The notes beneath the pieces were generated by a model that was given only the letters and a program-made list of their open reading frames with translations, was not told the origin of the DNA and searched no databases. Of a DNA stretch of 64,000 nt, positions 1 to 64,000 are shown piece after piece. Both the position numbers and the translations under genes were made by a program. The DNA is from Craspedostauros australis. Its lineage: Eukaryota. The stretch is taken from NCBI GenBank assembly GCA_030167865.1, contig JALAGF010003307.1:1-64000 (forward strand), written 5' to 3'. Positions within the stretch are counted from its first letter, which is position 1, and the number at the start of each line of letters is the position of its first letter.

Positions 1-3000
1 CATGCATTTGATCAGATGATGACGCAAGGCAAGCAGCGCGGTGCATCTGCGTCCACAACGCCAGAAGCAACGCCGACATTAACATCAACGCCAATGCCAA
101 CATCAACGTCAAACCCATCCATTCCAGCCGCCTTCGTCTGGGGTGGCAGCGGGACGGGCAAATCTCACCTCGTCGACACATTCTGCGAGCGCATCAGCAA
201 CGAGCGCCGCAGCGACGGTGTGAACGTTCACATTATCAAGGGCAAGTTCGAGCAGCACCAGAAGAACGATCCCTACTCGGCCATCACACAAGCATTCTCC
301 GATTGGTGTTCTTCGTTGCTGCTATCCACTGCTGGGAAAGGATCAGACAAGCAGAATGGAATGGCCAATAGCAAACAGAGTATATCATGGGGGGACGGCA
401 CTAATGACAATACTCATATGAATACACCTGCGAATACAAGTCTCAAGCGGTTGCGGACCAGAGTCAAAGCCAGCCAGATGACATCGGAACAAGCAGAGCT
501 CTTGCAGACCTTCATTCCGCCCCTGTCCATCCTCTTCAACGACGGAGCGGATGCACAACAGTTTGGATCAGGAACACAGTCGCAGTCACAGGCACAGCCA
601 CATCCCAACTCCCGGACTTCGCAGATGCCCAACAACGACACAGCATGGAACACGTTTCAGTACGCGTTCGTCCAATTCCTGACGGCCATTTCATCGAAGG
701 CGTGTCCGTTGGTGCTGGTATTGGATGATCTGCAGTGGGCATCGCAGGACAGCATGAACCTTCTGTCCACCCTGCTGCATCGACCTCACTTCCTTTGGAT
801 GGGCACCATCCGGCAGGAGTACAACCCTCATTCGCACGATGAGCTGTTGGATCCAGACGCCAGCCTGCCATTCATGAAGCTGCTGGACGAGATGCGGCAA
901 GGACAGCCGCAGGACTTGCCAGCCGTTGCCACGCCCGGCGTTGATACGGCAATAAGCCTGGCGCTGCCATACGTCAGCGTCCAGCTTGCCAACTTCACTC
1001 GACAAGAGCTGCATGACTGGGTGTCCCAGCTGTTTCGCCAGAGTGACAACGAAACCACTTCTCATGAGCTGGCAAGTGGTCATAGTCATGACCATAGCGA
1101 AGCCAAGGAAGAGGAAGAGGACGCCCGTGATGAATACACCATCGATCTGATCAACAGCATCGTCGACTTCCTCTTCAAGCAGACTAAAGGCAACATCTTC
1201 CACGCCGTGCAGCTGCTGCAGGACATGGAACAAAACAACGAGCTGACATACAGTCGCATCTCCTTCCAGTGGGAGCTTAACAGCGATCTCAATGCGAATA
1301 GCGATGCGAGCCGAAACACTCTCCCTGGGGATTCGAGAGATGTTCTGCATCTCGTCACCTCCAAGTTAAGGGCCCTGTCCGTCGAGATGCAGAGGGTGCT
1401 GGCCATCGCCTCCTACATCCGATCATCGTTCGATGTCAGCCTGCTGCAGGCTGTGTTGGATCATGAACAAAATCATAGCCACAGTCACGGCCACGTCCAC
1501 GAAGACATCTTCGAGAGTATCGATGCCAATGCACATGTCATCGCCGGTGCGAATGCTTGTGAAAGCACCGACGACGCCTCGAAGAACCAAAAGCACCGAT
1601 CACTTTTCGCCTTGCTGGAACAGGCCGTGCTGGAAGATCTGCTACACAACTCGATTGGTGCAACCACGTATCGCTTTGCACACGATCGCATCCAGCAGGC
1701 AGCCCACGACCTGGTGCCGTTTGGGGAGACCCGGACCAAGCTCCGGCTCCGCATCGGCCAATGCCTTTGGGGGCTGTGCACGAGCGCGGAGTCCAGCATG
1801 GCGAATCAAGGCACCCCAGGACACGGCGGGGTGCACGCCTCGATCGCCAACGACACGGGGCTGATGTTCATTGCAGCAGAGCATCTGAACTGCGTACCCG
1901 ACAAGGATCACCTGCGAACCATGCAACGGAACCTCCGCACTGGAGAGCATGCTTTGCAGATGACCGCCCTCGTCCCGGCTGCGACGTACCTGCAGATTGC
2001 CGCAACCGCACTGCGAAAGCTCAAGTGCGATCCATGGCAAAGTCACTACGACCTGACGCTCCGGCTGTTACGCGGACGATGCGACGTTGAGCTTCTGCTG
2101 GGGAACTATGAGCAGGGATACTCAATTGGTGAAGAGGTGCTGAAGCATGCCACGGCGCTCATCGACAAGCTCCCCACATACGATGCCATGGCGAGAGCTC
2201 TGGCCAAAGAGGGCAAGCACCAGAAGTCCCTTCAAATGAGCAAGAAGTGCGCGCAGATGTGCAGCTTGTACCCAAAGCGTGGCATCCTTTTGCGCGGCCT
2301 TCGCCAGCTGGTGTCATTGCGATCGTACTTTCGTCGCACGTCAGATGAAGAGTTTCTGGAGAATGCTACTGTCATCACGGACCCTCAGACGCTGTTGCCA
2401 ATAAGCCTACTGAGGCAGCTCACTGCACGTACGCTTTTGTGCAATGATACCAAGGCGTGGCTTCTGACCGTAACGCGTCTCGTCGACATCACAAGGCGGG
2501 TGGGCATATGCGGGGAGTGCGCGAATGCGATGGTATCGTTTGCGATGATCCATAACAAGCTGGGTGAGTATACGAATGCCCGCAGATACGTGGAATTGGC
2601 CAAGAAGATTATCCGGAAGGTTGGCGAAAACAATAGATACACGAGCTTCGTCTACTACCTGGCCGCGTCATTCATTGATCAATACTCCAAGCCACCAGCA
2701 GAAGTTGCATCGGACTTTCAGTACTCCTACAGCTCTGCTATGTCCAAGGGTGAGTTTGAGATTGGGATCCTTGCTCACTATGGATACATCTTCCACGCAT
2801 TCAACCAAGGTTACCCATTGGGCGGCCTCTTGCCTGCCATTGACTCGGTCTTCGAGCAAATGAAGATGTACAAAATGAATGGGCATTTCGAATCGATCAC
2901 CGAGTACACCAGCGCACCCAGAAAAATTGCGGGGGCGCTTCCCATCGATTGGCAGGAATGCATGGATTGGAAGAAGTACGAAAATTCGGCCTTCCGCTTC

Positions 3001-3849
3001 CAATTCGCTGCGTTCTGGAGTCGGATGTGTCTCGCCATATACTTCGGCAAGTACGAATTTGCGGAGATGCTCTACGAGAAGATGGTGGCAGGCAAGCTTG
3101 TGTCAACGGATGCCGCCATACAAACAATGATCATCATGTTTTGTGGATTGATGGCGTCCAATCGGTACCGGAAAACGAAGCAGAAGAGGTTCATGAAGAT
3201 ACTCCGGCAGAAGAAACAGGAGCTCAAGAAGATATGTGACGAGAAAGGCAATTCTGCGATCAACCGCTACCTTCTGCTCCGGGCCGAGATGAAGTCGATC
3301 AAGTCAAGTGCTTCGTTGCCAACCTATATCCGGAATTGCTACGAAGCGTCCATAGATGGTGCGGAGCGAGCGGGCCAGCTACACGAGGCCGGGTTGGCCT
3401 GCGAATTGGCAGGCGAGCATGTCTTGACATCTAGCGTCGATAGCAATGATCTGGCGCGGCCATACTTCACGAAGGCGATGGGGTTCTATCAGGCTTGGGG
3501 TGGTGTCGCCAAGTGCGCCGACTTCCGCAATAGACGTGGCGAGTACATCGATGAAGATCAGGTGAAGAGAGGCGGGTGGAATGGAGTCGGCGGAGGCAAA
3601 GCATTTGCTTTCGAGATTCGTGATAAGACGAAAGCCAGCTTCGACATGTTGTCTGTGTACACACCAACAACAAATACCATGGCCCGGACATTTGCAGGCG
3701 CGAAGTCAGTGCAGCAAGCGCCCACCTCACCGAATGGCATGGGCGGAACTCATGTAAGCGCCGGTAGCAAGGGTAGCAGAGCGGCCGGCAGCGGTACCAA
3801 CGATGATGACGACGATGATGATCATTCTGCGTTGAGCGATCTATCGTAG
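1..3849 (+). CDS. STAND-class P-loop ATPase (AAA_16/COG3899-like) with C-terminal helical/TPR-like region; probably 5'-truncated by the window edge
   Basis: Walker A GGSGTGKS, KGKFEQ..PYSAI, Walker B LVLVLDDLQWA, TKGNIFH (GxP-like position), YRFAHDRIQQAA and C-terminal ACELAG...YQAWG. The frame is open back to base 1 (HAFDQ before ATG 16). Confidence 0.85.
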   Translation, partial: HAFDQMMTQGKQRGASASTTPEATPTLTSTPMPTSTSNPSIPAAFVWGGSGTGKSHLVDTFCERISNERRSDGVNVHIIKGKFEQHQKNDPYSAITQAFSDWCSSLLLSTAGKGSDKQNGMANSKQSISWGDGTNDNTHMNTPANTSLKRLRTRVKASQMTSEQAELLQTFIPPLSILFNDGADAQQFGSGTQSQSQAQPHPNSRTSQMPNNDTAWNTFQYAFVQFLTAISSKACPLVLVLDDLQWASQDSMNLLSTLLHRPHFLWMGTIRQEYNPHSHDELLDPDASLPFMKLLDEMRQGQPQDLPAVATPGVDTAISLALPYVSVQLANFTRQELHDWVSQLFRQSDNETTSHELASGHSHDHSEAKEEEEDARDEYTIDLINSIVDFLFKQTKGNIFHAVQLLQDMEQNNELTYSRISFQWELNSDLNANSDASRNTLPGDSRDVLHLVTSKLRALSVEMQRVLAIASYIRSSFDVSLLQAVLDHEQNHSHSHGHVHEDIFESIDANAHVIAGANACESTDDASKNQKHRSLFALLEQAVLEDLLHNSIGATTYRFAHDRIQQAAHDLVPFGETRTKLRLRIGQCLWGLCTSAESSMANQGTPGHGGVHASIANDTGLMFIAAEHLNCVPDKDHLRTMQRNLRTGEHALQMTALVPAATYLQIAATALRKLKCDPWQSHYDLTLRLLRGRCDVELLLGNYEQGYSIGEEVLKHATALIDKLPTYDAMARALAKEGKHQKSLQMSKKCAQMCSLYPKRGILLRGLRQLVSLRSYFRRTSDEEFLENATVITDPQTLLPISLLRQLTARTLLCNDTKAWLLTVTRLVDITRRVGICGECANAMVSFAMIHNKLGEYTNARRYVELAKKIIRKVGENNRYTSFVYYLAASFIDQYSKPPAEVASDFQYSYSSAMSKGEFEIGILAHYGYIFHAFNQGYPLGGLLPAIDSVFEQMKMYKMNGHFESITEYTSAPRKIAGALPIDWQECMDWKKYENSAFRFQFAAFWSRMCLAIYFGKYEFAEMLYEKMVAGKLVSTDAAIQTMIIMFCGLMASNRYRKTKQKRFMKILRQKKQELKKICDEKGNSAINRYLLLRAEMKSIKSSASLPTYIRNCYEASIDGAERAGQLHEAGLACELAGEHVLTSSVDSNDLARPYFTKAMGFYQAWGGVAKCADFRNRRGEYIDEDQVKRGGWNGVGGGKAFAFEIRDKTKASFDMLSVYTPTTNTMARTFAGAKSVQQAPTSPNGMGGTHVSAGSKGSRAAGSGTNDDDDDDDHSALSDLS

Positions 3850-4246
3850 ACGCGTACTCTGGTATTAGTCTCATTAGATTACCAATAGGACAGACAGCTC
3901 CGCACAATGGAGCAGTGGCGTCGCATGTTCTGCAATGTTGCGCGTGCGATGGAGTGAGAAAATACGCGTATGCAATAAAATATTACATGAGAAGATGCAA
4001 TTAGACTCCTTGATTGATGTGGGTGTAGAGCACTCGTCCGTGTGTAAAATATAAATGGTGGCACAGCACTTGTCTTCCGACCATTTTGGGATCCTGTTAA
4101 AGAAATTCTCGAAGTGTACTCACGGACGCGTCAAGAGGATGCTATGGGGCGGGAGAGACGCACGAGGCTTTTTGCCAGGCCATATGCGAAATCAAAATGG
4201 GCACAAAGACTGCAGTGATTACGAGGCCCATCTATCAGCTCATTCA

Positions 4247-5773
4247 TTAACACCGGAGCATGCCTGCTTGACGAAGCAGTTCATAGCTCTCGCCTGTCCG
4301 CTTGCGAAGGGAACATTCGAGAAGCAAGAACTTCAACATCACCACTGTATCGTAGTCATTGACACCGTCAGAGAGGATTTTGCTGGTTGCGGCGATCCGT
4401 CGCTGCATCAGCATTGGGGTGATTTGCGTGTTGTAGATTGCCTCGTTCAGCCTTCTTGGATGCTCCAAACGCATCGTTTGCACCTGCCGATTTTCGATTA
4501 TGGCCCTGATCAAGGCCAAGGTGGAGTCTATCCGTTGCTCTTCGGTCTCTTGTTGGCTGTAACAGATGAAGAAGTTCAGCTTGTAGTGTATGTGCTTGAT
4601 GTGACCACACCTGATCATCCTCAGCAACACCTCGAGCCATGAGCTCCGGTGGATAAAGGCGTTCAGTGTAACGCTCTCGATATTCTCTTGTTTACAGAGC
4701 GCATCGATGAATGGGTTGAAATGCGTTTCGTGGACACTGAAACGGATGGGATTGTCGTAGCAGACCCGGTAGATGGTTGGGAGGTGCTTGATGATGGCGC
4801 CGAAGTGTGTGAGCCCGACCTCGCCACCATCAATGACTTTGAACACTTGGACAGTCGGATGGAAGTCAGAATCATCGTGGACGCTCTGTTGAAAGATCTC
4901 TCTGTTCTTCTGGTTCATCCAGCTGTACTTGATGCAAAGCACCGTGCAGTTTTGCACGATCCATTTGAAGCAGGTCGCACCCACGTCGGTGTCCAGCGTG
5001 ATCTGTTTGATTGGAGGTACAGCTGGTCTGTTGGTCGTGGCTGCAATTATTTCCGCGCCTCGTTCTCTTGCGGCGTCGGTGTCGTCGATCGAGCTCTCGG
5101 ACTTTGTAATCGCAGCAGTTGCGACAGGGGCGACTGATTCTGCAGGAGCGTGATGAGATCCAACCATCATCAGAAGGAGACGGTCCAGATGCATCATCAT
5201 GATTTCCTTCTGGCTGCTCTTCGTCTGGAATAGACCACAGAGGAAGCGGCACACGCGCTGGAATTGCGCATCGGCATGGACATCCTCAAGCCGGCCATTC
5301 TGTCTTCGCAGCACCTTCTCCGACACCGACACAACGCGCTTGTTCATGCGGAATCGTCCAAAGTACGACGATGCATGACCGTGGGTCGTTTGGTCGTACT
5401 TGTAGATGCTGACGATCCCGAGGACGACGCAATCGTACTTCTGCACCATGCTGTCCAGGTGATCCCACTCGCAACCACGCTGGAGGATGGCATCCCAATC
5501 CACGCTGGCCACATCCACGATCAGCGGCTTCTTCCGTCCTGCGTTGCTCTTGTGCACGTGAGCTGAGCTATCTGCAACAATTGATTGTTGGCCGGCGCCC
5601 TGTGTCAGCTCTCCGATGTCGCTTCCAGCGAGCAGTTCCCACATCTGATGGGTGCATGGCTGCACTTTGTTCTTGCTGTTGGCGTTGCTGCTCCTGATCT
5701 TCTTGAGGTAACCATCGTCGCCAGCCTCGCGGCGCTTCCTAGGGTTGGCACCTTCCACGTCAGCCATCGTCAT
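4247..5773 (-). CDS. hypothetical protein (~508 aa)
   Basis: Long ORF; first ATG at 5773 (the track start at 5791 is GTG). No motif recognised. Confidence 0.6.
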   Translation of the reverse strand: MTMADVEGANPRKRREAGDDGYLKKIRSSNANSKNKVQPCTHQMWELLAGSDIGELTQGAGQQSIVADSSAHVHKSNAGRKKPLIVDVASVDWDAILQRGCEWDHLDSMVQKYDCVVLGIVSIYKYDQTTHGHASSYFGRFRMNKRVVSVSEKVLRRQNGRLEDVHADAQFQRVCRFLCGLFQTKSSQKEIMMMHLDRLLLMMVGSHHAPAESVAPVATAAITKSESSIDDTDAARERGAEIIAATTNRPAVPPIKQITLDTDVGATCFKWIVQNCTVLCIKYSWMNQKNREIFQQSVHDDSDFHPTVQVFKVIDGGEVGLTHFGAIIKHLPTIYRVCYDNPIRFSVHETHFNPFIDALCKQENIESVTLNAFIHRSSWLEVLLRMIRCGHIKHIHYKLNFFICYSQQETEEQRIDSTLALIRAIIENRQVQTMRLEHPRRLNEAIYNTQITPMLMQRRIAATSKILSDGVNDYDTVVMLKFLLLECSLRKRTGESYELLRQAGMLRC

Positions 5774-7117
5774 CAATCTGTGGTGTCGCACTCGTATGGT
5801 GTGAGTGTATTATATAATACTATGTAATAATAGTAGTATGAATGTTTGGTACGTGTAGTCGTACGTGTATGGATTATATGCTGCAAGCAGGGGGTATCTG
5901 TGAGAGAAGTGTTGGGTGGTTATGTGGTTGTGTGGTTGTCTGGGGCCAACAATGGCCTTGTTTGTCCTGCCTCTCTCTCTCTTCGTCTTCTTGTGCTCTC
6001 TTGCGCTCCCTTCTTCTCTCTTGGACGCCATCCCCTCCCACGGTGGTTTGCAGGAGGGCAATTCCCTGGCGGCGTTTGCTGCTTTTCGACGTCGCGAACT
6101 GTATCAACGATGTCACGAAAAGCTTGATGGCTATTTGTTCTGGGCGCCTTGAGAATCCGAACGCCCTCGAGTTCCTTCAATGCGTCTGGAACATTGCCAA
6201 GTGCCAAGCGAAGGAGACCACGTTGTGACAGTTCCTGTCCAGCTACCGGAATGGACCCACTGAGAATCTGAGTCGAAGAAATCATGGGTGACGATTCGCT
6301 TTCTTGACACGTCTGTCCGTCCTCGGCGGTTCAACCTGGTTTGGCGCCATCAGCGAAGGTACTCCACAAGCCTCTTTGATTGCGCGCACCCCGAAGAAAC
6401 CTGCCGCCGTTCAACGCATGAGAGGTGCAACCGGATTGACCCTGTCACACAAACCTGGTGCAGATCCTGCCCAACATGATTGAACGTTGAGCATCTTTCC
6501 CCAACCGACGTTTCGCACCACCTCCCATAGTATTGAATGTGTGGACAGTTGTGCCTGCGCTGCGGGGATGAATTTGTCGACAGGATCGGTGCACCTTATC
6601 AGGATGTACTTAGAGAGGGTGACGGTGGCGTTTCGGAGATGTGGACGCGCCACATGTTTCTCCTCCAGATGATCTGCATGCACACGCAAGTCGTATGGTA
6701 TTCTGTGGTCGAACTTCGCACCCAACATGGAGCACTCGACATGGATGGATTGATGTTGTGGAGGTGATTTCAAGAGCGCAACCGTACCAAACATGCGGTC
6801 CTACTCCGATGGGAATGCGTGTAAGCTGCTGATGTTCCAAACGCACCAGTTGGAGAAACCAACGGAGACAGAGAGAGAAAATGGGTTGGCATTCCTCCAA
6901 GTGTGGTGCATGTCGGTGGAGATCAACTTCACCATTGATGAGAAACCGCCCAATCCGTGCAAACACAACCACAACATATCCTGCTTTTCGTTCTGTTGAG
7001 GATTACAAATCAAACCCAATCGCCGATCACTCCAACCTGCCATACCCCTACGATCCGAACAAGCCAACATCGTTGAAGCCATAGAGAAGCAAGAGATCGA
7101 TCCCAAGAATCGGTACA

Positions 7118-10100
7118 ATGAAGCTGTTGCAGAGACCATGGCCCCGCGGTCGGCATCCACGCGCTTGGTACAAGCTCGAGGACGTCGACATGGACGACAT
7201 GGACAACATGGACAACATGAATGTGCGCGTGCACGTGGATACGGAGACTAGTGTGAGCACTGGCATCGGCCAACATTTCGACACCACCCCGATTGCGGGT
7301 ATGAACGAGACGGGGAGCCTCATGGAACTGGAGCCTTCTTCTTCCGGCGGAGTGATGGCAACACAACGCGAGCCAGCACCTGCTGAACGAATCCAAGTCG
7401 ATAGCATCTCATTCCATCGAGACATGTCGGTGGACGAGGAACACCGAACTTCACCATTCAACCAGCACCCACTTCCTCCTGCATCACCAGTATCAGCCAC
7501 AAGTTCAAGGGGAAGCCATTCAGAAAGGCCACGTACAGCGTCTGAGTTCAGCGTGCTCACTGCTGGCGTCGCAGGTGCAGGTGCTGCCGCACTCCTTGCA
7601 ATGGATACGCGTGGAGACGACATCGATGTGTGTGTTGGCACTCCATTCGAAGATGAGATGGAGCCCCCAATGGTCGAATACCGTGATCGAATCTTTGTCA
7701 TTGAAGGGAACTATGCAGCCAATCGCGACATCAAGGGAGCGGCTATGCTGGAACAACGACAGCAAGAAGAAGTGGAGCAAATACAAATACAACAAACAAA
7801 TCGAGGGTTGCCATTGGTGCAAGCTCATGGTGTGGCAACGCAAAGAGGGGCCTTCGATGAACGCATGCCAGCAGGTGAAGACCAGCCTCAGCAAGACCAA
7901 AGACAACAGGACTTCACCGAAGACGACCCCACTTCGGAGCTCTCCACGATTTCAGAACAACGTAACGACATGGCTTCGTCGATCTTCCTGCCGGACAGCG
8001 CCAGCGATGATGGTTCGGAATGCAGAGATTCAACCATTGGAAGCAAGACGGATTTCCCTCATGACGAGACGGTCGAAGACGAGCTCCAATTCATCGGAGA
8101 AGTCATGAGGCGCCACACCTCGTCCATCTTCAGCGAAGATCTCCACAAGAGCACCATCGACCGTGTCCTCAACGAAGATGATGACCTTGACTCATTGTCA
8201 GAGTTCCTCGAGACCGCAACTCTGTCAGGAGTTGGCAACGAACAGCACGAGCAGCCACGAGAACATGCCAACTTCATTCCCGACGGCCCTTCACCGGTCG
8301 TTCTTTCAGCCCCACCTCCTCCGCCACCACGGGCACCACCGCCTGCTCCATCACAGCATCAGCCGCCAACTTCGCTGCTGTTGCCATGGTCGCTGACACC
8401 CCACTCAACAGATGCCGAAGAGGTGGAACAGAAGGTGGAACGGCATACCGAACGACAGATAGAGCAGGCTGATAGCCCGCTCGAGGAAGGGTCTGCCCAC
8501 GGCTCCACTAACAGTCCACTCGTCGAGGAGACGCTGCGACAGCTATCCTCCGAACACTCGAACGCAAGCTCGGTGACAAGTGTGACTGCAGGAAACTACG
8601 CGGTTACCGTCATCAGCCAATCGCCGCGTGCCAGGAAAGCTCCGATGGGGACAGCTACGTTCGTCGTCAATGGTGACGTGATCAGTGGTGATGAAGACAC
8701 GAGCAACGAAGAGGCTGAAATCAGCACCGACTCAGACAGCGACACCGCCAGCGACACCGCCAGCGATATCAGCAGCCAAGAAGGCAGCGAAGACAGTGCT
8801 GAGATCGTTGCCGATGTCAACGAGCGCATGAAGAACCACTTGGAAGGCCAAGGAGATGTCGCGGAACAGAGGTCCCTGCCCAGTTTTGACCTCGTCAGTG
8901 TGCTCATGCAGCAAATGACAACCGCTCGGCACGAAACGGCCGCGGAGCAAGGCAAATCTTCCACATCCACCAGTGCAAGTTGTGCGTACGGGTCATCCCG
9001 ATCAAGCCGGTCTGCTCCCTCCAGCACAAGACAACCAACGAACGCCAGGAACGATTACCAATACCATCATGGTAGTCGAACCAGGTGGCCCAGAAAGGAG
9101 GGTGGCTCTGTCCGCTCTGCCACGCGATCGCGCTCTGCGTTTGCGTTTGCGTCTACATCATCGACCGGCTCGCGACATCAGCAGTCTCAGTTTCAGGTCC
9201 AAGAGCGAGAACAGAGGTTCCTGGCACAATCACGGATGCGTGAACAGGAACGAGAACAGGAACAACGCACTCCCGAGATACAGACGGCGGTATCGCCAAC
9301 GCCAAAGGTCATCGCCTCGCCCTTGCGCTCAGCGATACAGACTACGAGACAACAGCAGGAACGAGAGGCCGCAAGAGAGAGGCCGAGCAACTCGTCCAGG
9401 GCACACAAGACACATGCCGCCGTCTCAACAGCGCAACCAACTGCAACGAGGAACGTCCAAGCAGCATCCGATGCATCTCACATCTCAGCATCCAACGCCT
9501 CGAAAATGTCGCACATCTCGCTCGCGTCCTCAACCAACCTGCCCTCCGTTTCCACGATCACGGCATCCTCAGCGCCCGTGACACGCTCAGTTCAAGAGCA
9601 GGAGAAACAGGCAAAATCGGCACCCACAGACGAAGCTGCATCTTCCAACACCAAGGAGCGCTCTTCCACCGGATCAAAGTCGAAGGGGAGCTTCTTCAGG
9701 AAAAAGTCTGGGACTACGTTGCACACCGGATTTGCCAGCTGGACTAAGAAAATGCGAAAGAACATGGCGATGAACCGAAAGAAGAAGTCGGTCGGAAACG
9801 ACGCCGATGGCAAGGCGCGCGTGCTGGATGGGACCAACAAGTCTGTCACCGCATCCGTACCGATGACAGGCAAAACCAAGCAGGTCCGAATTGTAATTCC
9901 GGAAACGAGCACAGCCACAACGACGACGACGACCACAGCCACCGCCGCGGTAGCATCCGGAGCGACAGGCATCATTGGCCGAGGACGTCAAGCGGCGCCG
10001 AAGAAGAAGATCAGGGTATACGGATCTCACCGAGGCTGGGCGCTTGCCAACACGCCAATGCAACGAGCCGTGAGACCGCCTCCGTTAAAGGCAGCGGTGA

Positions 10101-10700
10101 CACAGGCGAAAAGGCAGGTCAAGAACCAAGCGACGAGGCCACGAATGAATCCGGCAGCCGTTACCAGGCAGCAGCCTGCTGGCCAATCAACTGCTCGTGG
10201 AACCGCGCAAGCACAGAGGCAGACACAAGCAGCGACGAGACAGCTCGGTGATTCTGGACGAGATGCACCACCGGCATCCAGCGCCTTCTTATCCATCGAT
10301 CTGAATTCAACCACCAGCGATACCACACTCAAACCGGTACGTCGCGACGACAAGGAATCTTGCTCTTCGTTCCGTTGGCATTGCATCTTTGCTGTTGTCT
10401 CCCATGGTCGAACTTACCTGTTTCCCATCATTCCATTGTCGTGTCCGTTCCCCTCCGCTTGTGCTCGAATGTCGCCGTTGAACTCCCACACAATTGGCCC
10501 CTCCTCAGGGTGAGTCATCCTCATTCTCCGATGCATCGGACGGCACGTTCGCGGATGAGCTGTCGCAGTTGCAGGAAGATGTGATCGCAGTTGTGAAGGA
10601 CGTTTTTGTTCCATCCCGGTGGTATGACTGCACCTGCGGTGTCAGCAACCCACCGGATGATGCAGAAGGTGCGATGAACACACAACCAGCGGCGGAGTGA
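7118..10700 (+). CDS. large low-complexity S/T/Q/D-rich hypothetical protein; exons 7118-10336 and 10509-10700
   Basis: 1131-aa ORF. The phase-0 donor CCG|GTACGT at 10337 and acceptor CCTCAG|GGT at 10508 join in frame to the 10494-10700 ORF. Confidence 0.7.
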
Positions 10701-11643
10701 TCAGGCTGATGTTCGCGTTGATCGCTATGGCATCATCATCATGGTGGCACCGTCTCTGGTTGGCTGCAGTTCACACCTAACGAATTGCGAATGTGTGCAT
10801 TTCCTCGCAATCACGGTGCTGAACGCCCAACACAACTCGATCACCAGCCTCCCAACACTCCTGGCCGCGACAGCAAAGTCGATTAGGGGAAACCAGTGGT
10901 ACCATATCATAAAATACCTGCATACAGTAACTTAGAGCACGCTGTCCGATACTATTATGCTCTACTATTACGACTGTGGATGTAACTACTTGTTGCTGTT
11001 ATGATTGTTGCTAATAGTACAATGTGTCACGCCCCCCGTTTACAACGATAAACGACGGTTGATGACTTGACGCAGCAATGGCTTCATTGATTCATTCATT
11101 ATTACAATCTCTCATTCATGGATGTGTGTGTGTGTGCGTGTGTGCATTCCGCATGGAGCATCATCCTCTGGCGACTTGCATTCACAAGCCACGAAAGAAG
11201 GCTGCCCGGACCGGAGTGTCGCAACTTGGCAGTGCGGTCAATCGGAACAGAGCAGAGTACACGAGCAACGATACTCGCAGACTCGACCAGCCTTGTTCCT
11301 ACTCGTACTTCACGGCTCGTGGCTTGGGATGCAGCAAGGATTGTGAAGCATTTGTTACCATTCAGTTCTGTGCCTACGACTGCGAATACGGATGCTTGTA
11401 GGGATGCTAGTACGATGGAATGCGATTTCAGCGTACGTACGTACAGGATACTCGGAGTACTCTATCGTGGTGTTGTGTTCCCTTTTTGCTTGGCTTGGCT
11501 GACTGGCTGACGACTGAGCATGGACTAGTATGCATGGTACTAGTACCAAGTCGCTGCCACGCTTGTTGAAAGCGTTTGCGGCCTCGTCAGCAGCGGGGAG
11601 CTGATGTTGGTGGGAACAGGTGCGGGCACGTCATCGGTTGCTC

Positions 11644-12477
11644 CTACATGGTTGGCACCGAGGGCGCCTCGTGATGGTCTTCCTCATCTGCCTCCAGTAT
11701 CTCCTCCATGTTGGTCAGGATGACGCGACCGGTCTCATTCTCGTCTTCGTTGTCGCACTCCTCCAGCGGCTCGAGCACGTTGGATGAGACTTCTCCGCCT
11801 GTCGTGATGGAGTTGCCCCGCGATATGCTGCCGTGTCCCGATCGCACGTCGCAAAAGGCGTGGACGTCCTCCAGCGTGCCCTCGCTCATTCGCTCAGTGA
11901 CTGGCGGGAGGTTGGAGAAGCTGGCGTTGAGGTTCTGCGCGCATTCCTGCTGCTGCTTGAGATCGAGCTCGAGGAATCCCATCTTGTCGGTGAGGATGTC
12001 AGGGTCGATGATGTCGTCCAGGGATGATATCGACGAACCTCCGTCGTAGTGAGCACCCGTGTGTCTGGAGCCGGAGATGGGCGACCGACTGCCGGAGCGA
12101 ATTCCGCCCGAATCTGACTTGCGGCGGCTCCGCAGCTGCGTCTGCAGGGTTGGGGGGATGTTGAAGTTTCCCGTGCTGTTGGACATGCGGTGGATGGCGC
12201 TGGTGCCGTCTCCCGCGTTGATGCGAAGCGGGGGCGTGTAGGCTGGAATGTCGTGGGTTTTGCCGCTCTTGATCGGTTGCGTGACCTCTTCGTCGTCCTT
12301 GCTTTGGAAGGCCCCCAGACCTTCGAGCGCCTCCAGAGATCGTTCGTCATCAGCTCTGCCGATAGCTCTCATGGAGTCGTTGCTGGATGCTGTTGTTGCC
12401 GCTGTGATCTTGTCAGTCGCGACGGAGGTGTCTGTTGGGGCCATTGTGGGTGGTGCGTCCTTCGCAATCGTGGTCAT
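11644..12477 (-). CDS. hypothetical protein (277 aa, acidic/Ser-rich)
   Basis: ATG-started ORF with strong C/G third-position bias. No family recognised. Confidence 0.7.
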   Translation of the reverse strand: MTTIAKDAPPTMAPTDTSVATDKITAATTASSNDSMRAIGRADDERSLEALEGLGAFQSKDDEEVTQPIKSGKTHDIPAYTPPLRINAGDGTSAIHRMSNSTGNFNIPPTLQTQLRSRRKSDSGGIRSGSRSPISGSRHTGAHYDGGSSISSLDDIIDPDILTDKMGFLELDLKQQQECAQNLNASFSNLPPVTERMSEGTLEDVHAFCDVRSGHGSISRGNSITTGGEVSSNVLEPLEECDNEDENETGRVILTNMEEILEADEEDHHEAPSVPTM

Positions 12478-12869
12478 TGTGATGGTGGCTTATTTGTTGT
12501 TTGTTGTTTGTTGTTGGTTGTTTGTGGTGGAAGTGGTGATGAGAGTGGTGATGTGGGTGGCGATGAAAGTGGTGGTGGATGTGTTGTGATTGTGATGTTG
12601 CTGTTCTCGTGTTTGTCTTGTGTGCCTTGTGTGAATGTGGCTATGTTCTGGCCTTTCGTGTTCTCTTTGCTCAGCGCAACGATGTGTGTCAGGTGGTGAT
12701 GTGATGTGATGTAACTTGGCTCGGAACGTTTGCTCTACCCTGCCTACTGCCTTGTTATGATCGCTGCCTTTGGTGGTGTTTCCGGCGGTGTGCTAGATAC
12801 GGAGAGGGCTGTCTGCTTCTTGGGATTTGGATTGTGTGGTGTTGTGGTTGTGCGATTGATTTGCTCTCC

Positions 12870-12909
12870 TTGTTGTTGTTGTTGTTGCTGTTGTTGTTGC
12901 TGTTGTTGC
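12870..12909. repeat. (TGT/TGC)n microsatellite within a long GT-skewed low-complexity tract (~12480-13600)
   Basis: Direct reading: tgttgttgttgttgttgctgttgttgttgctgttgttgc. Confidence 0.9.
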
Positions 12910-14360
12910 GGCTGTGTGGCTGTTTGTGGTGTTCCTTTCTGTCGACTCCGATCTTTGCTTGGGATGGATTATGACAGTTTCCAGGTGGAGTTTCAGTTGG
13001 TTCCGGGGCGCGGCTGCGGTCGCTGATTCTGTCGATGTTGAGGTCGCTTTTGAGGTCGCTGTTGAGGTTGATGTTGATGCCTTCTGTGTGTGTCTGATCC
13101 AAGACGAGCTGCTCTGACCAATAGGTTGTACTCGCGCTCGTGCAAAGAAGAGGTCGGCGATCCAAACTCGTTCCGTGTGTGATCGTTGCGCTTCTGTTCT
13201 GTTCTGCTCTTGTTCTTTGCTGTTGCTGTTTGTGCTTTGTTGGTGATGCTGATCTGGTTGTCGGTGGCGCTCTTTGCTCTGCTCTGTTGCTTTTGTCGCA
13301 GTGCTTGTCAACGGAAACGCGGATGTGTTCTGTCTCAAACAACCCTTCTGTCTCTCTCTCTCTCTCCTTGGGCCGTACTGTTGTGCAGTGCGACTGTGTT
13401 GCTGTACGATTACGTATGGTGCGATCTGGTCTGTCTCTGTCTGTCTCCCTCTCCCTCGATCTTTGTTTTCTGTGTGTGTCTCTGTGTGGAGTAGATCGTT
13501 CCAATACGAGCTCTGTTGCTGGCTGTGTTCTGATGTCGCCTCTGTTTCTATCTTGGGTTTGCGTGCTTCTTGTGCAGGCAAAACTAACGCGGACGAGTTG
13601 GAAGAGCGTCACAGTCGTGCCTCGCCATCTTCAATTTCAACAACGAAGTATCACACACCACCAGACACACCACCAACCCGAGCTAAATTCTCGTTCAGCG
13701 GATCGTGGCTGGCGAGTCCTGATCCCCACTTCACTCCACACAAACCCACGCACACAGCGTTCCCGCGACAACCAGGGTTGGTGTGACCCCACGTTCGCGA
13801 ACCCAAATGAAATCCGAAGTGGTTCCTGTTCCGCGCGGTTCGCAAGGATTGCATCAAGGCATCACCAAACCAACCAATCAGATTCACTCCTGGGAAGAAT
13901 GCGACACAGAAAAGAAGATTCGCTTTGGTTTAGTCGCGTGAGTCATATATGATCACTTGGCTTCAACCAAGTTGACTGGATTGACTCAGGCAAGACCAAC
14001 CAACAACCACGAAATGGCTGGGCGCAACGAGTGGACGGAGTTTCTCACATCGACAACACCAACAACATCAAAACCACCGAAAACAACCACAACAACCACT
14101 CCATCCGCCATGAGAGGAAGCGACCATGACAGTCACTGCTCGGAGTGATGCCGTCCCAAGAACGAAACAGAGAAGGAAAGGAAAGGAAAACTTGTATTGT
14201 GCTTCTAACCGTTGCGAACAGAGTAGAATTGCACAAAAGCAACAGCGCGCCAATCCCCCAACCTTATCTCCCAACACGCACGGTCCATTGCACCAACAAT
14301 TGAACATCGAAGAACCGACGAAAGCCATTGGCGCGAGCTTCGGCAACCTATTCTATCAAC

Positions 14361-15778
14361 ATGACTTCGACATCTGTGGAAATGCCTCGGGGCGAAGTGA
14401 CGTCGAAGAGCTACTTGACAAAGATGCTGGGTTTGCCATCCCAGCAATCGGATCAGATCATCCAGGCGTTGCTGCCGCAGGTACGTGCCTACCTACTAAT
14501 GCTTCCAACTCGTAGGTCGTACGAGTATTGTGCCCATGTGTCCTGGAAACAAGCACCGATTTGCTCATTCAGCTTCGATCCCCTCATCTATTGCATAATA
14601 CCATTTGAACTTCATCTCTCACGAACGCTTTTTCGCTTCGTGCCCTTACGCCTTGTGCTGTGCACTTGATTGATCGATCGATGGACTAACTGTGATGCTC
14701 ACCGACTCTCCCTCACAAATTGCGACTCCGATGCGCTGACAAATCAACCAACCGACCAACATGGCACTCTGAACGACCAATACTCGTGGAATGGTGATTT
14801 TCGAATTTGGGCACAACCTCCCCATGACAAATGCATGCGCAGACACATGCAAATGCGTTCTGGGCGCAAAGCACACGGACGGATGGCCGTTCGTTTTCCC
14901 AGCCTCGCACGACGTCGGTCGTCACCTCCATCCTCAAGCATTCCTTGGGCTCCGCATCGATTCAGCTGGGAAGCACCAAGATCATCGCTGCGAACACCAT
15001 CGAGATCGGACAGCCAACGCCGACTGCACCTGATCATGGCGATGTCGTGGTGCAGGTGCACCGCAAAGGACGCAACAGAAATGACGATGGCGGGAACAGA
15101 ACCTGCAGCACCACCAATGCGTCGTACCTGCAATCCTGGCTGCAGCGACAGCTCTCCGAATTCATCCCGCCGTACCTGAATTTGCTCACGGGACGCGCCA
15201 CGATCCGGTTGATCGTCACTGTCCTGATACTGCAAGACGATGGCAATCTCATGGATGCCTCGTTGCTGGCCTGCATGGCGGCATGGAATGATACCAAGCT
15301 GCCTGTGCTCGGGGTGGATCTGGAAGAGCAGGCGGGCAAACTGTGGTGGAAGAAGGATCCAGCCAAGACATGGATCCGACGACCAATCAAGAATCCGGAT
15401 GCGGATGACATGCAAATTGATGACAAGAATGACGCCGAAACGCAAGCGCAAGCGCAGGAGCGACAGTCCAAATCCGAGCTTCGATTCTCGCTCACAGTCG
15501 GCATCATTCGGCAGCACCAACAGCATGGACTTGATGACGTCCATAATGATGATCATGACGGTGACAACGATGCTGCGAAGCGATTTCTGGTGGATCCCAC
15601 CAAGCAGGAAATGGCACTGATGGAAGGCACAATCACGATAACGATCCATGTGCCATCCAAGCTCACTCAGATAGAATTCACATCACCGATCCCGCTCGAT
15701 CCCAGCGATTTCGCAGTTCTGTCCAAGATGGCGGAAGATCGATCGAATGAGCTGCTACGGGTGATGCAGAAGTCGTAG
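14361..15778 (+). CDS. RRP43: exosome complex RNase PH-like subunit, RRP43/EXOSC8-like; exons 14361(or 14424)-14480 and 14843-15778
   Basis: The spliced N-terminus reads IQALLPQ|THANAFWAQSTRTDGRSF..GSASIQLGSTKII. Also DDGNLMDASLLACMAAWNDTKLP and FLVDPTKQE. Donor CAG|GTACGT at 14481, acceptor GCGCAG at 14842, phase 0. Confidence 0.75.
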
Positions 15779-16859
15779 CCAATCACGTGAGATGAATCTT
15801 CTCGGCAGCGTACCTATGGATGGGAGTGTCACACGAGTCTGCGTACTGGTACGATGCTCGTCGAACAACAGTTCTTCCGTCTACGAGCACAGGTATTAGT
15901 ACACATTCTTCGAGTACCACAGTCTCTTGTAGGTAAGAGGGTTCCGTGTCTCTTCGAGGTTCCATGGCCAGACACCACCTGTGCTTCTGCTCATGTCCAA
16001 TGATCCTTCACAGAAGGAGAGGAAAACGAGAGGATTGATGCTGAAGCATCGTACGAGCTACTATACTCGAGAGCACAGAGTGTTTCATGGGAGAGAAACG
16101 CCGGGCCGAGTGGAATGAAGCATATCGCCATGTGCCGACTACGATCTCGTACCTATTATAGTACTCTAGAGAATTTGCTGCAGAGGAGAGCCTGCTGCGT
16201 ACCTGCGGATACTCTGCGAGGAGCCTTCCATCTCCCACGTCCCCTGTGCTTCATGCTGGTTGCTGTCGCCTTCAACCAAAACATTTGGATGTGGCACCAA
16301 AGAGCGTTGCTTTGCGGAGAACAGGATCGGCGGATGTACGTACGTGGCACGCGTCGCATGCGACCTCCCAATACACAGAACTGGACGTCTCCAAGTTCAA
16401 CGAGCGTGTCGCGAACCAAGATCGCAAGGAGGAGTATTTCAGTGCCAGACCAAGGGAGCGATGTTGGGCTCCTCCTTGGGTTGCAAAGTCCTGTTTGTCC
16501 TTTGTTGAACTACCAATAGATGGTACGTATGGTACGAGTGCAAGTGCGAGCGCGAGCATCAGTACACCGAAACACGCAACAGCTGTCTCGCGGCAGAGAT
16601 AAGTCAACAGTTCCGACGCACTGATCTGCTTCAATTGGCATCTAAGGTGTTGCATACATGTGTAATGTTGGTACCATATCTCGTACTCTCCAGAGTGGAA
16701 CAAAGGGTTTCCTACACGGCGCCGCTTCGTCGCAAGAGAGATGGTTTCAGCTGTACATTTACGTCTTATATATAATATATTGCTACCCTATGGTACGACA
16801 ATGGCGTGTGTGCCTGTGTCTGTGGGAGAGAGAATCCAACAGTGTTGTTGTGCTCTATC

Positions 16860-18137
16860 TTAGCTTGATCGTCGACGCTTGTTACGGCTGCTGTTGCTGC
16901 CGATGATGACATCGGTGCCTGCATGCGCGTCGAACCTTCGTTTCGCGCTGGCAACGCCGTCGCTGTCGTCTTCGTCGTGAACATCGTGGACCACCGTGGA
17001 TGAGTGGTGGTCCCCGAAGGCAGGGACAGGGGCGGGGCCTGGGGCAGCGATAGTCGGATGATGGTCAGCCTCGTCTCCCACCACCAGATGGCTGCACTCT
17101 GATGTCAGGAGGTAGGCTCGCTTGATCTTGAAGGTGAGCTCGCAGAAGTAGGCGGACTCAGTGGACATCCCGAAGAGGCTGCGCAAGAGCCTGGAGCAGT
17201 GCTCGTTGGCAGTGTAGTGGCAGAGCCCCAGATCGGCGATAGTGTTGAACACGCATCCCATGGCGATGTGCGATGCCGGGACGCCGATCAAGGTGCTGTC
17301 CATGACACTAACTTCCGCGAAGAAGCATGCGTTCTCCCAGATCTGGACGATCTTGTCGGATGCGACGCATCCCTTGACGTGTCGAAGAATGTGGGCGATG
17401 AACTCGCGCGGGGCGATGAAGCGGTGCTGCCACGAAAGGAGCTTGAGCAGCTTGTTCCCAGTGTGGACGATCTGTGGCACTGTGTGGGCGGAACGGCACA
17501 GCTCCAAGATCCTTGGCAGGCCCATGCTGCTCTTGCCGCGGATGCGGATGGCGATGAACAGGCACGCGATGGCCACGCGCGCTTCTCCTTCACGAGAATG
17601 CGGCTGCTGCGTGTCTTGAGGTGGTGGTGGTTGTTGAACTTGTTGTTGTTGAAGGATGGAGGCGTAGTATCGGTCGTAGACACCCATGGCAACGTGCACG
17701 ATGTCTCTGGATTCGTTGGCCAAGTCGACGAAGTTGTAGAGCCATTCACACAGCCATTGTCTCCGGTTGAAATCGAAGGCAGAAGTCGAGCAAGCTGGAA
17801 GCGAGGCGAGGGCTACGAAATCGGGTTCGTGACGAGCGGCCTCCTCGACGGCGATCAGCGCATCCAACGAAAGCCGTTTGTTGCACCCATCTGGAGCCGA
17901 TGCTGAACTTAGCGATACCGCTGCTGATGCCGACGAACGCGATGTTGATGTTGATCCTGATGCTGAGAATGAAAGGGGACCATGTGCCAGCTCAACAGAT
18001 GCAACCTTGCTGTCTTCATCGTCCCCTTCGCTGATTTTGTGAGCGGGTGGGCCTCCCCTGTTGGCGTCATCTCGCAGGTCGTGGGGATTGAAGAGGTTCT
18101 GTTGTTGTTGACGGTCCTGATGCATTGCGACTTCCAT
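16860..18137 (-). CDS. cyclin (resembles diatom-specific dsCYC type)
   Basis: Cyclin box RQWLCEWLYNFVD..RDIVHVAMGVYDRY..ACLFIAIRI..LKLLSW. C-terminal fold FFAEVSVMD..PASHIAMGCV. Confidence 0.85.
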   Translation of the reverse strand: MEVAMHQDRQQQQNLFNPHDLRDDANRGGPPAHKISEGDDEDSKVASVELAHGPLSFSASGSTSTSRSSASAAVSLSSASAPDGCNKRLSLDALIAVEEAARHEPDFVALASLPACSTSAFDFNRRQWLCEWLYNFVDLANESRDIVHVAMGVYDRYYASILQQQQVQQPPPPQDTQQPHSREGEARVAIACLFIAIRIRGKSSMGLPRILELCRSAHTVPQIVHTGNKLLKLLSWQHRFIAPREFIAHILRHVKGCVASDKIVQIWENACFFAEVSVMDSTLIGVPASHIAMGCVFNTIADLGLCHYTANEHCSRLLRSLFGMSTESAYFCELTFKIKRAYLLTSECSHLVVGDEADHHPTIAAPGPAPVPAFGDHHSSTVVHDVHDEDDSDGVASAKRRFDAHAGTDVIIGSNSSRNKRRRSS

Positions 18138-19391
18138 CTTGCATCGAATTGACTAAGAGTAGAGTAGAGTAGATTTGAGTGGAGTTGGGTAGTACGTACG
18201 TTTCAAGTTGTTGTTTGCTGTCGTCTTTGGAACTTGCGTGGCTTGTCGTGCGATGTTCTTGCTTGTGCTTTTGCTTTTGCTTGTTGGTTGTGGTGCTTTT
18301 GCTGAGAGCGCCGCCGTAGGTACGAAGTTGTGTGCGATGATGTGCCAGATGGCTGGTGTGCCGAAATGAGTGGAATGCACAGCATTGCAAAGCAGAAGAA
18401 CCACCACTCAGAACGCGGCGATTCGGTGAGAGGAATGGATCAGGTTGGGGTGCACTGCGCGCAAAATCACACAGAAAAACGATGAAGGTCGGCCAAACTC
18501 CAAAACCTGGATCACACGAGGTCGGTGGTATCGAAGAAAATTGCGGAAGAAGAATGGAAATGTGGTTGTTTTCCGAGAGCCAACAAGTTCAATGAGAGCC
18601 TTCTCCCCAGCCGAAACAACTTGTTTTATACTGTATCGTGTGGATATTCCCAGCGATATTGCAATGACACAGTCGCTTGATGGGCGATGATCACAAACTT
18701 ACGCAGATGGACTGCCAGCGCACAGGAGAGACACATCATTCTGGTGCGTCGTCACAAACAACCGTGAACGATTCTAGTGTAGTGTGCAATACCACGGTTT
18801 ATTATTATGAGACGATTCATCCTAATCACGGTTTTCGTTTTTGCATAAGTGTGTTCCGTCTTGTTGACGTTTCCAACAAATGACGCATTCGTCGACTACT
18901 TTCGGTGCGCTTCGAACACGTCGTTTGAGATGTTGAAGGTGCGCTGCCAGGAATGTGACGTCATGTCGTACTGTTACTGCCAACATTGTGCTTCGTGGGT
19001 GGCCATGCCGTTGAGCATGGTTCTTCTTGATTTCGACATTTTGCCGTTCGACTCCAACCTCCATTCGATGCATAAAGTTACGGTAATTAAAGTATTTATC
19101 TCAATTGTTTGTGTAATGTACAGCTGATTCGAATTACCATAAATCCCAATCACTTGTTCGTTTGGGTTGTGTGATGAATTCCGCAGCTCCATCGCGCTTC
19201 GCAGTCGTGTTTTGTGTGAAAACTGGTAGCCTCTTCGAATAAAAAATGGCATACAAATCGCAACAGGAACTGGGGTAGCGACAGGAACAGACAACCATCA
19301 GTCCACAACCACGTATTCTATAAGATTGAAGGAACAGACAACCAGATAACCAGGGGATGAATGCGCAAGGAGCAAGGACGTTGGATTGAAG

Positions 19392-20666
19392 ATGGAAAGC
19401 CTCAGTGAAGAAGATAGGCTCGACATCGAGCTGTCACACAGGTACCGCCTGGCTCTGAAATCGTCCCCGTCGCAATCTTCGTTCCGAGTGCTGGCGTTGC
19501 TTTTCTTTGCTCTGGATGCAACCCAGAAAGACGTTCGTGGCGACGATAGCGATGGTGGTGATGGTGACGGTGATGGTGACGGTGACGGTGACAGCCAAGA
19601 TACGGAACATGCAACGTCGAAGAAGGATCAGCAAGCGCTGCTTCCTCCGCTCATCCCGATGTCACGAGCCGCCTCCGATGGACGGACCTACGTGGTTGGA
19701 ACGAACGATGAGCCAGGCTACATGGGCGGTGCCATCTGCGCCGAACGCGCCGCCATGGTTCAGCTGCGATTCGCACCATCGTCGCACACCATCACCAAAG
19801 TCGTCATTTGTACCGATTCATACGATCCCATCGCACCGGGCATGCTGTGCCGCGAGTTCCTGGCGGGCCATGGCAAGCAGGTGCCGTGGGATGTCCCTGT
19901 ACTGTCGTCGGGCAACCAGTGCCAGTCCTGCCAACAACGAGACGCGGATCTTTTTGACGCGGAGGGGTGCATTGGCAAATGCCGTGGTGCGATCCAATCA
20001 GGGGAAGATTCCAAGCCGCGAAAACACAGCCTACGCCTTCTCAAGACGACCTTGAAGGATCTGTACACGTATCCATCGCCGTACACTCGTTTGACGGCGA
20101 TCGAGTCGAGGCTTTTAGGAGAGCAATTCAAATCTGGCGAGATCCAATATGATAGTGTGAAAGCAGTTGATGATGCACAACACCACACGCAGACTCAACA
20201 GCAACAGCAACAGCAGGAGCTGTATGGATATGCGTCGTTAAGGCAGTCCGCCCAGGAGGCAGCAGTTTCCAGCCTCAGAACCACCAACGCCCTTGACAAC
20301 CATCCAATCCAATTCGGTTGCGCGGTGCAGTTCGAGGATGGCACTATCCAAACCTCATTCCAGACCAGCGGCCTCGAGTACGGCTGCACGCTGGATGCGG
20401 TGAGTCAGATGGCGACGAATGTCTTGGCAAACATGCAAAATGGTAACCCTGCGGTTGCCGTGGCTCAAGCCGACCAGTACGGTGTCGTTCATGCGCCCTT
20501 CGCACCCGCGAGGGCATTCCTCACGGAGCACGGGTTGGAGGGTTGCAAGGTGCTCGTGACGACCCACGATAGTTGCGAGCAAGGGCAGACAAGTATTTGG
20601 CGATTGAAGTGGATCGTGGCCAAGGACCTGGCGCCGAATGCACCAGCTTGGACAAACACGCTGTGA
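19392..20666 (+). CDS. cytidine deaminase-like protein with one near-canonical and one degenerate CDA domain
   Basis: First domain FRVLA..GTNDE..ICAERAAM..APGMLCREFL. Second domain FGCAVQFEDG..LEYGCTLDAV..APFAPARAFLTE. Confidence 0.8.
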   Translation: MESLSEEDRLDIELSHRYRLALKSSPSQSSFRVLALLFFALDATQKDVRGDDSDGGDGDGDGDGDGDSQDTEHATSKKDQQALLPPLIPMSRAASDGRTYVVGTNDEPGYMGGAICAERAAMVQLRFAPSSHTITKVVICTDSYDPIAPGMLCREFLAGHGKQVPWDVPVLSSGNQCQSCQQRDADLFDAEGCIGKCRGAIQSGEDSKPRKHSLRLLKTTLKDLYTYPSPYTRLTAIESRLLGEQFKSGEIQYDSVKAVDDAQHHTQTQQQQQQQELYGYASLRQSAQEAAVSSLRTTNALDNHPIQFGCAVQFEDGTIQTSFQTSGLEYGCTLDAVSQMATNVLANMQNGNPAVAVAQADQYGVVHAPFAPARAFLTEHGLEGCKVLVTTHDSCEQGQTSIWRLKWIVAKDLAPNAPAWTNTL

Positions 20667-21187
20667 TGGATGTATGATTCGAGTACGCCTACGGACGATA
20701 CTCTCCAAGTACACACCGACTAGTATGGTGAGCACTGTTGTGGTCATACGCAGAGTGGATACAAACGATACAAGCATCTTGCAATGCTGTCAACCTCACA
20801 TCTTGCAGCTACAGGCACTAGTACGTACCGTACGACTACAGCTACAACTGCAAGTGCTCAGGCAAACACAGATACTGATGGAAACGCACGCAGAGTGCTA
20901 ATACTCCACAAATACTAATACTGATACCATGCAGATCGAGTATTCTACCACGATGCACCACACGAAAACCACCGCCACAGGAGCGCCCATTCTCATAGCT
21001 TGTACCCACAGCCTGACGTGGTCATCGCTCTCCTACAAGTGAAGCCAGCTTTGCCATTCGCACGAGCACCCGTGGAATAGTATTATTCATTCGTACTCAT
21101 GGTTTTTAGTTCAATTCTTTTTCTGTACTTCGTACATGTGTGATCATGCGCTATGACATGCGTGCAAACACGCGTTGCCCCAGCGCG

Positions 21188-24100
21188 CTAGCGCTGGAGG
21201 TTCTGGTCTTCGGACAGCCACTGGCGCAGTGACGAAGCAATGGCCAAAGTGTCCTTGTGCTCCGGCCCGAAAATCGCGGTGTACATGTCCAGCGCCTCGC
21301 GCAGATGCGCGATGGATTGATCGTGGCTGTTTTCTGCGTTCTGCTGGCGGAAGATGGTCGCACATTTGATGTGGGCCTTGGCCTTTTCGGTGTGCGAGGC
21401 AGCCGGGCTGTCGTCCTTCACTTCGCGGAGCAAGGTCATGTACGCCACGAGGGCGCCTTCGTTGTCGCCGATCTTCAGCTTGAGCGATCCGATTCTGCCC
21501 AAGGCCGCGATCAAGTGCTTGTGCGCGGTGTTCTTGCCGTCCACTGGTTTCGATGCACCCTTGTGCAGATCGGCCAGCGCGCTCTCGTACTCGCGCAGTC
21601 CACGGACGCCGTCCTCGTAACATTCGATGGCAGCATTCAGATCTCCCTTCTTCGACCGGATGGAAGCGATGTTGAGATTGATCAAGGTCACGTCGTATTT
21701 GCACTTGATTTCGAATTCCGGATCGCGGATGAGCTGGGCGGGCACGGCGCCGTACGTCGCCTTCGCAGCCTCGTAATGCTCCAGCGCCTCGTTCATCTTC
21801 CCGTGCTTGGCGAGGAGGATGGCGTACGAGTTGATAGTCTTGGCAACAGGGACGCAGTGGCTGCCGTTGACTGTGCGTCTCATGGAGATAACTTCTTCGA
21901 ACATGGATTGGGCCTTCTGCATGTCACCGAGATCCACCAGCAACGACGCGAGGCTTTGCGCGTTGGCGATGGAGTTGAAGTGCAAGGTTGCGTTGCATGC
22001 TTCGTAAATACGAGCCGCTTCGGCAAACTTCAACAGTGCCACGCGCGTTTCGCCCAGCTTGACCAACGCCTTGGCGACAGAATGCAAGGCATCGGCGACG
22101 TTGGTGTGGTAAGAACCAAGGACGCCCTTGTAAATTCCAACGGCCTCCTCCAGTCGCAGCATGGCATCCTTCGGCTGTCGGGCCTTCAGCAGACCATCGC
22201 CCACCGCGGCCAAGCACATTGCCATTCCGAGAGAATCGGACGAGTTGCCCTCTCCCTTCATGTTGGCAACTCTGTAGACCTCGTCGATCAAGAGCCTCGA
22301 TCCATCGCGAACGACTCCGTTGACGTCGAATTTCGTTGTCATGTGCGTCGACGATCTGTCCACACCATTCGATCCGTTCTTCGACGATGCAGCTGCTGCC
22401 GAATCCTTGTGGTCGATGGTGATGGGAATGGTGATGTTGCTACCAAGGCGTCGCAGCTCTTGCAAATCCGCAACGTGGCGACCGCTGGCCTCCACAACGC
22501 CGAGGGCCTGCACTCGCCGTCCGATGAAGTGTGCATCTGCGAGGACCTCGCCTGCGACGGTGAACGCCTGGCATTGCATGAGATGCGATGGGAGGAAGGC
22601 GGTGAGATACTCCTCCATTCGACCGCCACCTGGTAAGGCCAACACATCGAGCTGGCCGTTCTTGAGCGCTTCTGCCACGGATCCAGTCTGCTCCACGTCG
22701 TCTCCCATGTTGAGGAGCGACGACACGACGAGCTTGTGCGCTGCGTCGTGCTGCATGCCACCCCGTGGGAGTGGCGCTGTGAATTGCTGCGTGAGGAAAC
22801 GCAGTGGTGCACCCCAAAGAGAGCTGGATTCCTTGCTGAACTCATTCTCTTCTTCGATTTTGGACAGGTACGAGGTGAAGTTATCGGCATCAGGCGACAG
22901 CGTTGGCGTGCTGCGTTGCCCCATCTCTTCAGCCACCGCCTTCAGGGAGTCGTGCATGACGAAGAATTGCTGGATGCCAGAGTAGCGACGTGGCTCGATG
23001 TCATCGTCCCAGTCCGAGTCGGATCGTTCCGATTTGTCCCGCTGGTCACCAGCAGCGGATGGGCTGTGCGGCAACCGCAGCGTCCCGCGCGATGAACACC
23101 CATGTCTGGCGCGTTCGATCAGATTCAGCTTTTCCAGCAACGACAAAATCTGGCTCCCGGACGTGTCCTTGAGGCCTTCGTCCGATGCGATGATGGTGCG
23201 AAAGACGCGCAGGACGACCGACTGCGGTATTCCCTTGCCTGCTAGCATCCAGTCATTGTTGCGGAAGGCCATGGCGAACGACACGAAGCACCGTCGGAGG
23301 GCCACGCGGGTGCGCACTTCGCTGATGGTGAAGAAGCTGAGGTCGACCACGCGATTGACAGCGTTCACAAAACTCCGCAGCTGAGACGCCTCCTCGAGAT
23401 TGAGGCGGCACTGGTGGATGAGCGATGACCAGGCGGGCGACGAGATGTTCCAACTTCGGTTGCTTTGCCTCAGCATGCTGCCTGAGATTCGCACGGCAAG
23501 GGGCGAATTGCCGCAGCCCTTGACGATTAACTTGGCTTGGTTGAAAACGGCCGAGTTCTTGCCACCGTATGGACGTCGTCCAGACGTGGACAGAAGCAGC
23601 TTGACCGCTTCGTGCTCCGAGAGGATGCGAACGAACACTTCCTGCACGAGGCCTGGACCGAGAAGGTTTGGCGTTCTGGTCGTGATGAGGATTCGAAGAG
23701 GGTGGGGGTCGTCGCCCTTCTTGCTGCGTTGTGGTCGCAATCCGTTCAGTATCTTGTTGTCAAAGATGAACCATTTGGCATCCTCCACTCTGCAGACATC
23801 GTCGAGACAGATGAGCACCTTTTTCCTGATGATGAGCCGACCCAGATCCTCCTTGATGGCTTCGATGTCCCCGCCTTGGAATCGTCGCCGGCTTGCCGCC
23901 AGCTGCGCGATGCGTTGTTTGCGGGCGTCTGACTTCGACCCGTTCTGCGCTTGGGTGTCGCCGTTGGAGTGCGAGGTGTTTGATGGAATGGCCGAGTTGC
24001 CTGCGCCTCCAGCGTTGCCGTCACCATTTTCTTGCGACAGCTCGTTGGCCTCCTCGAGGATGTCGTCCAGATCGGCATCCTTCAAGATGAGCTGCCTGTA

Positions 24101-26257
24101 AAGCTCCTCGTAGAGTCTGCGAACATCCCTCTCCGTCAGCGGGCCACGCCCCAGCTTGATCCAGCCGATGCCATCGCAAAACCTCTCGCGGATCTCCACC
24201 GTCTGGATCGCGGCAACAGCGAGGATTGTCTTGCCGTTGCCTGCCTTGTCGCCGTGCCTGGATGTGATCGATGTAACGATGGAGTTGTTCGGTGTTCCGT
24301 CGTCAGCCTCGCGCATGGACTCATCCATCAGACAGCTCACCACCTGCTTCATCAGGCGATGCCGGTGGATATACTCTATCGGCAGCTTCGGAACGGCGGA
24401 TGGGATGTCCGCCTTCGGTCTCCAGTCCGGCTTGAGCTCCTTGAGATCGTTTTCCTGGTTGGCTTCCCTGTTCTTCATCTTCTCTAATCTGAGTCCGCGG
24501 ATGACGTCCACGAGCTCGTCCTTTGGCTTGATGGCTTGCGCCTGCTGTTGCTGCACGGGTTGGCTCGGTTTACTGGCTGAGGCTGTGACGAGGCCGTTGG
24601 GTATGGCACCTTGCGGTTCCACCTGCGTCTTTTGCACTGCCAGGCTGCCTGCTCCGGTCGGGTTGGTCTGCGTGGAGAATCCATCCTCCGCGGCTCCTCC
24701 CGCCGATTTGGTCGTGTCTTCCTCCTTGGAGGAACGGCGGTTTCGTAGGGTCGGTGTGGGCGTTGCTCTTCTGGCGCGCACCCTGCCCGCGGCTGGCAGG
24801 AGCTGACGACCACGGCTGAATACGCTTCCCCTACCTGATGTGTCCGCAGTGGAGACGCTGGATGCGTCGCTGTCCGAGTCCATCGCGGAGTCGCTGCTTT
24901 CGCCCCCGTCGAAGCCACCTTCCGTGACGGCACCGACCGCCTTCTCTACTTTGTCGTTCCATGATTTGATGCGCTCGATGTTCTTGGCGTTGTTGGGGGA
25001 CGGTAGACGGAAGTTGAGCTGGTAGCGACGCTCACGGATGACAAGCATGTCCTCCAGCACCTTGTTGCATTTTTTGATGACGTCGCGCAGTCCCTTGAAA
25101 GTGGTGTCATCCTTGAGCACACCTCGGGTGGCGTTGTCCACAGCCACCTCGTCGACCAGAGCCAGAAGCTGTGCATGTGCGGGTGGCATTTGCGAGAGGA
25201 GTGCATGGAGAGCAGAGTAGAGCAGAGCAAGTATTTTTAAGGCAATGATGTGATGGATCAAATGTGTGAGACGGGAGAATAACGCTGATCGCTGCGATAG
25301 ATGATGCTATGTCATCGGCGGGCGTACAAGGATAATGTGATGCAACACCAACATTTATCACATGGCACAGAGCAGTATGAAATCTTCGTTCATGTGATCC
25401 AATGCAGCGTGGTGCAATGCGATGAAGTGCAATGGCTTGTGGTGTGGTGCGCGTGTTCCAAGATGATGAATGGATGATGCATGATGAATGGATGATGCAT
25501 GATGAATGGATGATACATGATGAGTGGTGCATGATGGATGAATGATGGACGGTTGCATACAACTTACGAAATCAATGTTGCCAATGAACTCCCACAGGAC
25601 CATTCTGGCATTGAACTCCGACTGGCTGAGGTTCTCAGCACCCTCCTCGCCTTCTTTCTTGGGTTGAGTGGGAGTCTTCCCGACCGCAGCGTAGGCATCC
25701 TTGAGTCCGACAGCCAGCTCGTGGAACCGCTTGAGATTCTGCGGCGCCTTTCGCGGCAGCTTGGATGTGGAGCCGGGTGCCTTCTGATTGTAGTAGTCAT
25801 CGCTGCGGCAGGATCTGACGGTGATGATGATGTCCGGCTGATCGTCGTCGTCGCCTGAATCCCTCTGTCGGCGACTGGCAGACCTCGATCTGGAGCGGGA
25901 CAACGATCGCAGGCGGCGAGCAAAGCCGCCCTTTTTCTTCTTTTTGGACTGCCTCTCGCTGGTGGTGCTGGCCGAGGTGCTCGTGCTTGCGGTGCTGCTG
26001 CCGCCGCTGCGCTGGGCCCCGGCCTCGCTCCTGGACCGACGGCGCTCCGCATCGCTGCGGTCGCTGCGGCTGTCCCTGGAGACCTGCGAGGCGTCGTCTG
26101 CCGTGACGGCATCGCTGGGCGTCGTCCCAGACAGGATGCTCGCCTGCTCCGACGATTCGCTGCGATCCTCCTTCTTGGAGCTGCTCTTTCCGAAGCCATT
26201 CATGAGCCGGCGGATGGAGCTCCCGCGCTTGGACTTTTCCGGCTTCGATTCCGACAT
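21188..26257 (-). CDS. NLR-like NB-ARC (STAND) ATPase with N-terminal helical domain and C-terminal TPR array; exons 26257-25568 and 25168-21188 (~1556 aa)
   Basis: P-loop GDKAGNGKT, Walker B LICLDDV, sensor ILITTR, CGNSPLAV (GxP), VMHDSL (MHD) and kinesin-light-chain-like TPRs. Phase-0 intron TTC|GTAAGT...CACAG|CTT. Confidence 0.85.
25463..25516. repeat. 18-bp tandem repeat ATGATGAATGGATGATGC x3 (intronic)
   Basis: Two exact copies and one with a single mismatch, inside the predicted intron 25169-25567. Confidence 0.9.
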
Positions 26258-27624
26258 GGCCGCTTGCCGTTCGTTCCGCCGGCGCTCTGGTCAATCTGAG
26301 TGGGGTGCCGTAGGAATGGGAGGGTGATTGACCGCCAGAACAGAATGCCGCTCGCTCAGCTGTTGATTGCAATGACAATGCAACTGAATGGAATTGAATG
26401 CAATTGAATGCAACTCAATACGACTCAATACGACGGATGAGTGCGTCGACACGAAGTTCGAGCCGAGCGAAGGTCTTCGTCCTCAGAGGAAGGTGCGAGT
26501 GCGTCTCGTTCTGACTTTGGTGCTGACTTTGGATGCAGTCACGTCGCTCGTGTTCGATGACTGATCAACTACCGCACGTCTCCTCTTGGGTGTTCTTCTG
26601 TCTCTTATCGTCTCTGTCGCCTGCTCGTGGCGATTGCTTCCAGTGCAGCCCACGTCAATAATACAGGCGCAGCGTGCGAGTCGCGAGGGTGTGACAGCGT
26701 GTACGAGGACAGCAGAGCAGAGTGGGGTAGAGCGGAGCAGAGTGAAGGCGACGACGACACAGAAGACGGTGGCAATGATGATGCTCTGCTGCTTTGACGT
26801 TTTGATGGCGACGGTTGGCTCCGCACACAGGAACAAAGAGACAAACAGACAAACAAACGGACCAACACAAACAGGAGGGAGCAATGGAGAAGCTCACGCC
26901 TGCAGGGGAAGGGTATCCGCACACAGATCACGCAAAGCACACGAATTCCACACCAACGACATCCGCCAAAGCTCGCGGCATCGCATGTTCGTGGCTCTCA
27001 CGAGTGCGTGACAGACGATAGCCACAGCGAACATCGACACACGCACAGAGACAAGAAATCTGTCGCCTCGTCTTTGGTGGTTTGTCTGTTGTGCTGGTTT
27101 GGGTCTGGTTTGCTCGTGCGCGGCTTGTTCGTGTGTCTTGCACACACAACATTGCCCCCGTTCCTTTTTGCCCCTTCACTTAGCCAAATCCAACATTTTC
27201 AAAACAATGCACCGCGCAAGACCGTTTTCTGGCGCCCACACTCTCCCCCTTTTATTTGTCCGCAACTCTTGTTTTCAAAACCAAACACCGCTCGTCGTGA
27301 TTGAATCAAAATATATAATTTTAATGTAATTATCCTCAACTCGCAGAAGACAACTGAATCAACTTAGTTCCTCAAAACTAGATACTAACACGGAACGAGA
27401 GATGAACGAGAGGGTGCCTCTTGCAGAGAGAGAGAGAGAGAGATTGCCATCCAACTCGTTCAACGTTGAAAAAGAATGATTTAGTACTCTACTATAATAC
27501 CATGTTCTGCGTCCTGAGCATGCACTCCGACAAAGTTCTTTCCCGCAGAGTTGCTACCACAACACCATAACGGCGGCAGCGCTCCATACGAGCTAGGCAC
27601 TGCTCGTAGTTTGGCGACTCTGTA

Positions 27625-28056
27625 TCATTCGTCATCCTGCTCCTCTTCTTCCATAAATTCATGCAACATCGTCCCTTCCTTGGGTGGCGGCAGGCCTTGC
27701 TTCTGACGCTGCTTCAGCATTCCGCGCATGTAGCAGGTTCGGTACCGTTCGAACAAATCGTCGCAGTCGCCCTCGGGTTCCATCGATTCACCTGACAGGA
27801 ATTTACCGTTGTAAATTTCAGAAACGCAACCGTTCCAAGCCTTCCTGGATTTGCGGCACCTGTACTCCACCAACCGGACGCCCGTCAATCCCTTTGGATT
27901 GGCTTGCTTCCGTCCCCTTGATGTCGATGTTGACGTCGACGTTGAGGTCGTCGTCATTGTCGACTGTTCGTCATTTGTCTCAGTTTGTTCTTGCTCTTGC
28001 TGCTTGTTGGCCGCATCGCCTATCGTGGCGGAGGGACTGCTCGCGGATGCCCCCAT
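27625..28056 (-). CDS. MDM35: MDM35/TRIAP1-like twin CX9C protein with N-terminal extension
   Basis: CRKSRKAWNGC..YNGKFLSG..CDDLFERYRTC gives two CX9C motifs plus the Y..KFL.G linker typical of Mdm35. ATG at 28056. Confidence 0.8.
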   Translation of the reverse strand: MGASASSPSATIGDAANKQQEQEQTETNDEQSTMTTTSTSTSTSTSRGRKQANPKGLTGVRLVEYRCRKSRKAWNGCVSEIYNGKFLSGESMEPEGDCDDLFERYRTCYMRGMLKQRQKQGLPPPKEGTMLHEFMEEEEQDDE

Positions 28057-28468
28057 TGTTGTTGCACCAAAAAGAGTGCAATAGATGGGACGATTACCGA
28101 CTGTGACGGCTGCCTGCTGCTTCGTCAAGGAGGGAGAACCTCTGAACAGAGATGGACTTGATGGCTTCTGCGCTTCTCCTGTTTGTGGGTTTTGCGTTGT
28201 GAGATGGCTCAATGGTGGCAATGGCGAAAACGTGAAAGTCGCCGATGATGACTCAGAGCGCGTGGTACCAGACTTCTGCACGTTTCGCCACGACGCGAAC
28301 ATTGATGCTAATACATGTGCAGAAAAGTTGAAGGGCATTGCCTGTCATCAAGCGTTTCCTATTGTCCGCTTAAGCTTTCTTCATGATTTCGTATCAAATA
28401 ATACTATTCCAAGCTACGTTCCGGGTAAACACCATACTCGCACTACTTTGGTATCACACAATCGTATC

Positions 28469-31400
28469 CTACGATCGTTCCACGATGTTGAGGATATTGC
28501 CGCGCTTCTGGCTGGTCCCAAAGACCGCATTGGCAACATCCAGCATGCCATCCCGCTTGACGCTGCGTCGGACCTCGATGGCCTCCGTGCACCTGGATGT
28601 CGTCGCTGGATCCATGGGTCCACGGTCTGCGGATTTGCCGCTGGCAACGGCGCGCACCACATGGAACAGGGATTCCTCGTCTGCCGCTACGAACGAGGTG
28701 GAAAAACGAACCATGGAATCGTCGATGCGTGCGGATTCACTCAATGCAGCTTCCAACACGACCTGCTCCTGCTGCACGGCTTGGTACAAGTCACGCGCAA
28801 GGGCGGCGGCCGATCGGGATAGTTGGCGGCGGTCCGTCAGCAGGAGGCACGACTTCACCGTGTCCACCAACAGAGCGCAGTAAGGCGAGAGAGCCGCGGG
28901 GGCGGATGCCGCCAATAGTTCGGATACCACATTCAGCCGGGCGGCTGCAACCATATCCGCCTCTTCCACGGCGAACACAGGGCCGCCTGTGTGGATACGC
29001 ATCTTTTTCTCTTCCAGCGAAGTTGCGTGCGCATCATCACCGGCATCGCCGCTGCTGTCCGTCTTCGTCTCTCCAAGGAAATACTCATGCGTCTCAACCG
29101 CGATCAGCTTCTTTTCGCCTTCTCTCAAATCGCCGTTCATGTCAGAAGAACCTATGCGATCGCTACCACCATAAACCATCATCTCCAGGATCAGCGGAAA
29201 GAATTCCATGGTGCTTGCCCGTCTTCGGATGCTAAAGATGAGACTCTCGGCAAGCTTGATCCTTTGTTCGGGCTTGAGCACTATCGCAGTCTCCGGATGT
29301 AACTGCTCGGGTGTCGAAGTACTGCTGGTGGTGGGTTCAACCATGCCCGTCACGATCATGTAAGCCAGCTTCGGGAGGATGACCTTGGGTCGAGAATCCG
29401 CGAGCACCGCAATTGTTTGGATGGCCTAGAGTGTACGTCAGATGATAGCCATTTGAATATGATGCAGTGCAAGACAATGCGATGTGATGCAATGAAGATG
29501 CGAGCAGTCCAGCGAGATGCTCGTCAGGAGCGATAGTGAAGCAGCAGGGTGAGTAAATCTGAACATATGACATGGCGAGTTACCATGAATACTCAGCTGC
29601 TATAGGCACGGACATGGCGTTGCGTTGACACGCTCGAGTGTACATGGTATAGTACGGGAACGCAATTCGACAAGGCGTATTGTATTCACAACTGGTAAGA
29701 CTTGACTTACCGCCAGGTACACGTAGGATTCTGAATCATTCAGTGCTCGTGTCGCCAACTCCAGACATGTATGCAGCATGGCTTCAAATTCGTCACCATC
29801 CGCATTCTCCTCCTCTCTTCCAATAATTTGTATCTTCGGTTGTTCCTTGCTTGGTTCAGACCACAGCTTCGCTCGGACCATACGCCCGAGAGTCACTACG
29901 CCCCTTGCGCGGATTGGTGGCTGCTCGGATTGCAGATCGCCCCGCACTCTCGCAAAGGTTATGATCTCATCATCATTATCAGAGCTGGCAACATCACTGG
30001 TGATATCATCGCTGCTCCCATCCGCCTGTCTCGCCGCTAGCAAAGCAATGCCGTGGCTCGCCATATCTGCCAGACTTGGGGCAGCAAGCTTCCACACGTC
30101 GCTCGACTTCGAGAAGGCTGCAACATCCACAAACGGCAATAGGACATTTGGAAACATCTTTAGCAGCTCCTCTTCGGCATTCGATCGCTTTCCCGAGCCA
30201 CCCTCGAGGATTGTGATGAGGATACTAAGCACTGTCGAAAGGATGGAGACCAGTGTTTCGTCATCGTTTTCGTCATCGGCTCCAATACTGCCGTTGTTGT
30301 TGTTGTTGCTGCTGCTGTTCCCGTTGTTATTTATCACCAAGGAAGTGCTCAACTTCATGATCTTCAAGAAGTTAACCAAATCATCAACGAAATCGAACGA
30401 CGCTGACGTTGCTGCTCGCTGCAGCTTTTCGGTTCCGTCGGCGGTGCTTTGCTGGCCAACGGCTTGCTTGGGTGCCGCCATGTGCTTGTACGCGTTGAAC
30501 AAGATGAGCAGCAAGGTGGAGAGGATGCCAGACCCGTCCGCATTGTCGCCGACAATGATTTCATCGAATGATAGCTTTTCGCACAGCACAGGCAGCACTG
30601 CTAACGCAGCCAGTCGCAAGGGATGCAGAAGCTTGGGATCAACTTGGTTCCGCAGAGAGGTGGAAGTGCCAAAAAGGTACAATCCCAGTGAGATGCGAAG
30701 CATTTCGTGGGGCAGATTGCGGATCTCCGACTGACTGTCGTCCATGCTGGAGGCGGGCGTTGGCTGCAGCTTGTGTGCGAGCATCGGACGGATGATGCCA
30801 TCCATAATGACTGCTGTTCGATTCGTGAGGTCTTCAATTTCTTGGGCGCCGTCGCTATAGCCCATGCCAACCCCATTGCCCTCGCTGTTCATGCGACGGC
30901 TTTTCGTCACGGTGATTGTGTCAAGAGTATTGCGAGTGTCTGCTGGTGTGATGTTGTATTGTATTCTCGCATGGACGCCGTTGCTGGCATTCCCACCATC
31001 GTGATGGACGGTGACGGCTCGTGACGTGGCATAGATGAAGGACAGTGCCATGACACAGTTGCCTTTCGCAATCGCGTCCGCGTCTGCGATTGTTTGAAAC
31101 GAGGCCTGTGTGCAGGTGATGTGAGCGATCGCTCGAAGAGCGTATTTTGCTTCCTCTTTTGCTGTCGACTTGAGAGCGGCCGTTGTCGATGCCAGCTGCA
31201 GGAGTTGTGTGATAACGGTGCCGCCTCCATGCTGAGATTGCGTGAAGCACAGACCCTGGCATACCTTCTGCACGTTGATTAATGGCGGTACGAAGGAGAA
31301 GAGTCCGCACAAAGCGCGGATTGTTCTGTGGATCAGGATACTGCCTTCGCTACGAGCGGTGGTGCTTGGGGCCGTGCTGATGTTGGTTTGCGCAATTGCC

Positions 31401-32812
31401 TCTGCGATACTCGTATCACTGATAACATCACCTGTCCCAATCAGATTGTTGAGCACCACGCATGCGAAATTCGTGGCGATCCAAGATTCGGATGAGTTCA
31501 GGAGGGCCGCCCACACCGTTTGGATGGCAGCCACTTTGGTGTTCTGTGCTTTCCCCACATCGTCGATTGCCATTTCGGAGACGCCGAGCAGCTGTTCGCA
31601 AAAACGCTGCTGTCGTCGCTGATGCCATGCAGTCGCCGATTGTGCCAAACTTTTCCCCAGACGTTGCGAGGCTGATGTCGCAGTATTCTCGTTGGTGCCA
31701 GTGGGGGGACAGAAGACGAGAAGCAATGAAGTCAAGTCTGCGCATGCCACATGATCCAGGTGTTTCGAAATGCTTTGCTTCAGCCATTTCGGTGCTTTCC
31801 TACCATGCTGCAGAAGCGTTTGGAATGCTTTCACTCTCAGTATCACAGGGACGGGTGCAGGCTTCGGACGATGTTGATGGTTTATGCCGTTCTCACTGTT
31901 GTCGTCATCCACACCACACGCTTGCTGCAATTCCAACAGCCCGATTGGAGATTCCGATTGGTTTGTCGCCATCATGAGCTGATTGAGCTGAAGCAACGCC
32001 GCAATGAGATCCGGCAGATGCCGGGGCAGCAACATGGGTCGGAATCGATCAAGCAAGACGATGTTGCCCAATAGTAGCGTCGATGCTCGGAGCTCCTCCC
32101 GCCGCCATTCGTCGGAGATGGTCGATCGCTGTGAGCCCCAATATAATGCGGCACGTGGGATCCTTCCCGCCAGGGATTTGGGAAGGAAAGACGTGATTCT
32201 GTCTTTGGCGGTCGTGAGAATGTGCTGTTCTAAATTCGGCAGGATGCTGGTGCAGACGAGGAATTCCAAGAGACAAGCGACGTCTGTGTAGTTCTGGATC
32301 GAGAGCATGCCCGGTGGCGGTGCTGGTCGGTTGCGCTTTCCGATCTGCTTGATCTTGCCGTTGCGCGGCTCGTGCTGTGTTGGAGCCGACCGAATGCGTT
32401 CATCCAACGCCGCATAACAATCGTAGAGCTCCTGGAGAATGGGATGCACGAAGTTCGAGATCATCACGCAACGCTCATCACAGTCGGTCTGACGTTGCTG
32501 CGTTGAGTCCATCTGATGGCGTTGGCGCATATCTTGAACACCGGCAAGGCATGTGCCATCATTAGAACTGTCCTGCAACGCGGAAAGGAGATTCGTTCGT
32601 TCCGGTTCTTGGTTGGTTGCGACCGTGCGTGAGACAGCTTGCTTCGACACCTCGTTGCATGCGCCCGTGGGTTTCGTCTGTACGGTGGGGAAGCAGGTCC
32701 TCACCGTATCGATGAAGTGCTGGATGCATGACACTACGGCGGCTGCTCTCTGGACCACCAAATCCTCCGATTTGCGGTCATCCTTGTGCGTCTGCGTTGC
32801 ATCTGCGCCCAT
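28469..32812 (-). CDS. TANGO6: TANGO6/RTP1-like ARM-repeat protein; exons 32812-29711 and 29425-28469
   Basis: RTP1_C1-like DLQSEQPPIRARGVVTLGR...LNDSESYVYLA|AIQTIAVLAD is restored by the phase-0 intron GCG|GTAAGT...CTAG|GCC. RIKLAESL lies downstream. Confidence 0.75.
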
Positions 32813-34006
32813 GTTGAAGCGAAAAGGGTGAACAGTTCGATGGACGCTTGCTGGGATGATTCTGCGGATGATTCGATGAACGATCAGCGATGTCCACACA
32901 GCCGCCACTGCAACTATCGATGAAGACGATTAATGTATGATATGGTATAGTTTGCGTTGTCACAGCGACGATGGTCGTAGTGTATGCAGTACGAGCTGCT
33001 GCACCGATGCGCTATTCCATCCGGAGTGCGCATGGTCACGCAGCCGTCCTGTTGCTGTGTCGGATTGTGACGGATCGCCGAAGAATGGTTTGTGATCCAG
33101 TTTTGGCGCCACATGTTTGGATGGATATACCAAGTCAGAGATACAAATATATATACCTCTCATGTGATATATCATTAGTTTTGGAGTACTCAGACTCGGA
33201 CGCATTGCAGGTACCTTGTCGTACTTGCGAAGAATAGCCAATCACATCATCGCTTCCACGTGGAGTTGATGTCACAAACGACCTCGTGGAGTTTTCGCAC
33301 GTACACACACAACCATTCAACGTTTGTCGTTGGCCAAGTTTGCGTGCGTTCTCTTTGCACTTCGTGCTTCGTGCTTCGTGTTTTGTGGTGATGTGTGCGT
33401 TGGGGTTGTGTTGTTGATTTCGTTCTCGCTCCTTGACTACGTACTCAATGTGTTGATGTTCCGCTCGCGCCACTTCACGCCACTGTCGTCGTTGTGGCTG
33501 TGGTCCCCTGCCGCCGTCCTTCTTCTCTTCTTCGTGAATTCGGATTGGATTCCATCGGTTCCATCGGGTTGCCCACAGAGTTCCTACGAACACATGCATA
33601 ACAGTACGAGTACACATCGATCGATCGGCAACTCTTTTTCACCTTCCGCCTCTCTCTCCCTCGTTTCAAGGTGAGTTATCAGCAGAGTACCGCATAGCAG
33701 CAATACACACAGCTCCTGAAAACCACAGCCAACCCCAGCTGACCAAAGCAAAGTAAAGGAAAGCAGAGTCTGTGCCTGTTTGATTGCACCATTGCGTTCC
33801 TCTTGCGTCGAGCTTTCCATTCCGTTTTCATCTCCCTCCGAGAAGACTGATTCTCCAATACGCACAAGTTCACACAAGTCCACACAACTTCACGTGAAGT
33901 CACACAAATACGATTACGAATACGTGTGCATCAAAGTCATCAGTGCACATACCATCGATCAGAGTTGAGCACTCCACAACACAGTACTTCAAACAAGGAT
34001 CCAAAG

Positions 34007-35831
34007 ATGCTGCGTTGCAAATCCGTCTGCTCGGTCTTGATTCTGCTCCTCGCATTGTCATTGAACGACCAGCTCCAGGTCTCCGCCATCTCCCAGGCCA
34101 GCGGCGCTGCCTCCACCAATTTCTCACCGACTGTCACCTTGGCTTCCACCAACAAACAACACCAACAACAACCCAAACTGTCGTCCACAGTAGCTCAAGT
34201 GTCACCTGCAGGAGCAACTGGAACGCTAGAAACAACCACAACACCAACACCAGAGTGAGTGCAACATCAAACGAATTGGAAGGCAGATCTCCTCGAGATT
34301 CTCGCTCATGATCATATTCGTTGAATCGTCATCGTTGAGTCCTGGAAATCATAGTCAGCGCTACCACGTCGCTGTCACCGAAAGGGTGAGGCTTGGGTCT
34401 GAGGACGGATACGTGGTTGGATTCATCGCTGTCGATGCGCCAAGGTTGATCCAACCGGGCCGGTCGCTCGATCAGTCATTCAATCGACCCTTCAATCAAT
34501 GAACTGATCAATGAACCAGATGCATTGCCTGACCTAATGAGATCGTGCCTCGTTGAAATCCAAATGCCATCCTCTCTTGCCTGATGCATCGTCGCCGGTG
34601 CTGGTGCTGGTGCCGGTGCCATCACCACTGCGACGATCGCAATCACACGGACCAAACCATTTGATACCATGCCATACCATACACGAACAAATACAAAGAA
34701 CTCGCATCATCGCACTCAACTCATCTCGTCTACTCTAACCCAACTGGATTCGTCTCGATTTATCATCGCGCCGATCACGATCTTCGCACGTGCTGATTCT
34801 TCATGTCACTCCTTCCCGTCTTCAGAGCGACACAGCCCTCCGCAGCCATGGCCAAAGCACCCCCAGCCACACCCTCGGGAGGAATCCCGGATGGCATGAA
34901 GCTCCTCATCGGAGCCGGCGGTATCTATGGAGCCTTCTTGTACTACGGATCCCTTCAGGAGGATGTCTTCCGTTACGTTGCGGCTGATGGAACCACCTTC
35001 AAGCAGGCCTGGTTCCTCCAGGTCCTCGAGGCGCTCGCCAACGTCATCATCGGATTTGTCGGAATGCAGGTGACCGGCGCCACCAAGGGAATTCCACTTC
35101 GAATGTTCGGGATCTCCGGTGCCGCCCAGGTCTCCGCCAAGGCATGCACCAGTCTCGCCCTTGCCAACGGACTGTCCTTCCCCGTCGCCACACTGGCAAA
35201 GAGCGGAAAGATGGCCCCAGTCATGGTCGGATCGCTCCTCCTTGGCGGGGCCAAGTACGAGCTGCGCGAGTACCTGCAGGTCGCCGCCATCATCGGTGGT
35301 ACCGCCATCGTCTCCCTCGGCAAGAAGAAGGGAGGCGGCGCGGAGAGCTCCACCCTCGGCGTTGTCTATATCATCATGTCCCTCGTGCTCGACGGAGTCA
35401 CGGCTGGATTCCAAAAGCGACTCAAGACGGAGACAGCCAAGCTGGGCGTCAAGCCAAAGCCATACGATTTCATGTTCTGGACCAACCTGTTCATGTGCCT
35501 CACCGCCACTGTCATCGCGGGTGGATTGGGACAGATCAACTCCGGCGTCTCCTTCCTCGTCGCCAACCCTGATATCATGTCCAAGATCGTCAAGTTCGCC
35601 GTCTGCTCCGCCGTCGGTCAGTCCTTCATCTTCTACACCATCGCCAACTTCGATCCGCTCATCTTGTCGACCGTCACCACGACCCGCAAGATCTTTTCCG
35701 TTCTCCTCTCCATCTTCCTCAAGGGCCATTCCCTGTCCGTCATGGGCTGGTCCGGAATCGGCCTGGCTGTTTCCGGCATCCTGTCGGAGCTACAAGCCAA
35801 AACAAGATCCAAGAAGAAGCATACGAACTAG
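34007..35831 (+). CDS. UAA-family nucleotide-sugar transporter (SLC35B1/UTR-like), copy A; core 34848-35831, probable upstream signal-peptide exon 34007-34254
   Basis: YGSLQEDVF, LSFPVATLAKSGKMAPVM, LDGVTAGFQ, SAVGQSFIF, TVTTTRKIFSVLLS, with about 10 TM segments. The phase-2 intron GA|GTGAGT...TTCAG|A restores the frame; the upstream exon is less certain than the core. Confidence 0.85.
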
Positions 35832-36242
35832 AGCAAAGGAACGAAGAAATTAAGCAAACAATAACATCATATTATACATGAGTTACGATGGGTATGCAGA
35901 GCAGTGGAAATGCGACAAAGCAGAGCGTACGTTGAGTACGTGGAATTGCACTTTACTACAATCTAGACTGGACTGGACTAGTACATTGTGTCGTGTCATG
36001 CGAGTGCAGTTGTGAGAGTGGACAACCTACGATCTGTGAGCACTCTCGGGCACGTACTTTTTCCGTGCAAACAGACCAATTGCCGCGAAAGATACTGTGA
36101 GTGCCGACTTCATGTCTCCCACGACGCACTGCTTCGTTCCGGCACAATTTTTCATGAGCCGCCTCATCAGCACCACCCCCTTCTTGCCACAGAGCGCGAT
36201 TGTGCATACGCGCAGAGTACTGTAGACACCACACACATCCAC

Positions 36243-39149
36243 ATGAAACGGATGCCGCTGCATCGTTGCAACGACTTTGCAACGCCACAGCCGATCGGCG
36301 TCACGGACAGCGAGATCGCGACACGATGCGTCGTGACCACATCGCAAATCGCGTGCTCCACCAACAATGGCAGTCGCAACACAGTGCCAACAGATCCCCA
36401 TGTTGCCAGCACCACCTCGATATCGTTGTTTCGTCGTCTGGGTGCCAAGGATGGAGATCGGGTGCTGCTGCGAAAGGGCAATCAACGCGTGGTGATTCCG
36501 TTGAAGCTGATAGATGTGGAGGATGGCAAGGCATGGGTAGATCATGATGAAAACGATTTGATTGAGATCTCGCCTCTGACAGCGGCGAACTTGGGATTTG
36601 GTTGGTTGTGCGACATCGCCGGTGAAAAGGAGGAAAGAGATGGCAGACGCACTGGCGTACATCGAATGGATGGCTGTGGTGTCATCGACGACGACACAGC
36701 TTGCCACAATCTCGGCAAAGACAGGAGAAGAAGAAGCAGCGCTCAATGCTACATCCAGCTTCACAGGTTGGAACCAACCGAAGCAAGTCGCGTTATGCTC
36801 CGGCCCCTTGGCTCTCCTCATGACGATGATCATGATGATGCTGCTGTTGCTACTTCCGATGCCGCTGCTCGGCGTCCTTCTGGGAGCCAGGTTGAAGATG
36901 ATGACAGTTGGGCCTTGCCCTGCCGCGGCAGATTGATTCAGAAGACACCATCACATATGATATCTGTGTACAGCTCCAGTGGCAACAGGATCTTTTTCTA
37001 CGAAGTCCTGCAGTGCGAACCGCCGCCAACCAGCGTGTCAGAGCAAAGTCAAAGCCGAAGCGAAAGCAAAGACCAAACGCATCTATCGATACCGTTGTAC
37101 ATCGTGACGAAGTACACGAGCATCGAGCTTGACTTGTCGCCGTTGCCCAAATCTCAACGTGTACTGCGACTGCCACCGCTACGATCACTTCAGACGTATT
37201 GCGAATCCATGACGCATGCAACAACGGCACCTGCAGCGCAAAAGCCAAACAGACATCGCCACAACCAGAACTCCCTGCCACTCTCAGTGTCATCCTCACC
37301 GTCGCCGTACCCCAACCATGAGCAGATTGTCAGCCGTCTCATGTTCCATTCCGGAAACGCGCCCCGGGATTGTGTCTTTCATGTCTTGGGATCGCAGAGT
37401 CAGCATGGAGCAGCGCATTGTATCCAGCTGGCAGCACACGCGGCGGGAATGCGATGCATCACCGTTCGATCGTTGTGCACCTTCGCACTGCGCCATCATC
37501 AGGGAGATTACACTCCCACAACGGGTGCGTTGCGAGACCAGCTCAATGGTCTCGAGATTGTATTAGATTATATACGCAAGAAGCGCATGGAGCCTTGTGT
37601 GCTGCATCTGCAAGAGTTCGATCATCAACTCGAATGGTGCGGCGACGAACAAGAGCGGGAGGATGCGGAGGGGCGATTTTGGTCTGTCATCACGGAGGCG
37701 CTGGCATCGTACGGAATGCCTCCAGTGACCGACATGCAGTCCGTGACCAACAAAGCTGGCAGGGGTGCCGCAATCAGCAACAAATTACATGCTCCCCCGA
37801 AGTGCAGCACATGCCATCCATTGACGGTGATACTCTCCACAGTACGGCCATTGCAGAATGGACCAATGCTTCAGGGCATGTCACAGCCATCCATCTCTCT
37901 GGATGCACCTGGAATGGACTACATCAAATTCGTGTGGGGAACCAATGCGGTGCACAGCGACGACTTTTATCGCAAGTGCGTCGGCAAGAACGTTGATGAT
38001 TTGGCATGGATAAGGAGGAGGTTTGGACTCTTGAGGGAGGAGACGAAGGGCAAATCATCAACGTTGCGTCATCAAAGAAACAGCGACAGCGCAAACAGCC
38101 AAGATGCTTCGGAGGACGATGCCATCGCGGTGTTGGATGATTGCATCAGAGAATTGCAATCGCGTCGTCGCGCAGCAACTTCGGCATCCTCGAAGGTGTC
38201 CAACGTCCGATGGGATGACATTGGAGGCATGCTAGAGGTTCGACAGCAGATTAGAGACATCATCGATCTTCCGCTCCAACACCCGCGATTGTTCCCACCG
38301 ATGAAGTCATCTGCAGGGATTCTGCTGTACGGGCCGCCTGGGACTGGCAAGACTCTCGTGGCCAAGGCGGTGGCGACCGAATGTAAGCTTCCATTCGTCT
38401 CCGTGAAGGGCCCGGAGCTCTTGGGAAGCTACGTCGGCGAAACCGAATCCAACATCAGAGCCATCTTCGCATCCGCGCACAGAACGGCAATCCAAAACGC
38501 ATGCAAGGCCGCCATTCTCTTTTTTGATGAGCTCGATAGTCTGGCACCCAAACGAGGATTTGCTGGCGACGGCGGCGGCGTCATGGACCGAGTTGTGGCG
38601 GCGCTGTTCACAGAGATCGACAAGGAGCGCAAGGACCAATGCATCATCATCATGATCGGGGCAACCAACCGGCCGGATCTTCTCGATCCAGGATTACTCC
38701 GACGAATGAATCGGATGGTGTATCTAGGCGTTGTCGATGACATCAACAAGCGGGCATCGGTTCTGCAAGCCCAGCTCCGCAAGCTCACTCTGGATGAAGA
38801 CGCGGCGGAGGTTGCAAAGCAGGTCGCTACGCGTGCCCCGGCAAACTTCACGGGCGCGGACTTCTCGGCAGTCGTGTCGGCAGCATTGTCGGTGGCAATT
38901 CAACGTGTATGCTGCAAGGCAGAATCGGACGCATCCCAAGCAAACATCCCGGTGCAGGATGTCATCTCGAGCTGGCCTCGCGAGGCGAGATCGCCAGTCG
39001 TCACAGCCGCAGACCTGATCCAATCCCTTGATCAAGTCACGCCAAGCGTATCTGATGATGACATGAGGCGGTACGATTCCTTGAGAAAGAAATTCTCAAT
39101 TGCGCAACCGAAGGGTCACCACACCGCGGAATTCCACAGAGAAGAATAG
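36243..39149 (+). CDS. PEX6: peroxisomal AAA+ ATPase PEX6
   Basis: VRWDDIGG, GILLYGPPGTGKTLVAKAVATEC, VKGPELL..YVGE, FFDELDSLAPKRG, GGVMDRVV, ATNRPDLLDP, FTGADF. Degenerate D1 domain upstream. Start uncertain. Confidence 0.9.
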   Translation: MKRMPLHRCNDFATPQPIGVTDSEIATRCVVTTSQIACSTNNGSRNTVPTDPHVASTTSISLFRRLGAKDGDRVLLRKGNQRVVIPLKLIDVEDGKAWVDHDENDLIEISPLTAANLGFGWLCDIAGEKEERDGRRTGVHRMDGCGVIDDDTACHNLGKDRRRRSSAQCYIQLHRLEPTEASRVMLRPLGSPHDDDHDDAAVATSDAAARRPSGSQVEDDDSWALPCRGRLIQKTPSHMISVYSSSGNRIFFYEVLQCEPPPTSVSEQSQSRSESKDQTHLSIPLYIVTKYTSIELDLSPLPKSQRVLRLPPLRSLQTYCESMTHATTAPAAQKPNRHRHNQNSLPLSVSSSPSPYPNHEQIVSRLMFHSGNAPRDCVFHVLGSQSQHGAAHCIQLAAHAAGMRCITVRSLCTFALRHHQGDYTPTTGALRDQLNGLEIVLDYIRKKRMEPCVLHLQEFDHQLEWCGDEQEREDAEGRFWSVITEALASYGMPPVTDMQSVTNKAGRGAAISNKLHAPPKCSTCHPLTVILSTVRPLQNGPMLQGMSQPSISLDAPGMDYIKFVWGTNAVHSDDFYRKCVGKNVDDLAWIRRRFGLLREETKGKSSTLRHQRNSDSANSQDASEDDAIAVLDDCIRELQSRRRAATSASSKVSNVRWDDIGGMLEVRQQIRDIIDLPLQHPRLFPPMKSSAGILLYGPPGTGKTLVAKAVATECKLPFVSVKGPELLGSYVGETESNIRAIFASAHRTAIQNACKAAILFFDELDSLAPKRGFAGDGGGVMDRVVAALFTEIDKERKDQCIIIMIGATNRPDLLDPGLLRRMNRMVYLGVVDDINKRASVLQAQLRKLTLDEDAAEVAKQVATRAPANFTGADFSAVVSAALSVAIQRVCCKAESDASQANIPVQDVISSWPREARSPVVTAADLIQSLDQVTPSVSDDDMRRYDSLRKKFSIAQPKGHHTAEFHREE

Positions 39150-39622
39150 TATAGCATCACTTGCGCTTCGATGCAGTTGGATGGATGCACTCTGCCTTCA
39201 ACAATGTCTGGTTGGGACCGCACAAAGAGGCATTGATTGTCGCACGCATCAACCCGAAACGAAGGGAACCGAACCGCAAAGTCTCCCGAAACATCCGGCT
39301 GCACACCCGCAGCATGTACGGAGTGGTCAGTGATTTGGATACCAGTGCCGTACGAGCTACGCATAGCAGAATGCATCAAAGTATTGGTAGACTAGTCCTC
39401 TCTAATCGTAGAGAGCAAGCAGAGGACTCCACTACGACTACTCGCACACTCCATGTTATTTCAACAAACAGATTCAGCCGTGAAGAAGCAGAAGGGGATT
39501 GTAGAGTAGGTCATTCAGACATGAGTACGTACTCATAGCACTGCCGTGCTTCTTTTGCGGAGTGTCCTCCATGGAGTACGACCTACTTCGCTTTCGAGGA
39601 TGATTCAGCTTAAATTTCAGCC

Positions 39623-42600
39623 TCAAATCTCTCCAACCTCGGATGTTGCCGCATACGAACGCCTCGAGCGCTGCCGCGAGGATTGGCGATACTTTCGAAT
39701 GTCCTTCCAAAATGGATTGTCCAGAACCTCGTCCATGCTGCCCGGGCGACTTGAAGCCGCTGGCAATAAGCATGAAGCAATGAGATCCGCACCGCTCTCT
39801 GGAATTCCAACGTCCAGCAGGTCTTCAAACACCATCCTGAGGTTGTCTTCGTTCCACTCCATGAGCTCCAGCAGTCCAACCACATCGTTGGACGGATTGC
39901 GGATATCGTCAAAATCCACCAAGTTCTTCCCGACGAAGACTTCGTAGGCAAGCTTGCCGAAGCCCCAAACGTCGATCGAAGGGCTGACTTCGTTCTGCTG
40001 AGTTATGGCCACAGGGATGGAATCCGTGTCGACGACAACGCCGGAATCAACCTCGCCGATCGCTTCCGGCGGGATCGCCGTTCCACCCATGTGCACGAAG
40101 GTAGATCCAACCTGCTGCACTTCAAGTCTGCCCATCAGCTTCCAGCCATCGTCGAACTTTCCGCACTTCTCTGCGCACAAATCTCCGTGGACCACTCCGT
40201 TGGAGTGCAGATGCCGAAGTGATTTGGCAATCAAGCGCAACACGGCGGCGACCTTTGCGGAGTACTTGTTCCTCAGACTTTGGTCTTGCTGATAGGCGCT
40301 GTTGGTCATCATGCCGCTTACAACCCCATCAAGTGTCAATGTGGGCCGTTCCAAAGACATGCAGTACTGGGAAGGTCGACCCGAGAGATGATCCGGGTTT
40401 TCGTTGACGGTGAACGTGAGGACCTCCTCCACGAACGTAGAGTCCAGCTGGACCATGTTCATTGATTGCGTCTGCGCATCCATGTACGTGCACGTACACG
40501 TGTATGTTTAGATGTTCGTGGCCACGATAGTGGTTGTGATCGCGACCACGGTGGCAATGTTCACCATAACCGTCACCACGACCATCGTCATCAACAGCGA
40601 CGGCGAGAGGAAAAGGTAATAACAGTAGCAACGAGACAATGTGAGTTTGACATGCTGCTCGGCAACCGCCTGATGTAAAGCAGTCCATGCCCCTGGGAGC
40701 GTCAATTAAACTCAACAAGGTACCATACATGCATATCATTTGCAGATATGCCAACACTGCCACGTACCTTCTCAATGAATGGTTGCTGCTGAGAATAGCA
40801 GCTCAACAGGACCCGTTTGCCTTCGTTGTGCATGTCATCATCCGATGCGCCAAAGTCAAGCGCATCAAATATCTTCAGTCCGGACGTTGGATCCGACGCG
40901 ATGGCGGAAGAACCGATGAATTCAAACCGACCGACGAAGCGCAGTGACATGCTGAGGACTTCATGGCAGAGAGGTGTTGCCCTCGAGATCGCGGAGTGCT
41001 TGTCAGTTGCGGGCCCACCCTTCAAGAAGCAGAGCTGGCGTGCTTGTTCGTAGGTGCACATCGCGATGACGTGTTTGACTATTTCGACGTAATGATCGTC
41101 GCATTCGCACGTGAGGAACCACCAACTCTGTCCAAAATTACGCCGTGCAGCTGAGGGTGCTGCGCTGGGATTTTCGATCTCGAATGGCAAATCGACGAGC
41201 ACGATGGCGAGGATGACTTCGGCCGGGAGCATCGTCATGCACGCATATTCAATCGGGAGGATCCCTAGAGCATTACGGCAGCTTGCTGCCTTCGGGGCCA
41301 CCTTCAGCACAGACAGGGCAGCTGGTGGGTTGGCGTAGTCCTTGCTGAGAAGGAGGTGCAGCGCATTATTTTGATCAGCGTCCTCGATCAGCGCCGCGTG
41401 TGCGCCTCCTGGCCCGCCGGCGATGGCCTCGATGATCTTCCAGTCAGCCTTGACGAGGATGGCAGAAAGGAGCGGCGTTTCACCCGCATTGTTCTTCACC
41501 ATCGTACAATGCACTAACGAGTCGTCATCCTCCATCGCAGAATCGGTCTCCCGCTGTGTGGACATGGTGGCCACGGAGTCCAAGTCGTTGATGTCCTCGA
41601 ACTTCACCTTGCTGTAGAAACGCACACCGTAAGGGTCCTTCATCTGTCTGTCCGCCTCGTCGAGCAGCAGGTAGACGATATCAACGCCGACGGAACCATC
41701 CAGGCAAGATGCGGCGATGTGCAGGGGCAGATTGCCGTCGTTGTCTGCGATGGCAACAGCGTTGCGGAAGAACCGAAGAACTGTCCTGATGACATCCGTG
41801 GAATCCGGGATGGTCGCTTCATCAGGTTCGATTCCATCCGATTGTCTCTGGAGTCGACGTTGCGTGACTTCGTGGATCGTGGCGATAGCAAAGTGCAGCG
41901 GGAGCATTCCGTCTTCGTTCCGAACCGATGCGCCGCTTTGGAATGCCTCCCCCAGCAGCTTGATCATGGCTAGGTTGCCAGCGGCAGAGCACAGGTGAAG
42001 TGGGACGTTGCCATCTTGATCGAACTTGTGCACAGCCGATGGAAACAACTCCAGCAATGCCTCGTTGATTTCGTCAGGGCATTGCGGAGACTCGGCACCG
42101 TAGAAGGCCACCTTGTGCAGCAGGTACTGGTTCGTTGTGATCTCCGTCATCTCCGCAAGCCACGGGTTCGCGTTCAGCAGGTGCAGCACGAGGTCCCAAT
42201 TCCTGGCTTCGATTGCCTGTATGGCTTGTTGGAGCCGCTTGTTCAGCAGCGTCGGGGACAGCATTAGGTTGCCGAGCATTCTGGGATTGACGAAGTTGCT
42301 GCTGGCATCGGACATGGCGCCATCGGTATCGATGATGGACCCGGCCCTCCCAGCATTCAGCCGATCCCGAGCATCCTTGAATTTTGAGTAGGACGCCGAT
42401 GATACGCTCATGTCAAACGTCGATTGACCGTCCCCCACGCTCTGCCGTGAGGACTGGGCCTGTCGTTCCGGCGATGAACGTTGTAAGCCCTGCATCATCT
42501 GCCGGAAGCCAGGGAGCACGCGGAAGGAGGACATCGACGACGAGTCGTCCGTCATGCCAGACTCCCTGCGAGCATCTTGCGATTTCCGAAACGCCCTCAC

Positions 42601-45339
42601 TGTACCGAGATCGGTGTCATGATCATCCCCGTGCTTGGAGTCCAACGATGGCCGTGCCTTGGAGAAGAAGTCCCCGACTCGGCCAGACATTCTCGCGACT
42701 CGAGCCTTGAGATCGGGGGCGGGTTTTCCCGTTGACATGCTGCCCTCCTGGTTGTCTACCGCCGCCGTGTCTGCAGCAGTTTCGTTCTTTGTCGTGGACT
42801 CAGAGATTGGGTTAAGATTCGTCGTTTGGTTCAAACCAGAGATGGCGCTCTCGACGCTCTTCTTTCCAACGCTCCACAATGCGGATAGCACCAAGCCGCC
42901 AGAGACGTCGGACCTCGCATCGTTGTGATCAACAACCTCCTTCGATGTGTGTGGTCCACGTTCCTGCGCGTGCTTGGAGTCTTCATCCCCTTTTCCGGTG
43001 TCCAGACTGCTCGTGCCATCCGCGCGACTCGCTGTGCGAGACTTGCTAACATCCTGTGTTGGAGATTCATCACCAGCATGAGACATATTCGCGTTGGCAC
43101 CAAGGCTCGTACGCTGGTGCTGAGTCTGTTGCTCTTCTATGCTACGTGGCATTCGTGACGACGACGACAGTGACGACGATGATGATGCTCTGCCATTTCT
43201 GGTAGAGACCGGACCGGACGAGGCATTCATATCTTCGATGGTGTTTGCTGAGGAGTCTCTTTCGTATTCTTCATGGCAACACAGGCAGATGGATGTCACT
43301 GCGCCATTCGCCTCCATCTCCATCTCACCGCCCACAGCACCGTCATGCCGCTGTGCATTCCGTCGCATTTGCTGCCGTTGTTGTCGCTGCTGTCGAAGAT
43401 GCTCCATCTCGCCGACGCTGTACCCGGCCTCCTGCGTCGTCATTTCCCAACACGACACGCACAGTGCCTCGTCCGTTCCATCGAACTGGGCTCTGTTTGC
43501 GGAGGTGGCAAAATTTCGTTGCGTCATTTGCATGTACTGCTCTCGCAGTCTGTGGATCTTGCCTTCGTCAATAATCTCGGTCGTACCTGCCGTGAGCATG
43601 CCACCGTTGCGTGAGTCCTTTGCATCGTCTCCAATCTCTGTACTGGAGGCATTGTTTGCTCTGTTTGCGACGCTTGCGCCGATTTGTTGATTCGAAGTTC
43701 CGCCGGCTGTTGCTCTTTTGAACTTGTCCATCAGCAATTCCTTGCGCGCCTTGGTCATGCTGCGAGTTGCAGCATGCAGTTTGCCAACTCCAAGGCCATC
43801 ACCTTGGCCCACAGCGTGTCCACTTTCGTCCTTCGCACTATGCGCGTCAGCGTGTGAAGTATCGCCGTTGGCATCATCGATGACGTCACTGGGTATGCGA
43901 CTGTCACAGCTCCTGCTTGGGTTACCCTGAGTGTCTTCAGTGATGCTGCTGCTATGGACATCGGCGGCTTGCTTTTGTCCTGGAAGGAAATATCGCAATC
44001 GCATTTTGGGTGTGGGGCGTGCGCTGGACCCAGGATGGGTAGGGTCCATTTCGAAGGATGCGGATTGAGTGACAAGCTGCTGCTGCACAGCATCCACGAG
44101 CTGATCGAATGTGATGCGCTGCGAATCGATGTGCGCGGGATGCGATGCTGAGCCCGGATAGCTTTGCTGCTGCATCTCACCGTCGCCATACAGGTCGCCA
44201 GAGACACCGCCAGCAAGCTGATCGAGGCCAAGATGGTGTTGGGCATGACCGAGCGCAAAGTGCGGGTGGTCGCGCAACGCTGTCTTCTTGGGCATGTGAA
44301 TCATCCACGACGCTCCCTGATCCATGGGCCTGAAGACTTGTTCTGAAATATCTCTGCCACGGCCATTGTTCGACCGCAGCTGCTCCATCCCCCAGTGAAC
44401 ATCGTCGTAGTGGAACTTCTCGCTGGCGTCCTTGTGCTCCTGCGTGCGGATCCAGCGCTTTGTGGGTATGGTGATGGAAGGGGATGGTGTGGCAGACAGA
44501 TTCATCATCATGGCATGGCACGCCGCCTGGAACTGATTCCGCAGACGCTTTTTCGTTGCTGTGTTGAGGCCCTTCTTGTACGTCCGAGCACGACGTCTGC
44601 GGGTTGGCTTGGTGAAGATAGATTGCAACAACTTATCATTGTCCATGTCCATGTCCATCTCATTGTCGATGTTTCTATCGATGCTGGTGTTCGTGTCAGC
44701 GTTGACGTTGACGTTGACACCGTTGTGCTCATCGTTGGCGCCGTTCTCACAACGTCGGCGCCGTCTGGAACGTAATGGCGTGTTGGTGGATGGAGTTCCG
44801 TAACTGGATGCGCCACCGTGCACGCCACCATCACGAATGCTGTCACGCACACCACCGCTTGTGGTACCAAGCCGCCTTCCATCGTTGATGCCTTCGCGTT
44901 GGCCGTCGCCTTCCCCTTCGTCCGTGCCAACGCTGTCATCCTCGCTGTCAATGCGATCTTGAAATCCATGCTGCAGGATGAAGTCCCTGCGCTTCTGGTA
45001 ACTGCGCCTTGAGACCCGCAGCAGCGCCCGCCTTCCTCTCGAGACCTTCGGCTTTCTCTCCTTGACTTGGGGCGGCAGGGATTCTGCTCCGCTCGTTGCG
45101 TTGCCATCCTCAGGCAGCGCTCCCTCCACATCTTCCGGCGTCGCGGGCGTCTGCCAGAACCCCTGCACCGTCGACCGGACTTGCGTCGCTCTGCGCTTGT
45201 GATGGAACTGGGCCCATCGCAGCTGCGCTTCTGTCGGCCGCACAACCTCGGAGGGCGATGCAGCCTTGGAGCCTGCGGCAGTCGCGACAGCATTCGCCAT
45301 CGATGGACCTGCGCCGATAGATCTTGGTGCAACAGTCAT
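39623..45339 (-). CDS. ankyrin-repeat protein with C-terminal degenerate protein-kinase domain; exons 45339-40768 and 40471-39623
   Basis: Ankyrin motifs DGNVPLHL, DGMLPLHF, DGNLPLHI, GETPLL. Kinase-like LHSNGVVHGDL..IPPE..IDVWGFG..RP. Phase-0 intron AAG|GTACGT...GCGCAG|ACG. Confidence 0.8.
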
Positions 45340-46841
45340 CTTCGGTTCAACTGATGACCTCCGACAATCGACAGTCAACCGCTGTGCTGCTTGTTGATTC
45401 TGTCTTGGTTCTGTGTTGATGTGGTGGTACCACCGATACTTGTAAGGATATTGGTAGAGAGAGTGAGTGTCTTCGTGCGCCGTAGTATTCTAATAGGATA
45501 CTATTATGTATCCAACGCCACTTGCAACCGTTTTGAGCAACGTTGCAATGTGCTTGTGCTTGTACTTGTACTTGTACTCTTGTGGATGGATGGGAGGGTA
45601 CTATTCTATTGTACCACACGAGCGGAGAGGCGAAGCAGAAGTGCGGGTGTGTGTGGTGTTTCCTTGCCTCCTTGCCTCCTTGCTTCCTTGCCTCCTTGCC
45701 TCCTTACTTGGCCTCACTCTTTCTTGCTCTCTTGGCTGCCTTTTCTTTGCCTCTTTGAATCACCTCCACCAACGGCGCAAAGCAGGGCGTGTCCTTCGTG
45801 AGGTGTCTCCCACGCAGAAAACGCAGACACCAACAAACGCAAACAATCAAACACACACACACAACGAGGACACGAATCAACCAATGTGTTGCAACCAACG
45901 TCTGCAAAACCGAAAACTTAACGTTCGCTATAACGCCCGCTTCATACAACTGGGACTGGCTGGAGTCGTGCGCCGGCTGCCGCATTCCATCCACCAAAGC
46001 GGCGATTTTGAATTCTGCCTCTCCGACTCTACCTGTAGCTGGACTTACACGTATCTCGGTCTCCGCTCCCCAGTTCACCACAATCTGGCAAACTCCTGGG
46101 GCACATCACCATACTCGTACCAGTATGCATGTTCCTGGTCTATTTGTACCATACTACTATACTCATCGAAACGCATTTGGAGATGCAGATACTATACTCG
46201 TGCCAACAGCTAGAGACAGCAAGAGTGTGTTTGTCGAATACGATGTATGGAATTGTAGGAGAGTCGACGACAAATGCTCTCTCTCTCTCTCTCCAGAGAG
46301 AAGAGAAGAGCAGAGAAGATTCGAATACATTTACTCTGCTCCACCTGTCCGTAGTCTGATGTGTAATAGTCTACGCGCATGATACCATTGGTTCGTATCA
46401 TACAACTTCCGACTCCTTCCCAGAGTCCACAGCAGTCACATCGCAGATTGCTTTGTCAGATTGGGCGAGGGGACATGGATTTCCGATTTGTTTGCGCTGA
46501 AGATTGATGAATTTGCAGCTGCCAATGTTCCTGATCCCAACAAAGTATCGGCACGGTATCGACACGAAGCAATCGATGTTGGACGTGAACCTACGTCCCT
46601 ATGCAAACTCAGCAGGTATGCGAAACAAGCACAGCCCGTGGTATGCCGTGGCGTAGCACCGCACCTGGTTCCTCGCCTCCTTTTCTTGCTTGATTGTATC
46701 TCACTCTTTGCAGCATTCCACCACCAGACATCACAAAATGCCGTCGCACCTACTGTTGTGTTGCTGGCGCACTGGCCTGGAGTGGATGGGAGCGCGACGA
46801 ATGCCGTCGCACTGGACATGCGTGCGCGTGAGGACGAGTGC

Positions 46842-48173
46842 TCAGTGCCGATGAGCGTGGTTCATCTTTCTCGACTTGTCCTGAAGCTCGGACATGATGC
46901 CGCCGCAGGCAAGCGCCATGCCAGACCAACCCATGCTGGAGAGCGTGTGGCCCTTCATGAAGATGGAGAGCAGCACGGAGAAGATCTTTCGCGTCGTGGT
47001 CACCGTTGTGAGAACCAGCGGGTCGAAATGGGCGATCGTAAAGAAGATGAACGATTGGCCGATGGCAGAGCAGGCGATGAACTTGATGATGCTGGACATG
47101 ATCTCGGGGTTGTTCATCAGGTAGGAGGTGGCGGGGCTCCATTCGCCCAGCACGATGGCGACGGAGGCGGCAACGAAGCACATGGAGACGTTGGTCCAGA
47201 ACATGAAGTCGTACGATTTCACCTTCACCCCCGCATCGGCGGTGTCACGTTTCAGGCGCTTTTGGAATCCCGCCGTGATTCCGTCCAGCACGAGCGACAG
47301 GGTGATGTAGCACAGCCCCATCATGGAATCGGAAACCTCCGACGACTTCTTTTTCCCCATGGAGACGATGGCCGTCCCCCCGATGATGGCTGCGACCTGC
47401 AGGTAGTCACGGATATCGTACTGCGCACCGCCAAGCAACGCCGAACCGAACATGACGGGCGCCATCTTGCCGCTCTTTGCCAGCGTCGCGATCGGGAACG
47501 AAAGTCCGTTGGCGAGCGCCAGGCTGGTGCACGCCTTGGCCGTCACCTGCGATGCGCCAGAGATGTAGAACATGCGCAGCGGAATTCCCTTGGTCGGTCC
47601 GTTCACGTGCATGCCAACGAACGCAACGATGACGTTGGCGAACGCTTCGAGCGCCTGCAGGAACCAGGCCTGCTGGAACGTCTCCCCCTCTGCTGACACG
47701 TAGCGGAATACATCCTCCTGCAACGACCCGTAGTATAGGAACACCGCGTAGATCCCTCCTGCGCCAATGAGCAGCTTGAGTCCAGGGGGCATGCCACCGG
47801 CTTGTGCGGCGTGTCCCGTCGGAAGCGGTGAGGGTGACGAGGCCGCTGACAGCGACCCAACGAGCGAGGACGATCCCTTCGTCGGCGTGGATGTCACGCT
47901 CAGCGATCCGGTGCCCGATGCGGATGGCGGCATGCTGTGATGCTGCTGCTGTTGCTGCTGCTGTTGCATCGATGATTTGCCCTGTTGTCTGAACTTGTTG
48001 GCTCCTCCCATTTCCACCTCCAGGCTCGGGTTCGCGGTCGTCATGGTGGCCGTCATGGTCGTAGCCATGGCCGGTCCCGCTGTCGCATCCTTGCTCTGTC
48101 GCATCTCTTCGATCTGGCTGATGGTCATCAAGGGAATCGTCTCCATCCCAAGGCTGTTGCTTGCGTTCATCAT
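46842..48173 (-). CDS. UAA-family nucleotide-sugar transporter, copy B (paralog of 34848-35831) with long S/T/Q-rich N-terminus
   Basis: Same motifs as copy A (KLLIGAGGIY, YYGSLQEDVFRY, ATLAKSGKMAPVM, TVTTTRKIFSVLLSIF). Likely ATG at 48173. Confidence 0.88.
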   Translation of the reverse strand: MMNASNSLGMETIPLMTISQIEEMRQSKDATAGPAMATTMTATMTTANPSLEVEMGGANKFRQQGKSSMQQQQQQQQHHSMPPSASGTGSLSVTSTPTKGSSSLVGSLSAASSPSPLPTGHAAQAGGMPPGLKLLIGAGGIYAVFLYYGSLQEDVFRYVSAEGETFQQAWFLQALEAFANVIVAFVGMHVNGPTKGIPLRMFYISGASQVTAKACTSLALANGLSFPIATLAKSGKMAPVMFGSALLGGAQYDIRDYLQVAAIIGGTAIVSMGKKKSSEVSDSMMGLCYITLSLVLDGITAGFQKRLKRDTADAGVKVKSYDFMFWTNVSMCFVAASVAIVLGEWSPATSYLMNNPEIMSSIIKFIACSAIGQSFIFFTIAHFDPLVLTTVTTTRKIFSVLLSIFMKGHTLSSMGWSGMALACGGIMSELQDKSRKMNHAHRH

Positions 48174-49169
48174 GGTCTGGGATACTCTGTGGAGTATCGT
48201 GGTATATCTGTCGTACGAGGATGCTGGTCGTTGGTGTTGATGTTGTGTGCTCGTATGAAGTTCTGTAGAGATTGAATCGAAGAGAGGAGAGGGGAGCGGA
48301 GCCGAGCGTAAGAGGGTGGAGGAGAGCCGAGCGGAAGTCGATGGTGTCGGTGGTGGTTGTGTTGTCTTGGTTTTTCTTTTTTGGAATCGTGTTGTGTGTT
48401 TGAATTCCCAACGGATAATTTTGCGGCAATTGATACCTCTCCATCTTCTTTGCGTGTGTGACAGCATTGGAATTGTGATTGGCTGCGCTCCTCTCTCTCC
48501 TTGGTACCACAAAGTGCACAAAGGTACTACGATATTTCTGTTCTTTTTCCTCTCCTTTGCGTGACGTTCGAGCTCTTCGTACAAACGGCCGTGGTTGGTG
48601 CGCGCAGAGCGTGATCCACATCCACCACGATCGCGGTTCACACCAGTCAACACCCCAACTCGTCGATGTGATTTGCATGTGTGTCCTGCGCGGGCATGGC
48701 TCGTGACTGGGAGCGAAGCCAAGTCCGACTCAACACAAATCATAAACAACACCAGCCTCGCCAAAAAAACACGAAGGAATTGTACTCGTGTGCGCATTGG
48801 TCCACGCATCATGTTCGAACAGAGAATGCACGATCGTTCATGACCCGATCGAGCTCACTTTATCAGTATCCCAGTGGTAGTTCGTACGCGTATTTCGGTC
48901 ACGCTGTTACTATACCACCCCGCCGTACCCGTGCCTGAGTACGATAATACAATAGGTGGTAAAGTGCGGTACAACAACAGTAAGTCTTACGGTGAACTAG
49001 AGTATGGTTGATTAGATTGAACAAACAGTTAAGGGGTCCGGTGTTGCGTTTGGTGGCGGCTCAAGCAGCGATCGATTGTATGGTTCAATACACAATGATG
49101 ATGTCACGTTGTGGTCCTACCACGAACACCTTGGTGACAGGAAGAGGGGATGTCGGGACATGGAGGTGC

Positions 49170-50735
49170 TTAGGCCATGGATCCGGAGATCAGAGGTCTC
49201 TTCTTGTCGCTGCGGTCACCCTTGCTCGTGAAGACCCAGGCGGCTCCGGCACAGGCGACGGCGATGAGGACGATGATGCCGAAGATGGCTCCGCCGCTCA
49301 TGCTGCCTCCAGTGGATTTGGAGCTGGTGGTGCCCTGGTTGTAGTCGTACGTGCTTCCGCTGGTGGAGGAGTCGTAGACGGTGTAGTACTCTCCGTCGAG
49401 CTCCTCAACGGCTCGGCAGATGGCCTGGGCATCTTCCACGTCTTCCTCGGAGATGACGTATGAGTACCAGTCGTAGTTGGCAACGTAGGCATCTTCGTCC
49501 TCGTCCTCCTGGTTGTCGGCATCCTCGTCTTCGGCTTCGCAGTTTCCAAGGCTGACGGCTTCAAAGTCGCCTTCGAAGAGGTTGCGGCAGTATTCGCTGG
49601 CCTCGTTCTCCTCATCCTCGTCATCCTGGTTGTCGTCTTCGTCTCCCTCCTCGTAGTCGTCTGGGTTGACGTACTCGATCTCCTCGTAAGCGCAGTCAAG
49701 GTCGCTGGTGAACATGTTCTCGATGATCTTGGCGGACTTGTAGTAAGACGTGGCGTCATCGTCATCGACGAAGTTGGAGAATCGGAGCTGCTTGTGGTAC
49801 AGGCTGCAGTCCTCGTCGAGGAAGATGGCGAGCTCGACACCGTTTCCGTACTCGTTGCAGATGAAGCCTCCGTAGATGTTCTCGTACTGGCCGTTCTGGT
49901 CCTCCATCTGCTGGCATTCGGAGATCTCCTGGATCCACTCGAGGGCGTTGTCGTAGTCCATGTCCTTCTCTTCGTCCTCGTCCTCATCGGCATCCTCGCC
50001 CTGGTCCTGCTCGATGCACTGGTAGTCCACGCACAGGTCGCAGTCGATGTACTGGATGTTCTTCTGCGCGAGCTTTCGGCGGCGATCCTCACCTTCGCCG
50101 TCGTCCTTGTCGTCTTCGTCGTCCTTGTCATCCTCGTCGTTCTCGTCCTTGTCATCTTCGTCGTCCTTCTCATCGCCATCTTCGTTGCTGTTCTCGTCGC
50201 CGTCTTCGTCAGCGCCGTCGTCCGCGGCATCCTCGTCGGCCCATCCGAGGTAGGTCTCGCAGTACTCGTAGTTCTCCTCGCAGGCCTCGCAGTAGTCGTT
50301 GCGCTGGTTTGGGAGGTACTCGGCGAGCGCCTGAATGAAGGTGGCGATGTCGACAACGTAGGTGTTGGCGGCATCCTCCTCCTCGTAGTAGCAGTATTCG
50401 GTCTTGCACACGTTGAAGAGGATCAAGGACGTCTCGGAGATGATGGTCTCGGCAGCAGCGAGGTCGAGCAAGTCCTCGTCCTCGAAGATCTCGTCGTTCT
50501 GCATGGTGAGGGAAAGGCAGCTGTTGAACTGGATGGAGTAGTCTCCGGTGATTTCGAACTCCTCCTCATCGGCGTTCTCGTCGACACGACGGCCGTATGG
50601 CCTGGCCTTGGAGAGGATGGTGTTCTTGTTGAATTCACCATTGCGGATGCGGCGGTTGATCTCGTTGGTGTTGACGCTGGTCTTGGCGGACGCAGCGCCG
50701 ATCAGGGCGGAAAGCGCAAGAGCTAGGAACTTCAT
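49170..50735 (-). CDS. silicanin-like (Sin1 family) type I membrane protein, highly acidic
   Basis: Signal peptide MKFLALALSALIGAASA, basic pro-region ending RRV, YSIQFNSC, internal RRRKL, 16 luminal Cys, single TM GAIFGIIVLIAVACAGAAWVF and a short cytosolic tail. Confidence 0.75.
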   Translation of the reverse strand: MKFLALALSALIGAASAKTSVNTNEINRRIRNGEFNKNTILSKARPYGRRVDENADEEEFEITGDYSIQFNSCLSLTMQNDEIFEDEDLLDLAAAETIISETSLILFNVCKTEYCYYEEEDAANTYVVDIATFIQALAEYLPNQRNDYCEACEENYEYCETYLGWADEDAADDGADEDGDENSNEDGDEKDDEDDKDENDEDDKDDEDDKDDGEGEDRRRKLAQKNIQYIDCDLCVDYQCIEQDQGEDADEDEDEEKDMDYDNALEWIQEISECQQMEDQNGQYENIYGGFICNEYGNGVELAIFLDEDCSLYHKQLRFSNFVDDDDATSYYKSAKIIENMFTSDLDCAYEEIEYVNPDDYEEGDEDDNQDDEDEENEASEYCRNLFEGDFEAVSLGNCEAEDEDADNQEDEDEDAYVANYDWYSYVISEEDVEDAQAICRAVEELDGEYYTVYDSSTSGSTYDYNQGTTSSKSTGGSMSGGAIFGIIVLIAVACAGAAWVFTSKGDRSDKKRPLISGSMA

Positions 50736-50759
50736 TGTGTTTCGTTTCTGCGTAGTGTG

Positions 50760-50807
50760 TATTGTATTTGTATTTGTATTTGTATTGTATTGTATTTGTA
50801 TTGTATT
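50760..50807. repeat. (TTGTAT/TGTAT)n microsatellite in the silicanin-like 5' leader
   Basis: Direct reading: attgtatttgtatttgtatttgtattgtattgtatttgtattgtatt. Confidence 0.85.
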
Positions 50808-52575
50808 GGTTGTGCGTATTGTGCGCTGGGGCAGTGTGCGGTGTACGTTGGGATTTGGGGCAGATCTGTGAGAAAAACGATTGTGTCCACACCAACATGA
50901 TGGACGATGCGCTTGGGTGGGTTCATTTGGACAAACATGAACATGCACTTGCACCCGCAGTTGCGTCGGCACCGCCGTACGCCCGCTTTGGCGATATGCC
51001 TATGCTGCGTCTCAGCTGATTTTCCCTGGAGGAAAGGCATGCCCCAGGACAAGCGTGCGTCGTGGGCAGGGTCAATCTGGGGATGAGAGTCCACATCAGG
51101 TCAGACCGGATCTGACTTGAGCACACCACACCAACCGACCGACCATCCACGGCGGGGCAGTTGGGCGGCGTCCACTGCAACCGGAGCTCCTCCGTCGCCG
51201 TCAGTTGGTCGCCATGGTGAACAACATAATTGGGGTTCATTGGACGTACCGTTGTTGATGGCAGCTGGGGAATTGGTCTGAGCTTTCTTGATCAACTTGA
51301 CGTGAGATTGTGATGCGTTGAAATGGATGTCTGCGTGTTGCTGAGGTACTCGTACTGCTCGTTGTGCGGTATAACTGCGAGTATCTGCGCGTGCTCGTGT
51401 GGTGTGACCATTGTAGCGTCCTCGCACATGAGTGAATTGATTCCCCAAACGCTCCAACTGTCGCTCCTCCCTGTCACGCTGCGTATGTATGCGACACGCT
51501 GTTGCCATACAGTACGTCGCAACAGCGTGCGAAACGAAGAAAGCAAGGAGAGGGAAGGGAGGAAACGAGGAAGGATCTCGCTGCGAACGGCCAGCGACTT
51601 CCAGAAGCATCGCCTGTCATTTCTCCTGTTCTGTCTGACTTGCATCTGTTCTCGCCAACGGCTAGATGTCGATTTGGAGATGCTCTCTGTGTTCCCCCAA
51701 CGCAACGAATTGGTACGTTAGGACGTGCCGACGACTTTTGTATTTAGGAATAGCGACCTTGTCGACAAAGTGCTTGTATTCATACATTAATGTCATTAAT
51801 GTACTCCGATAACCGCCAACGAGCCAAGATACTGCCAAGAAATGAGAGCGTCGGTTATTGAGAAGCCATCCATCGAGCAGCCAAAAGCACGTGCTGGCCT
51901 CAACCGAAACAAGCAAACCGAGCCAACATTGGAATGAGTGACACGTCAGCATCCGTTCAATCACCCAATGAACCTTTTCGAAAACCCAACACGACTGGGT
52001 TTCAAAAGTACCATTCTCTGAATTCGACGACAATAGTACTAGTGATGCGGTACCGAATTACGGTTCACAGAAGCGCGCAGAAACGGAGACTTGTTTCTGC
52101 GACAGGAGGATTTGGCTTGACACCAATGACATCGACCCCGCCATTTTGCGAAAGGCGAAAGGTCAGTGACCATCGGCCAGTGGTCAATGGAAGAGAGGAC
52201 CGCAAAGACCGCCGCTGCCCTCATACTAACGCTCCGACTCGCACTCGCACATGCAATCGCAATCGCACACGCGCTCCAACTTCGCTTGCAGCTGCTGTGC
52301 CCCATGCATTGAGGAGCTTGCAGCATCGGTCGGACATCCGCATCCGCATCCGCATCCGCAATCACAAGCATGACGTGAACCTGCATACTCCATAGTACTC
52401 GACTATACTACCATCATCTTCTATTCCACTCCATCATAGAATACCATACTTTACCATACCGTACCATACCAAGCCAAACCATTCCAGACTCCACCCTGCC
52501 GTACGTATTCCAGCTTCAATCTGGTCTTGCGAATGTCCCATACGTCGCCGATGCACACAAGAGGAGAGACGCGAG

Positions 52576-54033
52576 ATGGAGGATGAGGCACAGCCAACGC
52601 GTCACTTCCACTGCTACCTGCTGAAAAGCGACGATCCCAAGCATCCCATCAAGACGTACGTCGGCTTCACCACCAACCCACACCGGCGATTGCGGCAGCA
52701 CAACGGCGACTTGAAGCACGGCGGCGCATTCCGCACCAGGAAATCCGGACGGCCATGGAGATTCGTCGCCATCATTCATGGGTTCCCCACGCAAAAGTCG
52801 GCTCTGCAGTTCGAATGGGCCTGGCAGCACTGCGATGGATCCATCGCCGTGCGAGGGCGGTTGGGCCGCGACTATGCCAAGACCATGAAACGCAAGCGCG
52901 GTGCTGTCGGTCAGCTGGCGATCATGCACATGCTCTTGACGCATTGCGTTCAAGAGATCTGCGGTTGCTCTCACCTCACCGTGTACTTCTTCGAGCAGCA
53001 GTACAAGACACGGGTCCTCAAACTGATCGAGTCGGATCGGCAATTCTTTCCCCAGAGCATCGAACTGGAAGTTGCGAGCCATCTATCCGAGTTACCATTT
53101 ATGAAACAGCATGCAAAACGGACGAGAAAGCCCAGCAGAGCAGGTCTAAGGAATGATGAACAACCCGAAGAGTCCCCACGAGTACGTGCGCCAATGCCAG
53201 TGCCCGCACCGAGGCCTGCAGCCGTTGACAGAGCACAAGCCGGGGGGTGCCCACTGCAAGAGCAACCATGCACCAGCAGCATCCCTACCAACGATTGCAT
53301 GTGGTGCCGTCGTCCGATCCGTGCAGCGGAGGAGATTGGTGCCACTGTCTGTGATTTTTGCGGCGAGATGATGCACGAAGTTTGTTCCGACATTCACGCG
53401 GAAAATCAGAGTGGAATGTGCCCATCGTGCAAAGCGCCATTCGGCTCCAACGCGGACGATACTAGCATGGATGAAGATAGCGATGGCGCAGATTTCATGT
53501 GGCTTAATGCTGCCTGCTGTTCTCACAGCACGGATGCATCTGAAAGCACTTCGAGAGACGCTATTCCAGAAGTCGTCGAGGGGTTGCCACAAACGTGTGA
53601 TACTGAAGCACAAATAGAAGCAGCAGCAGCAGGAGATGATGAAGAAAAAGATGATGATCATGATGATGATGAAAAAGATAACATGAATTATCCACCGTGG
53701 CAGAGTCATGCAACGAGCAGTGCTCACCCACAACACCCAAGAACAGCAACGGCATCACCAAAACCAACACCACGGTCGCGAGTACCAGCAGTAGCACTAG
53801 AACGAGCACAGGAAGGCCGCAACGCTCCGGCAGTGACAGGACCGCACGAAACAAATCACGATGACCAATCAACCAACAGCGACGTCAGTTTCAATCCTCT
53901 CTTCATGATGCAGGACGACACTGACGAAGACAGCGATGGAATGTTCCACGGCGCCCATCAACAGCCGATCGGGCAGACAAGTATCCATGAACACGTCACA
54001 TGCAGCAACCGAGAAGTGATTGAACTAGACTAA
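52576..54033 (+). CDS. SLX1: structure-specific endonuclease SLX1 (GIY-YIG plus RING/PHD-like finger)
   Basis: CYLLKS..TYVGFTTNPHRRLRQHNG..GGAFRT..RPW..HGFP..ALQFEWAWQH. Finger CMWC..CDFC..HEVC..CPSC. Confidence 0.92.
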   Translation: MEDEAQPTRHFHCYLLKSDDPKHPIKTYVGFTTNPHRRLRQHNGDLKHGGAFRTRKSGRPWRFVAIIHGFPTQKSALQFEWAWQHCDGSIAVRGRLGRDYAKTMKRKRGAVGQLAIMHMLLTHCVQEICGCSHLTVYFFEQQYKTRVLKLIESDRQFFPQSIELEVASHLSELPFMKQHAKRTRKPSRAGLRNDEQPEESPRVRAPMPVPAPRPAAVDRAQAGGCPLQEQPCTSSIPTNDCMWCRRPIRAAEEIGATVCDFCGEMMHEVCSDIHAENQSGMCPSCKAPFGSNADDTSMDEDSDGADFMWLNAACCSHSTDASESTSRDAIPEVVEGLPQTCDTEAQIEAAAAGDDEEKDDDHDDDEKDNMNYPPWQSHATSSAHPQHPRTATASPKPTPRSRVPAVALERAQEGRNAPAVTGPHETNHDDQSTNSDVSFNPLFMMQDDTDEDSDGMFHGAHQQPIGQTSIHEHVTCSNREVIELD

Positions 54034-54401
54034 AGCGGGGGGAGAGAGACGTCTCTCTACCTGTCTACGTCCGCACAATGCCCATGTCACACCCGTCTAC
54101 GCGCATGGTACCATACATAATCGTACCATACCCGTTATAGCTATCAGCATACATCCAAGGATGCATTTACAGATCTCTCACTCTCTCCGGAGACAGAGAG
54201 AGTGAGGGCGACAGAATTCTACAACGCAAGAGCCCAATCCCAGTCCCATCTGTGGAAGTTCCAAGAATCTCAACAGCACCCTTGCAGCCGCACGAACGAA
54301 CAAGAACGAAGAGAGCAACAGAAAGATACGAAAGCGGACAACAACAGCTTCCTCTCCGCACCACTCACGAGTACATTCATCTTCGTTCAACACAACTATT
54401 C

Positions 54402-54435
<34 letters not shown>
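54402..54435. repeat. (TAT)11 microsatellite just outside the left TSD
   Basis: Direct reading; it ends 7 bp before the TSD. Confidence 0.9.
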
Positions 54436-54442
54436 GACGCTC

Positions 54443-54459
54443 TACTCCAGTGGGCATCA
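54443..54459 (+). repeat. target-site duplication, left copy TACTCCAGTGGGCATCA
   Basis: Exact 17-bp direct repeat of 62801-62817; flanking bases differ on both sides. Confidence 0.95.
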
Positions 54460-54627
54460 ATAAATAAAAACGCAAAGATTAAACCCTCTTATGAGGCTGC
54501 GCCGAAGGCGCTTTTCTCCGCCTCCTTTCAACTTCGCGCCTGGCGCGAAGGGAGCACGGAATCCATAGATTGCTCTGTCGTTGTACGTATGTATGTATGT
54601 ATGTGTGCGTGTATGCGTCGCTGCCTT

Positions 54628-57600
54628 CTAGCTGGGTTCCGGGTTCACATGCCTGCACTGTAGCCATCGGAAGAGGACGCCTGTGGCGGCCGCCTCACCC
54701 AATTGCCGTGCTGCTTGCTCCACCCACACCGCAACCTGTGCAACTTGCGCCTCTGCTGCCGGAGCCGTCTGCAAAAGTCGTCGATAGGAATCTGGGTCTT
54801 TCTCGAGGCGAAGCCGAAGTGATGTAGCCCTTTCGTGGAGGGCGTGGACCATTTCGGACTCGGCCGAGCTGTCACCCTGGAACATGGCGTCATTTCTGGC
54901 CGACCAGTGCTCCCAGGCGATGTGCCATATTCGCCGGACGACCTGTTGTGCCCATGTCGGAGCTGTTCGCCGGGTCTTCTGCTGCTGTAGGAACTGCTGT
55001 TGGATCGCTATCCATTTCGACGACAGGATGCCCTTCCGCAACGCTTGCGGGCCTACCGACTCCTGACTCACGGCTGCCTCGTGGAGAGGACTACCGGGAG
55101 AGGACATCTGCAGATATGTGGACCCTTCCAGCTGACTCCGTAGCATTGTCAACAGCAGCGTTGTGACCGCCGGCGCCGTAGGGTAACGTCGCAGCCATCC
55201 CCCGAGCTCTCGAAGACGCCGCTTCGAAACTCCAAGTCGATCCGCTCCAGGGCAACGCCAGAAATGGGTCGCATCTTCCTGTCTGCCACAGCTAGGACAC
55301 AGGTCGGACTTCCGTAACCCCCACTGCTTCATGCGCTTGCCCACTGGCGCCTCTCCGGTAACAAGCTTGACCGTAAGAAGCCGCCTGACCTGATCCAGCT
55401 CTCGCAAGGACCGGCCGACGATCTCCCACTCGACCTGTTCCGGCCGCCGTACCACACCTCGTTGCCCAAGGACGTGAACCATGCCTTCGCATAGTGGACC
55501 TCGCGACACAGCCGAGTATGTTATCCTGGTGATTTTCCCAAGCGAGACGAACGATACGTGCTCTCCGTTTATGTGCCCACTGTGGACCTCGCTCACCGGT
55601 ATCGACTCTCGCGCGATGCGGGCCAACTTGTCAGCCACCACATTCATGCGTGCCCACCGGTCTAGGTTGCCCCATCCGGCGTCGTCGTCCTGATGGCCTT
55701 TCACATGCCGTCCCTGTACTGTAATGGGTATCGTGCTGCTCAGTGTTCGTACCGCCCTCTGCAAGTCGGCATCCGTGGACTTGGGGGACAGAGCCCACTC
55801 GTGATCCAGGGCTTTGAGAGCCCCCAGGTTGTCACATCCAAGAACAATGGCGCCGTCGACGATCCCGTAGGCCATGCATATGGCATTGAGCATCACCAGC
55901 ACTCCGTATATTCCAGCCAGTTCCGCCCGCTGCGATTGCATGACTTCGTTTGTCGCTGGTGCCAGGTTGAGGACAAGTAGCTGTGCTCCGCGTCCTTCAT
56001 GATCGGCCAGAATGATCGCCCCAGACGCTCCTTTCCCTTCCGCCACTGAGCCGTCGCTGCAGGCTACTGCCGAACCTATCCGTATGGACGCCGCTATCGT
56101 TTCCCATTCACCTGCCTTTTCGTAGCGCTGCACTGACCATTTTGCTGACTGTGGCATTTCGCGCAGTAGTTGATCCACTGTCGCCTCGTCGGCGCGCACC
56201 GCCTGCAAGCCTTCACCAGCTCCCGTAACCACTATCCGATCTCCTTCCGTGTAGCCATCGATAATATGCGTTGTCATTCCCACTGCACCATCGGATGGCT
56301 CGTAGAGTTTGGCGCGCCTTCGCCGCGGAACCCGCCGGAGACAGAACTCGGGTTGCTCGCGCCGCATGAGACGATCGCTTCCCGGATCCCATAGAACCGC
56401 CGGCACCTGCGATGAGTACTGCCTCCACTTGCCCAACGGACGGGCCAGCCGGGCGACTCTTGTCCTGGAGACTTGAAACAGCCTTCGAACGACTTGGCCC
56501 CACTGCCTCCAGTTGGCCGGACTTACTGATCCTATCGGTGGCCATGCCATTCGGGATGTTCTGAGCGGGATGAGTTCCGGACTCTCCGCTGCCGGGTGGA
56601 GGTGTTCTCCATCTACGCACGTGACATCCGACATCCAGAAGACTCGCTTTTTGATGCGGCACAGGTTGATGGCCTGCTCGACTTTCCTGTCGAGCTTGAG
56701 GGCTCTGACGCGCTCCATGATTGGCGCATCATGTTCTCGAGGGGCATGCAGTATCCTTTGCTCCCACTGCACTGTTACGCCCACCCTTGCTGCTTCCTGC
56801 CATACCGCCTTCATCCACGAGTCCGTCGCTAGATGTTCCCACCGCGCTGGGTCCTGTTGGAATACCTCTGGCATCCCCACCTGCAACGTCATGATCTCCA
56901 GTGAGGTCCTCATGAGCTTTCCAGTGAGGGTGTGCTGCCCCCAGTGCCTTGCGAGCATCTCGAGGTGCTTTGCCACCTGCACGTAGTAGAGGTGTTGCAC
57001 GCCCAATCCAAAACGCTCGAGAGGGCCAAACACTATCCTTCGCGACATATTGCGTTGGACTCCAGCCGCTGGCAACGCTGCCTGGAGCACCGGCCTCATG
57101 ATTCTCTCTGTGGCCTCCTTCGTGAATGTGGAACTGGTCAAAGGATACTCCAGAGTTTTCCAGATGGTGGCCTTCATGGCGATCCACGCGTGTGTTCTTA
57201 GCATGCGACTCCGCCGCACCTTGTCTGCCCACTTCTCCGCTTTCCCGGTGTAGTATGCCTCGTTGTCGTCTTGCACGCCGTCGTGCCGAACCATGACTCC
57301 CAGAGCTTTCCTGGCTTGGTCCACTTGCAGTCTCAAAAGGGTAGCTCTTTGCTGACTGTCGGGTTGCCGGATATTGATGTCTCCTGGCTGTTCGTCGATA
57401 CGTTTGTACTGCCATTGATTCCCGTCCCACTTGAAGACCATGAGGTACCAGTAGCTTTTGCTGGGCTCCAAAGCACCCCCTGTCGCTCTCAACATTCCTT
57501 CCCACGAGTCCACAACCCGTTGTACTTCCGCCGTGCATGCTTCGGGATCGTCGACGTCCGCTTGGACCGAGTGAATAAGGTCCGTATCGTCCACGAACGA

Positions 57601-60096
57601 AAAACACACGAGTTTGGTCGTCTCTGCCGTGATGGGACTCGTCGCGCCGAACCCGTAGCCTTTGGCTGCCATCGCTTGCATGATTGGAGAGCTCATGGCC
57701 ACCCATCCAGCCGGCGATATACCAAGACCTTGTAGCAAACCCTGCAGCTTTGTGCCACGTCGCGGATATGTTCTGGACGATTTTCCGAATCCGGTGAGAA
57801 CGTGGTGCTGCATGGACTGAATGGCGGAGGTGACACTGCGGCTCACCGTGGTTGGAACGCCGAGACGCTGCATGCTGAGTTCTAGCGGCACGTGAGCCAT
57901 TCGATCATAGCAACTTTTTGCGTCGTTGGAGCATATGCAACTGGGCGCAGCCGTCATCCTCACAATGTCATCCGTCATCCGGTTGTTCAGGCTGACTTCT
58001 GCCGCACTTCGCTGCTTGCGGCTGCCGTATTGCTCCTCGGGCAGCATCTGGTGCTTCTCTGCATGCTTCATCATCACTTTGCCTATCCATTTCAAGTTGG
58101 CGTTGAAATCCCCTTCCACCAGGCTGATGGTTCGAAATCTGGAGACTCGGAAGTTGCCGGGTTCCTTCAGCAAGGTGATATCCGTGCATACTAGCCACCG
58201 CTCCAGGTTGTAGCCCGTTCGCAGTGAGATCTCCCGCATGGTGGCGTCGACTTGCGCTAGCTGCTCGCATTGCGCGTTGGCTTTCCACAGGCCGAAGTGT
58301 AAACCCGACGGCCCAGAAGTTGTCTTCTCTCGTGCCTTGGCCCACAGTCGCTGATGGCTTTCCAGCGTGACGTCCATGTCGGATTCCTCCCACGGTATGT
58401 TGTTCGTTGGAGCCAGAGCTTGAATCAAGGCATCCTCGTGCTGCCCCAGCCTGTGACCGTAGCGCCGCTTGATGCCCTGCGCCCCTCCTTGCCTCATTTC
58501 TCTTTCCATTGCTGAGTTTTGCAGGGGAGTCACATATGCCTGCCGATACTTCGCTTCGTTCGCCTTCATACATTGTGCTATGACCGCATGTTCTTTTTCG
58601 AAGACCTCTTCCTCTCCTTCCGCGTTGTTGGCAATCACCATCGTTACTTTGCCGCTGCTGTGTTCACCAATTGCTGCTCGGATAGCTCTGAACGTTTCCA
58701 CCACCTCCTCGCGCTTCTGGATGGTTGTTATTGCCGCTTCCGACGTGATGTTCCCGGCCTTGGCCATTTCTTCTGCCCTGGTTTGCAGGAATGTTTGTCT
58801 GTGTTTCAGTGCGTTCTTTTTCGCCGTCTTCCATCGTGCGTGCGCTCGCTTTCGCTTATCCTCTAGTTCATCCATGTTGAGCGTGGCCGTCCTCGTAGTG
58901 ATTCCTGCTTGCTTTTTGGCTCTCTCGTACCATCGCGAGCTTACTTTCTTGCCTCTCCTTCGCTTCCACGCCAGGTTCCAAAACTGCTTCTCCATCGCCC
59001 TGCGTTTGACCTCCGGAGAATATGGAACTTGCCCAGTGTATATTGTGCGTGCTCCTCTTTCTGCCTGCAGCATGATGCTCATTCTTTCTCGATCGATGGT
59101 TTCCATTGCGGTTGCTTGCCCTGTAGTGATTGTGTGTGCTGCTCCGATGGCTGCTCTGAGCGCCACTAAGCGTTGCGGGATCCTAGCTTGTTGGTACTGC
59201 TTCCGAACCTCGGCCTTGTACTTTCGAACCGTGATTGGTCGGTTTAGCTGTACTCTCCGCCCTTCGAATTTGGGAGTCGGCTTGCTGATAGATCCAAATA
59301 TCGATTCTTGAGATATCTCAATCCACGCCGTTCTGTGGTCCCACATTCCAAACTCGCTGTATCCTGCGCGTATGACTTGTACCGATGCTGGCACCCATAT
59401 GCCGTCGATCACCCTGTTCGAATTCGCCCTCACATTTGTTGATATGCCTGGGGCTTGCGGGTGTCGACTGAGGATCGCCTCCTTCATGTGCTGGCGGTCC
59501 ATCATGGTCGCCATTTGGGAGCGAACCACCGGCATGTTAATATCACCTCCGACAATGACTGCCTCTCCGTCTTGCCTCCATTCCTGGATGGCTGCTTCCA
59601 AATCTTGGATTAATAGCTCGATGGGAGCAGTGTCGATGCCTTGGGACTCCAACCACAATGCCTGCTGATTATAGACTGTGCCAGCGCTCTGACCCCCCTT
59701 GTTGGGGACATAAACGCTCACAAGTCGCACCGTGGTGTCCTGTCTGCCTCTTATGGCCATGCTTGTCCACCTTCCCAGTTTGCGGGGATCGTTGGCCAGA
59801 CTCTTGTATCTGCCTGCAACGTTTCCGATGATTACGCATGCCGTGCCTCCCCACTGTCGAATTCCACCAAGCTTCTCTCTTTCGTTGTATGCCAGAGCGT
59901 GCCTTTCTGTATGCACGTGTTTGTTTGCTCTCGCTTTCCACGAGTTCATCTTGCCCACCTTGGACCAGTTGACTCCTATCTCTGATAGCAAGGCCACGTC
60001 GAATTTCTTCTGCTTGACCCATTGCCACAGATCGTCGTTCTTCCAATGTTTCGATTCCGCCTGCAGGCACCCCACGTTAAGAGCTGCTATTCTCAA
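54628..60096 (-). CDS. LINE ORF2: AP endonuclease, reverse transcriptase, RNase H, CCHC zinc finger (TTG start in the track; frame open from 60318)
   Basis: APE: LNVG, LLSE, SVYVP, GGDIN, IDGIW, DH. RT: SGPSG, FRTISL, QYGSR, NDAKSCYD, QGLLQG..SP, FVDD, KALGV. RNase H: SDGS, RAEL, CDN, HVKGHQD, N..AD.LA. Finger: CPSC..ED..H..C. Confidence 0.93.
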   Translation of the reverse strand: MRIAALNVGCLQAESKHWKNDDLWQWVKQKKFDVALLSEIGVNWSKVGKMNSWKARANKHVHTERHALAYNEREKLGGIRQWGGTACVIIGNVAGRYKSLANDPRKLGRWTSMAIRGRQDTTVRLVSVYVPNKGGQSAGTVYNQQALWLESQGIDTAPIELLIQDLEAAIQEWRQDGEAVIVGGDINMPVVRSQMATMMDRQHMKEAILSRHPQAPGISTNVRANSNRVIDGIWVPASVQVIRAGYSEFGMWDHRTAWIEISQESIFGSISKPTPKFEGRRVQLNRPITVRKYKAEVRKQYQQARIPQRLVALRAAIGAAHTITTGQATAMETIDRERMSIMLQAERGARTIYTGQVPYSPEVKRRAMEKQFWNLAWKRRRGKKVSSRWYERAKKQAGITTRTATLNMDELEDKRKRAHARWKTAKKNALKHRQTFLQTRAEEMAKAGNITSEAAITTIQKREEVVETFRAIRAAIGEHSSGKVTMVIANNAEGEEEVFEKEHAVIAQCMKANEAKYRQAYVTPLQNSAMEREMRQGGAQGIKRRYGHRLGQHEDALIQALAPTNNIPWEESDMDVTLESHQRLWAKAREKTTSGPSGLHFGLWKANAQCEQLAQVDATMREISLRTGYNLERWLVCTDITLLKEPGNFRVSRFRTISLVEGDFNANLKWIGKVMMKHAEKHQMLPEEQYGSRKQRSAAEVSLNNRMTDDIVRMTAAPSCICSNDAKSCYDRMAHVPLELSMQRLGVPTTVSRSVTSAIQSMQHHVLTGFGKSSRTYPRRGTKLQGLLQGLGISPAGWVAMSSPIMQAMAAKGYGFGATSPITAETTKLVCFSFVDDTDLIHSVQADVDDPEACTAEVQRVVDSWEGMLRATGGALEPSKSYWYLMVFKWDGNQWQYKRIDEQPGDINIRQPDSQQRATLLRLQVDQARKALGVMVRHDGVQDDNEAYYTGKAEKWADKVRRSRMLRTHAWIAMKATIWKTLEYPLTSSTFTKEATERIMRPVLQAALPAAGVQRNMSRRIVFGPLERFGLGVQHLYYVQVAKHLEMLARHWGQHTLTGKLMRTSLEIMTLQVGMPEVFQQDPARWEHLATDSWMKAVWQEAARVGVTVQWEQRILHAPREHDAPIMERVRALKLDRKVEQAINLCRIKKRVFWMSDVTCVDGEHLHPAAESPELIPLRTSRMAWPPIGSVSPANWRQWGQVVRRLFQVSRTRVARLARPLGKWRQYSSQVPAVLWDPGSDRLMRREQPEFCLRRVPRRRRAKLYEPSDGAVGMTTHIIDGYTEGDRIVVTGAGEGLQAVRADEATVDQLLREMPQSAKWSVQRYEKAGEWETIAASIRIGSAVACSDGSVAEGKGASGAIILADHEGRGAQLLVLNLAPATNEVMQSQRAELAGIYGVLVMLNAICMAYGIVDGAIVLGCDNLGALKALDHEWALSPKSTDADLQRAVRTLSSTIPITVQGRHVKGHQDDDAGWGNLDRWARMNVVADKLARIARESIPVSEVHSGHINGEHVSFVSLGKITRITYSAVSRGPLCEGMVHVLGQRGVVRRPEQVEWEIVGRSLRELDQVRRLLTVKLVTGEAPVGKRMKQWGLRKSDLCPSCGRQEDATHFWRCPGADRLGVSKRRLRELGGWLRRYPTAPAVTTLLLTMLRSQLEGSTYLQMSSPGSPLHEAAVSQESVGPQALRKGILSSKWIAIQQQFLQQQKTRRTAPTWAQQVVRRIWHIAWEHWSARNDAMFQGDSSAESEMVHALHERATSLRLRLEKDPDSYRRLLQTAPAAEAQVAQVAVWVEQAARQLGEAAATGVLFRWLQCRHVNPEPS

Positions 60097-60238
60097 TACC
60101 GAACTGCTCTTTGTACGAGGGGAGTCGCCCCAGTGCCGATCGTGGAGGTTGTGCCCTTCCTGGCGCCCTTCCTCCGGGGTTGCATCCGTTAGGCTTGCGG
60201 GGGTGGTTGGTGATGCTTCTCCTGCCCCCAGCCTCGCT

Positions 60239-62671
60239 TTATTCTTGATCCTCGCCCCTACCCTTGCTTGAGGCAGGTGGCGTGGCCGCGGACGCTTCCA
60301 GTTGGGCGCGCAGTGCCGCTATGATTGCTTCTTGGTTGGTGATCGTGCTCGATTGTTCTTGCATTCGGACTCGAGTCGCCGCCAACTCTTGTGCTTCTCT
60401 TGCCATCTTCATTGCTTCTTCGATTTCCGCTTCGATTTCATCTGCCTCTGTTTGAGATTCCGGTATGGTGTATCGTGACGAAGCTGCCGACTTGCCGTAT
60501 TCCGTCCCAAAAGTTTTGAAACTCTCGTCCTCCAGCCTGGCCTTCTTTCGCTTCGGGGATGCGCTCTCGCTCTCCATGAAGTCGATGCCTTCGATGACGA
60601 CATTTCCAAACCCTTCGTCCAAAAGGAAGTCCATTTCTTCTTCAGTCTCGACGTCCACATATTCCCCACTGTCATCCTTTATCATGGAGCAACTCATTGC
60701 CACGATATCTTCGGAGAACCACTTGTTCGTGGATGCGTTGATTTCCGTAGAACACCTGATTGCGATTGTGTGGATGAGCCCTACCGCTTGCGCGTAGCGT
60801 TCCTCGAAAGCCACGATATGGATCGCGTCTTCTTTACCATCTGCCATGTGCGTTGTGCTGACGTCATGGATGAGAGGATTGCCTTCGCTGGTTTGCTGCG
60901 CCAGGAACTCCCGAAGAGTGATGGTGCCCGACTCTGGATCCTTGGTGTCCAACGCGAAGTCACCTTTGAGCTGTTCGTACTTCAGTCTGCGCACGTAGCT
61001 CTGATGTTTCCGGATCATGGCTTGAACTTTCATCGCCGTCTTCGCTCCCATAACCGACGTGCCTGGTTTGGGCACGTATCTGTAGTTGAGGCCTTTGCGG
61101 TCGCCATCCTTGGTGTTGAAGATTTTGCCCAGGAGCTTTGATGCCCTGCGCGCGTCTTTCACATCCGCATGTAGATGAAGTGCCATCCATGGAGCATTGT
61201 GCCAGCTTCCGCCGTTTTGCAAGTGACTTGCCTTCACTTCCTCGGACACCTTTCCCACGAACTTCACCCTGCCGCCGACTTTGAGCTTGGCTCTCTTCTC
61301 TGCCAATAGCTGATTTATGACTGTTAGAGTTTGTTTCGCTTTTGTGAAGTTACCGGAGTAGGCCATGAAGCCTATCTCGGTCGTGTGCTCCGCATCACGC
61401 AGATCTTGGATGTAGGCGTACTCGCCCTCGTGGTACGCACCCTCAAGCTCTGTGTTCCAGCTTGTGAATGCTTGCATGTCAATGTTCGAAGACATCAGGA
61501 CCTGCAAGTATACGTCCTCGCTTTTCGATGTTGGGTTGGCTCTGCCGATGTAATACCGGAGATCCTTCCACATAGCGGGAATGTCTGAGTCGGTGATGAT
61601 GCAGCCCTTGGCCTTGTTCTTCTTGTACCATGGGCTGATTGTCAAGCTTTGATCCATGCCTTTGGCTTCGTCGTACCATTGCCGAAAGCGTTCCTGGAAA
61701 TCCCTCACTGGCGTTTTTGTGCCTTTGGGGATTTTGAGGCGCATTTCGAATCTCTCGTAGTATCGGCACTTTGGGTTCGACATCTGAGGTTTCTTTTTCT
61801 GATGCTTGGTCCATCCGTCATCTTTGGTCTCATTGTTGTTGGAGTTTCCGTCGCTGTCTGTTGGCTCCCTTGCTACGCTTGGGTTTCCATCCTTGTCTCG
61901 TGGCGCTGGCGAGTCGATCTTCGTGCTTGTGGTGTACGCCGTCAGATTCGCTTGCTTGAGCGGTTTCTTCGACACCAAAGCTACGAGATCATAGCTGTCG
62001 TCGTCGCTGTCGACCGTCATCGCGTCTGCTCCCGAGTCCACTTCCGGTGGAGGTTTCTCTGCCATGTATTGGCACCCCATGTAGTTGGTTGCTGCCGCCC
62101 ACAGAATTGTCATCTGGTTTGCTATCATGACAGCCCCTCCTGGCTTTATGGTGTCTGTGAAGCATTGGACTGGGTCTGTGAGCGAAAGATCAGCGATCAA
62201 TTGCTTGATGGCTACTCTGGACGGATCGTCTGGTGGAACTTTGGATTTCCCCAGTTTCGTGGTACGCCCGTCCATGACGGTTTGGAAGAAGACTGTCATT
62301 TCCTTGATCTTCGGCATGCTTGCTGACACCATCGATGTATCGGTCTTCTCCCACATGGCTTTCTTGGTGAGTGCCTTCTTGACTTGGTTGTGCATTGATC
62401 GTTCGCCTTCCCCGTACTTCTCGCCTGGTTCGAATCCCTTTGCCTGGTGTGCGATCGTGTCGCTGAGTTTTTTCCACCGCGCTGTGTTCGGATCTTTCCA
62501 CTCTGTGGCTACTTCTCCTCGTTTCTCCATCAATTCTTCCTCGCTGAGGCTCGGATTTGGCTTGGGAGGTGGCTTGGGAGTTGTGGTTTGCACCGCTGGT
62601 CCTTGCACCTCGGCCATCTCGACGTCATCAGCTTTGTCCTCCATGATCCTGACATGTTTGGTTGCCTTCAT
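60239..62671 (-). CDS. LINE ORF1 protein (810 aa) with C-terminal coiled coil
   Basis: ATG-started intact ORF inside the TSD-bounded element, directly upstream of ORF2. Heptad-like EAEIEEAMKMAREAQELA...IIAALRAQLE. No CCHC knuckle seen. Confidence 0.88.
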   Translation of the reverse strand: MKATKHVRIMEDKADDVEMAEVQGPAVQTTTPKPPPKPNPSLSEEELMEKRGEVATEWKDPNTARWKKLSDTIAHQAKGFEPGEKYGEGERSMHNQVKKALTKKAMWEKTDTSMVSASMPKIKEMTVFFQTVMDGRTTKLGKSKVPPDDPSRVAIKQLIADLSLTDPVQCFTDTIKPGGAVMIANQMTILWAAATNYMGCQYMAEKPPPEVDSGADAMTVDSDDDSYDLVALVSKKPLKQANLTAYTTSTKIDSPAPRDKDGNPSVAREPTDSDGNSNNNETKDDGWTKHQKKKPQMSNPKCRYYERFEMRLKIPKGTKTPVRDFQERFRQWYDEAKGMDQSLTISPWYKKNKAKGCIITDSDIPAMWKDLRYYIGRANPTSKSEDVYLQVLMSSNIDMQAFTSWNTELEGAYHEGEYAYIQDLRDAEHTTEIGFMAYSGNFTKAKQTLTVINQLLAEKRAKLKVGGRVKFVGKVSEEVKASHLQNGGSWHNAPWMALHLHADVKDARRASKLLGKIFNTKDGDRKGLNYRYVPKPGTSVMGAKTAMKVQAMIRKHQSYVRRLKYEQLKGDFALDTKDPESGTITLREFLAQQTSEGNPLIHDVSTTHMADGKEDAIHIVAFEERYAQAVGLIHTIAIRCSTEINASTNKWFSEDIVAMSCSMIKDDSGEYVDVETEEEMDFLLDEGFGNVVIEGIDFMESESASPKRKKARLEDESFKTFGTEYGKSAASSRYTIPESQTEADEIEAEIEEAMKMAREAQELAATRVRMQEQSSTITNQEAIIAALRAQLEASAATPPASSKGRGEDQE

Positions 62672-62800
62672 CGTCGTTTTGGATTTCGTTCGTGTTACGT
62701 AGAATTCGCTGTAGATTTTGTACTGGTGTTTGTTGATGTGTTGTGTTTTGTTGTTTTACTAGTGTTATCGTTGTTTGAGTTTTTTCGGGTTCTGGTATTG

Positions 62801-62817
62801 TACTCCAGTGGGCATCA
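62801..62817 (+). repeat. target-site duplication, right copy TACTCCAGTGGGCATCA
   Basis: Exact match to 54443-54459. Confidence 0.95.
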
Positions 62818-62842
62818 CACCATACCATACCACTCGCAGAGC

Positions 62843-63815
62843 ATGCTGCTGCTGACAGGAACAAGACTCTTGGCATTCCAACAAATCACACACGGGCGCT
62901 CGGCTCCCATCCAACGACGTGTTTCCACCCAACTGAAAATGGCTTCGTCTTTGCCTTCGGTGTTCAGCCCTGACACTGGCGACCCTCTCTCTGGCGAAGA
63001 GCTGACGAACAAGCTCAAGAACAAGAGGGTGGCGCTGTACTTTTCGGCTGGCTGGTGAGTTCGTGAGGCATGCTTGGTCTGGACATCCAGTACACATCAG
63101 TGCTCCACACCCACTCCGCTTTATTCAGCTTCTTCTGCTGCACTCGTACGAATGCGAATACAGCGTTGTCGAAAAGAGGACTCAATGGGGTTTGCAAGTC
63201 GGAATACTGCAGTGACTGCTTGTACTACCATTCCATGGTCTATTATGCCTGTATTGCTCTTCCATTGCATTATATTACTATATTATATACAGTAGCAAGT
63301 ATTACTCCATATCTGTGCGCTCATCAATGTCATCCCATTTGACTCGACGCAACCTCCCCGTCCCTCTGTATCAACCGTCAACCGTCAACCACCTCGCATC
63401 GGGCTCTCCGGTTGCGACGATCATGGCCCTGCCCCGATTCATCAACCACAGGTGTCCGATGTGCACATCGATCGAACCAGACATCAAAGCGTTCAGGGAA
63501 TCGTCAGCGGCGGACGGAAAGCCGATCGAATTCATCTACGTCAGCTCGGACCAATCCGAGGAAGCTGCGTTGGAGCGTTCCAAGGCCCTTCAGATGATCG
63601 CGGTTCCCTTCTCAGAGGTGGACGCAATCAAGAAGCAATACAACGTCTGGTCCGGTCGCGAAGCTGCCAAGCTGGGTACAGACCGTCGCGCTGGCGTGCC
63701 CTCCATCGTCCCGCTGGACAAGACAGGCACCGAGCTTGCGTTCGTCGCCACGGAGTCCCAAGGCAAGAAGGCGCTCGATACGTGGCCTCTCGATGACAGC
63801 AACGGCATTTGGTGA
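62843..63815 (+). CDS. nucleoredoxin/tryparedoxin-like thioredoxin; exons 62843(or 62939)-63054 and 63452-63815
   Basis: KRVALYFSAGW|CPMC is reconstituted by the phase-2 intron TG|GTGAGT...CACAG|G. Also IEFIYVSSD, AVPF and GVPSIV. Confidence 0.88.
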
Positions 63816-64000
63816 TCTGCGTTGATGCTCCGTACAGGCCTACGATTTAAACCCATGACTGAGATGCATCCCAGCACGACCAGTCTTTCAATCTGCGGCG
63901 GATAGTGTCTGTGGTATAATTCAGTGTGATTTGCTGCGACATCATTCGGTGACAGTGATAATAGTCCGTCGGGTCTTGAACACTGTCAAGTATCCCAATC

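What the first reader, a model, noticed from the sequence alone, without database searches (positions are those of the whole stretch)
54443..62817. Intact, probably recently active Ambal-like LINE with a perfect 17-bp TSD
Seen: exact TACTCCAGTGGGCATCA at both ends, two uninterrupted ORFs (810 and at least 1822 aa), all APE, RT and RNase H catalytic motifs present, and no evident 5' truncation. Known: APE-type LINEs integrate by target-primed reverse transcription and create TSDs; diatom LINEs of this group are poorly characterised experimentally. Inference: a compact autonomous element with precisely defined ends, suitable for defining a family and testing target preference. The site sits between (TAT)n and (CCATA)n tracts.
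Basis: partly seen in the sequence, partly recalled or inferred. Interest (0 to 1): 0.8.

Follow-up and report, generated by a model that had tools for sequence, protein, structure and literature searches.

The report
Diatom LINE with AUG-less second gene
This is an intact, young-looking jumping gene (a LINE retrotransposon) of a diatom whose enzyme gene lacks a normal start codon, and it probably gets made by ribosomes restarting right at the end of the first gene.

Summary
Confirmed: an 8,342-bp minus-strand LINE between exact 17-mers, with ORF1 (810 aa) and an unbroken ORF2 frame carrying APE, RT, RNase H and a CCHC knuckle; the host is a diatom. The TSD is real but not sequence-specific: 18 of 28 family 5' ends pair with a 3' end by different 15-20-nt repeats, and the 17-mer's last A is probably the element's first base. 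The first in-frame AUG lies 99 codons in, behind two catalytic residues, yet those codons are under purifying selection. The codon overlapping the ORF1 stop is AAG here, ATG or CTG in sister subfamilies. An AUG lies within 8 nt of the ORF1 stop in 23 of 37 metagenome relatives. Best reading: TPRT-mobile element translating ORF2 by termination-reinitiation at a non-AUG codon between two conserved hairpins, like SART1 and L1; untested. The copy looks young, but its nearest siblings are 90-95% identical. Empty allele, expression and Ambal membership by RT phylogeny could not be tested.

The parts
54443..54459 (.). Target-site duplication, copy at the element's 3' end
   Evidence: family TSD survey
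62801..62817 (.). Target-site duplication, copy at the 5' end; base 62801 is probably also the element's first base (A on the minus strand)
54460..62801 (-). Full-length LINE, 8,342 bp
62672..62801 (-). 5' UTR, 130 nt, 52% A, no AUG; the first ~15 nt are nearly invariant in the family (internal promoter inferred, not shown)
60239..62671 (-). ORF1, 810 aa, no Pfam family; acidic, probably coiled-coil C-terminal part (read from sequence)
60737..61768 (-). ORF1 core: three tandem alpha/beta sandwich domains; the middle one is RRM-like (best Z 6.6, fold level only)
   Evidence: AF2 model pLDDT 81.6
60257..60277 (-). Hairpin upstream of the ORF1 stop; six loop bases invariant in 27 of 27 distinct copies (five of them set by the search anchor)
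60244..60246 (-). AAG codon in the ORF2 frame, 5 nt before the ORF1 stop; ATG or CTG at this place in sister subfamilies; proposed ORF2 start (1,872 aa)
60191..60234 (-). Hairpin downstream of the ORF1 stop; contains an in-frame CTG (60231-60229), the rival start
54628..60318 (-). ORF2 reading frame, stop to stop, +1 relative to ORF1 and overlapping it by 80 nt; first in-frame AUG at 59949
59330..60099 (-). APE endonuclease; the conserved Asn (60078) and Glu (59982) of the first two motifs lie upstream of the first AUG
   Evidence: catalytic roles by analogy to L1 EN, recalled
57442..58143 (-). Reverse transcriptase, FVDD motif (Asp at 57591 and 57588)
55570..56112 (-). RNase H with D 56055, E 55923, D 55833, H 55695, D 55632
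55252..55299 (-). C-terminal CCHC zinc knuckle, invariant in 26 of 26 aligned proteins
   Evidence: zf-RVT in 9 of 26 members
54460..54627 (-). 3' UTR, 168 nt: short (CATA)n, two conserved stem-loops (54560-54517, 54511-54499) and a U-rich (TTTA)-like tail; no poly(A)
52576..54033 (+). Flanking host gene, GIY-YIG nuclease (SLX1-like by my reading); not part of the element
62843..63815 (+). Flanking host thioredoxin-like gene (intron inferred); first in-frame ATG 25 bp from the TSD; not part of the element

Best explanation
An autonomous APE-type non-LTR retrotransposon of a diatom. A bicistronic RNA starts at a fixed first base (internal promoter, inferred). ORF1p, an RRM-like RNA-binding protein (fold shown, binding inferred), is translated normally. 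ORF2p is made by termination-reinitiation: ribosomes stopping at the ORF1 UAA, which sits in a short unpaired gap between two conserved hairpins, restart nearby at a non-AUG codon. The likeliest is the AAG at -5, where sister subfamilies have AUG or CUG. ORF2p binds the 3' stem-loops and nicks DNA with little specificity, at or beside a T. The U-rich tail pairs with the nicked end, and reverse transcription usually runs to the 5' end, leaving a ~15-17-bp TSD with short microhomologies. Shown: anatomy, ends, TSDs, selection on the pre-AUG codons, 3' covariation. Inferred: every translation and integration step.
For: TSDs of different sequence in 18 of 28 5' ends, three more read by eye in the ATG subfamily. 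Pre-AUG endonuclease codons: pN 0.008-0.21 against pS 0.22-0.83 over 10 comparators, third positions variable in 88% of columns as in RT (91%), so they are translated. Codon at -5: AAG 24, ATG 5, CTG 1 of 30 own-genome junctions read, of 33 tried. In metagenome relatives an in-frame AUG lies within -8..+8 nt of the ORF1 stop in 23 of 37 loci with an assigned stop (ATGA 9, TAATG 7, -5 ATG 2, other 5), GTG at -5 in 4 more; by 60%-identity cluster 11 of 18, plus 1 GTG cluster. Synonymous change is suppressed in the first 49 codons (pS 0.28-0.40 against 0.73-0.75 for whole ORF2; 0 differences to L061 against pS 0.31), as expected for an RNA signal. An out-of-frame AUG at +56 (26 of 27 copies) would catch ribosomes scanning to later AUGs. 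Precedent: SART1 stop-start coupling needing a downstream structure (passages of PMC5972666, PMC10275272, PMC3894237) and AUG-independent L1 ORF2 translation (passage of PMC11485995). 3' stem: 3 of 8 pairs change on both sides, 100% of cells paired, 0 of 500 shuffles reach the covariation score.
Against: No RNA, ribosome or protein data. AAG is among the weakest near-cognate starts (recalled). The nearest metagenome relatives with a readable junction (L130, L135, L159) are also +1 and AUG-less, but have ACA or CCG at -5, so the -5 rule is not general; 10 of 37 loci have neither a near AUG nor GTG at -5. The third base of the -5 codon is fixed by ORF1's last codon, so a near-cognate there is not rare by chance. 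The window junction folds no better than shuffles (z -1.23), and neither does the 3' end alone (z -1.57). Two AAG subfamilies (L062; L065, L067, L068) have an in-frame Met at codon 50, just before the first endonuclease strand, which could serve them; the window copy does not. Related copies inflate the covariation control.
Confidence: 0.7

Rival explanations
1. Same element, but ORF2 starts at the CUG 10 nt after the stop, or by an internal, IRES-like entry set by the junction structure and independent of ORF1 termination, possibly without regard to codon identity.
For: The CTG is present in all spanning rows shown in the alignment, with a purine at -3 in 24 of 27 copies and G at +4. AUG-less relatives lack a near-cognate at -5. 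PMC3894237 (passage) raises IGR-IRES-like entry as a possibility for LINEs.
Against: The CTG is paired at the base of the downstream stem, which alone explains its conservation. Its 30 of 30 count is circular, because the search anchor required it. Most relatives put AUG at the stop itself.
Confidence: 0.14
2. A programmed +1 (or -2) frameshift gives an ORF1-ORF2 fusion protein.
For: The frames overlap by 80 nt and ORF2 is +1 throughout the own-genome clade and its nearest kin. One decayed copy (C2431) is fused by a 1-nt deletion.
Against: The codon before the stop varies (GAA, GAC, GAT; GCC, ACG in kin), and none lets the P-site tRNA re-pair at +1 (inference). I saw no slippery run. The ORF2 frame opens only at -38 in the CTG subfamily and -23 in L130, which excludes a shift upstream of the hairpin. 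The sister subfamily has AUG at the site.
Confidence: 0.08
3. A 40-nt GT-AG intron (60261-60222) removes the ORF1 stop and joins ORF1 to ORF2 in frame.
For: The window sequence allows it in frame, and the acceptor AG is present in 25-26 of 27 copies.
Against: The donor T is present in only 11 of 27 copies. The intron would be purine-rich and very short. No assembled copy seen lacks it, although spliced RNA would be retrotransposed.
Confidence: 0.04
4. The AAG subfamilies make no functional ORF2p, or only a truncated one from the AUG at 59949, and are moved in trans by the ATG subfamily.
For: An ATG-start subfamily with similar 5' and 3' ends exists in the genome.
Against: ORF2 is under strong purifying selection inside the AAG clade (dN/dS 0.11 to L061; 0.02 in the pre-AUG segment). 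The 13-row AAG clade is the larger one.
Confidence: 0.04

Closest known systems
Ambal clade of diatom non-LTR retrotransposons (Repbase; definition recalled from Kapitonov and Jurka 2009, not seen)
   Same: Diatom host, two ORFs, ORF2 with APE, RT and RNase H. Ambal is listed as a Repbase clade (passage of PMC5753468) and as a repeat class in a diatom genome (passage of PMC12803021).
   Different: RT clade not tested against a named Ambal sequence. 8.3 kb is shorter than the >10 kb I recall, uncertainly, for the founding elements. No description of Ambal ORF2 initiation, ends or TSDs was found in the library.
SART1 (silkworm, R1 clade) UAAUG translational coupling
   Same: Overlapping ORF1 stop and ORF2 start with RNA structure downstream. 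The same TAATG overlap occurs in 7 of 37 metagenome relatives.
   Different: Here the frame is +1, the overlapping codon is AAG, not AUG, and a hairpin also lies upstream. SART1 is telomere-specific (recalled); this element is not site-specific.
Mammalian L1
   Same: APE-RT-CCHC ORF2, RRM-type ORF1, TSD near 15 bp (recalled), ORF2 translation that can be AUG-independent.
   Different: RNase H present; ORFs overlap instead of a 63-nt spacer; U-rich tail and conserved 3' stem-loops instead of poly(A); copies mostly full-length, whereas about 7,000 of 500,000 human L1 are (passage of PMC2881922). The RT segment found no L1 ORF2p chain in the PDB at E<=10. In L1 the natural codon is AUG.
Stringent-type LINEs with 3' stem-loops and short-repeat tails (L2/CR1 type; recalled)
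   Same: Conserved, covarying 3' stem-loop and a short-repeat tail.
   Different: Different ORF2 architecture and family; recognition of the stem by ORF2p is untested.

Membership tests
APE-type non-LTR retrotransposon | ORF2 with N-terminal APE and RT, no LTRs | tested here: met
   ends unrelated to each other
APE-type non-LTR retrotransposon | Variable-sequence TSDs around dispersed copies, fixed 3' end | tested here: met
   18 of 28 5' ends paired, all different
APE-type non-LTR retrotransposon | Retrotransposition by TPRT | not testable with these tools
   inferred from anatomy and TSDs
Ambal (features recalled) | Diatom host | tested here: met
   92 silicon-transporter matches in G000, best E 2.6e-247; 0 of 14 control genomes over the cut-off; atlas top cluster commonest taxon Bacillariophyta, phylum known for 1 member
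Ambal (features recalled) | Two ORFs; ORF2 = APE + RT + RNase H | tested here: met
Ambal (features recalled) | RT groups with named Ambal elements against L1, Tx1, RTE, CRE | not testable with these tools
   no named reference; paper searches gave passing mentions only; the tree holds unnamed relatives only
Ambal (features recalled) | Length above about 10 kb (recall uncertain) | tested here: inconclusive
   8,342 bp here, 8.3-8.4 kb in uninterrupted siblings; the criterion itself could not be checked
SART1-type UAAUG coupling | AUG overlapping the ORF1 stop | tested here: not met
   AAG at -5 in the window; met in many relatives
SART1-type UAAUG coupling | RNA structure downstream of the stop required for ORF2 translation | tested here: inconclusive
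   hairpin predicted and conserved, synonymous change suppressed, z -1.23; requirement untested
RRM-type LINE ORF1p | RRM fold | tested here: inconclusive
   best Z 6.6, rmsd 3.1 over 87 residues to an RRM; below the Z 8 level; no Foldseek hit at E<=0.001
Sequence-specific LINE | Shared target sequence or microsatellite | tested here: not met
   18 different sites; only first T (15 of 18) and TA/TG (13 of those 15) shared

The most novel reading that the evidence does not exclude
A widespread diatom LINE clade uses stop-start coupling in which the ORF2 start codon drifts freely in nature (AUG, GUG, CUG, AAG, or no near-cognate at all), because a hairpin-stop-hairpin RNA element sets the restart site. 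The window's lineage would make an essential 1,872-aa enzyme from a natural AAG start, and would also insert mostly full-length copies.
Probability: 0.45. Interest if true: 0.72.

Novelty: new variant of a known kind. Interest (0 to 1): 0.5.

Why it matters
How LINE ORF2 is translated is called an open question in the reviews read (passages of PMC3894237, PMC11485995). This family gives a natural allelic series (AUG, CUG, AAG at one homologous site, within one genome) and a compact 130-nt candidate signal that can be tested in a transformable diatom. It also defines, base-exactly, the ends, tail, 3' structure and TSD habit of a little-studied diatom LINE group. A compact, mostly full-length-inserting element with its own RNase H is a candidate tool for algal genetics. 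Gene callers that need AUG will cut the endonuclease off such elements. As a mere intact LINE with a TSD, the finding would be ordinary.

Tried and rejected
Empty allele and expression: no sequencing run was listed (this is no evidence either way), so no reads were laid. The right flank has one match in the assembly, itself; the left flank was not searched. First metagenome scan with the single protein: 25 pattern matches, none confirmed; the profile scan then gave 402, of which the best 80 were kept. TSDs in metagenome loci: most contigs end at or inside the element, so no reliable pair was found. A clade-wide statistical survey of hairpins around ORF1 stops was not completed, so the hairpins in distant relatives rest on eight folds viewed by eye. 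The iterative ORF1 profile drifted into ORF2 through a fused copy; only its ORF1-position hits were used for the alignment. ORF1: no atlas hit and no informative Pfam family among 40 members. RT segment against PDB sequences: no RT hit. RNase H segment by phmmer gave TAL-repeat rows with no single stretch passing, an artefact of summed repeats. Rfam: one chance match outside the element. Archaeal-type RNase H: the top fold match is archaeal (Z 17.0), but human RNase H1 scores 15.4 and the loop His is kept, so not claimed. Short 3' matches first taken for SINEs proved to be contig edges, interrupted copies or one amplified truncated copy. A two-step restart through the out-of-frame AUG at +56 was dropped: its mini-ORF ends at different places in different subfamilies (read by eye). 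Not in print, as far as searched: Ambal; ORF2 initiation; diatom LINEs. Repbase Reports and most subscription journals are not in the library, and one review could not be read. No supplements were opened. Earlier findings of this scan: three look-ups returned nothing.

Full report
Observation. The 17-mer lies exactly at 54443-54459 and 62801-62817 and nowhere else in the window at up to two mismatches; none of 100 shuffles gave two matches. Between them, on the minus strand, are a 130-nt A-rich 5' UTR without AUG, ORF1 (62671-60239, 810 aa), an ORF2 frame open for 1,896 codons (60318-54628) and a 168-nt 3' UTR ending in a U-rich tail, not poly(A). Pfam finds RT (E 1.3e-9) and, weakly, APE (E 0.0065); APE is found in 13 and RT in 19 of 26 aligned relatives. 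RNase H, missed by Pfam in this copy, folds at pLDDT 93 and matches RNase HI at Z 17.0, rmsd 2.8 over 136 residues. A CCHC knuckle is invariant in 26 proteins. The host genome has 92 silicon-transporter matches, so it is a diatom.

Family and ends. Searches of the own genome gave 43 matches for the 3' part (40 of 89 candidates scored) and 46 for the 5' part (40 of 42 scored); these are lower bounds. Ten near-full copies are 68-90% identical to the window copy, and 4 of the 10 keep both ORFs unbroken. Of 28 distinct 5' ends, 18 pair with one of 31 distinct 3' ends through a shared 15-20-nt repeat, 9 on one contig and 9 across contig breaks; all 18 repeats differ. Three more pairs can be read by eye in a sister subfamily. 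The base before the conserved 5' motif is A in 27 of 28 ends; in the 17 pairs with an intact start it is also in the target copy in 12 and absent in 5. So the A belongs to the element and usually meets a target A, a microhomology. The repeats begin with T in 15 of 18, followed by A or G in 13 of those 15; that T also fits the tail. The true duplication here is therefore 15-17 bp. No microsatellite or sequence target is shared.

Truncation. A 101-nt 3' query returned 40 places (of 76 candidates), 37 on contigs already seen. By my reading, 18 of the 40 are full-length by TSD pairing and one duplicates such an end. Eight are cut upstream by what look like LTR ends, and one TSD-flanked 5'-truncated copy of about 850 bp recurs on at least four contigs. 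The rest are unresolved or at contig edges. Full-length insertion thus looks common, unlike human L1 (passage of PMC2881922), but fragmented assembly and scoring caps limit the claim.

Age. The window copy differs from its relatives mostly at silent sites: 86 synonymous against 16 non-synonymous private codon changes in 1,622 ORF2 codons, and 60 against 18 in 633 ORF1 codons. Little neutral decay has followed insertion; I estimate at most about 0.5%. But the nearest pieces are 90.6-95.1% identical, so a burst by this master is not shown. A sister subfamily does have copies identical over 8.3 kb. No reads were listed and no second contig carries the right flank, so the empty site is untested.

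The ORF2 start. The first in-frame AUG (59949) lies 99 codons behind the AAG at 60246 and behind the conserved Asn and Glu of the first endonuclease motifs (their catalytic role is recalled from L1 EN). These codons are translated: pN 0.008-0.21 against pS 0.22-0.83 over 10 comparators, with 88% of third positions variable, as in RT. ORF2 is +1 to ORF1. The ORF2 codon 5 nt before the ORF1 stop is AAG in 24, ATG in 5 and CTG in 1 of 30 junctions read, of 33 tried (the anchor required the TAA and the downstream CTG, so those two counts are circular). In 51 of 80 metagenome loci the endonuclease start was found, and in 37 an ORF1 stop could be assigned. An in-frame AUG lies within -8..+8 nt of that stop in 23 (ATGA 9, TAATG 7, -5 ATG 2, other 5), GTG stands at -5 in 4 more, and 10 have neither; by cluster at 60% identity the figures are 11, 1 and 6 of 18. 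The RT tree places the own-genome copies in one clade of 21 rows (support 100) with AAG, ATG and CTG branches; the nearest kin with a readable junction (L130, L135, L159) are also +1 and AUG-less, with ACA or CCG at -5. The stop sits between two predicted hairpins with some two-sided changes, and silent change is halved over the first 49 codons. The window junction alone folds no better than shuffles (z -1.23). An out-of-frame AUG at +56 in 26 of 27 copies argues against scanning to later AUGs. Two subfamilies have a Met at codon 50 that might serve them; the window copy has Val.

Mechanism. I favour termination-reinitiation at a non-AUG codon (0.70 for the whole model), with AAG at -5 the likeliest site. 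CUG or internal entry gets 0.14, frameshifting 0.08, a 40-nt intron 0.04 (donor T in 11 of 27) and trans-mobilisation 0.04. Precedents are SART1, with an overlapping UAAUG and a required downstream structure (passages of PMC5972666, PMC10275272, PMC3894237), and AUG-independent L1 ORF2 translation (passage of PMC11485995; PMC2881922). TURBS-type viral reinitiation tolerates mutated near-cognate starts at reduced rate. The primary papers were not read. For mobility, TPRT is inferred. The last ~110 nt are conserved across subfamilies, and the inner stem has 3 of 8 pairs changed on both sides with all cells paired; 0 of 500 shuffles reach the score, though related rows inflate this. This fits recognition of the element's own RNA. 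The ORF1 core folds confidently (pLDDT 81.6) into three alpha/beta sandwiches, the middle one RRM-like at Z 6.6, a fold-level lead only.

Comparison and novelty. It works like an APE LINE and meets the testable, recalled features of Ambal (diatom, two ORFs, APE-RT-RNase H). The defining RT grouping could not be tested: 277 and 6,202 relatives carried no Ambal name in the rows shown, and the library mentions Ambal only in passing (search listings 13, 17, 35, 78; passages of PMC5753468, PMC12803021, PMC11572971). Passages of PMC2806351 mention only RTE-like LINEs in two diatoms, and a 2025 diatom TE preprint has no whole-word occurrence of 'LINE' or 'non-LTR' in its main text. Searches listed no paper on ORF2 initiation in diatom LINEs or on a natural AAG start in a retrotransposon, within a library that lacks Repbase Reports and most subscription journals. 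The conserved AUG-less stop-start junction makes it a new variant worth testing. Interest 0.5.

Noticed in passing
window 62818-62845: The insertion lies 25 bp before the first in-frame ATG (62843; second ATG 62939) of a thioredoxin-like host gene, head to head with the LINE 5' end. It probably separates that gene from its upstream promoter region.
   Followed up: no
L107, L108, L109, L233 (G000 C5392, C3432, C1236, C1235): A sister subfamily with CTG at the ORF2 start site has intact copies with identical RT; L233 and L108 are 100% identical over 8.3 kb. It is probably the most recently active branch.
   Followed up: partly
L204, L208, L023, L217 (also L205, L209, L210, L213): Several family copies are cut near their 3' part by what look like LTR ends; four share the same ~40-nt end at different positions, suggesting repeated nesting of one LTR family into this LINE.
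   Followed up: partly
L219, L218, L220, L221, L222: One 5'-truncated copy of about 850 bp, with a 19-bp TSD carrying one mismatch, recurs with the same 3' flank on several contigs, so it was amplified as part of another repeat.
   Followed up: partly
L002 and L061 (G000 C4820), L012 (C5017): The short (CATA)n of the 3' UTR (window 54590-54610) is greatly expanded in the nearest sibling, and an insertion sits at the same place in another.
   Followed up: no
L097, L106 (G000 C2431): A 1-nt deletion about 40 nt before the ORF1 stop fuses ORF1 and ORF2 in one decayed copy, which has a later in-frame stop.
   Followed up: partly
L130, L135, L159: Nearest metagenome relatives have a +1 ORF2 with no AUG before the endonuclease and no near-cognate codon at -5, and a strong predicted hairpin ending a few bases before the ORF1 stop.
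   Followed up: partly
G000, genome-wide: 92 silicon-transporter matches, 11 of them nearly full length: an unusually large family, or uncollapsed copies.
   Followed up: no
window 16-3849 (+) and 21188-25189 (-): Two NLR-like ORFs: AAA_16 + TPR, and NB-ARC + TPR.
   Followed up: no
window alignment to L061: Identity to the nearest full copy swings from 96% to 85% along the element, falling towards the 3' end, a possible sign of recombination between subfamilies.
   Followed up: no

Follow-up and report, generated by a model that had tools for sequence, protein, structure and literature searches.

The element and its coding regions

The window, the whole 64,000-nucleotide stretch of Craspedostauros australis DNA analysed here, carries on its minus strand a full-length non-LTR retrotransposon with both open reading frames intact. 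Its main parts are as follows.

54460..62800, minus strand: full-length non-LTR retrotransposon, 8341 nt between the two copies of the target-site duplication
62801..62817, minus strand: 5' copy of the target-site duplication, 17 nt, exact
54443..54459, minus strand: 3' copy of the target-site duplication, 100% identical to the copy at 62801-62817
60239..62671, minus strand: ORF1, 810 codons from the ATG at 62671, plus the TAA at 60241-60239
54628..60318, minus strand: ORF2 open frame, 1896 codons, ending in the TAG at 54630-54628, with endonuclease, reverse transcriptase and a C-terminal Cys-Cys-His-Cys motif

The unit has no LTRs and is flanked from its 5' to its 3' end by the exact 17-bp duplication, as an APE-type LINE would be. 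The chance of such a direct repeat in 8.9 kb is estimated at ~0.002. Apart from it the stretch has four repeat families, each a short two-copy match that is imperfect. The 3' end of the element (...AATCTTTGCGTTTTTATTTATT) resembles the family 3' ends, AATC(A/C)ATGAGTTATT(T)ATT..., which are present in 11 of the 19 loci listed. Searches of the 64-kb window with blastn and tblastn gave no second copy. The element is a recently inserted, intact copy, and the exact duplication together with 8.2 kb of unbroken ORFs points to a very young copy of a working master. It belongs to a large LINE family of aquatic microbial eukaryotes, and Pfam matches mark the host as a eukaryote whose ORFs are long and unbroken.

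The ORF1 frame runs from stop to stop between 62755 and 60239. No Pfam domain was found in ORF1, which has homologues in L002 (27% over 752 aa, E 9e-80), L003, L034, L013 and others among the related loci described below. The reverse transcriptase of ORF2 matches Pfam RVT_1 at residues 726-959 (E 1.3e-9; 38.5 bits against a cut-off of 29.6), as expected of a LINE, and RVT_1 is matched by six of the eight aligned family members. The endonuclease match (Exo_endo_phos, residues 81-317, E 0.0068) is under the Pfam cut-off in the window; four of the eight aligned members have it, with a best E of 4.4e-9. The invariant endonuclease columns N145, D259, N261, D327 and H328 are all retained in the window ORF2, which marks the enzyme as apurinic-type, and C1674, C1677, H1685 and C1689 are invariant in the C-terminal motif. 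The window ORF2 keeps every catalytic column that is invariant in the 8-way alignment. Pfam RNase_H is matched by none of the eight members; the invariant D1422, E1466, D1496, H1542 and D1544 that follow the reverse transcriptase may represent the RNase H pattern, and PF00075 (RNase H) occurs in 71-98% of the members of more distant Protein Atlas clusters. The Protein Atlas neighbours are RVT/endonuclease clusters. In sequence searches of the PDB, no solved structure matched ORF2, ORF1 or the 8-row profile.

The junction between ORF1 and ORF2

The two frames meet within a few hundred nucleotides that contain the following features.

60239..60318, minus strand: ORF1/ORF2 overlap, 80 nt, ORF2 being +1 relative to ORF1
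60239..60241, minus strand: ORF1 stop TAA, in the context GAA TAA A, the proposed coupling or recoding site
60247..60249, minus strand: ATC, near-cognate codon in the ORF2 frame, separated from the hairpin by 12 nt, candidate restart codon
60229..60231, minus strand: CTG, the strongest near-cognate codon of the ORF2 frame, lying within the 5' arm of the hairpin at 10 nt from where the stop begins, candidate restart codon
60191..60234, minus strand: hairpin beginning 4 nt after the ORF1 stop, AGGCUGGGGG ... CCCCC GCA AGCCU, with a 10-bp stem and -15.5 kcal/mol
60093..60185, minus strand: mini-ORF of 30 codons in the third frame, whose TGA (60095-60093) overlaps a TTG (60096-60094) of the ORF2 frame
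60127..60132, minus strand: Trp-Gly of a conserved aromatic-Gly motif, 17 and 16 residues before the endonuclease Asn
59947..59949, minus strand: first in-frame ATG of ORF2, codon 124, 3' of the LNVG and LLSE motifs

The frame relation follows from the upstream limits of the two frames, (62755-60318) mod 3 = 1. The first ATG after the ORF1 stop is 60185, in the third frame; next come 60022 in the ORF1 frame and 59949 in the ORF2 frame. The Asn codon of LNVG lies at 60078 and the Glu codon of LLSE at 59982, and an ORF2 begun at ATG 59949 would miss both residues. The earlier note on this DNA had described an ORF2 that is open from 60318, overlaps ORF1 by 80 nt in the +1 frame and lacks a usable AUG ahead of LNVG and LLSE, together with a mini-ORF from ATG 60185 whose TGA overlaps TTG 60096; this description is borne out at every coordinate.

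The conserved aromatic-Gly motif sets a further bound. The same residues stand at the same distance from the endonuclease Asn in 30 of the 41 alignment rows listed, and the motif is encoded at 60132-60127, upstream of both TTG 60096 and ATG 59949. Translation of ORF2 must therefore begin upstream of 60132-60127. With an off-frame stop frequency of 0.027 per codon in the element, an overlap of 26 codons is unremarkable (P ~0.49), and an open stretch of 80 codons ahead of the Asn is no more than mildly unusual (P ~0.11). Chance does not account for a run of 1896 open codons without a start codon ahead of the catalytic motifs. We agree with the earlier note that ORF2 must be entered by a non-standard route and that related elements are the right material for testing this. 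Within the overlap, codon usage prefers the ORF1 frame (+2.2 vs -1.0). In the linker the ORF2 frame is the best of the three, with a score near zero, and the third frame, that of the mini-ORF, is the worst (-10.1).

Junctions of related elements

The comparison set consists of 80 related metagenome loci at 27-50% identity, of which 63 have an ORF2 of at least 900 codons with a closed 5' end. These contigs carry no annotation and are known from sequence, and L035, L017, L014, L016, L049 and L074 are decayed. Out-of-frame junctions number 44, made up of 42 of the 63 loci, L073 (added by hand) and the window. ORF1 tails align until a few codons short of the stop, which places the stop at a homologous position. 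In the nearest relatives, L002 and L003, it lies 58 codons before the endonuclease Asn, compared with 54 in the window, and their ORF2 AUG overlaps their own ORF1 stop. In relatives the distance from the ORF2 AUG to the Asn is 46-122 codons.

ORF2 is in the -1 frame in 30 loci. The junction is AUGA in ten of these, UAAUG in seven, CUGA in two (the near-identical L075 and L076) and GUGA in one (L068), so that an AUG overlaps the ORF1 stop in 17 of the 30 -1 relatives; the window, with GAA TAA AGC, has no such AUG. The +1 frame is found in 13 loci and the window, and in this frame an AUG cannot overlap the stop codon. No AUG precedes the endonuclease motifs in 4 of the 14 +1 junctions (the window, L012, L034 and L044), and two of the -1 loci, L025 and L069, likewise have no ATG before the endonuclease Asn. 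On these sequences AUG appears to be dispensable in both the -1 and the +1 frames of the family. For the two AUG-less -1 relatives, -1 frameshifting was considered and rejected, no slippery heptamer being present in the junctions listed.

L034 and L044 are both +1 and AUG-less at 50% identity in ORF2 and 29% in ORF1. On the tree the +1 state takes four changes, or three when the decayed L035 is left aside, and its recurrence in several lineages indicates that it is not a private indel. The earlier note had pointed to a private indel or a single fused ORF in other copies as the outcomes that would overturn its reading, and neither is supported. The 63 loci analysed contain no fused single ORF, and no longer (fused) ORF1 homologue was found among 4454 candidates, a search that carries little weight. 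Four same-frame junctions (L014, L016, L049 and L074) are internal stops in decayed ORF2s, and those of L071 and L026 are without a strong hairpin. The 25 pattern matches in viral contigs include no relative.

Overlaps in the +1 loci range from 23 to 173 nt, which is compatible with chance. The idea that ORF2 is translated from far inside ORF1 was rejected on this basis, and the minimum +1 overlap of 23 nt shows that little upstream sequence in the ORF2 frame is needed. No near-cognate codon near the stop is conserved across the +1 loci, and L034, L044 and L067 have no CUG, GUG, UUG, ACG or AUN in the ORF2 frame up to 8 nt upstream of the stop.

RNA structure after the ORF1 stop

The hairpin of the window is not significant alone (z -0.50, 29% of shuffles folding as well, 20th percentile), and its position agrees with a structure that is family-wide. 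Ranked against other windows of its own element, the 60-nt segment after the stop falls under the 10th percentile in 38 of the 44 junctions, a signal for which local G+C richness accounts in part. Dinucleotide shuffling of the same 60 nt gives a median z of -1.53, with 30 of 44 junctions below -1 and four above 0, and a Wilcoxon test on the 40 distinct junctions gives p 7e-10. The shuffle z exceeds -0.5 in 11 of the 44, including the window, L006, L009, L010, L013, L019, L034, L057 and L060.

In one +1 clade (L012, L017, L022, L024 and L029), three stem pairs show compensatory double changes. Nucleotide identity in this clade is highest at +12..+42 after the stop, the loop GGCACGG is complementary to an invariant downstream CCGTGCC, with which it may form a pseudoknot, and conservation shifts from the ORF1 to the ORF2 frame at the stop. 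Between stop and stem there is a spacer of 6-8 nt in 10 of the 13 +1 loci; the spacer measures 4 nt in the window and from 0 to 19 nt in the -1 loci.

Possible routes into ORF2

The best explanation, which we hold tentatively and at a little under an even chance, is that ORF2 of the window is reached by a stop-coupled, AUG-independent restart. A ribosome finishing ORF1 would meet the RNA hairpin a few bases downstream and restart on the spot at the ORF1 stop, as described for silkworm SART1. Since an AUG is unable to overlap the stop in the +1 frame, a non-AUG restart would be required in +1 members. The window element, one of this minority, would restart at a non-AUG codon within about 10-50 nt of the TAA at 60241-60239, with CTG 60231 and ATC 60249 as candidates, and its ORF2 product would be a protein of its own, ~1870 aa long, with the conserved Trp-Gly-Asp motif included. 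What we infer here is the restart and its codon; the anatomy of the element, the family pattern and the structure in relatives are observed. Of the two mechanisms proposed in the earlier note, termination-coupled restart fits the family better than a shifty-stop frameshift, given AUGA or UAAUG in 17 of the 30 -1 relatives and the family-wide downstream structure; the shifty-stop +1 shift is less probable, and no conserved shift-prone codon stands before the stop.

Published work on other LINEs offers support and a caution. SART1 has UAAUG with structure downstream of the restart site (PMC3894237, PMC5972666). According to PMC1965478, which cites Alisch 2006, human L1 still retrotransposes after the ORF2 ATG is changed to another sense codon. 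The same source gives the opposite outcome for Candida Zorro3, in which ORF2 ATG to ACG abolished retrotransposition, so that AUG-independence is not general among LINEs.

A programmed +1 frameshift at the ORF1 stop (GAA UAA A), of the antizyme/Ty3 type, is rather unlikely. The hairpin would hold the ribosome while its A site is occupied by the stop, the U would be skipped and an ORF1-ORF2 fusion of ~2680 aa would result, a length that the earlier note gave correctly (810 + 1870). Such a shift would be consistent with a +1 ORF2 whose 80-nt overlap is open across the shift site, and the stem spacing (6-8 nt in most +1 loci, 4 nt in the window) is the usual distance of a recoding stimulator. The covarying hairpin of the L012/17/22/24/29 clade, with its possible loop pseudoknot, and the move of conservation from one frame to the other at the stop in the same clade also speak for it. 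However, the codon before the stop varies among the +1 loci. In the window and the 12 +1 loci with an intact junction it is of eight kinds (GAA, UUG, ACG, GCC, GGU, GAU, AAA and CCU), none of them a conserved shift-prone codon, and AAA, from the decayed copy L017, is the sole one able to re-pair in the +1 frame. A weak stop context is not consistently present either. The AUG-less -1 relatives L025 and L069 would need a separate -1 shift, for which no slippery heptamer was seen. In L002 and L003, the nearest relatives, the ORF2 protein is a separate product that starts at an AUG, and the fused ORF is missing both from the 63 loci and from the longer-protein search.

It is also unlikely, in our judgement, that a true +1 frameshift occurs regardless of the preceding codon, driven by the hairpin or pseudoknot located 4-8 nt past the stop, and gives the ORF1-ORF2 fusion. 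If it did, non-LTR retrotransposons would have their first demonstrated case of programmed +1 frameshifting, and sister lineages would switch between restart (-1, AUGA/UAAUG) and frameshift fusion (+1) with the same RNA element.

Improbable, too, is a junction that is simply defective, through a private mutation in this copy or its RNA template or through a miscounted homopolymer base, in which case the element would be dead or its ORF2 supplied in trans and no special translation would be called for. The window has a single copy, and five G (60229-60225) and five C (60203-60199) stand just after the stop, where a one-base miscount would alter the frame relation. Decayed junctions are known in the family, L035 differing from its sister L033, and the nearest relatives, L002 and L003, are -1 with an AUG. 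Yet the 17-bp duplication is exact and the ORFs are unbroken over 8.2 kb, and independent short-read assemblies show the +1 AUG-less state too, which L034 and L044 have both retained at 50% identity. The passage from -1 with an AUG to +1 without one takes at least two changes, and two private hits in a junction of ~12 nt, with zero in the 8.2 kb of ORFs, are unlikely.

Two other routes are very improbable. One is a very short intron from GT 60264 to AG 60240, and excision of its 25 nt, GTAGGGGCGAGGATCAAGAATAAAG, would join ...AGC AAG G to CG AGG CTG in the ORF2 frame. Its size is, however, far under usual spliceosomal sizes, GT/AG pairs of suitable length are expected by chance, and no conserved GT...AG was seen in the junctions listed. 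The other is structure-directed internal ribosome entry without termination of ORF1, and IRES-like entry at non-AUG codons has been raised as a possibility for LINEs (PMC3894237). Against it, the structure is tightly tied to the ORF1 stop across the family, which suggests dependence on termination.

Least probable is the scanning relay that the earlier note had allowed for, in which the mini-ORF would be read from AUG 60185, which no other AUG of the three frames precedes downstream of the ORF1 stop, to the UGA at 60095-60093 and ORF2 restarted at UUG 60096, six residues before the Asn: its UUGA has the geometry of the family's AUGA and of the GUGA and CUGA variants at relatives' ORF1 stops, but the aromatic-Gly motif upstream of TTG 60096 would be lost, relatives' ORF2 AUGs do not lie as close as six codons to the Asn, and the mini-ORF frame has the worst codon usage of the linker.

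Comparison with known systems and implications

Stop-coupled restart would bring the window element close to SART1, the telomeric LINE of Bombyx mori (Kojima et al. 2005, as cited in reviews). In SART1, ORF2 is reached from the ORF1 stop and RNA structure lies downstream of the restart site, as may hold for the window element, and UAAUG itself recurs in seven relatives of the window element, with AUGA in ten. Unlike SART1, the window element lacks an AUG at the stop or close to it and has ORF2 in the +1 frame, and its dependence on ORF1 translation is predicted. With human L1 it would share an ORF2 that needs no AUG, and L1 ORF2 translation depends on ORF1 translation (Alisch et al. 2006, as cited); L1 has non-overlapping ORFs with a 63-nt spacer, whereas the window has an 80-nt overlap, a +1 frame and a hairpin right after the stop. 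According to a review, the +1-frame start of TART lies 37 nt downstream of the gag stop codon. Victoriviruses, hypoviruses, caliciviruses and influenza B, as outlined in the sources consulted, resemble the family in having overlapping stop and start codons and a restart after a long upstream ORF, but their tethering signals (TURBS or pseudoknot) lie upstream and an AUG is used.

Shifty-stop +1 frameshifting is exemplified by antizyme (UCC UGA U with a pseudoknot), Ty3 and bacterial prfB. These cases and the window have in common the +1 frame, a stop codon where the shift takes place or would take place, and structure a few nucleotides downstream, although the family of the window element is without a conserved pre-stop codon. 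The review literature consulted reports no LINE that uses shifty-stop +1 frameshifting, and keyword searches of the literature gave no description of this LINE family or of a +1 AUG-less LINE junction. How LINE ORF2 is translated from a bicistronic RNA is presented as an open question in PMC3894237 and PMC5972666, and SART1 and mammalian L1 alone are known to have been dissected.

For annotation, calling ORF2 from its first ATG removes endonuclease active-site residues in the window and should be avoided for such elements. The family itself forms a natural series, in which members share a homologous backbone and the structure downstream of the stop, comprising AUGA/UAAUG, CUGA/GUGA, -1 AUG-less and +1 AUG-less junctions. 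This series bears on the requirement for an AUG, on the choice of frame and on whether the hairpin acts via restart or via frameshifting.

The Element and Its Surroundings

The LINE on the minus strand and its junction are laid out as follows.

62755 to TAA 60241-60239, minus strand: ORF1 open frame, first ATG 62671, 810 codons
60318 to TAG 54630-54628, minus strand: ORF2 open frame, 1896 codons
ATG 60185 to TGA 60095-60093, minus strand: mini-ORF of 30 codons in the third frame, its TGA overlapping the ORF2-frame TTG 60096
62801-62817 and 54443-54459: exact 17-nt direct repeat flanking a unit of 8341 nt
54400-54436: (AAT)11 microsatellite as read on the minus strand, beginning 7 nt past the 3' copy of the target-site duplication

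In Pfam, ORF2 matches a reverse transcriptase (RVT_1, E 1.3e-9) and, weakly, an endonuclease (E 0.0068), while no domain was matched in ORF1. Here the 17-nt repeat is interpreted as a target-site duplication, and the unit it flanks as a full-length LINE. The exactness of this duplication, the two unbroken ORFs and the retention in ORF2 of all eight-way invariant catalytic columns point, at the level of sequence, to very recent insertion; the window contains no second copy of the element. The LINE seems to have inserted beside the (AAT)11 run, which lies outside the duplication and is not the tail of the element. The 3' end of the unit (...AATCTTTGCGTTTTTATTTATT) resembles the conserved 3' ends of its relatives (AATCAATGAGTTATTATT...), found in 11 of the 19 loci printed. 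At their 3' ends L006, L010, L022, L036, L037, L043, L047, L050, L052, L060 and L064 have the terminal motif common to the family, AATC(A/C)ATGAGTTATT(T)ATT..., and after it a tail of (TTA)n or (TTTA)n, not poly(A). Upstream of the motif, several of these loci have a conserved stem region, TAAAG(C/T)C; the motif may be the recognition site of the reverse transcriptase.

The ORFs around the element carry a cyclin domain, two UAA-type transporters, NB-ARC/TPR and AAA domains (Pfam), a content that indicates a eukaryotic host with long, intron-poor genes. About 400 nt past the 3' duplication copy, on the opposite strand, a 545-codon ORF (52396-54030, plus) contains a GIY-YIG nuclease domain (Pfam E 4.4e-13) and may be a host gene or a further mobile element. 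The UAA-family nucleotide-sugar transporter ORFs (34797-35828, plus; 46845-48854, minus) form a paralogous pair with similar C-terminal tails, 11 kb apart on opposite strands. Two large ORFs (1-3846, plus; 21191-25306, minus) each encode TPR repeats together with an NTPase domain (AAA_16 or NB-ARC), a STAND/NLR-like architecture.

The ORF1/ORF2 Junction and the Start of ORF2

ORF2 is in the +1 frame relative to ORF1 ((62755-60318) mod 3 = 1) and overlaps it by 80 nt. Off-frame stops occur at 0.027 per codon, so that 26 open codons have a probability of about 0.49 and the overlap by itself is not unusual. The earliest in-frame ATG of ORF2, at 59949 (codon 124), is downstream of the endonuclease motifs LNVG (Asn codon 60078) and LLSE (Glu codon 59982), and the ATGs 3' of the ORF1 stop in any frame are, in order, 60185, 60022 (ORF1 frame) and 59949. 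When rechecked on the minus strand, the coordinates in an earlier note on this DNA all proved correct, including the ORFs, the +1 frame, the 80-nt overlap, ATG 59949 and the meeting of the mini-ORF with TTG 60096.

In the family the ORF1 tails can be aligned up to a few codons short of the stop, and the distance from the stop to the endonuclease Asn is 54 codons in the window vs 58 in the relatives L002 and L003; by these alignments the position of the ORF1 stop is conserved. In one +1 clade (L012, L017, L022, L024 and L029), peptide conservation switches from the ORF1 to the ORF2 frame at the stop. Codon usage in the window favors ORF1 within the overlap (+2.2 vs -1.0 for ORF2) and ORF2 in the linker (-0.2, vs -5.4 for the ORF1 frame and -10.1 for the third frame), the latter signal being weak since true-frame windows average +9.8. 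Of the 41 rows printed, 30 have an aromatic-Gly motif at positions 17 and 16 ahead of the Asn, and 6 more have it one residue off; in the window it is HWGD, with Trp-Gly at 60132-60127. The conservation of this motif implies that the complete ORF2 protein starts upstream of 60132, and ATG 59949, which is downstream of it, was ruled out as the start. The motif in its longer form, aromatic-Gly-(Asp/His/Asn) (ORF2 residues 63-66, 60132-60121), is nearly family-wide, keeps its fixed spacing of 17 and 16 residues from the first endonuclease strand and lies outside the Pfam endonuclease match.

Junction Types Among the Relatives

A protein search gave eight unnamed homologues with 28-36% identity, and a profile of these eight retrieved 390 related metagenome stretches, of which the best 80 were used; the viral collection yielded no relatives. 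The relatives are unannotated metagenome contigs. To be analyzed, a locus had to have an ORF2 that was closed at its 5' end and at least 900 codons long; 63 loci qualified, and of the 17 left out L073 was restored by hand. ORF1 is homologous family-wide (27% identity between the window and L002 over 752 aa, E 9e-80; also L003, L034, L013 and others). No fused ORF1-ORF2 was found among the 63 loci, the longest ORF having 2070 codons, and no longer ORF1 homologues came up when they were searched for, though this evidence is weak. On 15 of the 63 contigs there is no ORF1, and in six loci the two ORFs share a frame: in four, an internal stop interrupts a decayed ORF2, and L026 and L071 are ambiguous. 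In L071 (2098-2103) an ORF1-like frame and ORF2 are in phase, split by a single TAA with no strong hairpin after it, an arrangement that may reflect read-through or decay of the copy. The 44 out-of-frame junctions come from 42 loci, L073 and the window.

ORF2 is in the -1 frame in 30 of these 44, a set with the near-identical pairs L019/L021, L057/L058 and L075/L076. Its first ATG begins one base before the ORF1 stop (ATGA) in 10 of the 30 and at the third base of the stop (TAATG) in seven, the arrangement known from SART1, whose UAAUG coupling, according to the reviews PMC3894237 and PMC5972666, requires RNA structure downstream of the restart site. Where their relatives have ATGA, L075 (3687-3690) and L076 (same site) have CTGA and L068 (2241-2244) has GTGA; these are natural non-AUG variants of the stop-start overlap in elements with otherwise intact ORF1 and ORF2. 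Two further -1 loci, L025 and L069, are without any ATG ahead of the Asn.

The +1 frame is found in the window and 13 loci (L012, L013, L017, L022, L024, L029, L034, L035, L044, L047, L060 and the near-identical L067 and L073), of which L035 is a decayed copy with an ORF1 tail frameshifted vs its sister L033. By codon composition, an ATG is unable to overlap TAA, TAG or TGA in this frame. The ORF2-frame ATGs of +1 loci are scattered and unconserved even within one clade, where they lie at -134, -17 or +112 nt relative to the stop or are absent, and none precedes the Asn in L012, L034, L044 and the window. A maximum-likelihood ORF2 tree (44 rows, midpoint-rooted, from a quick search) has L002 (ATGA) and L003 (TAATG) as sisters of the window, and L034, L044 and L067/L073, all +1, as sisters of that trio. 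The tree requires four changes of frame, or three without L035; as its root is arbitrary, it gives them no direction. L034 and L044 retain a +1, AUG-less, short-overlap junction at 50% ORF2 and 29% ORF1 identity. This retention and the recurrence on the tree indicate from sequence comparison that the +1 arrangement is heritable and recurrent, not a private accident of the window's copy; the private indel that the earlier note had named as the outcome against its reading is not supported, with +1 in 13 loci of several lineages.

RNA Structure after the ORF1 Stop

The structure statistics are predictions. In 38 of the 44 junctions the segment of 60 nt that follows the stop exceeds in stability 90% of the element's other 60-nt windows (median percentile 0.028), a signal to which a locally high G+C content contributes. 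Dinucleotide shuffling gave a median z of -1.53; z was below -1 in 30 of 44 junctions, below -2 in 16 and above 0 in four (Wilcoxon on 40 distinct junctions, p 7e-10). Nucleotide identity in the L012 clade is highest at +12 to +42 after the stop; its members share an 8-bp stem in which three pairs carry compensatory double changes, and an invariant CCGTGCC, some 30 nt further downstream, complements the loop GGCACGG. Neither segment varies among the five loci, though the protein linker in which they lie is poorly conserved, and their pairing would make a possible H-type pseudoknot, with no covariation in the pairing segments. The candidate pseudoknot regions, all after the ORF1 stop, are:

L012, 660-715
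L022, 2595-2650
L024, 3015-3070
L029, 3060-3115
L017, 1018-1072

Two compensatory pairs occur in the 13-bp structure of one -1 clade. The spacer between stop and stem measures 6-8 nt in 10 of 13 +1 loci and 0 to 19 nt in -1 loci. In the window a 10-bp stem (60234-60191, -15.5 kcal/mol) begins 4 nt past the TAA and is not significant alone (z -0.50, 20th percentile).

How ORF2 May Be Translated

Termination-coupled restart aided by downstream structure is tentatively preferred for the window's ORF2, at somewhat less than even confidence, as a single mechanism covering all junction types in the family. Restart would use AUG where one overlaps the ORF1 stop and another codon where none does; in the window the near-cognate codons nearest the stop in the ORF2 frame are ATC 60249, AAG 60246, AGG 60234 and CTG 60231. 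No near-cognate codon is conserved across the +1 loci, which is the chief weakness of this reading. PMC1965478 offers human L1 as a precedent for AUG-independence (citing Alisch 2006) and shows the opposite for Candida Zorro3.

The chief rival, a +1 frameshift at the ORF1 stop, fits the uniform 6-8-nt spacer and the possible pseudoknot, but the codon before the stop takes eight different forms, and for the AUG-less -1 relatives yet another mechanism would be required, so that it is rather unlikely. The runs of five G and five C after the stop would suit a defective or misassembled junction in the window, which is a still less probable account. There is little to expect from a 25-nt intron or structure-directed internal entry, and least of all from a relay through the mini-ORF: the conserved motif at 60132-60127 lies upstream of TTG 60096, arguing against the TTGA relay that the earlier note had considered.

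On the restart reading, the family works like SART1, while the window's copy fails the stop-start overlap that defines SART1. Like L1, the element dispenses with AUG, but without the spacer of L1; its geometry is similar to that of shifty-stop frameshift sites, but without a conserved shift codon. Within the literature searches made, neither this family nor a LINE junction that is +1 and AUG-less was described. The value of the family is a natural series of junction types on one backbone, more than this single copy, and the series makes the mode of LINE ORF2 translation directly testable.
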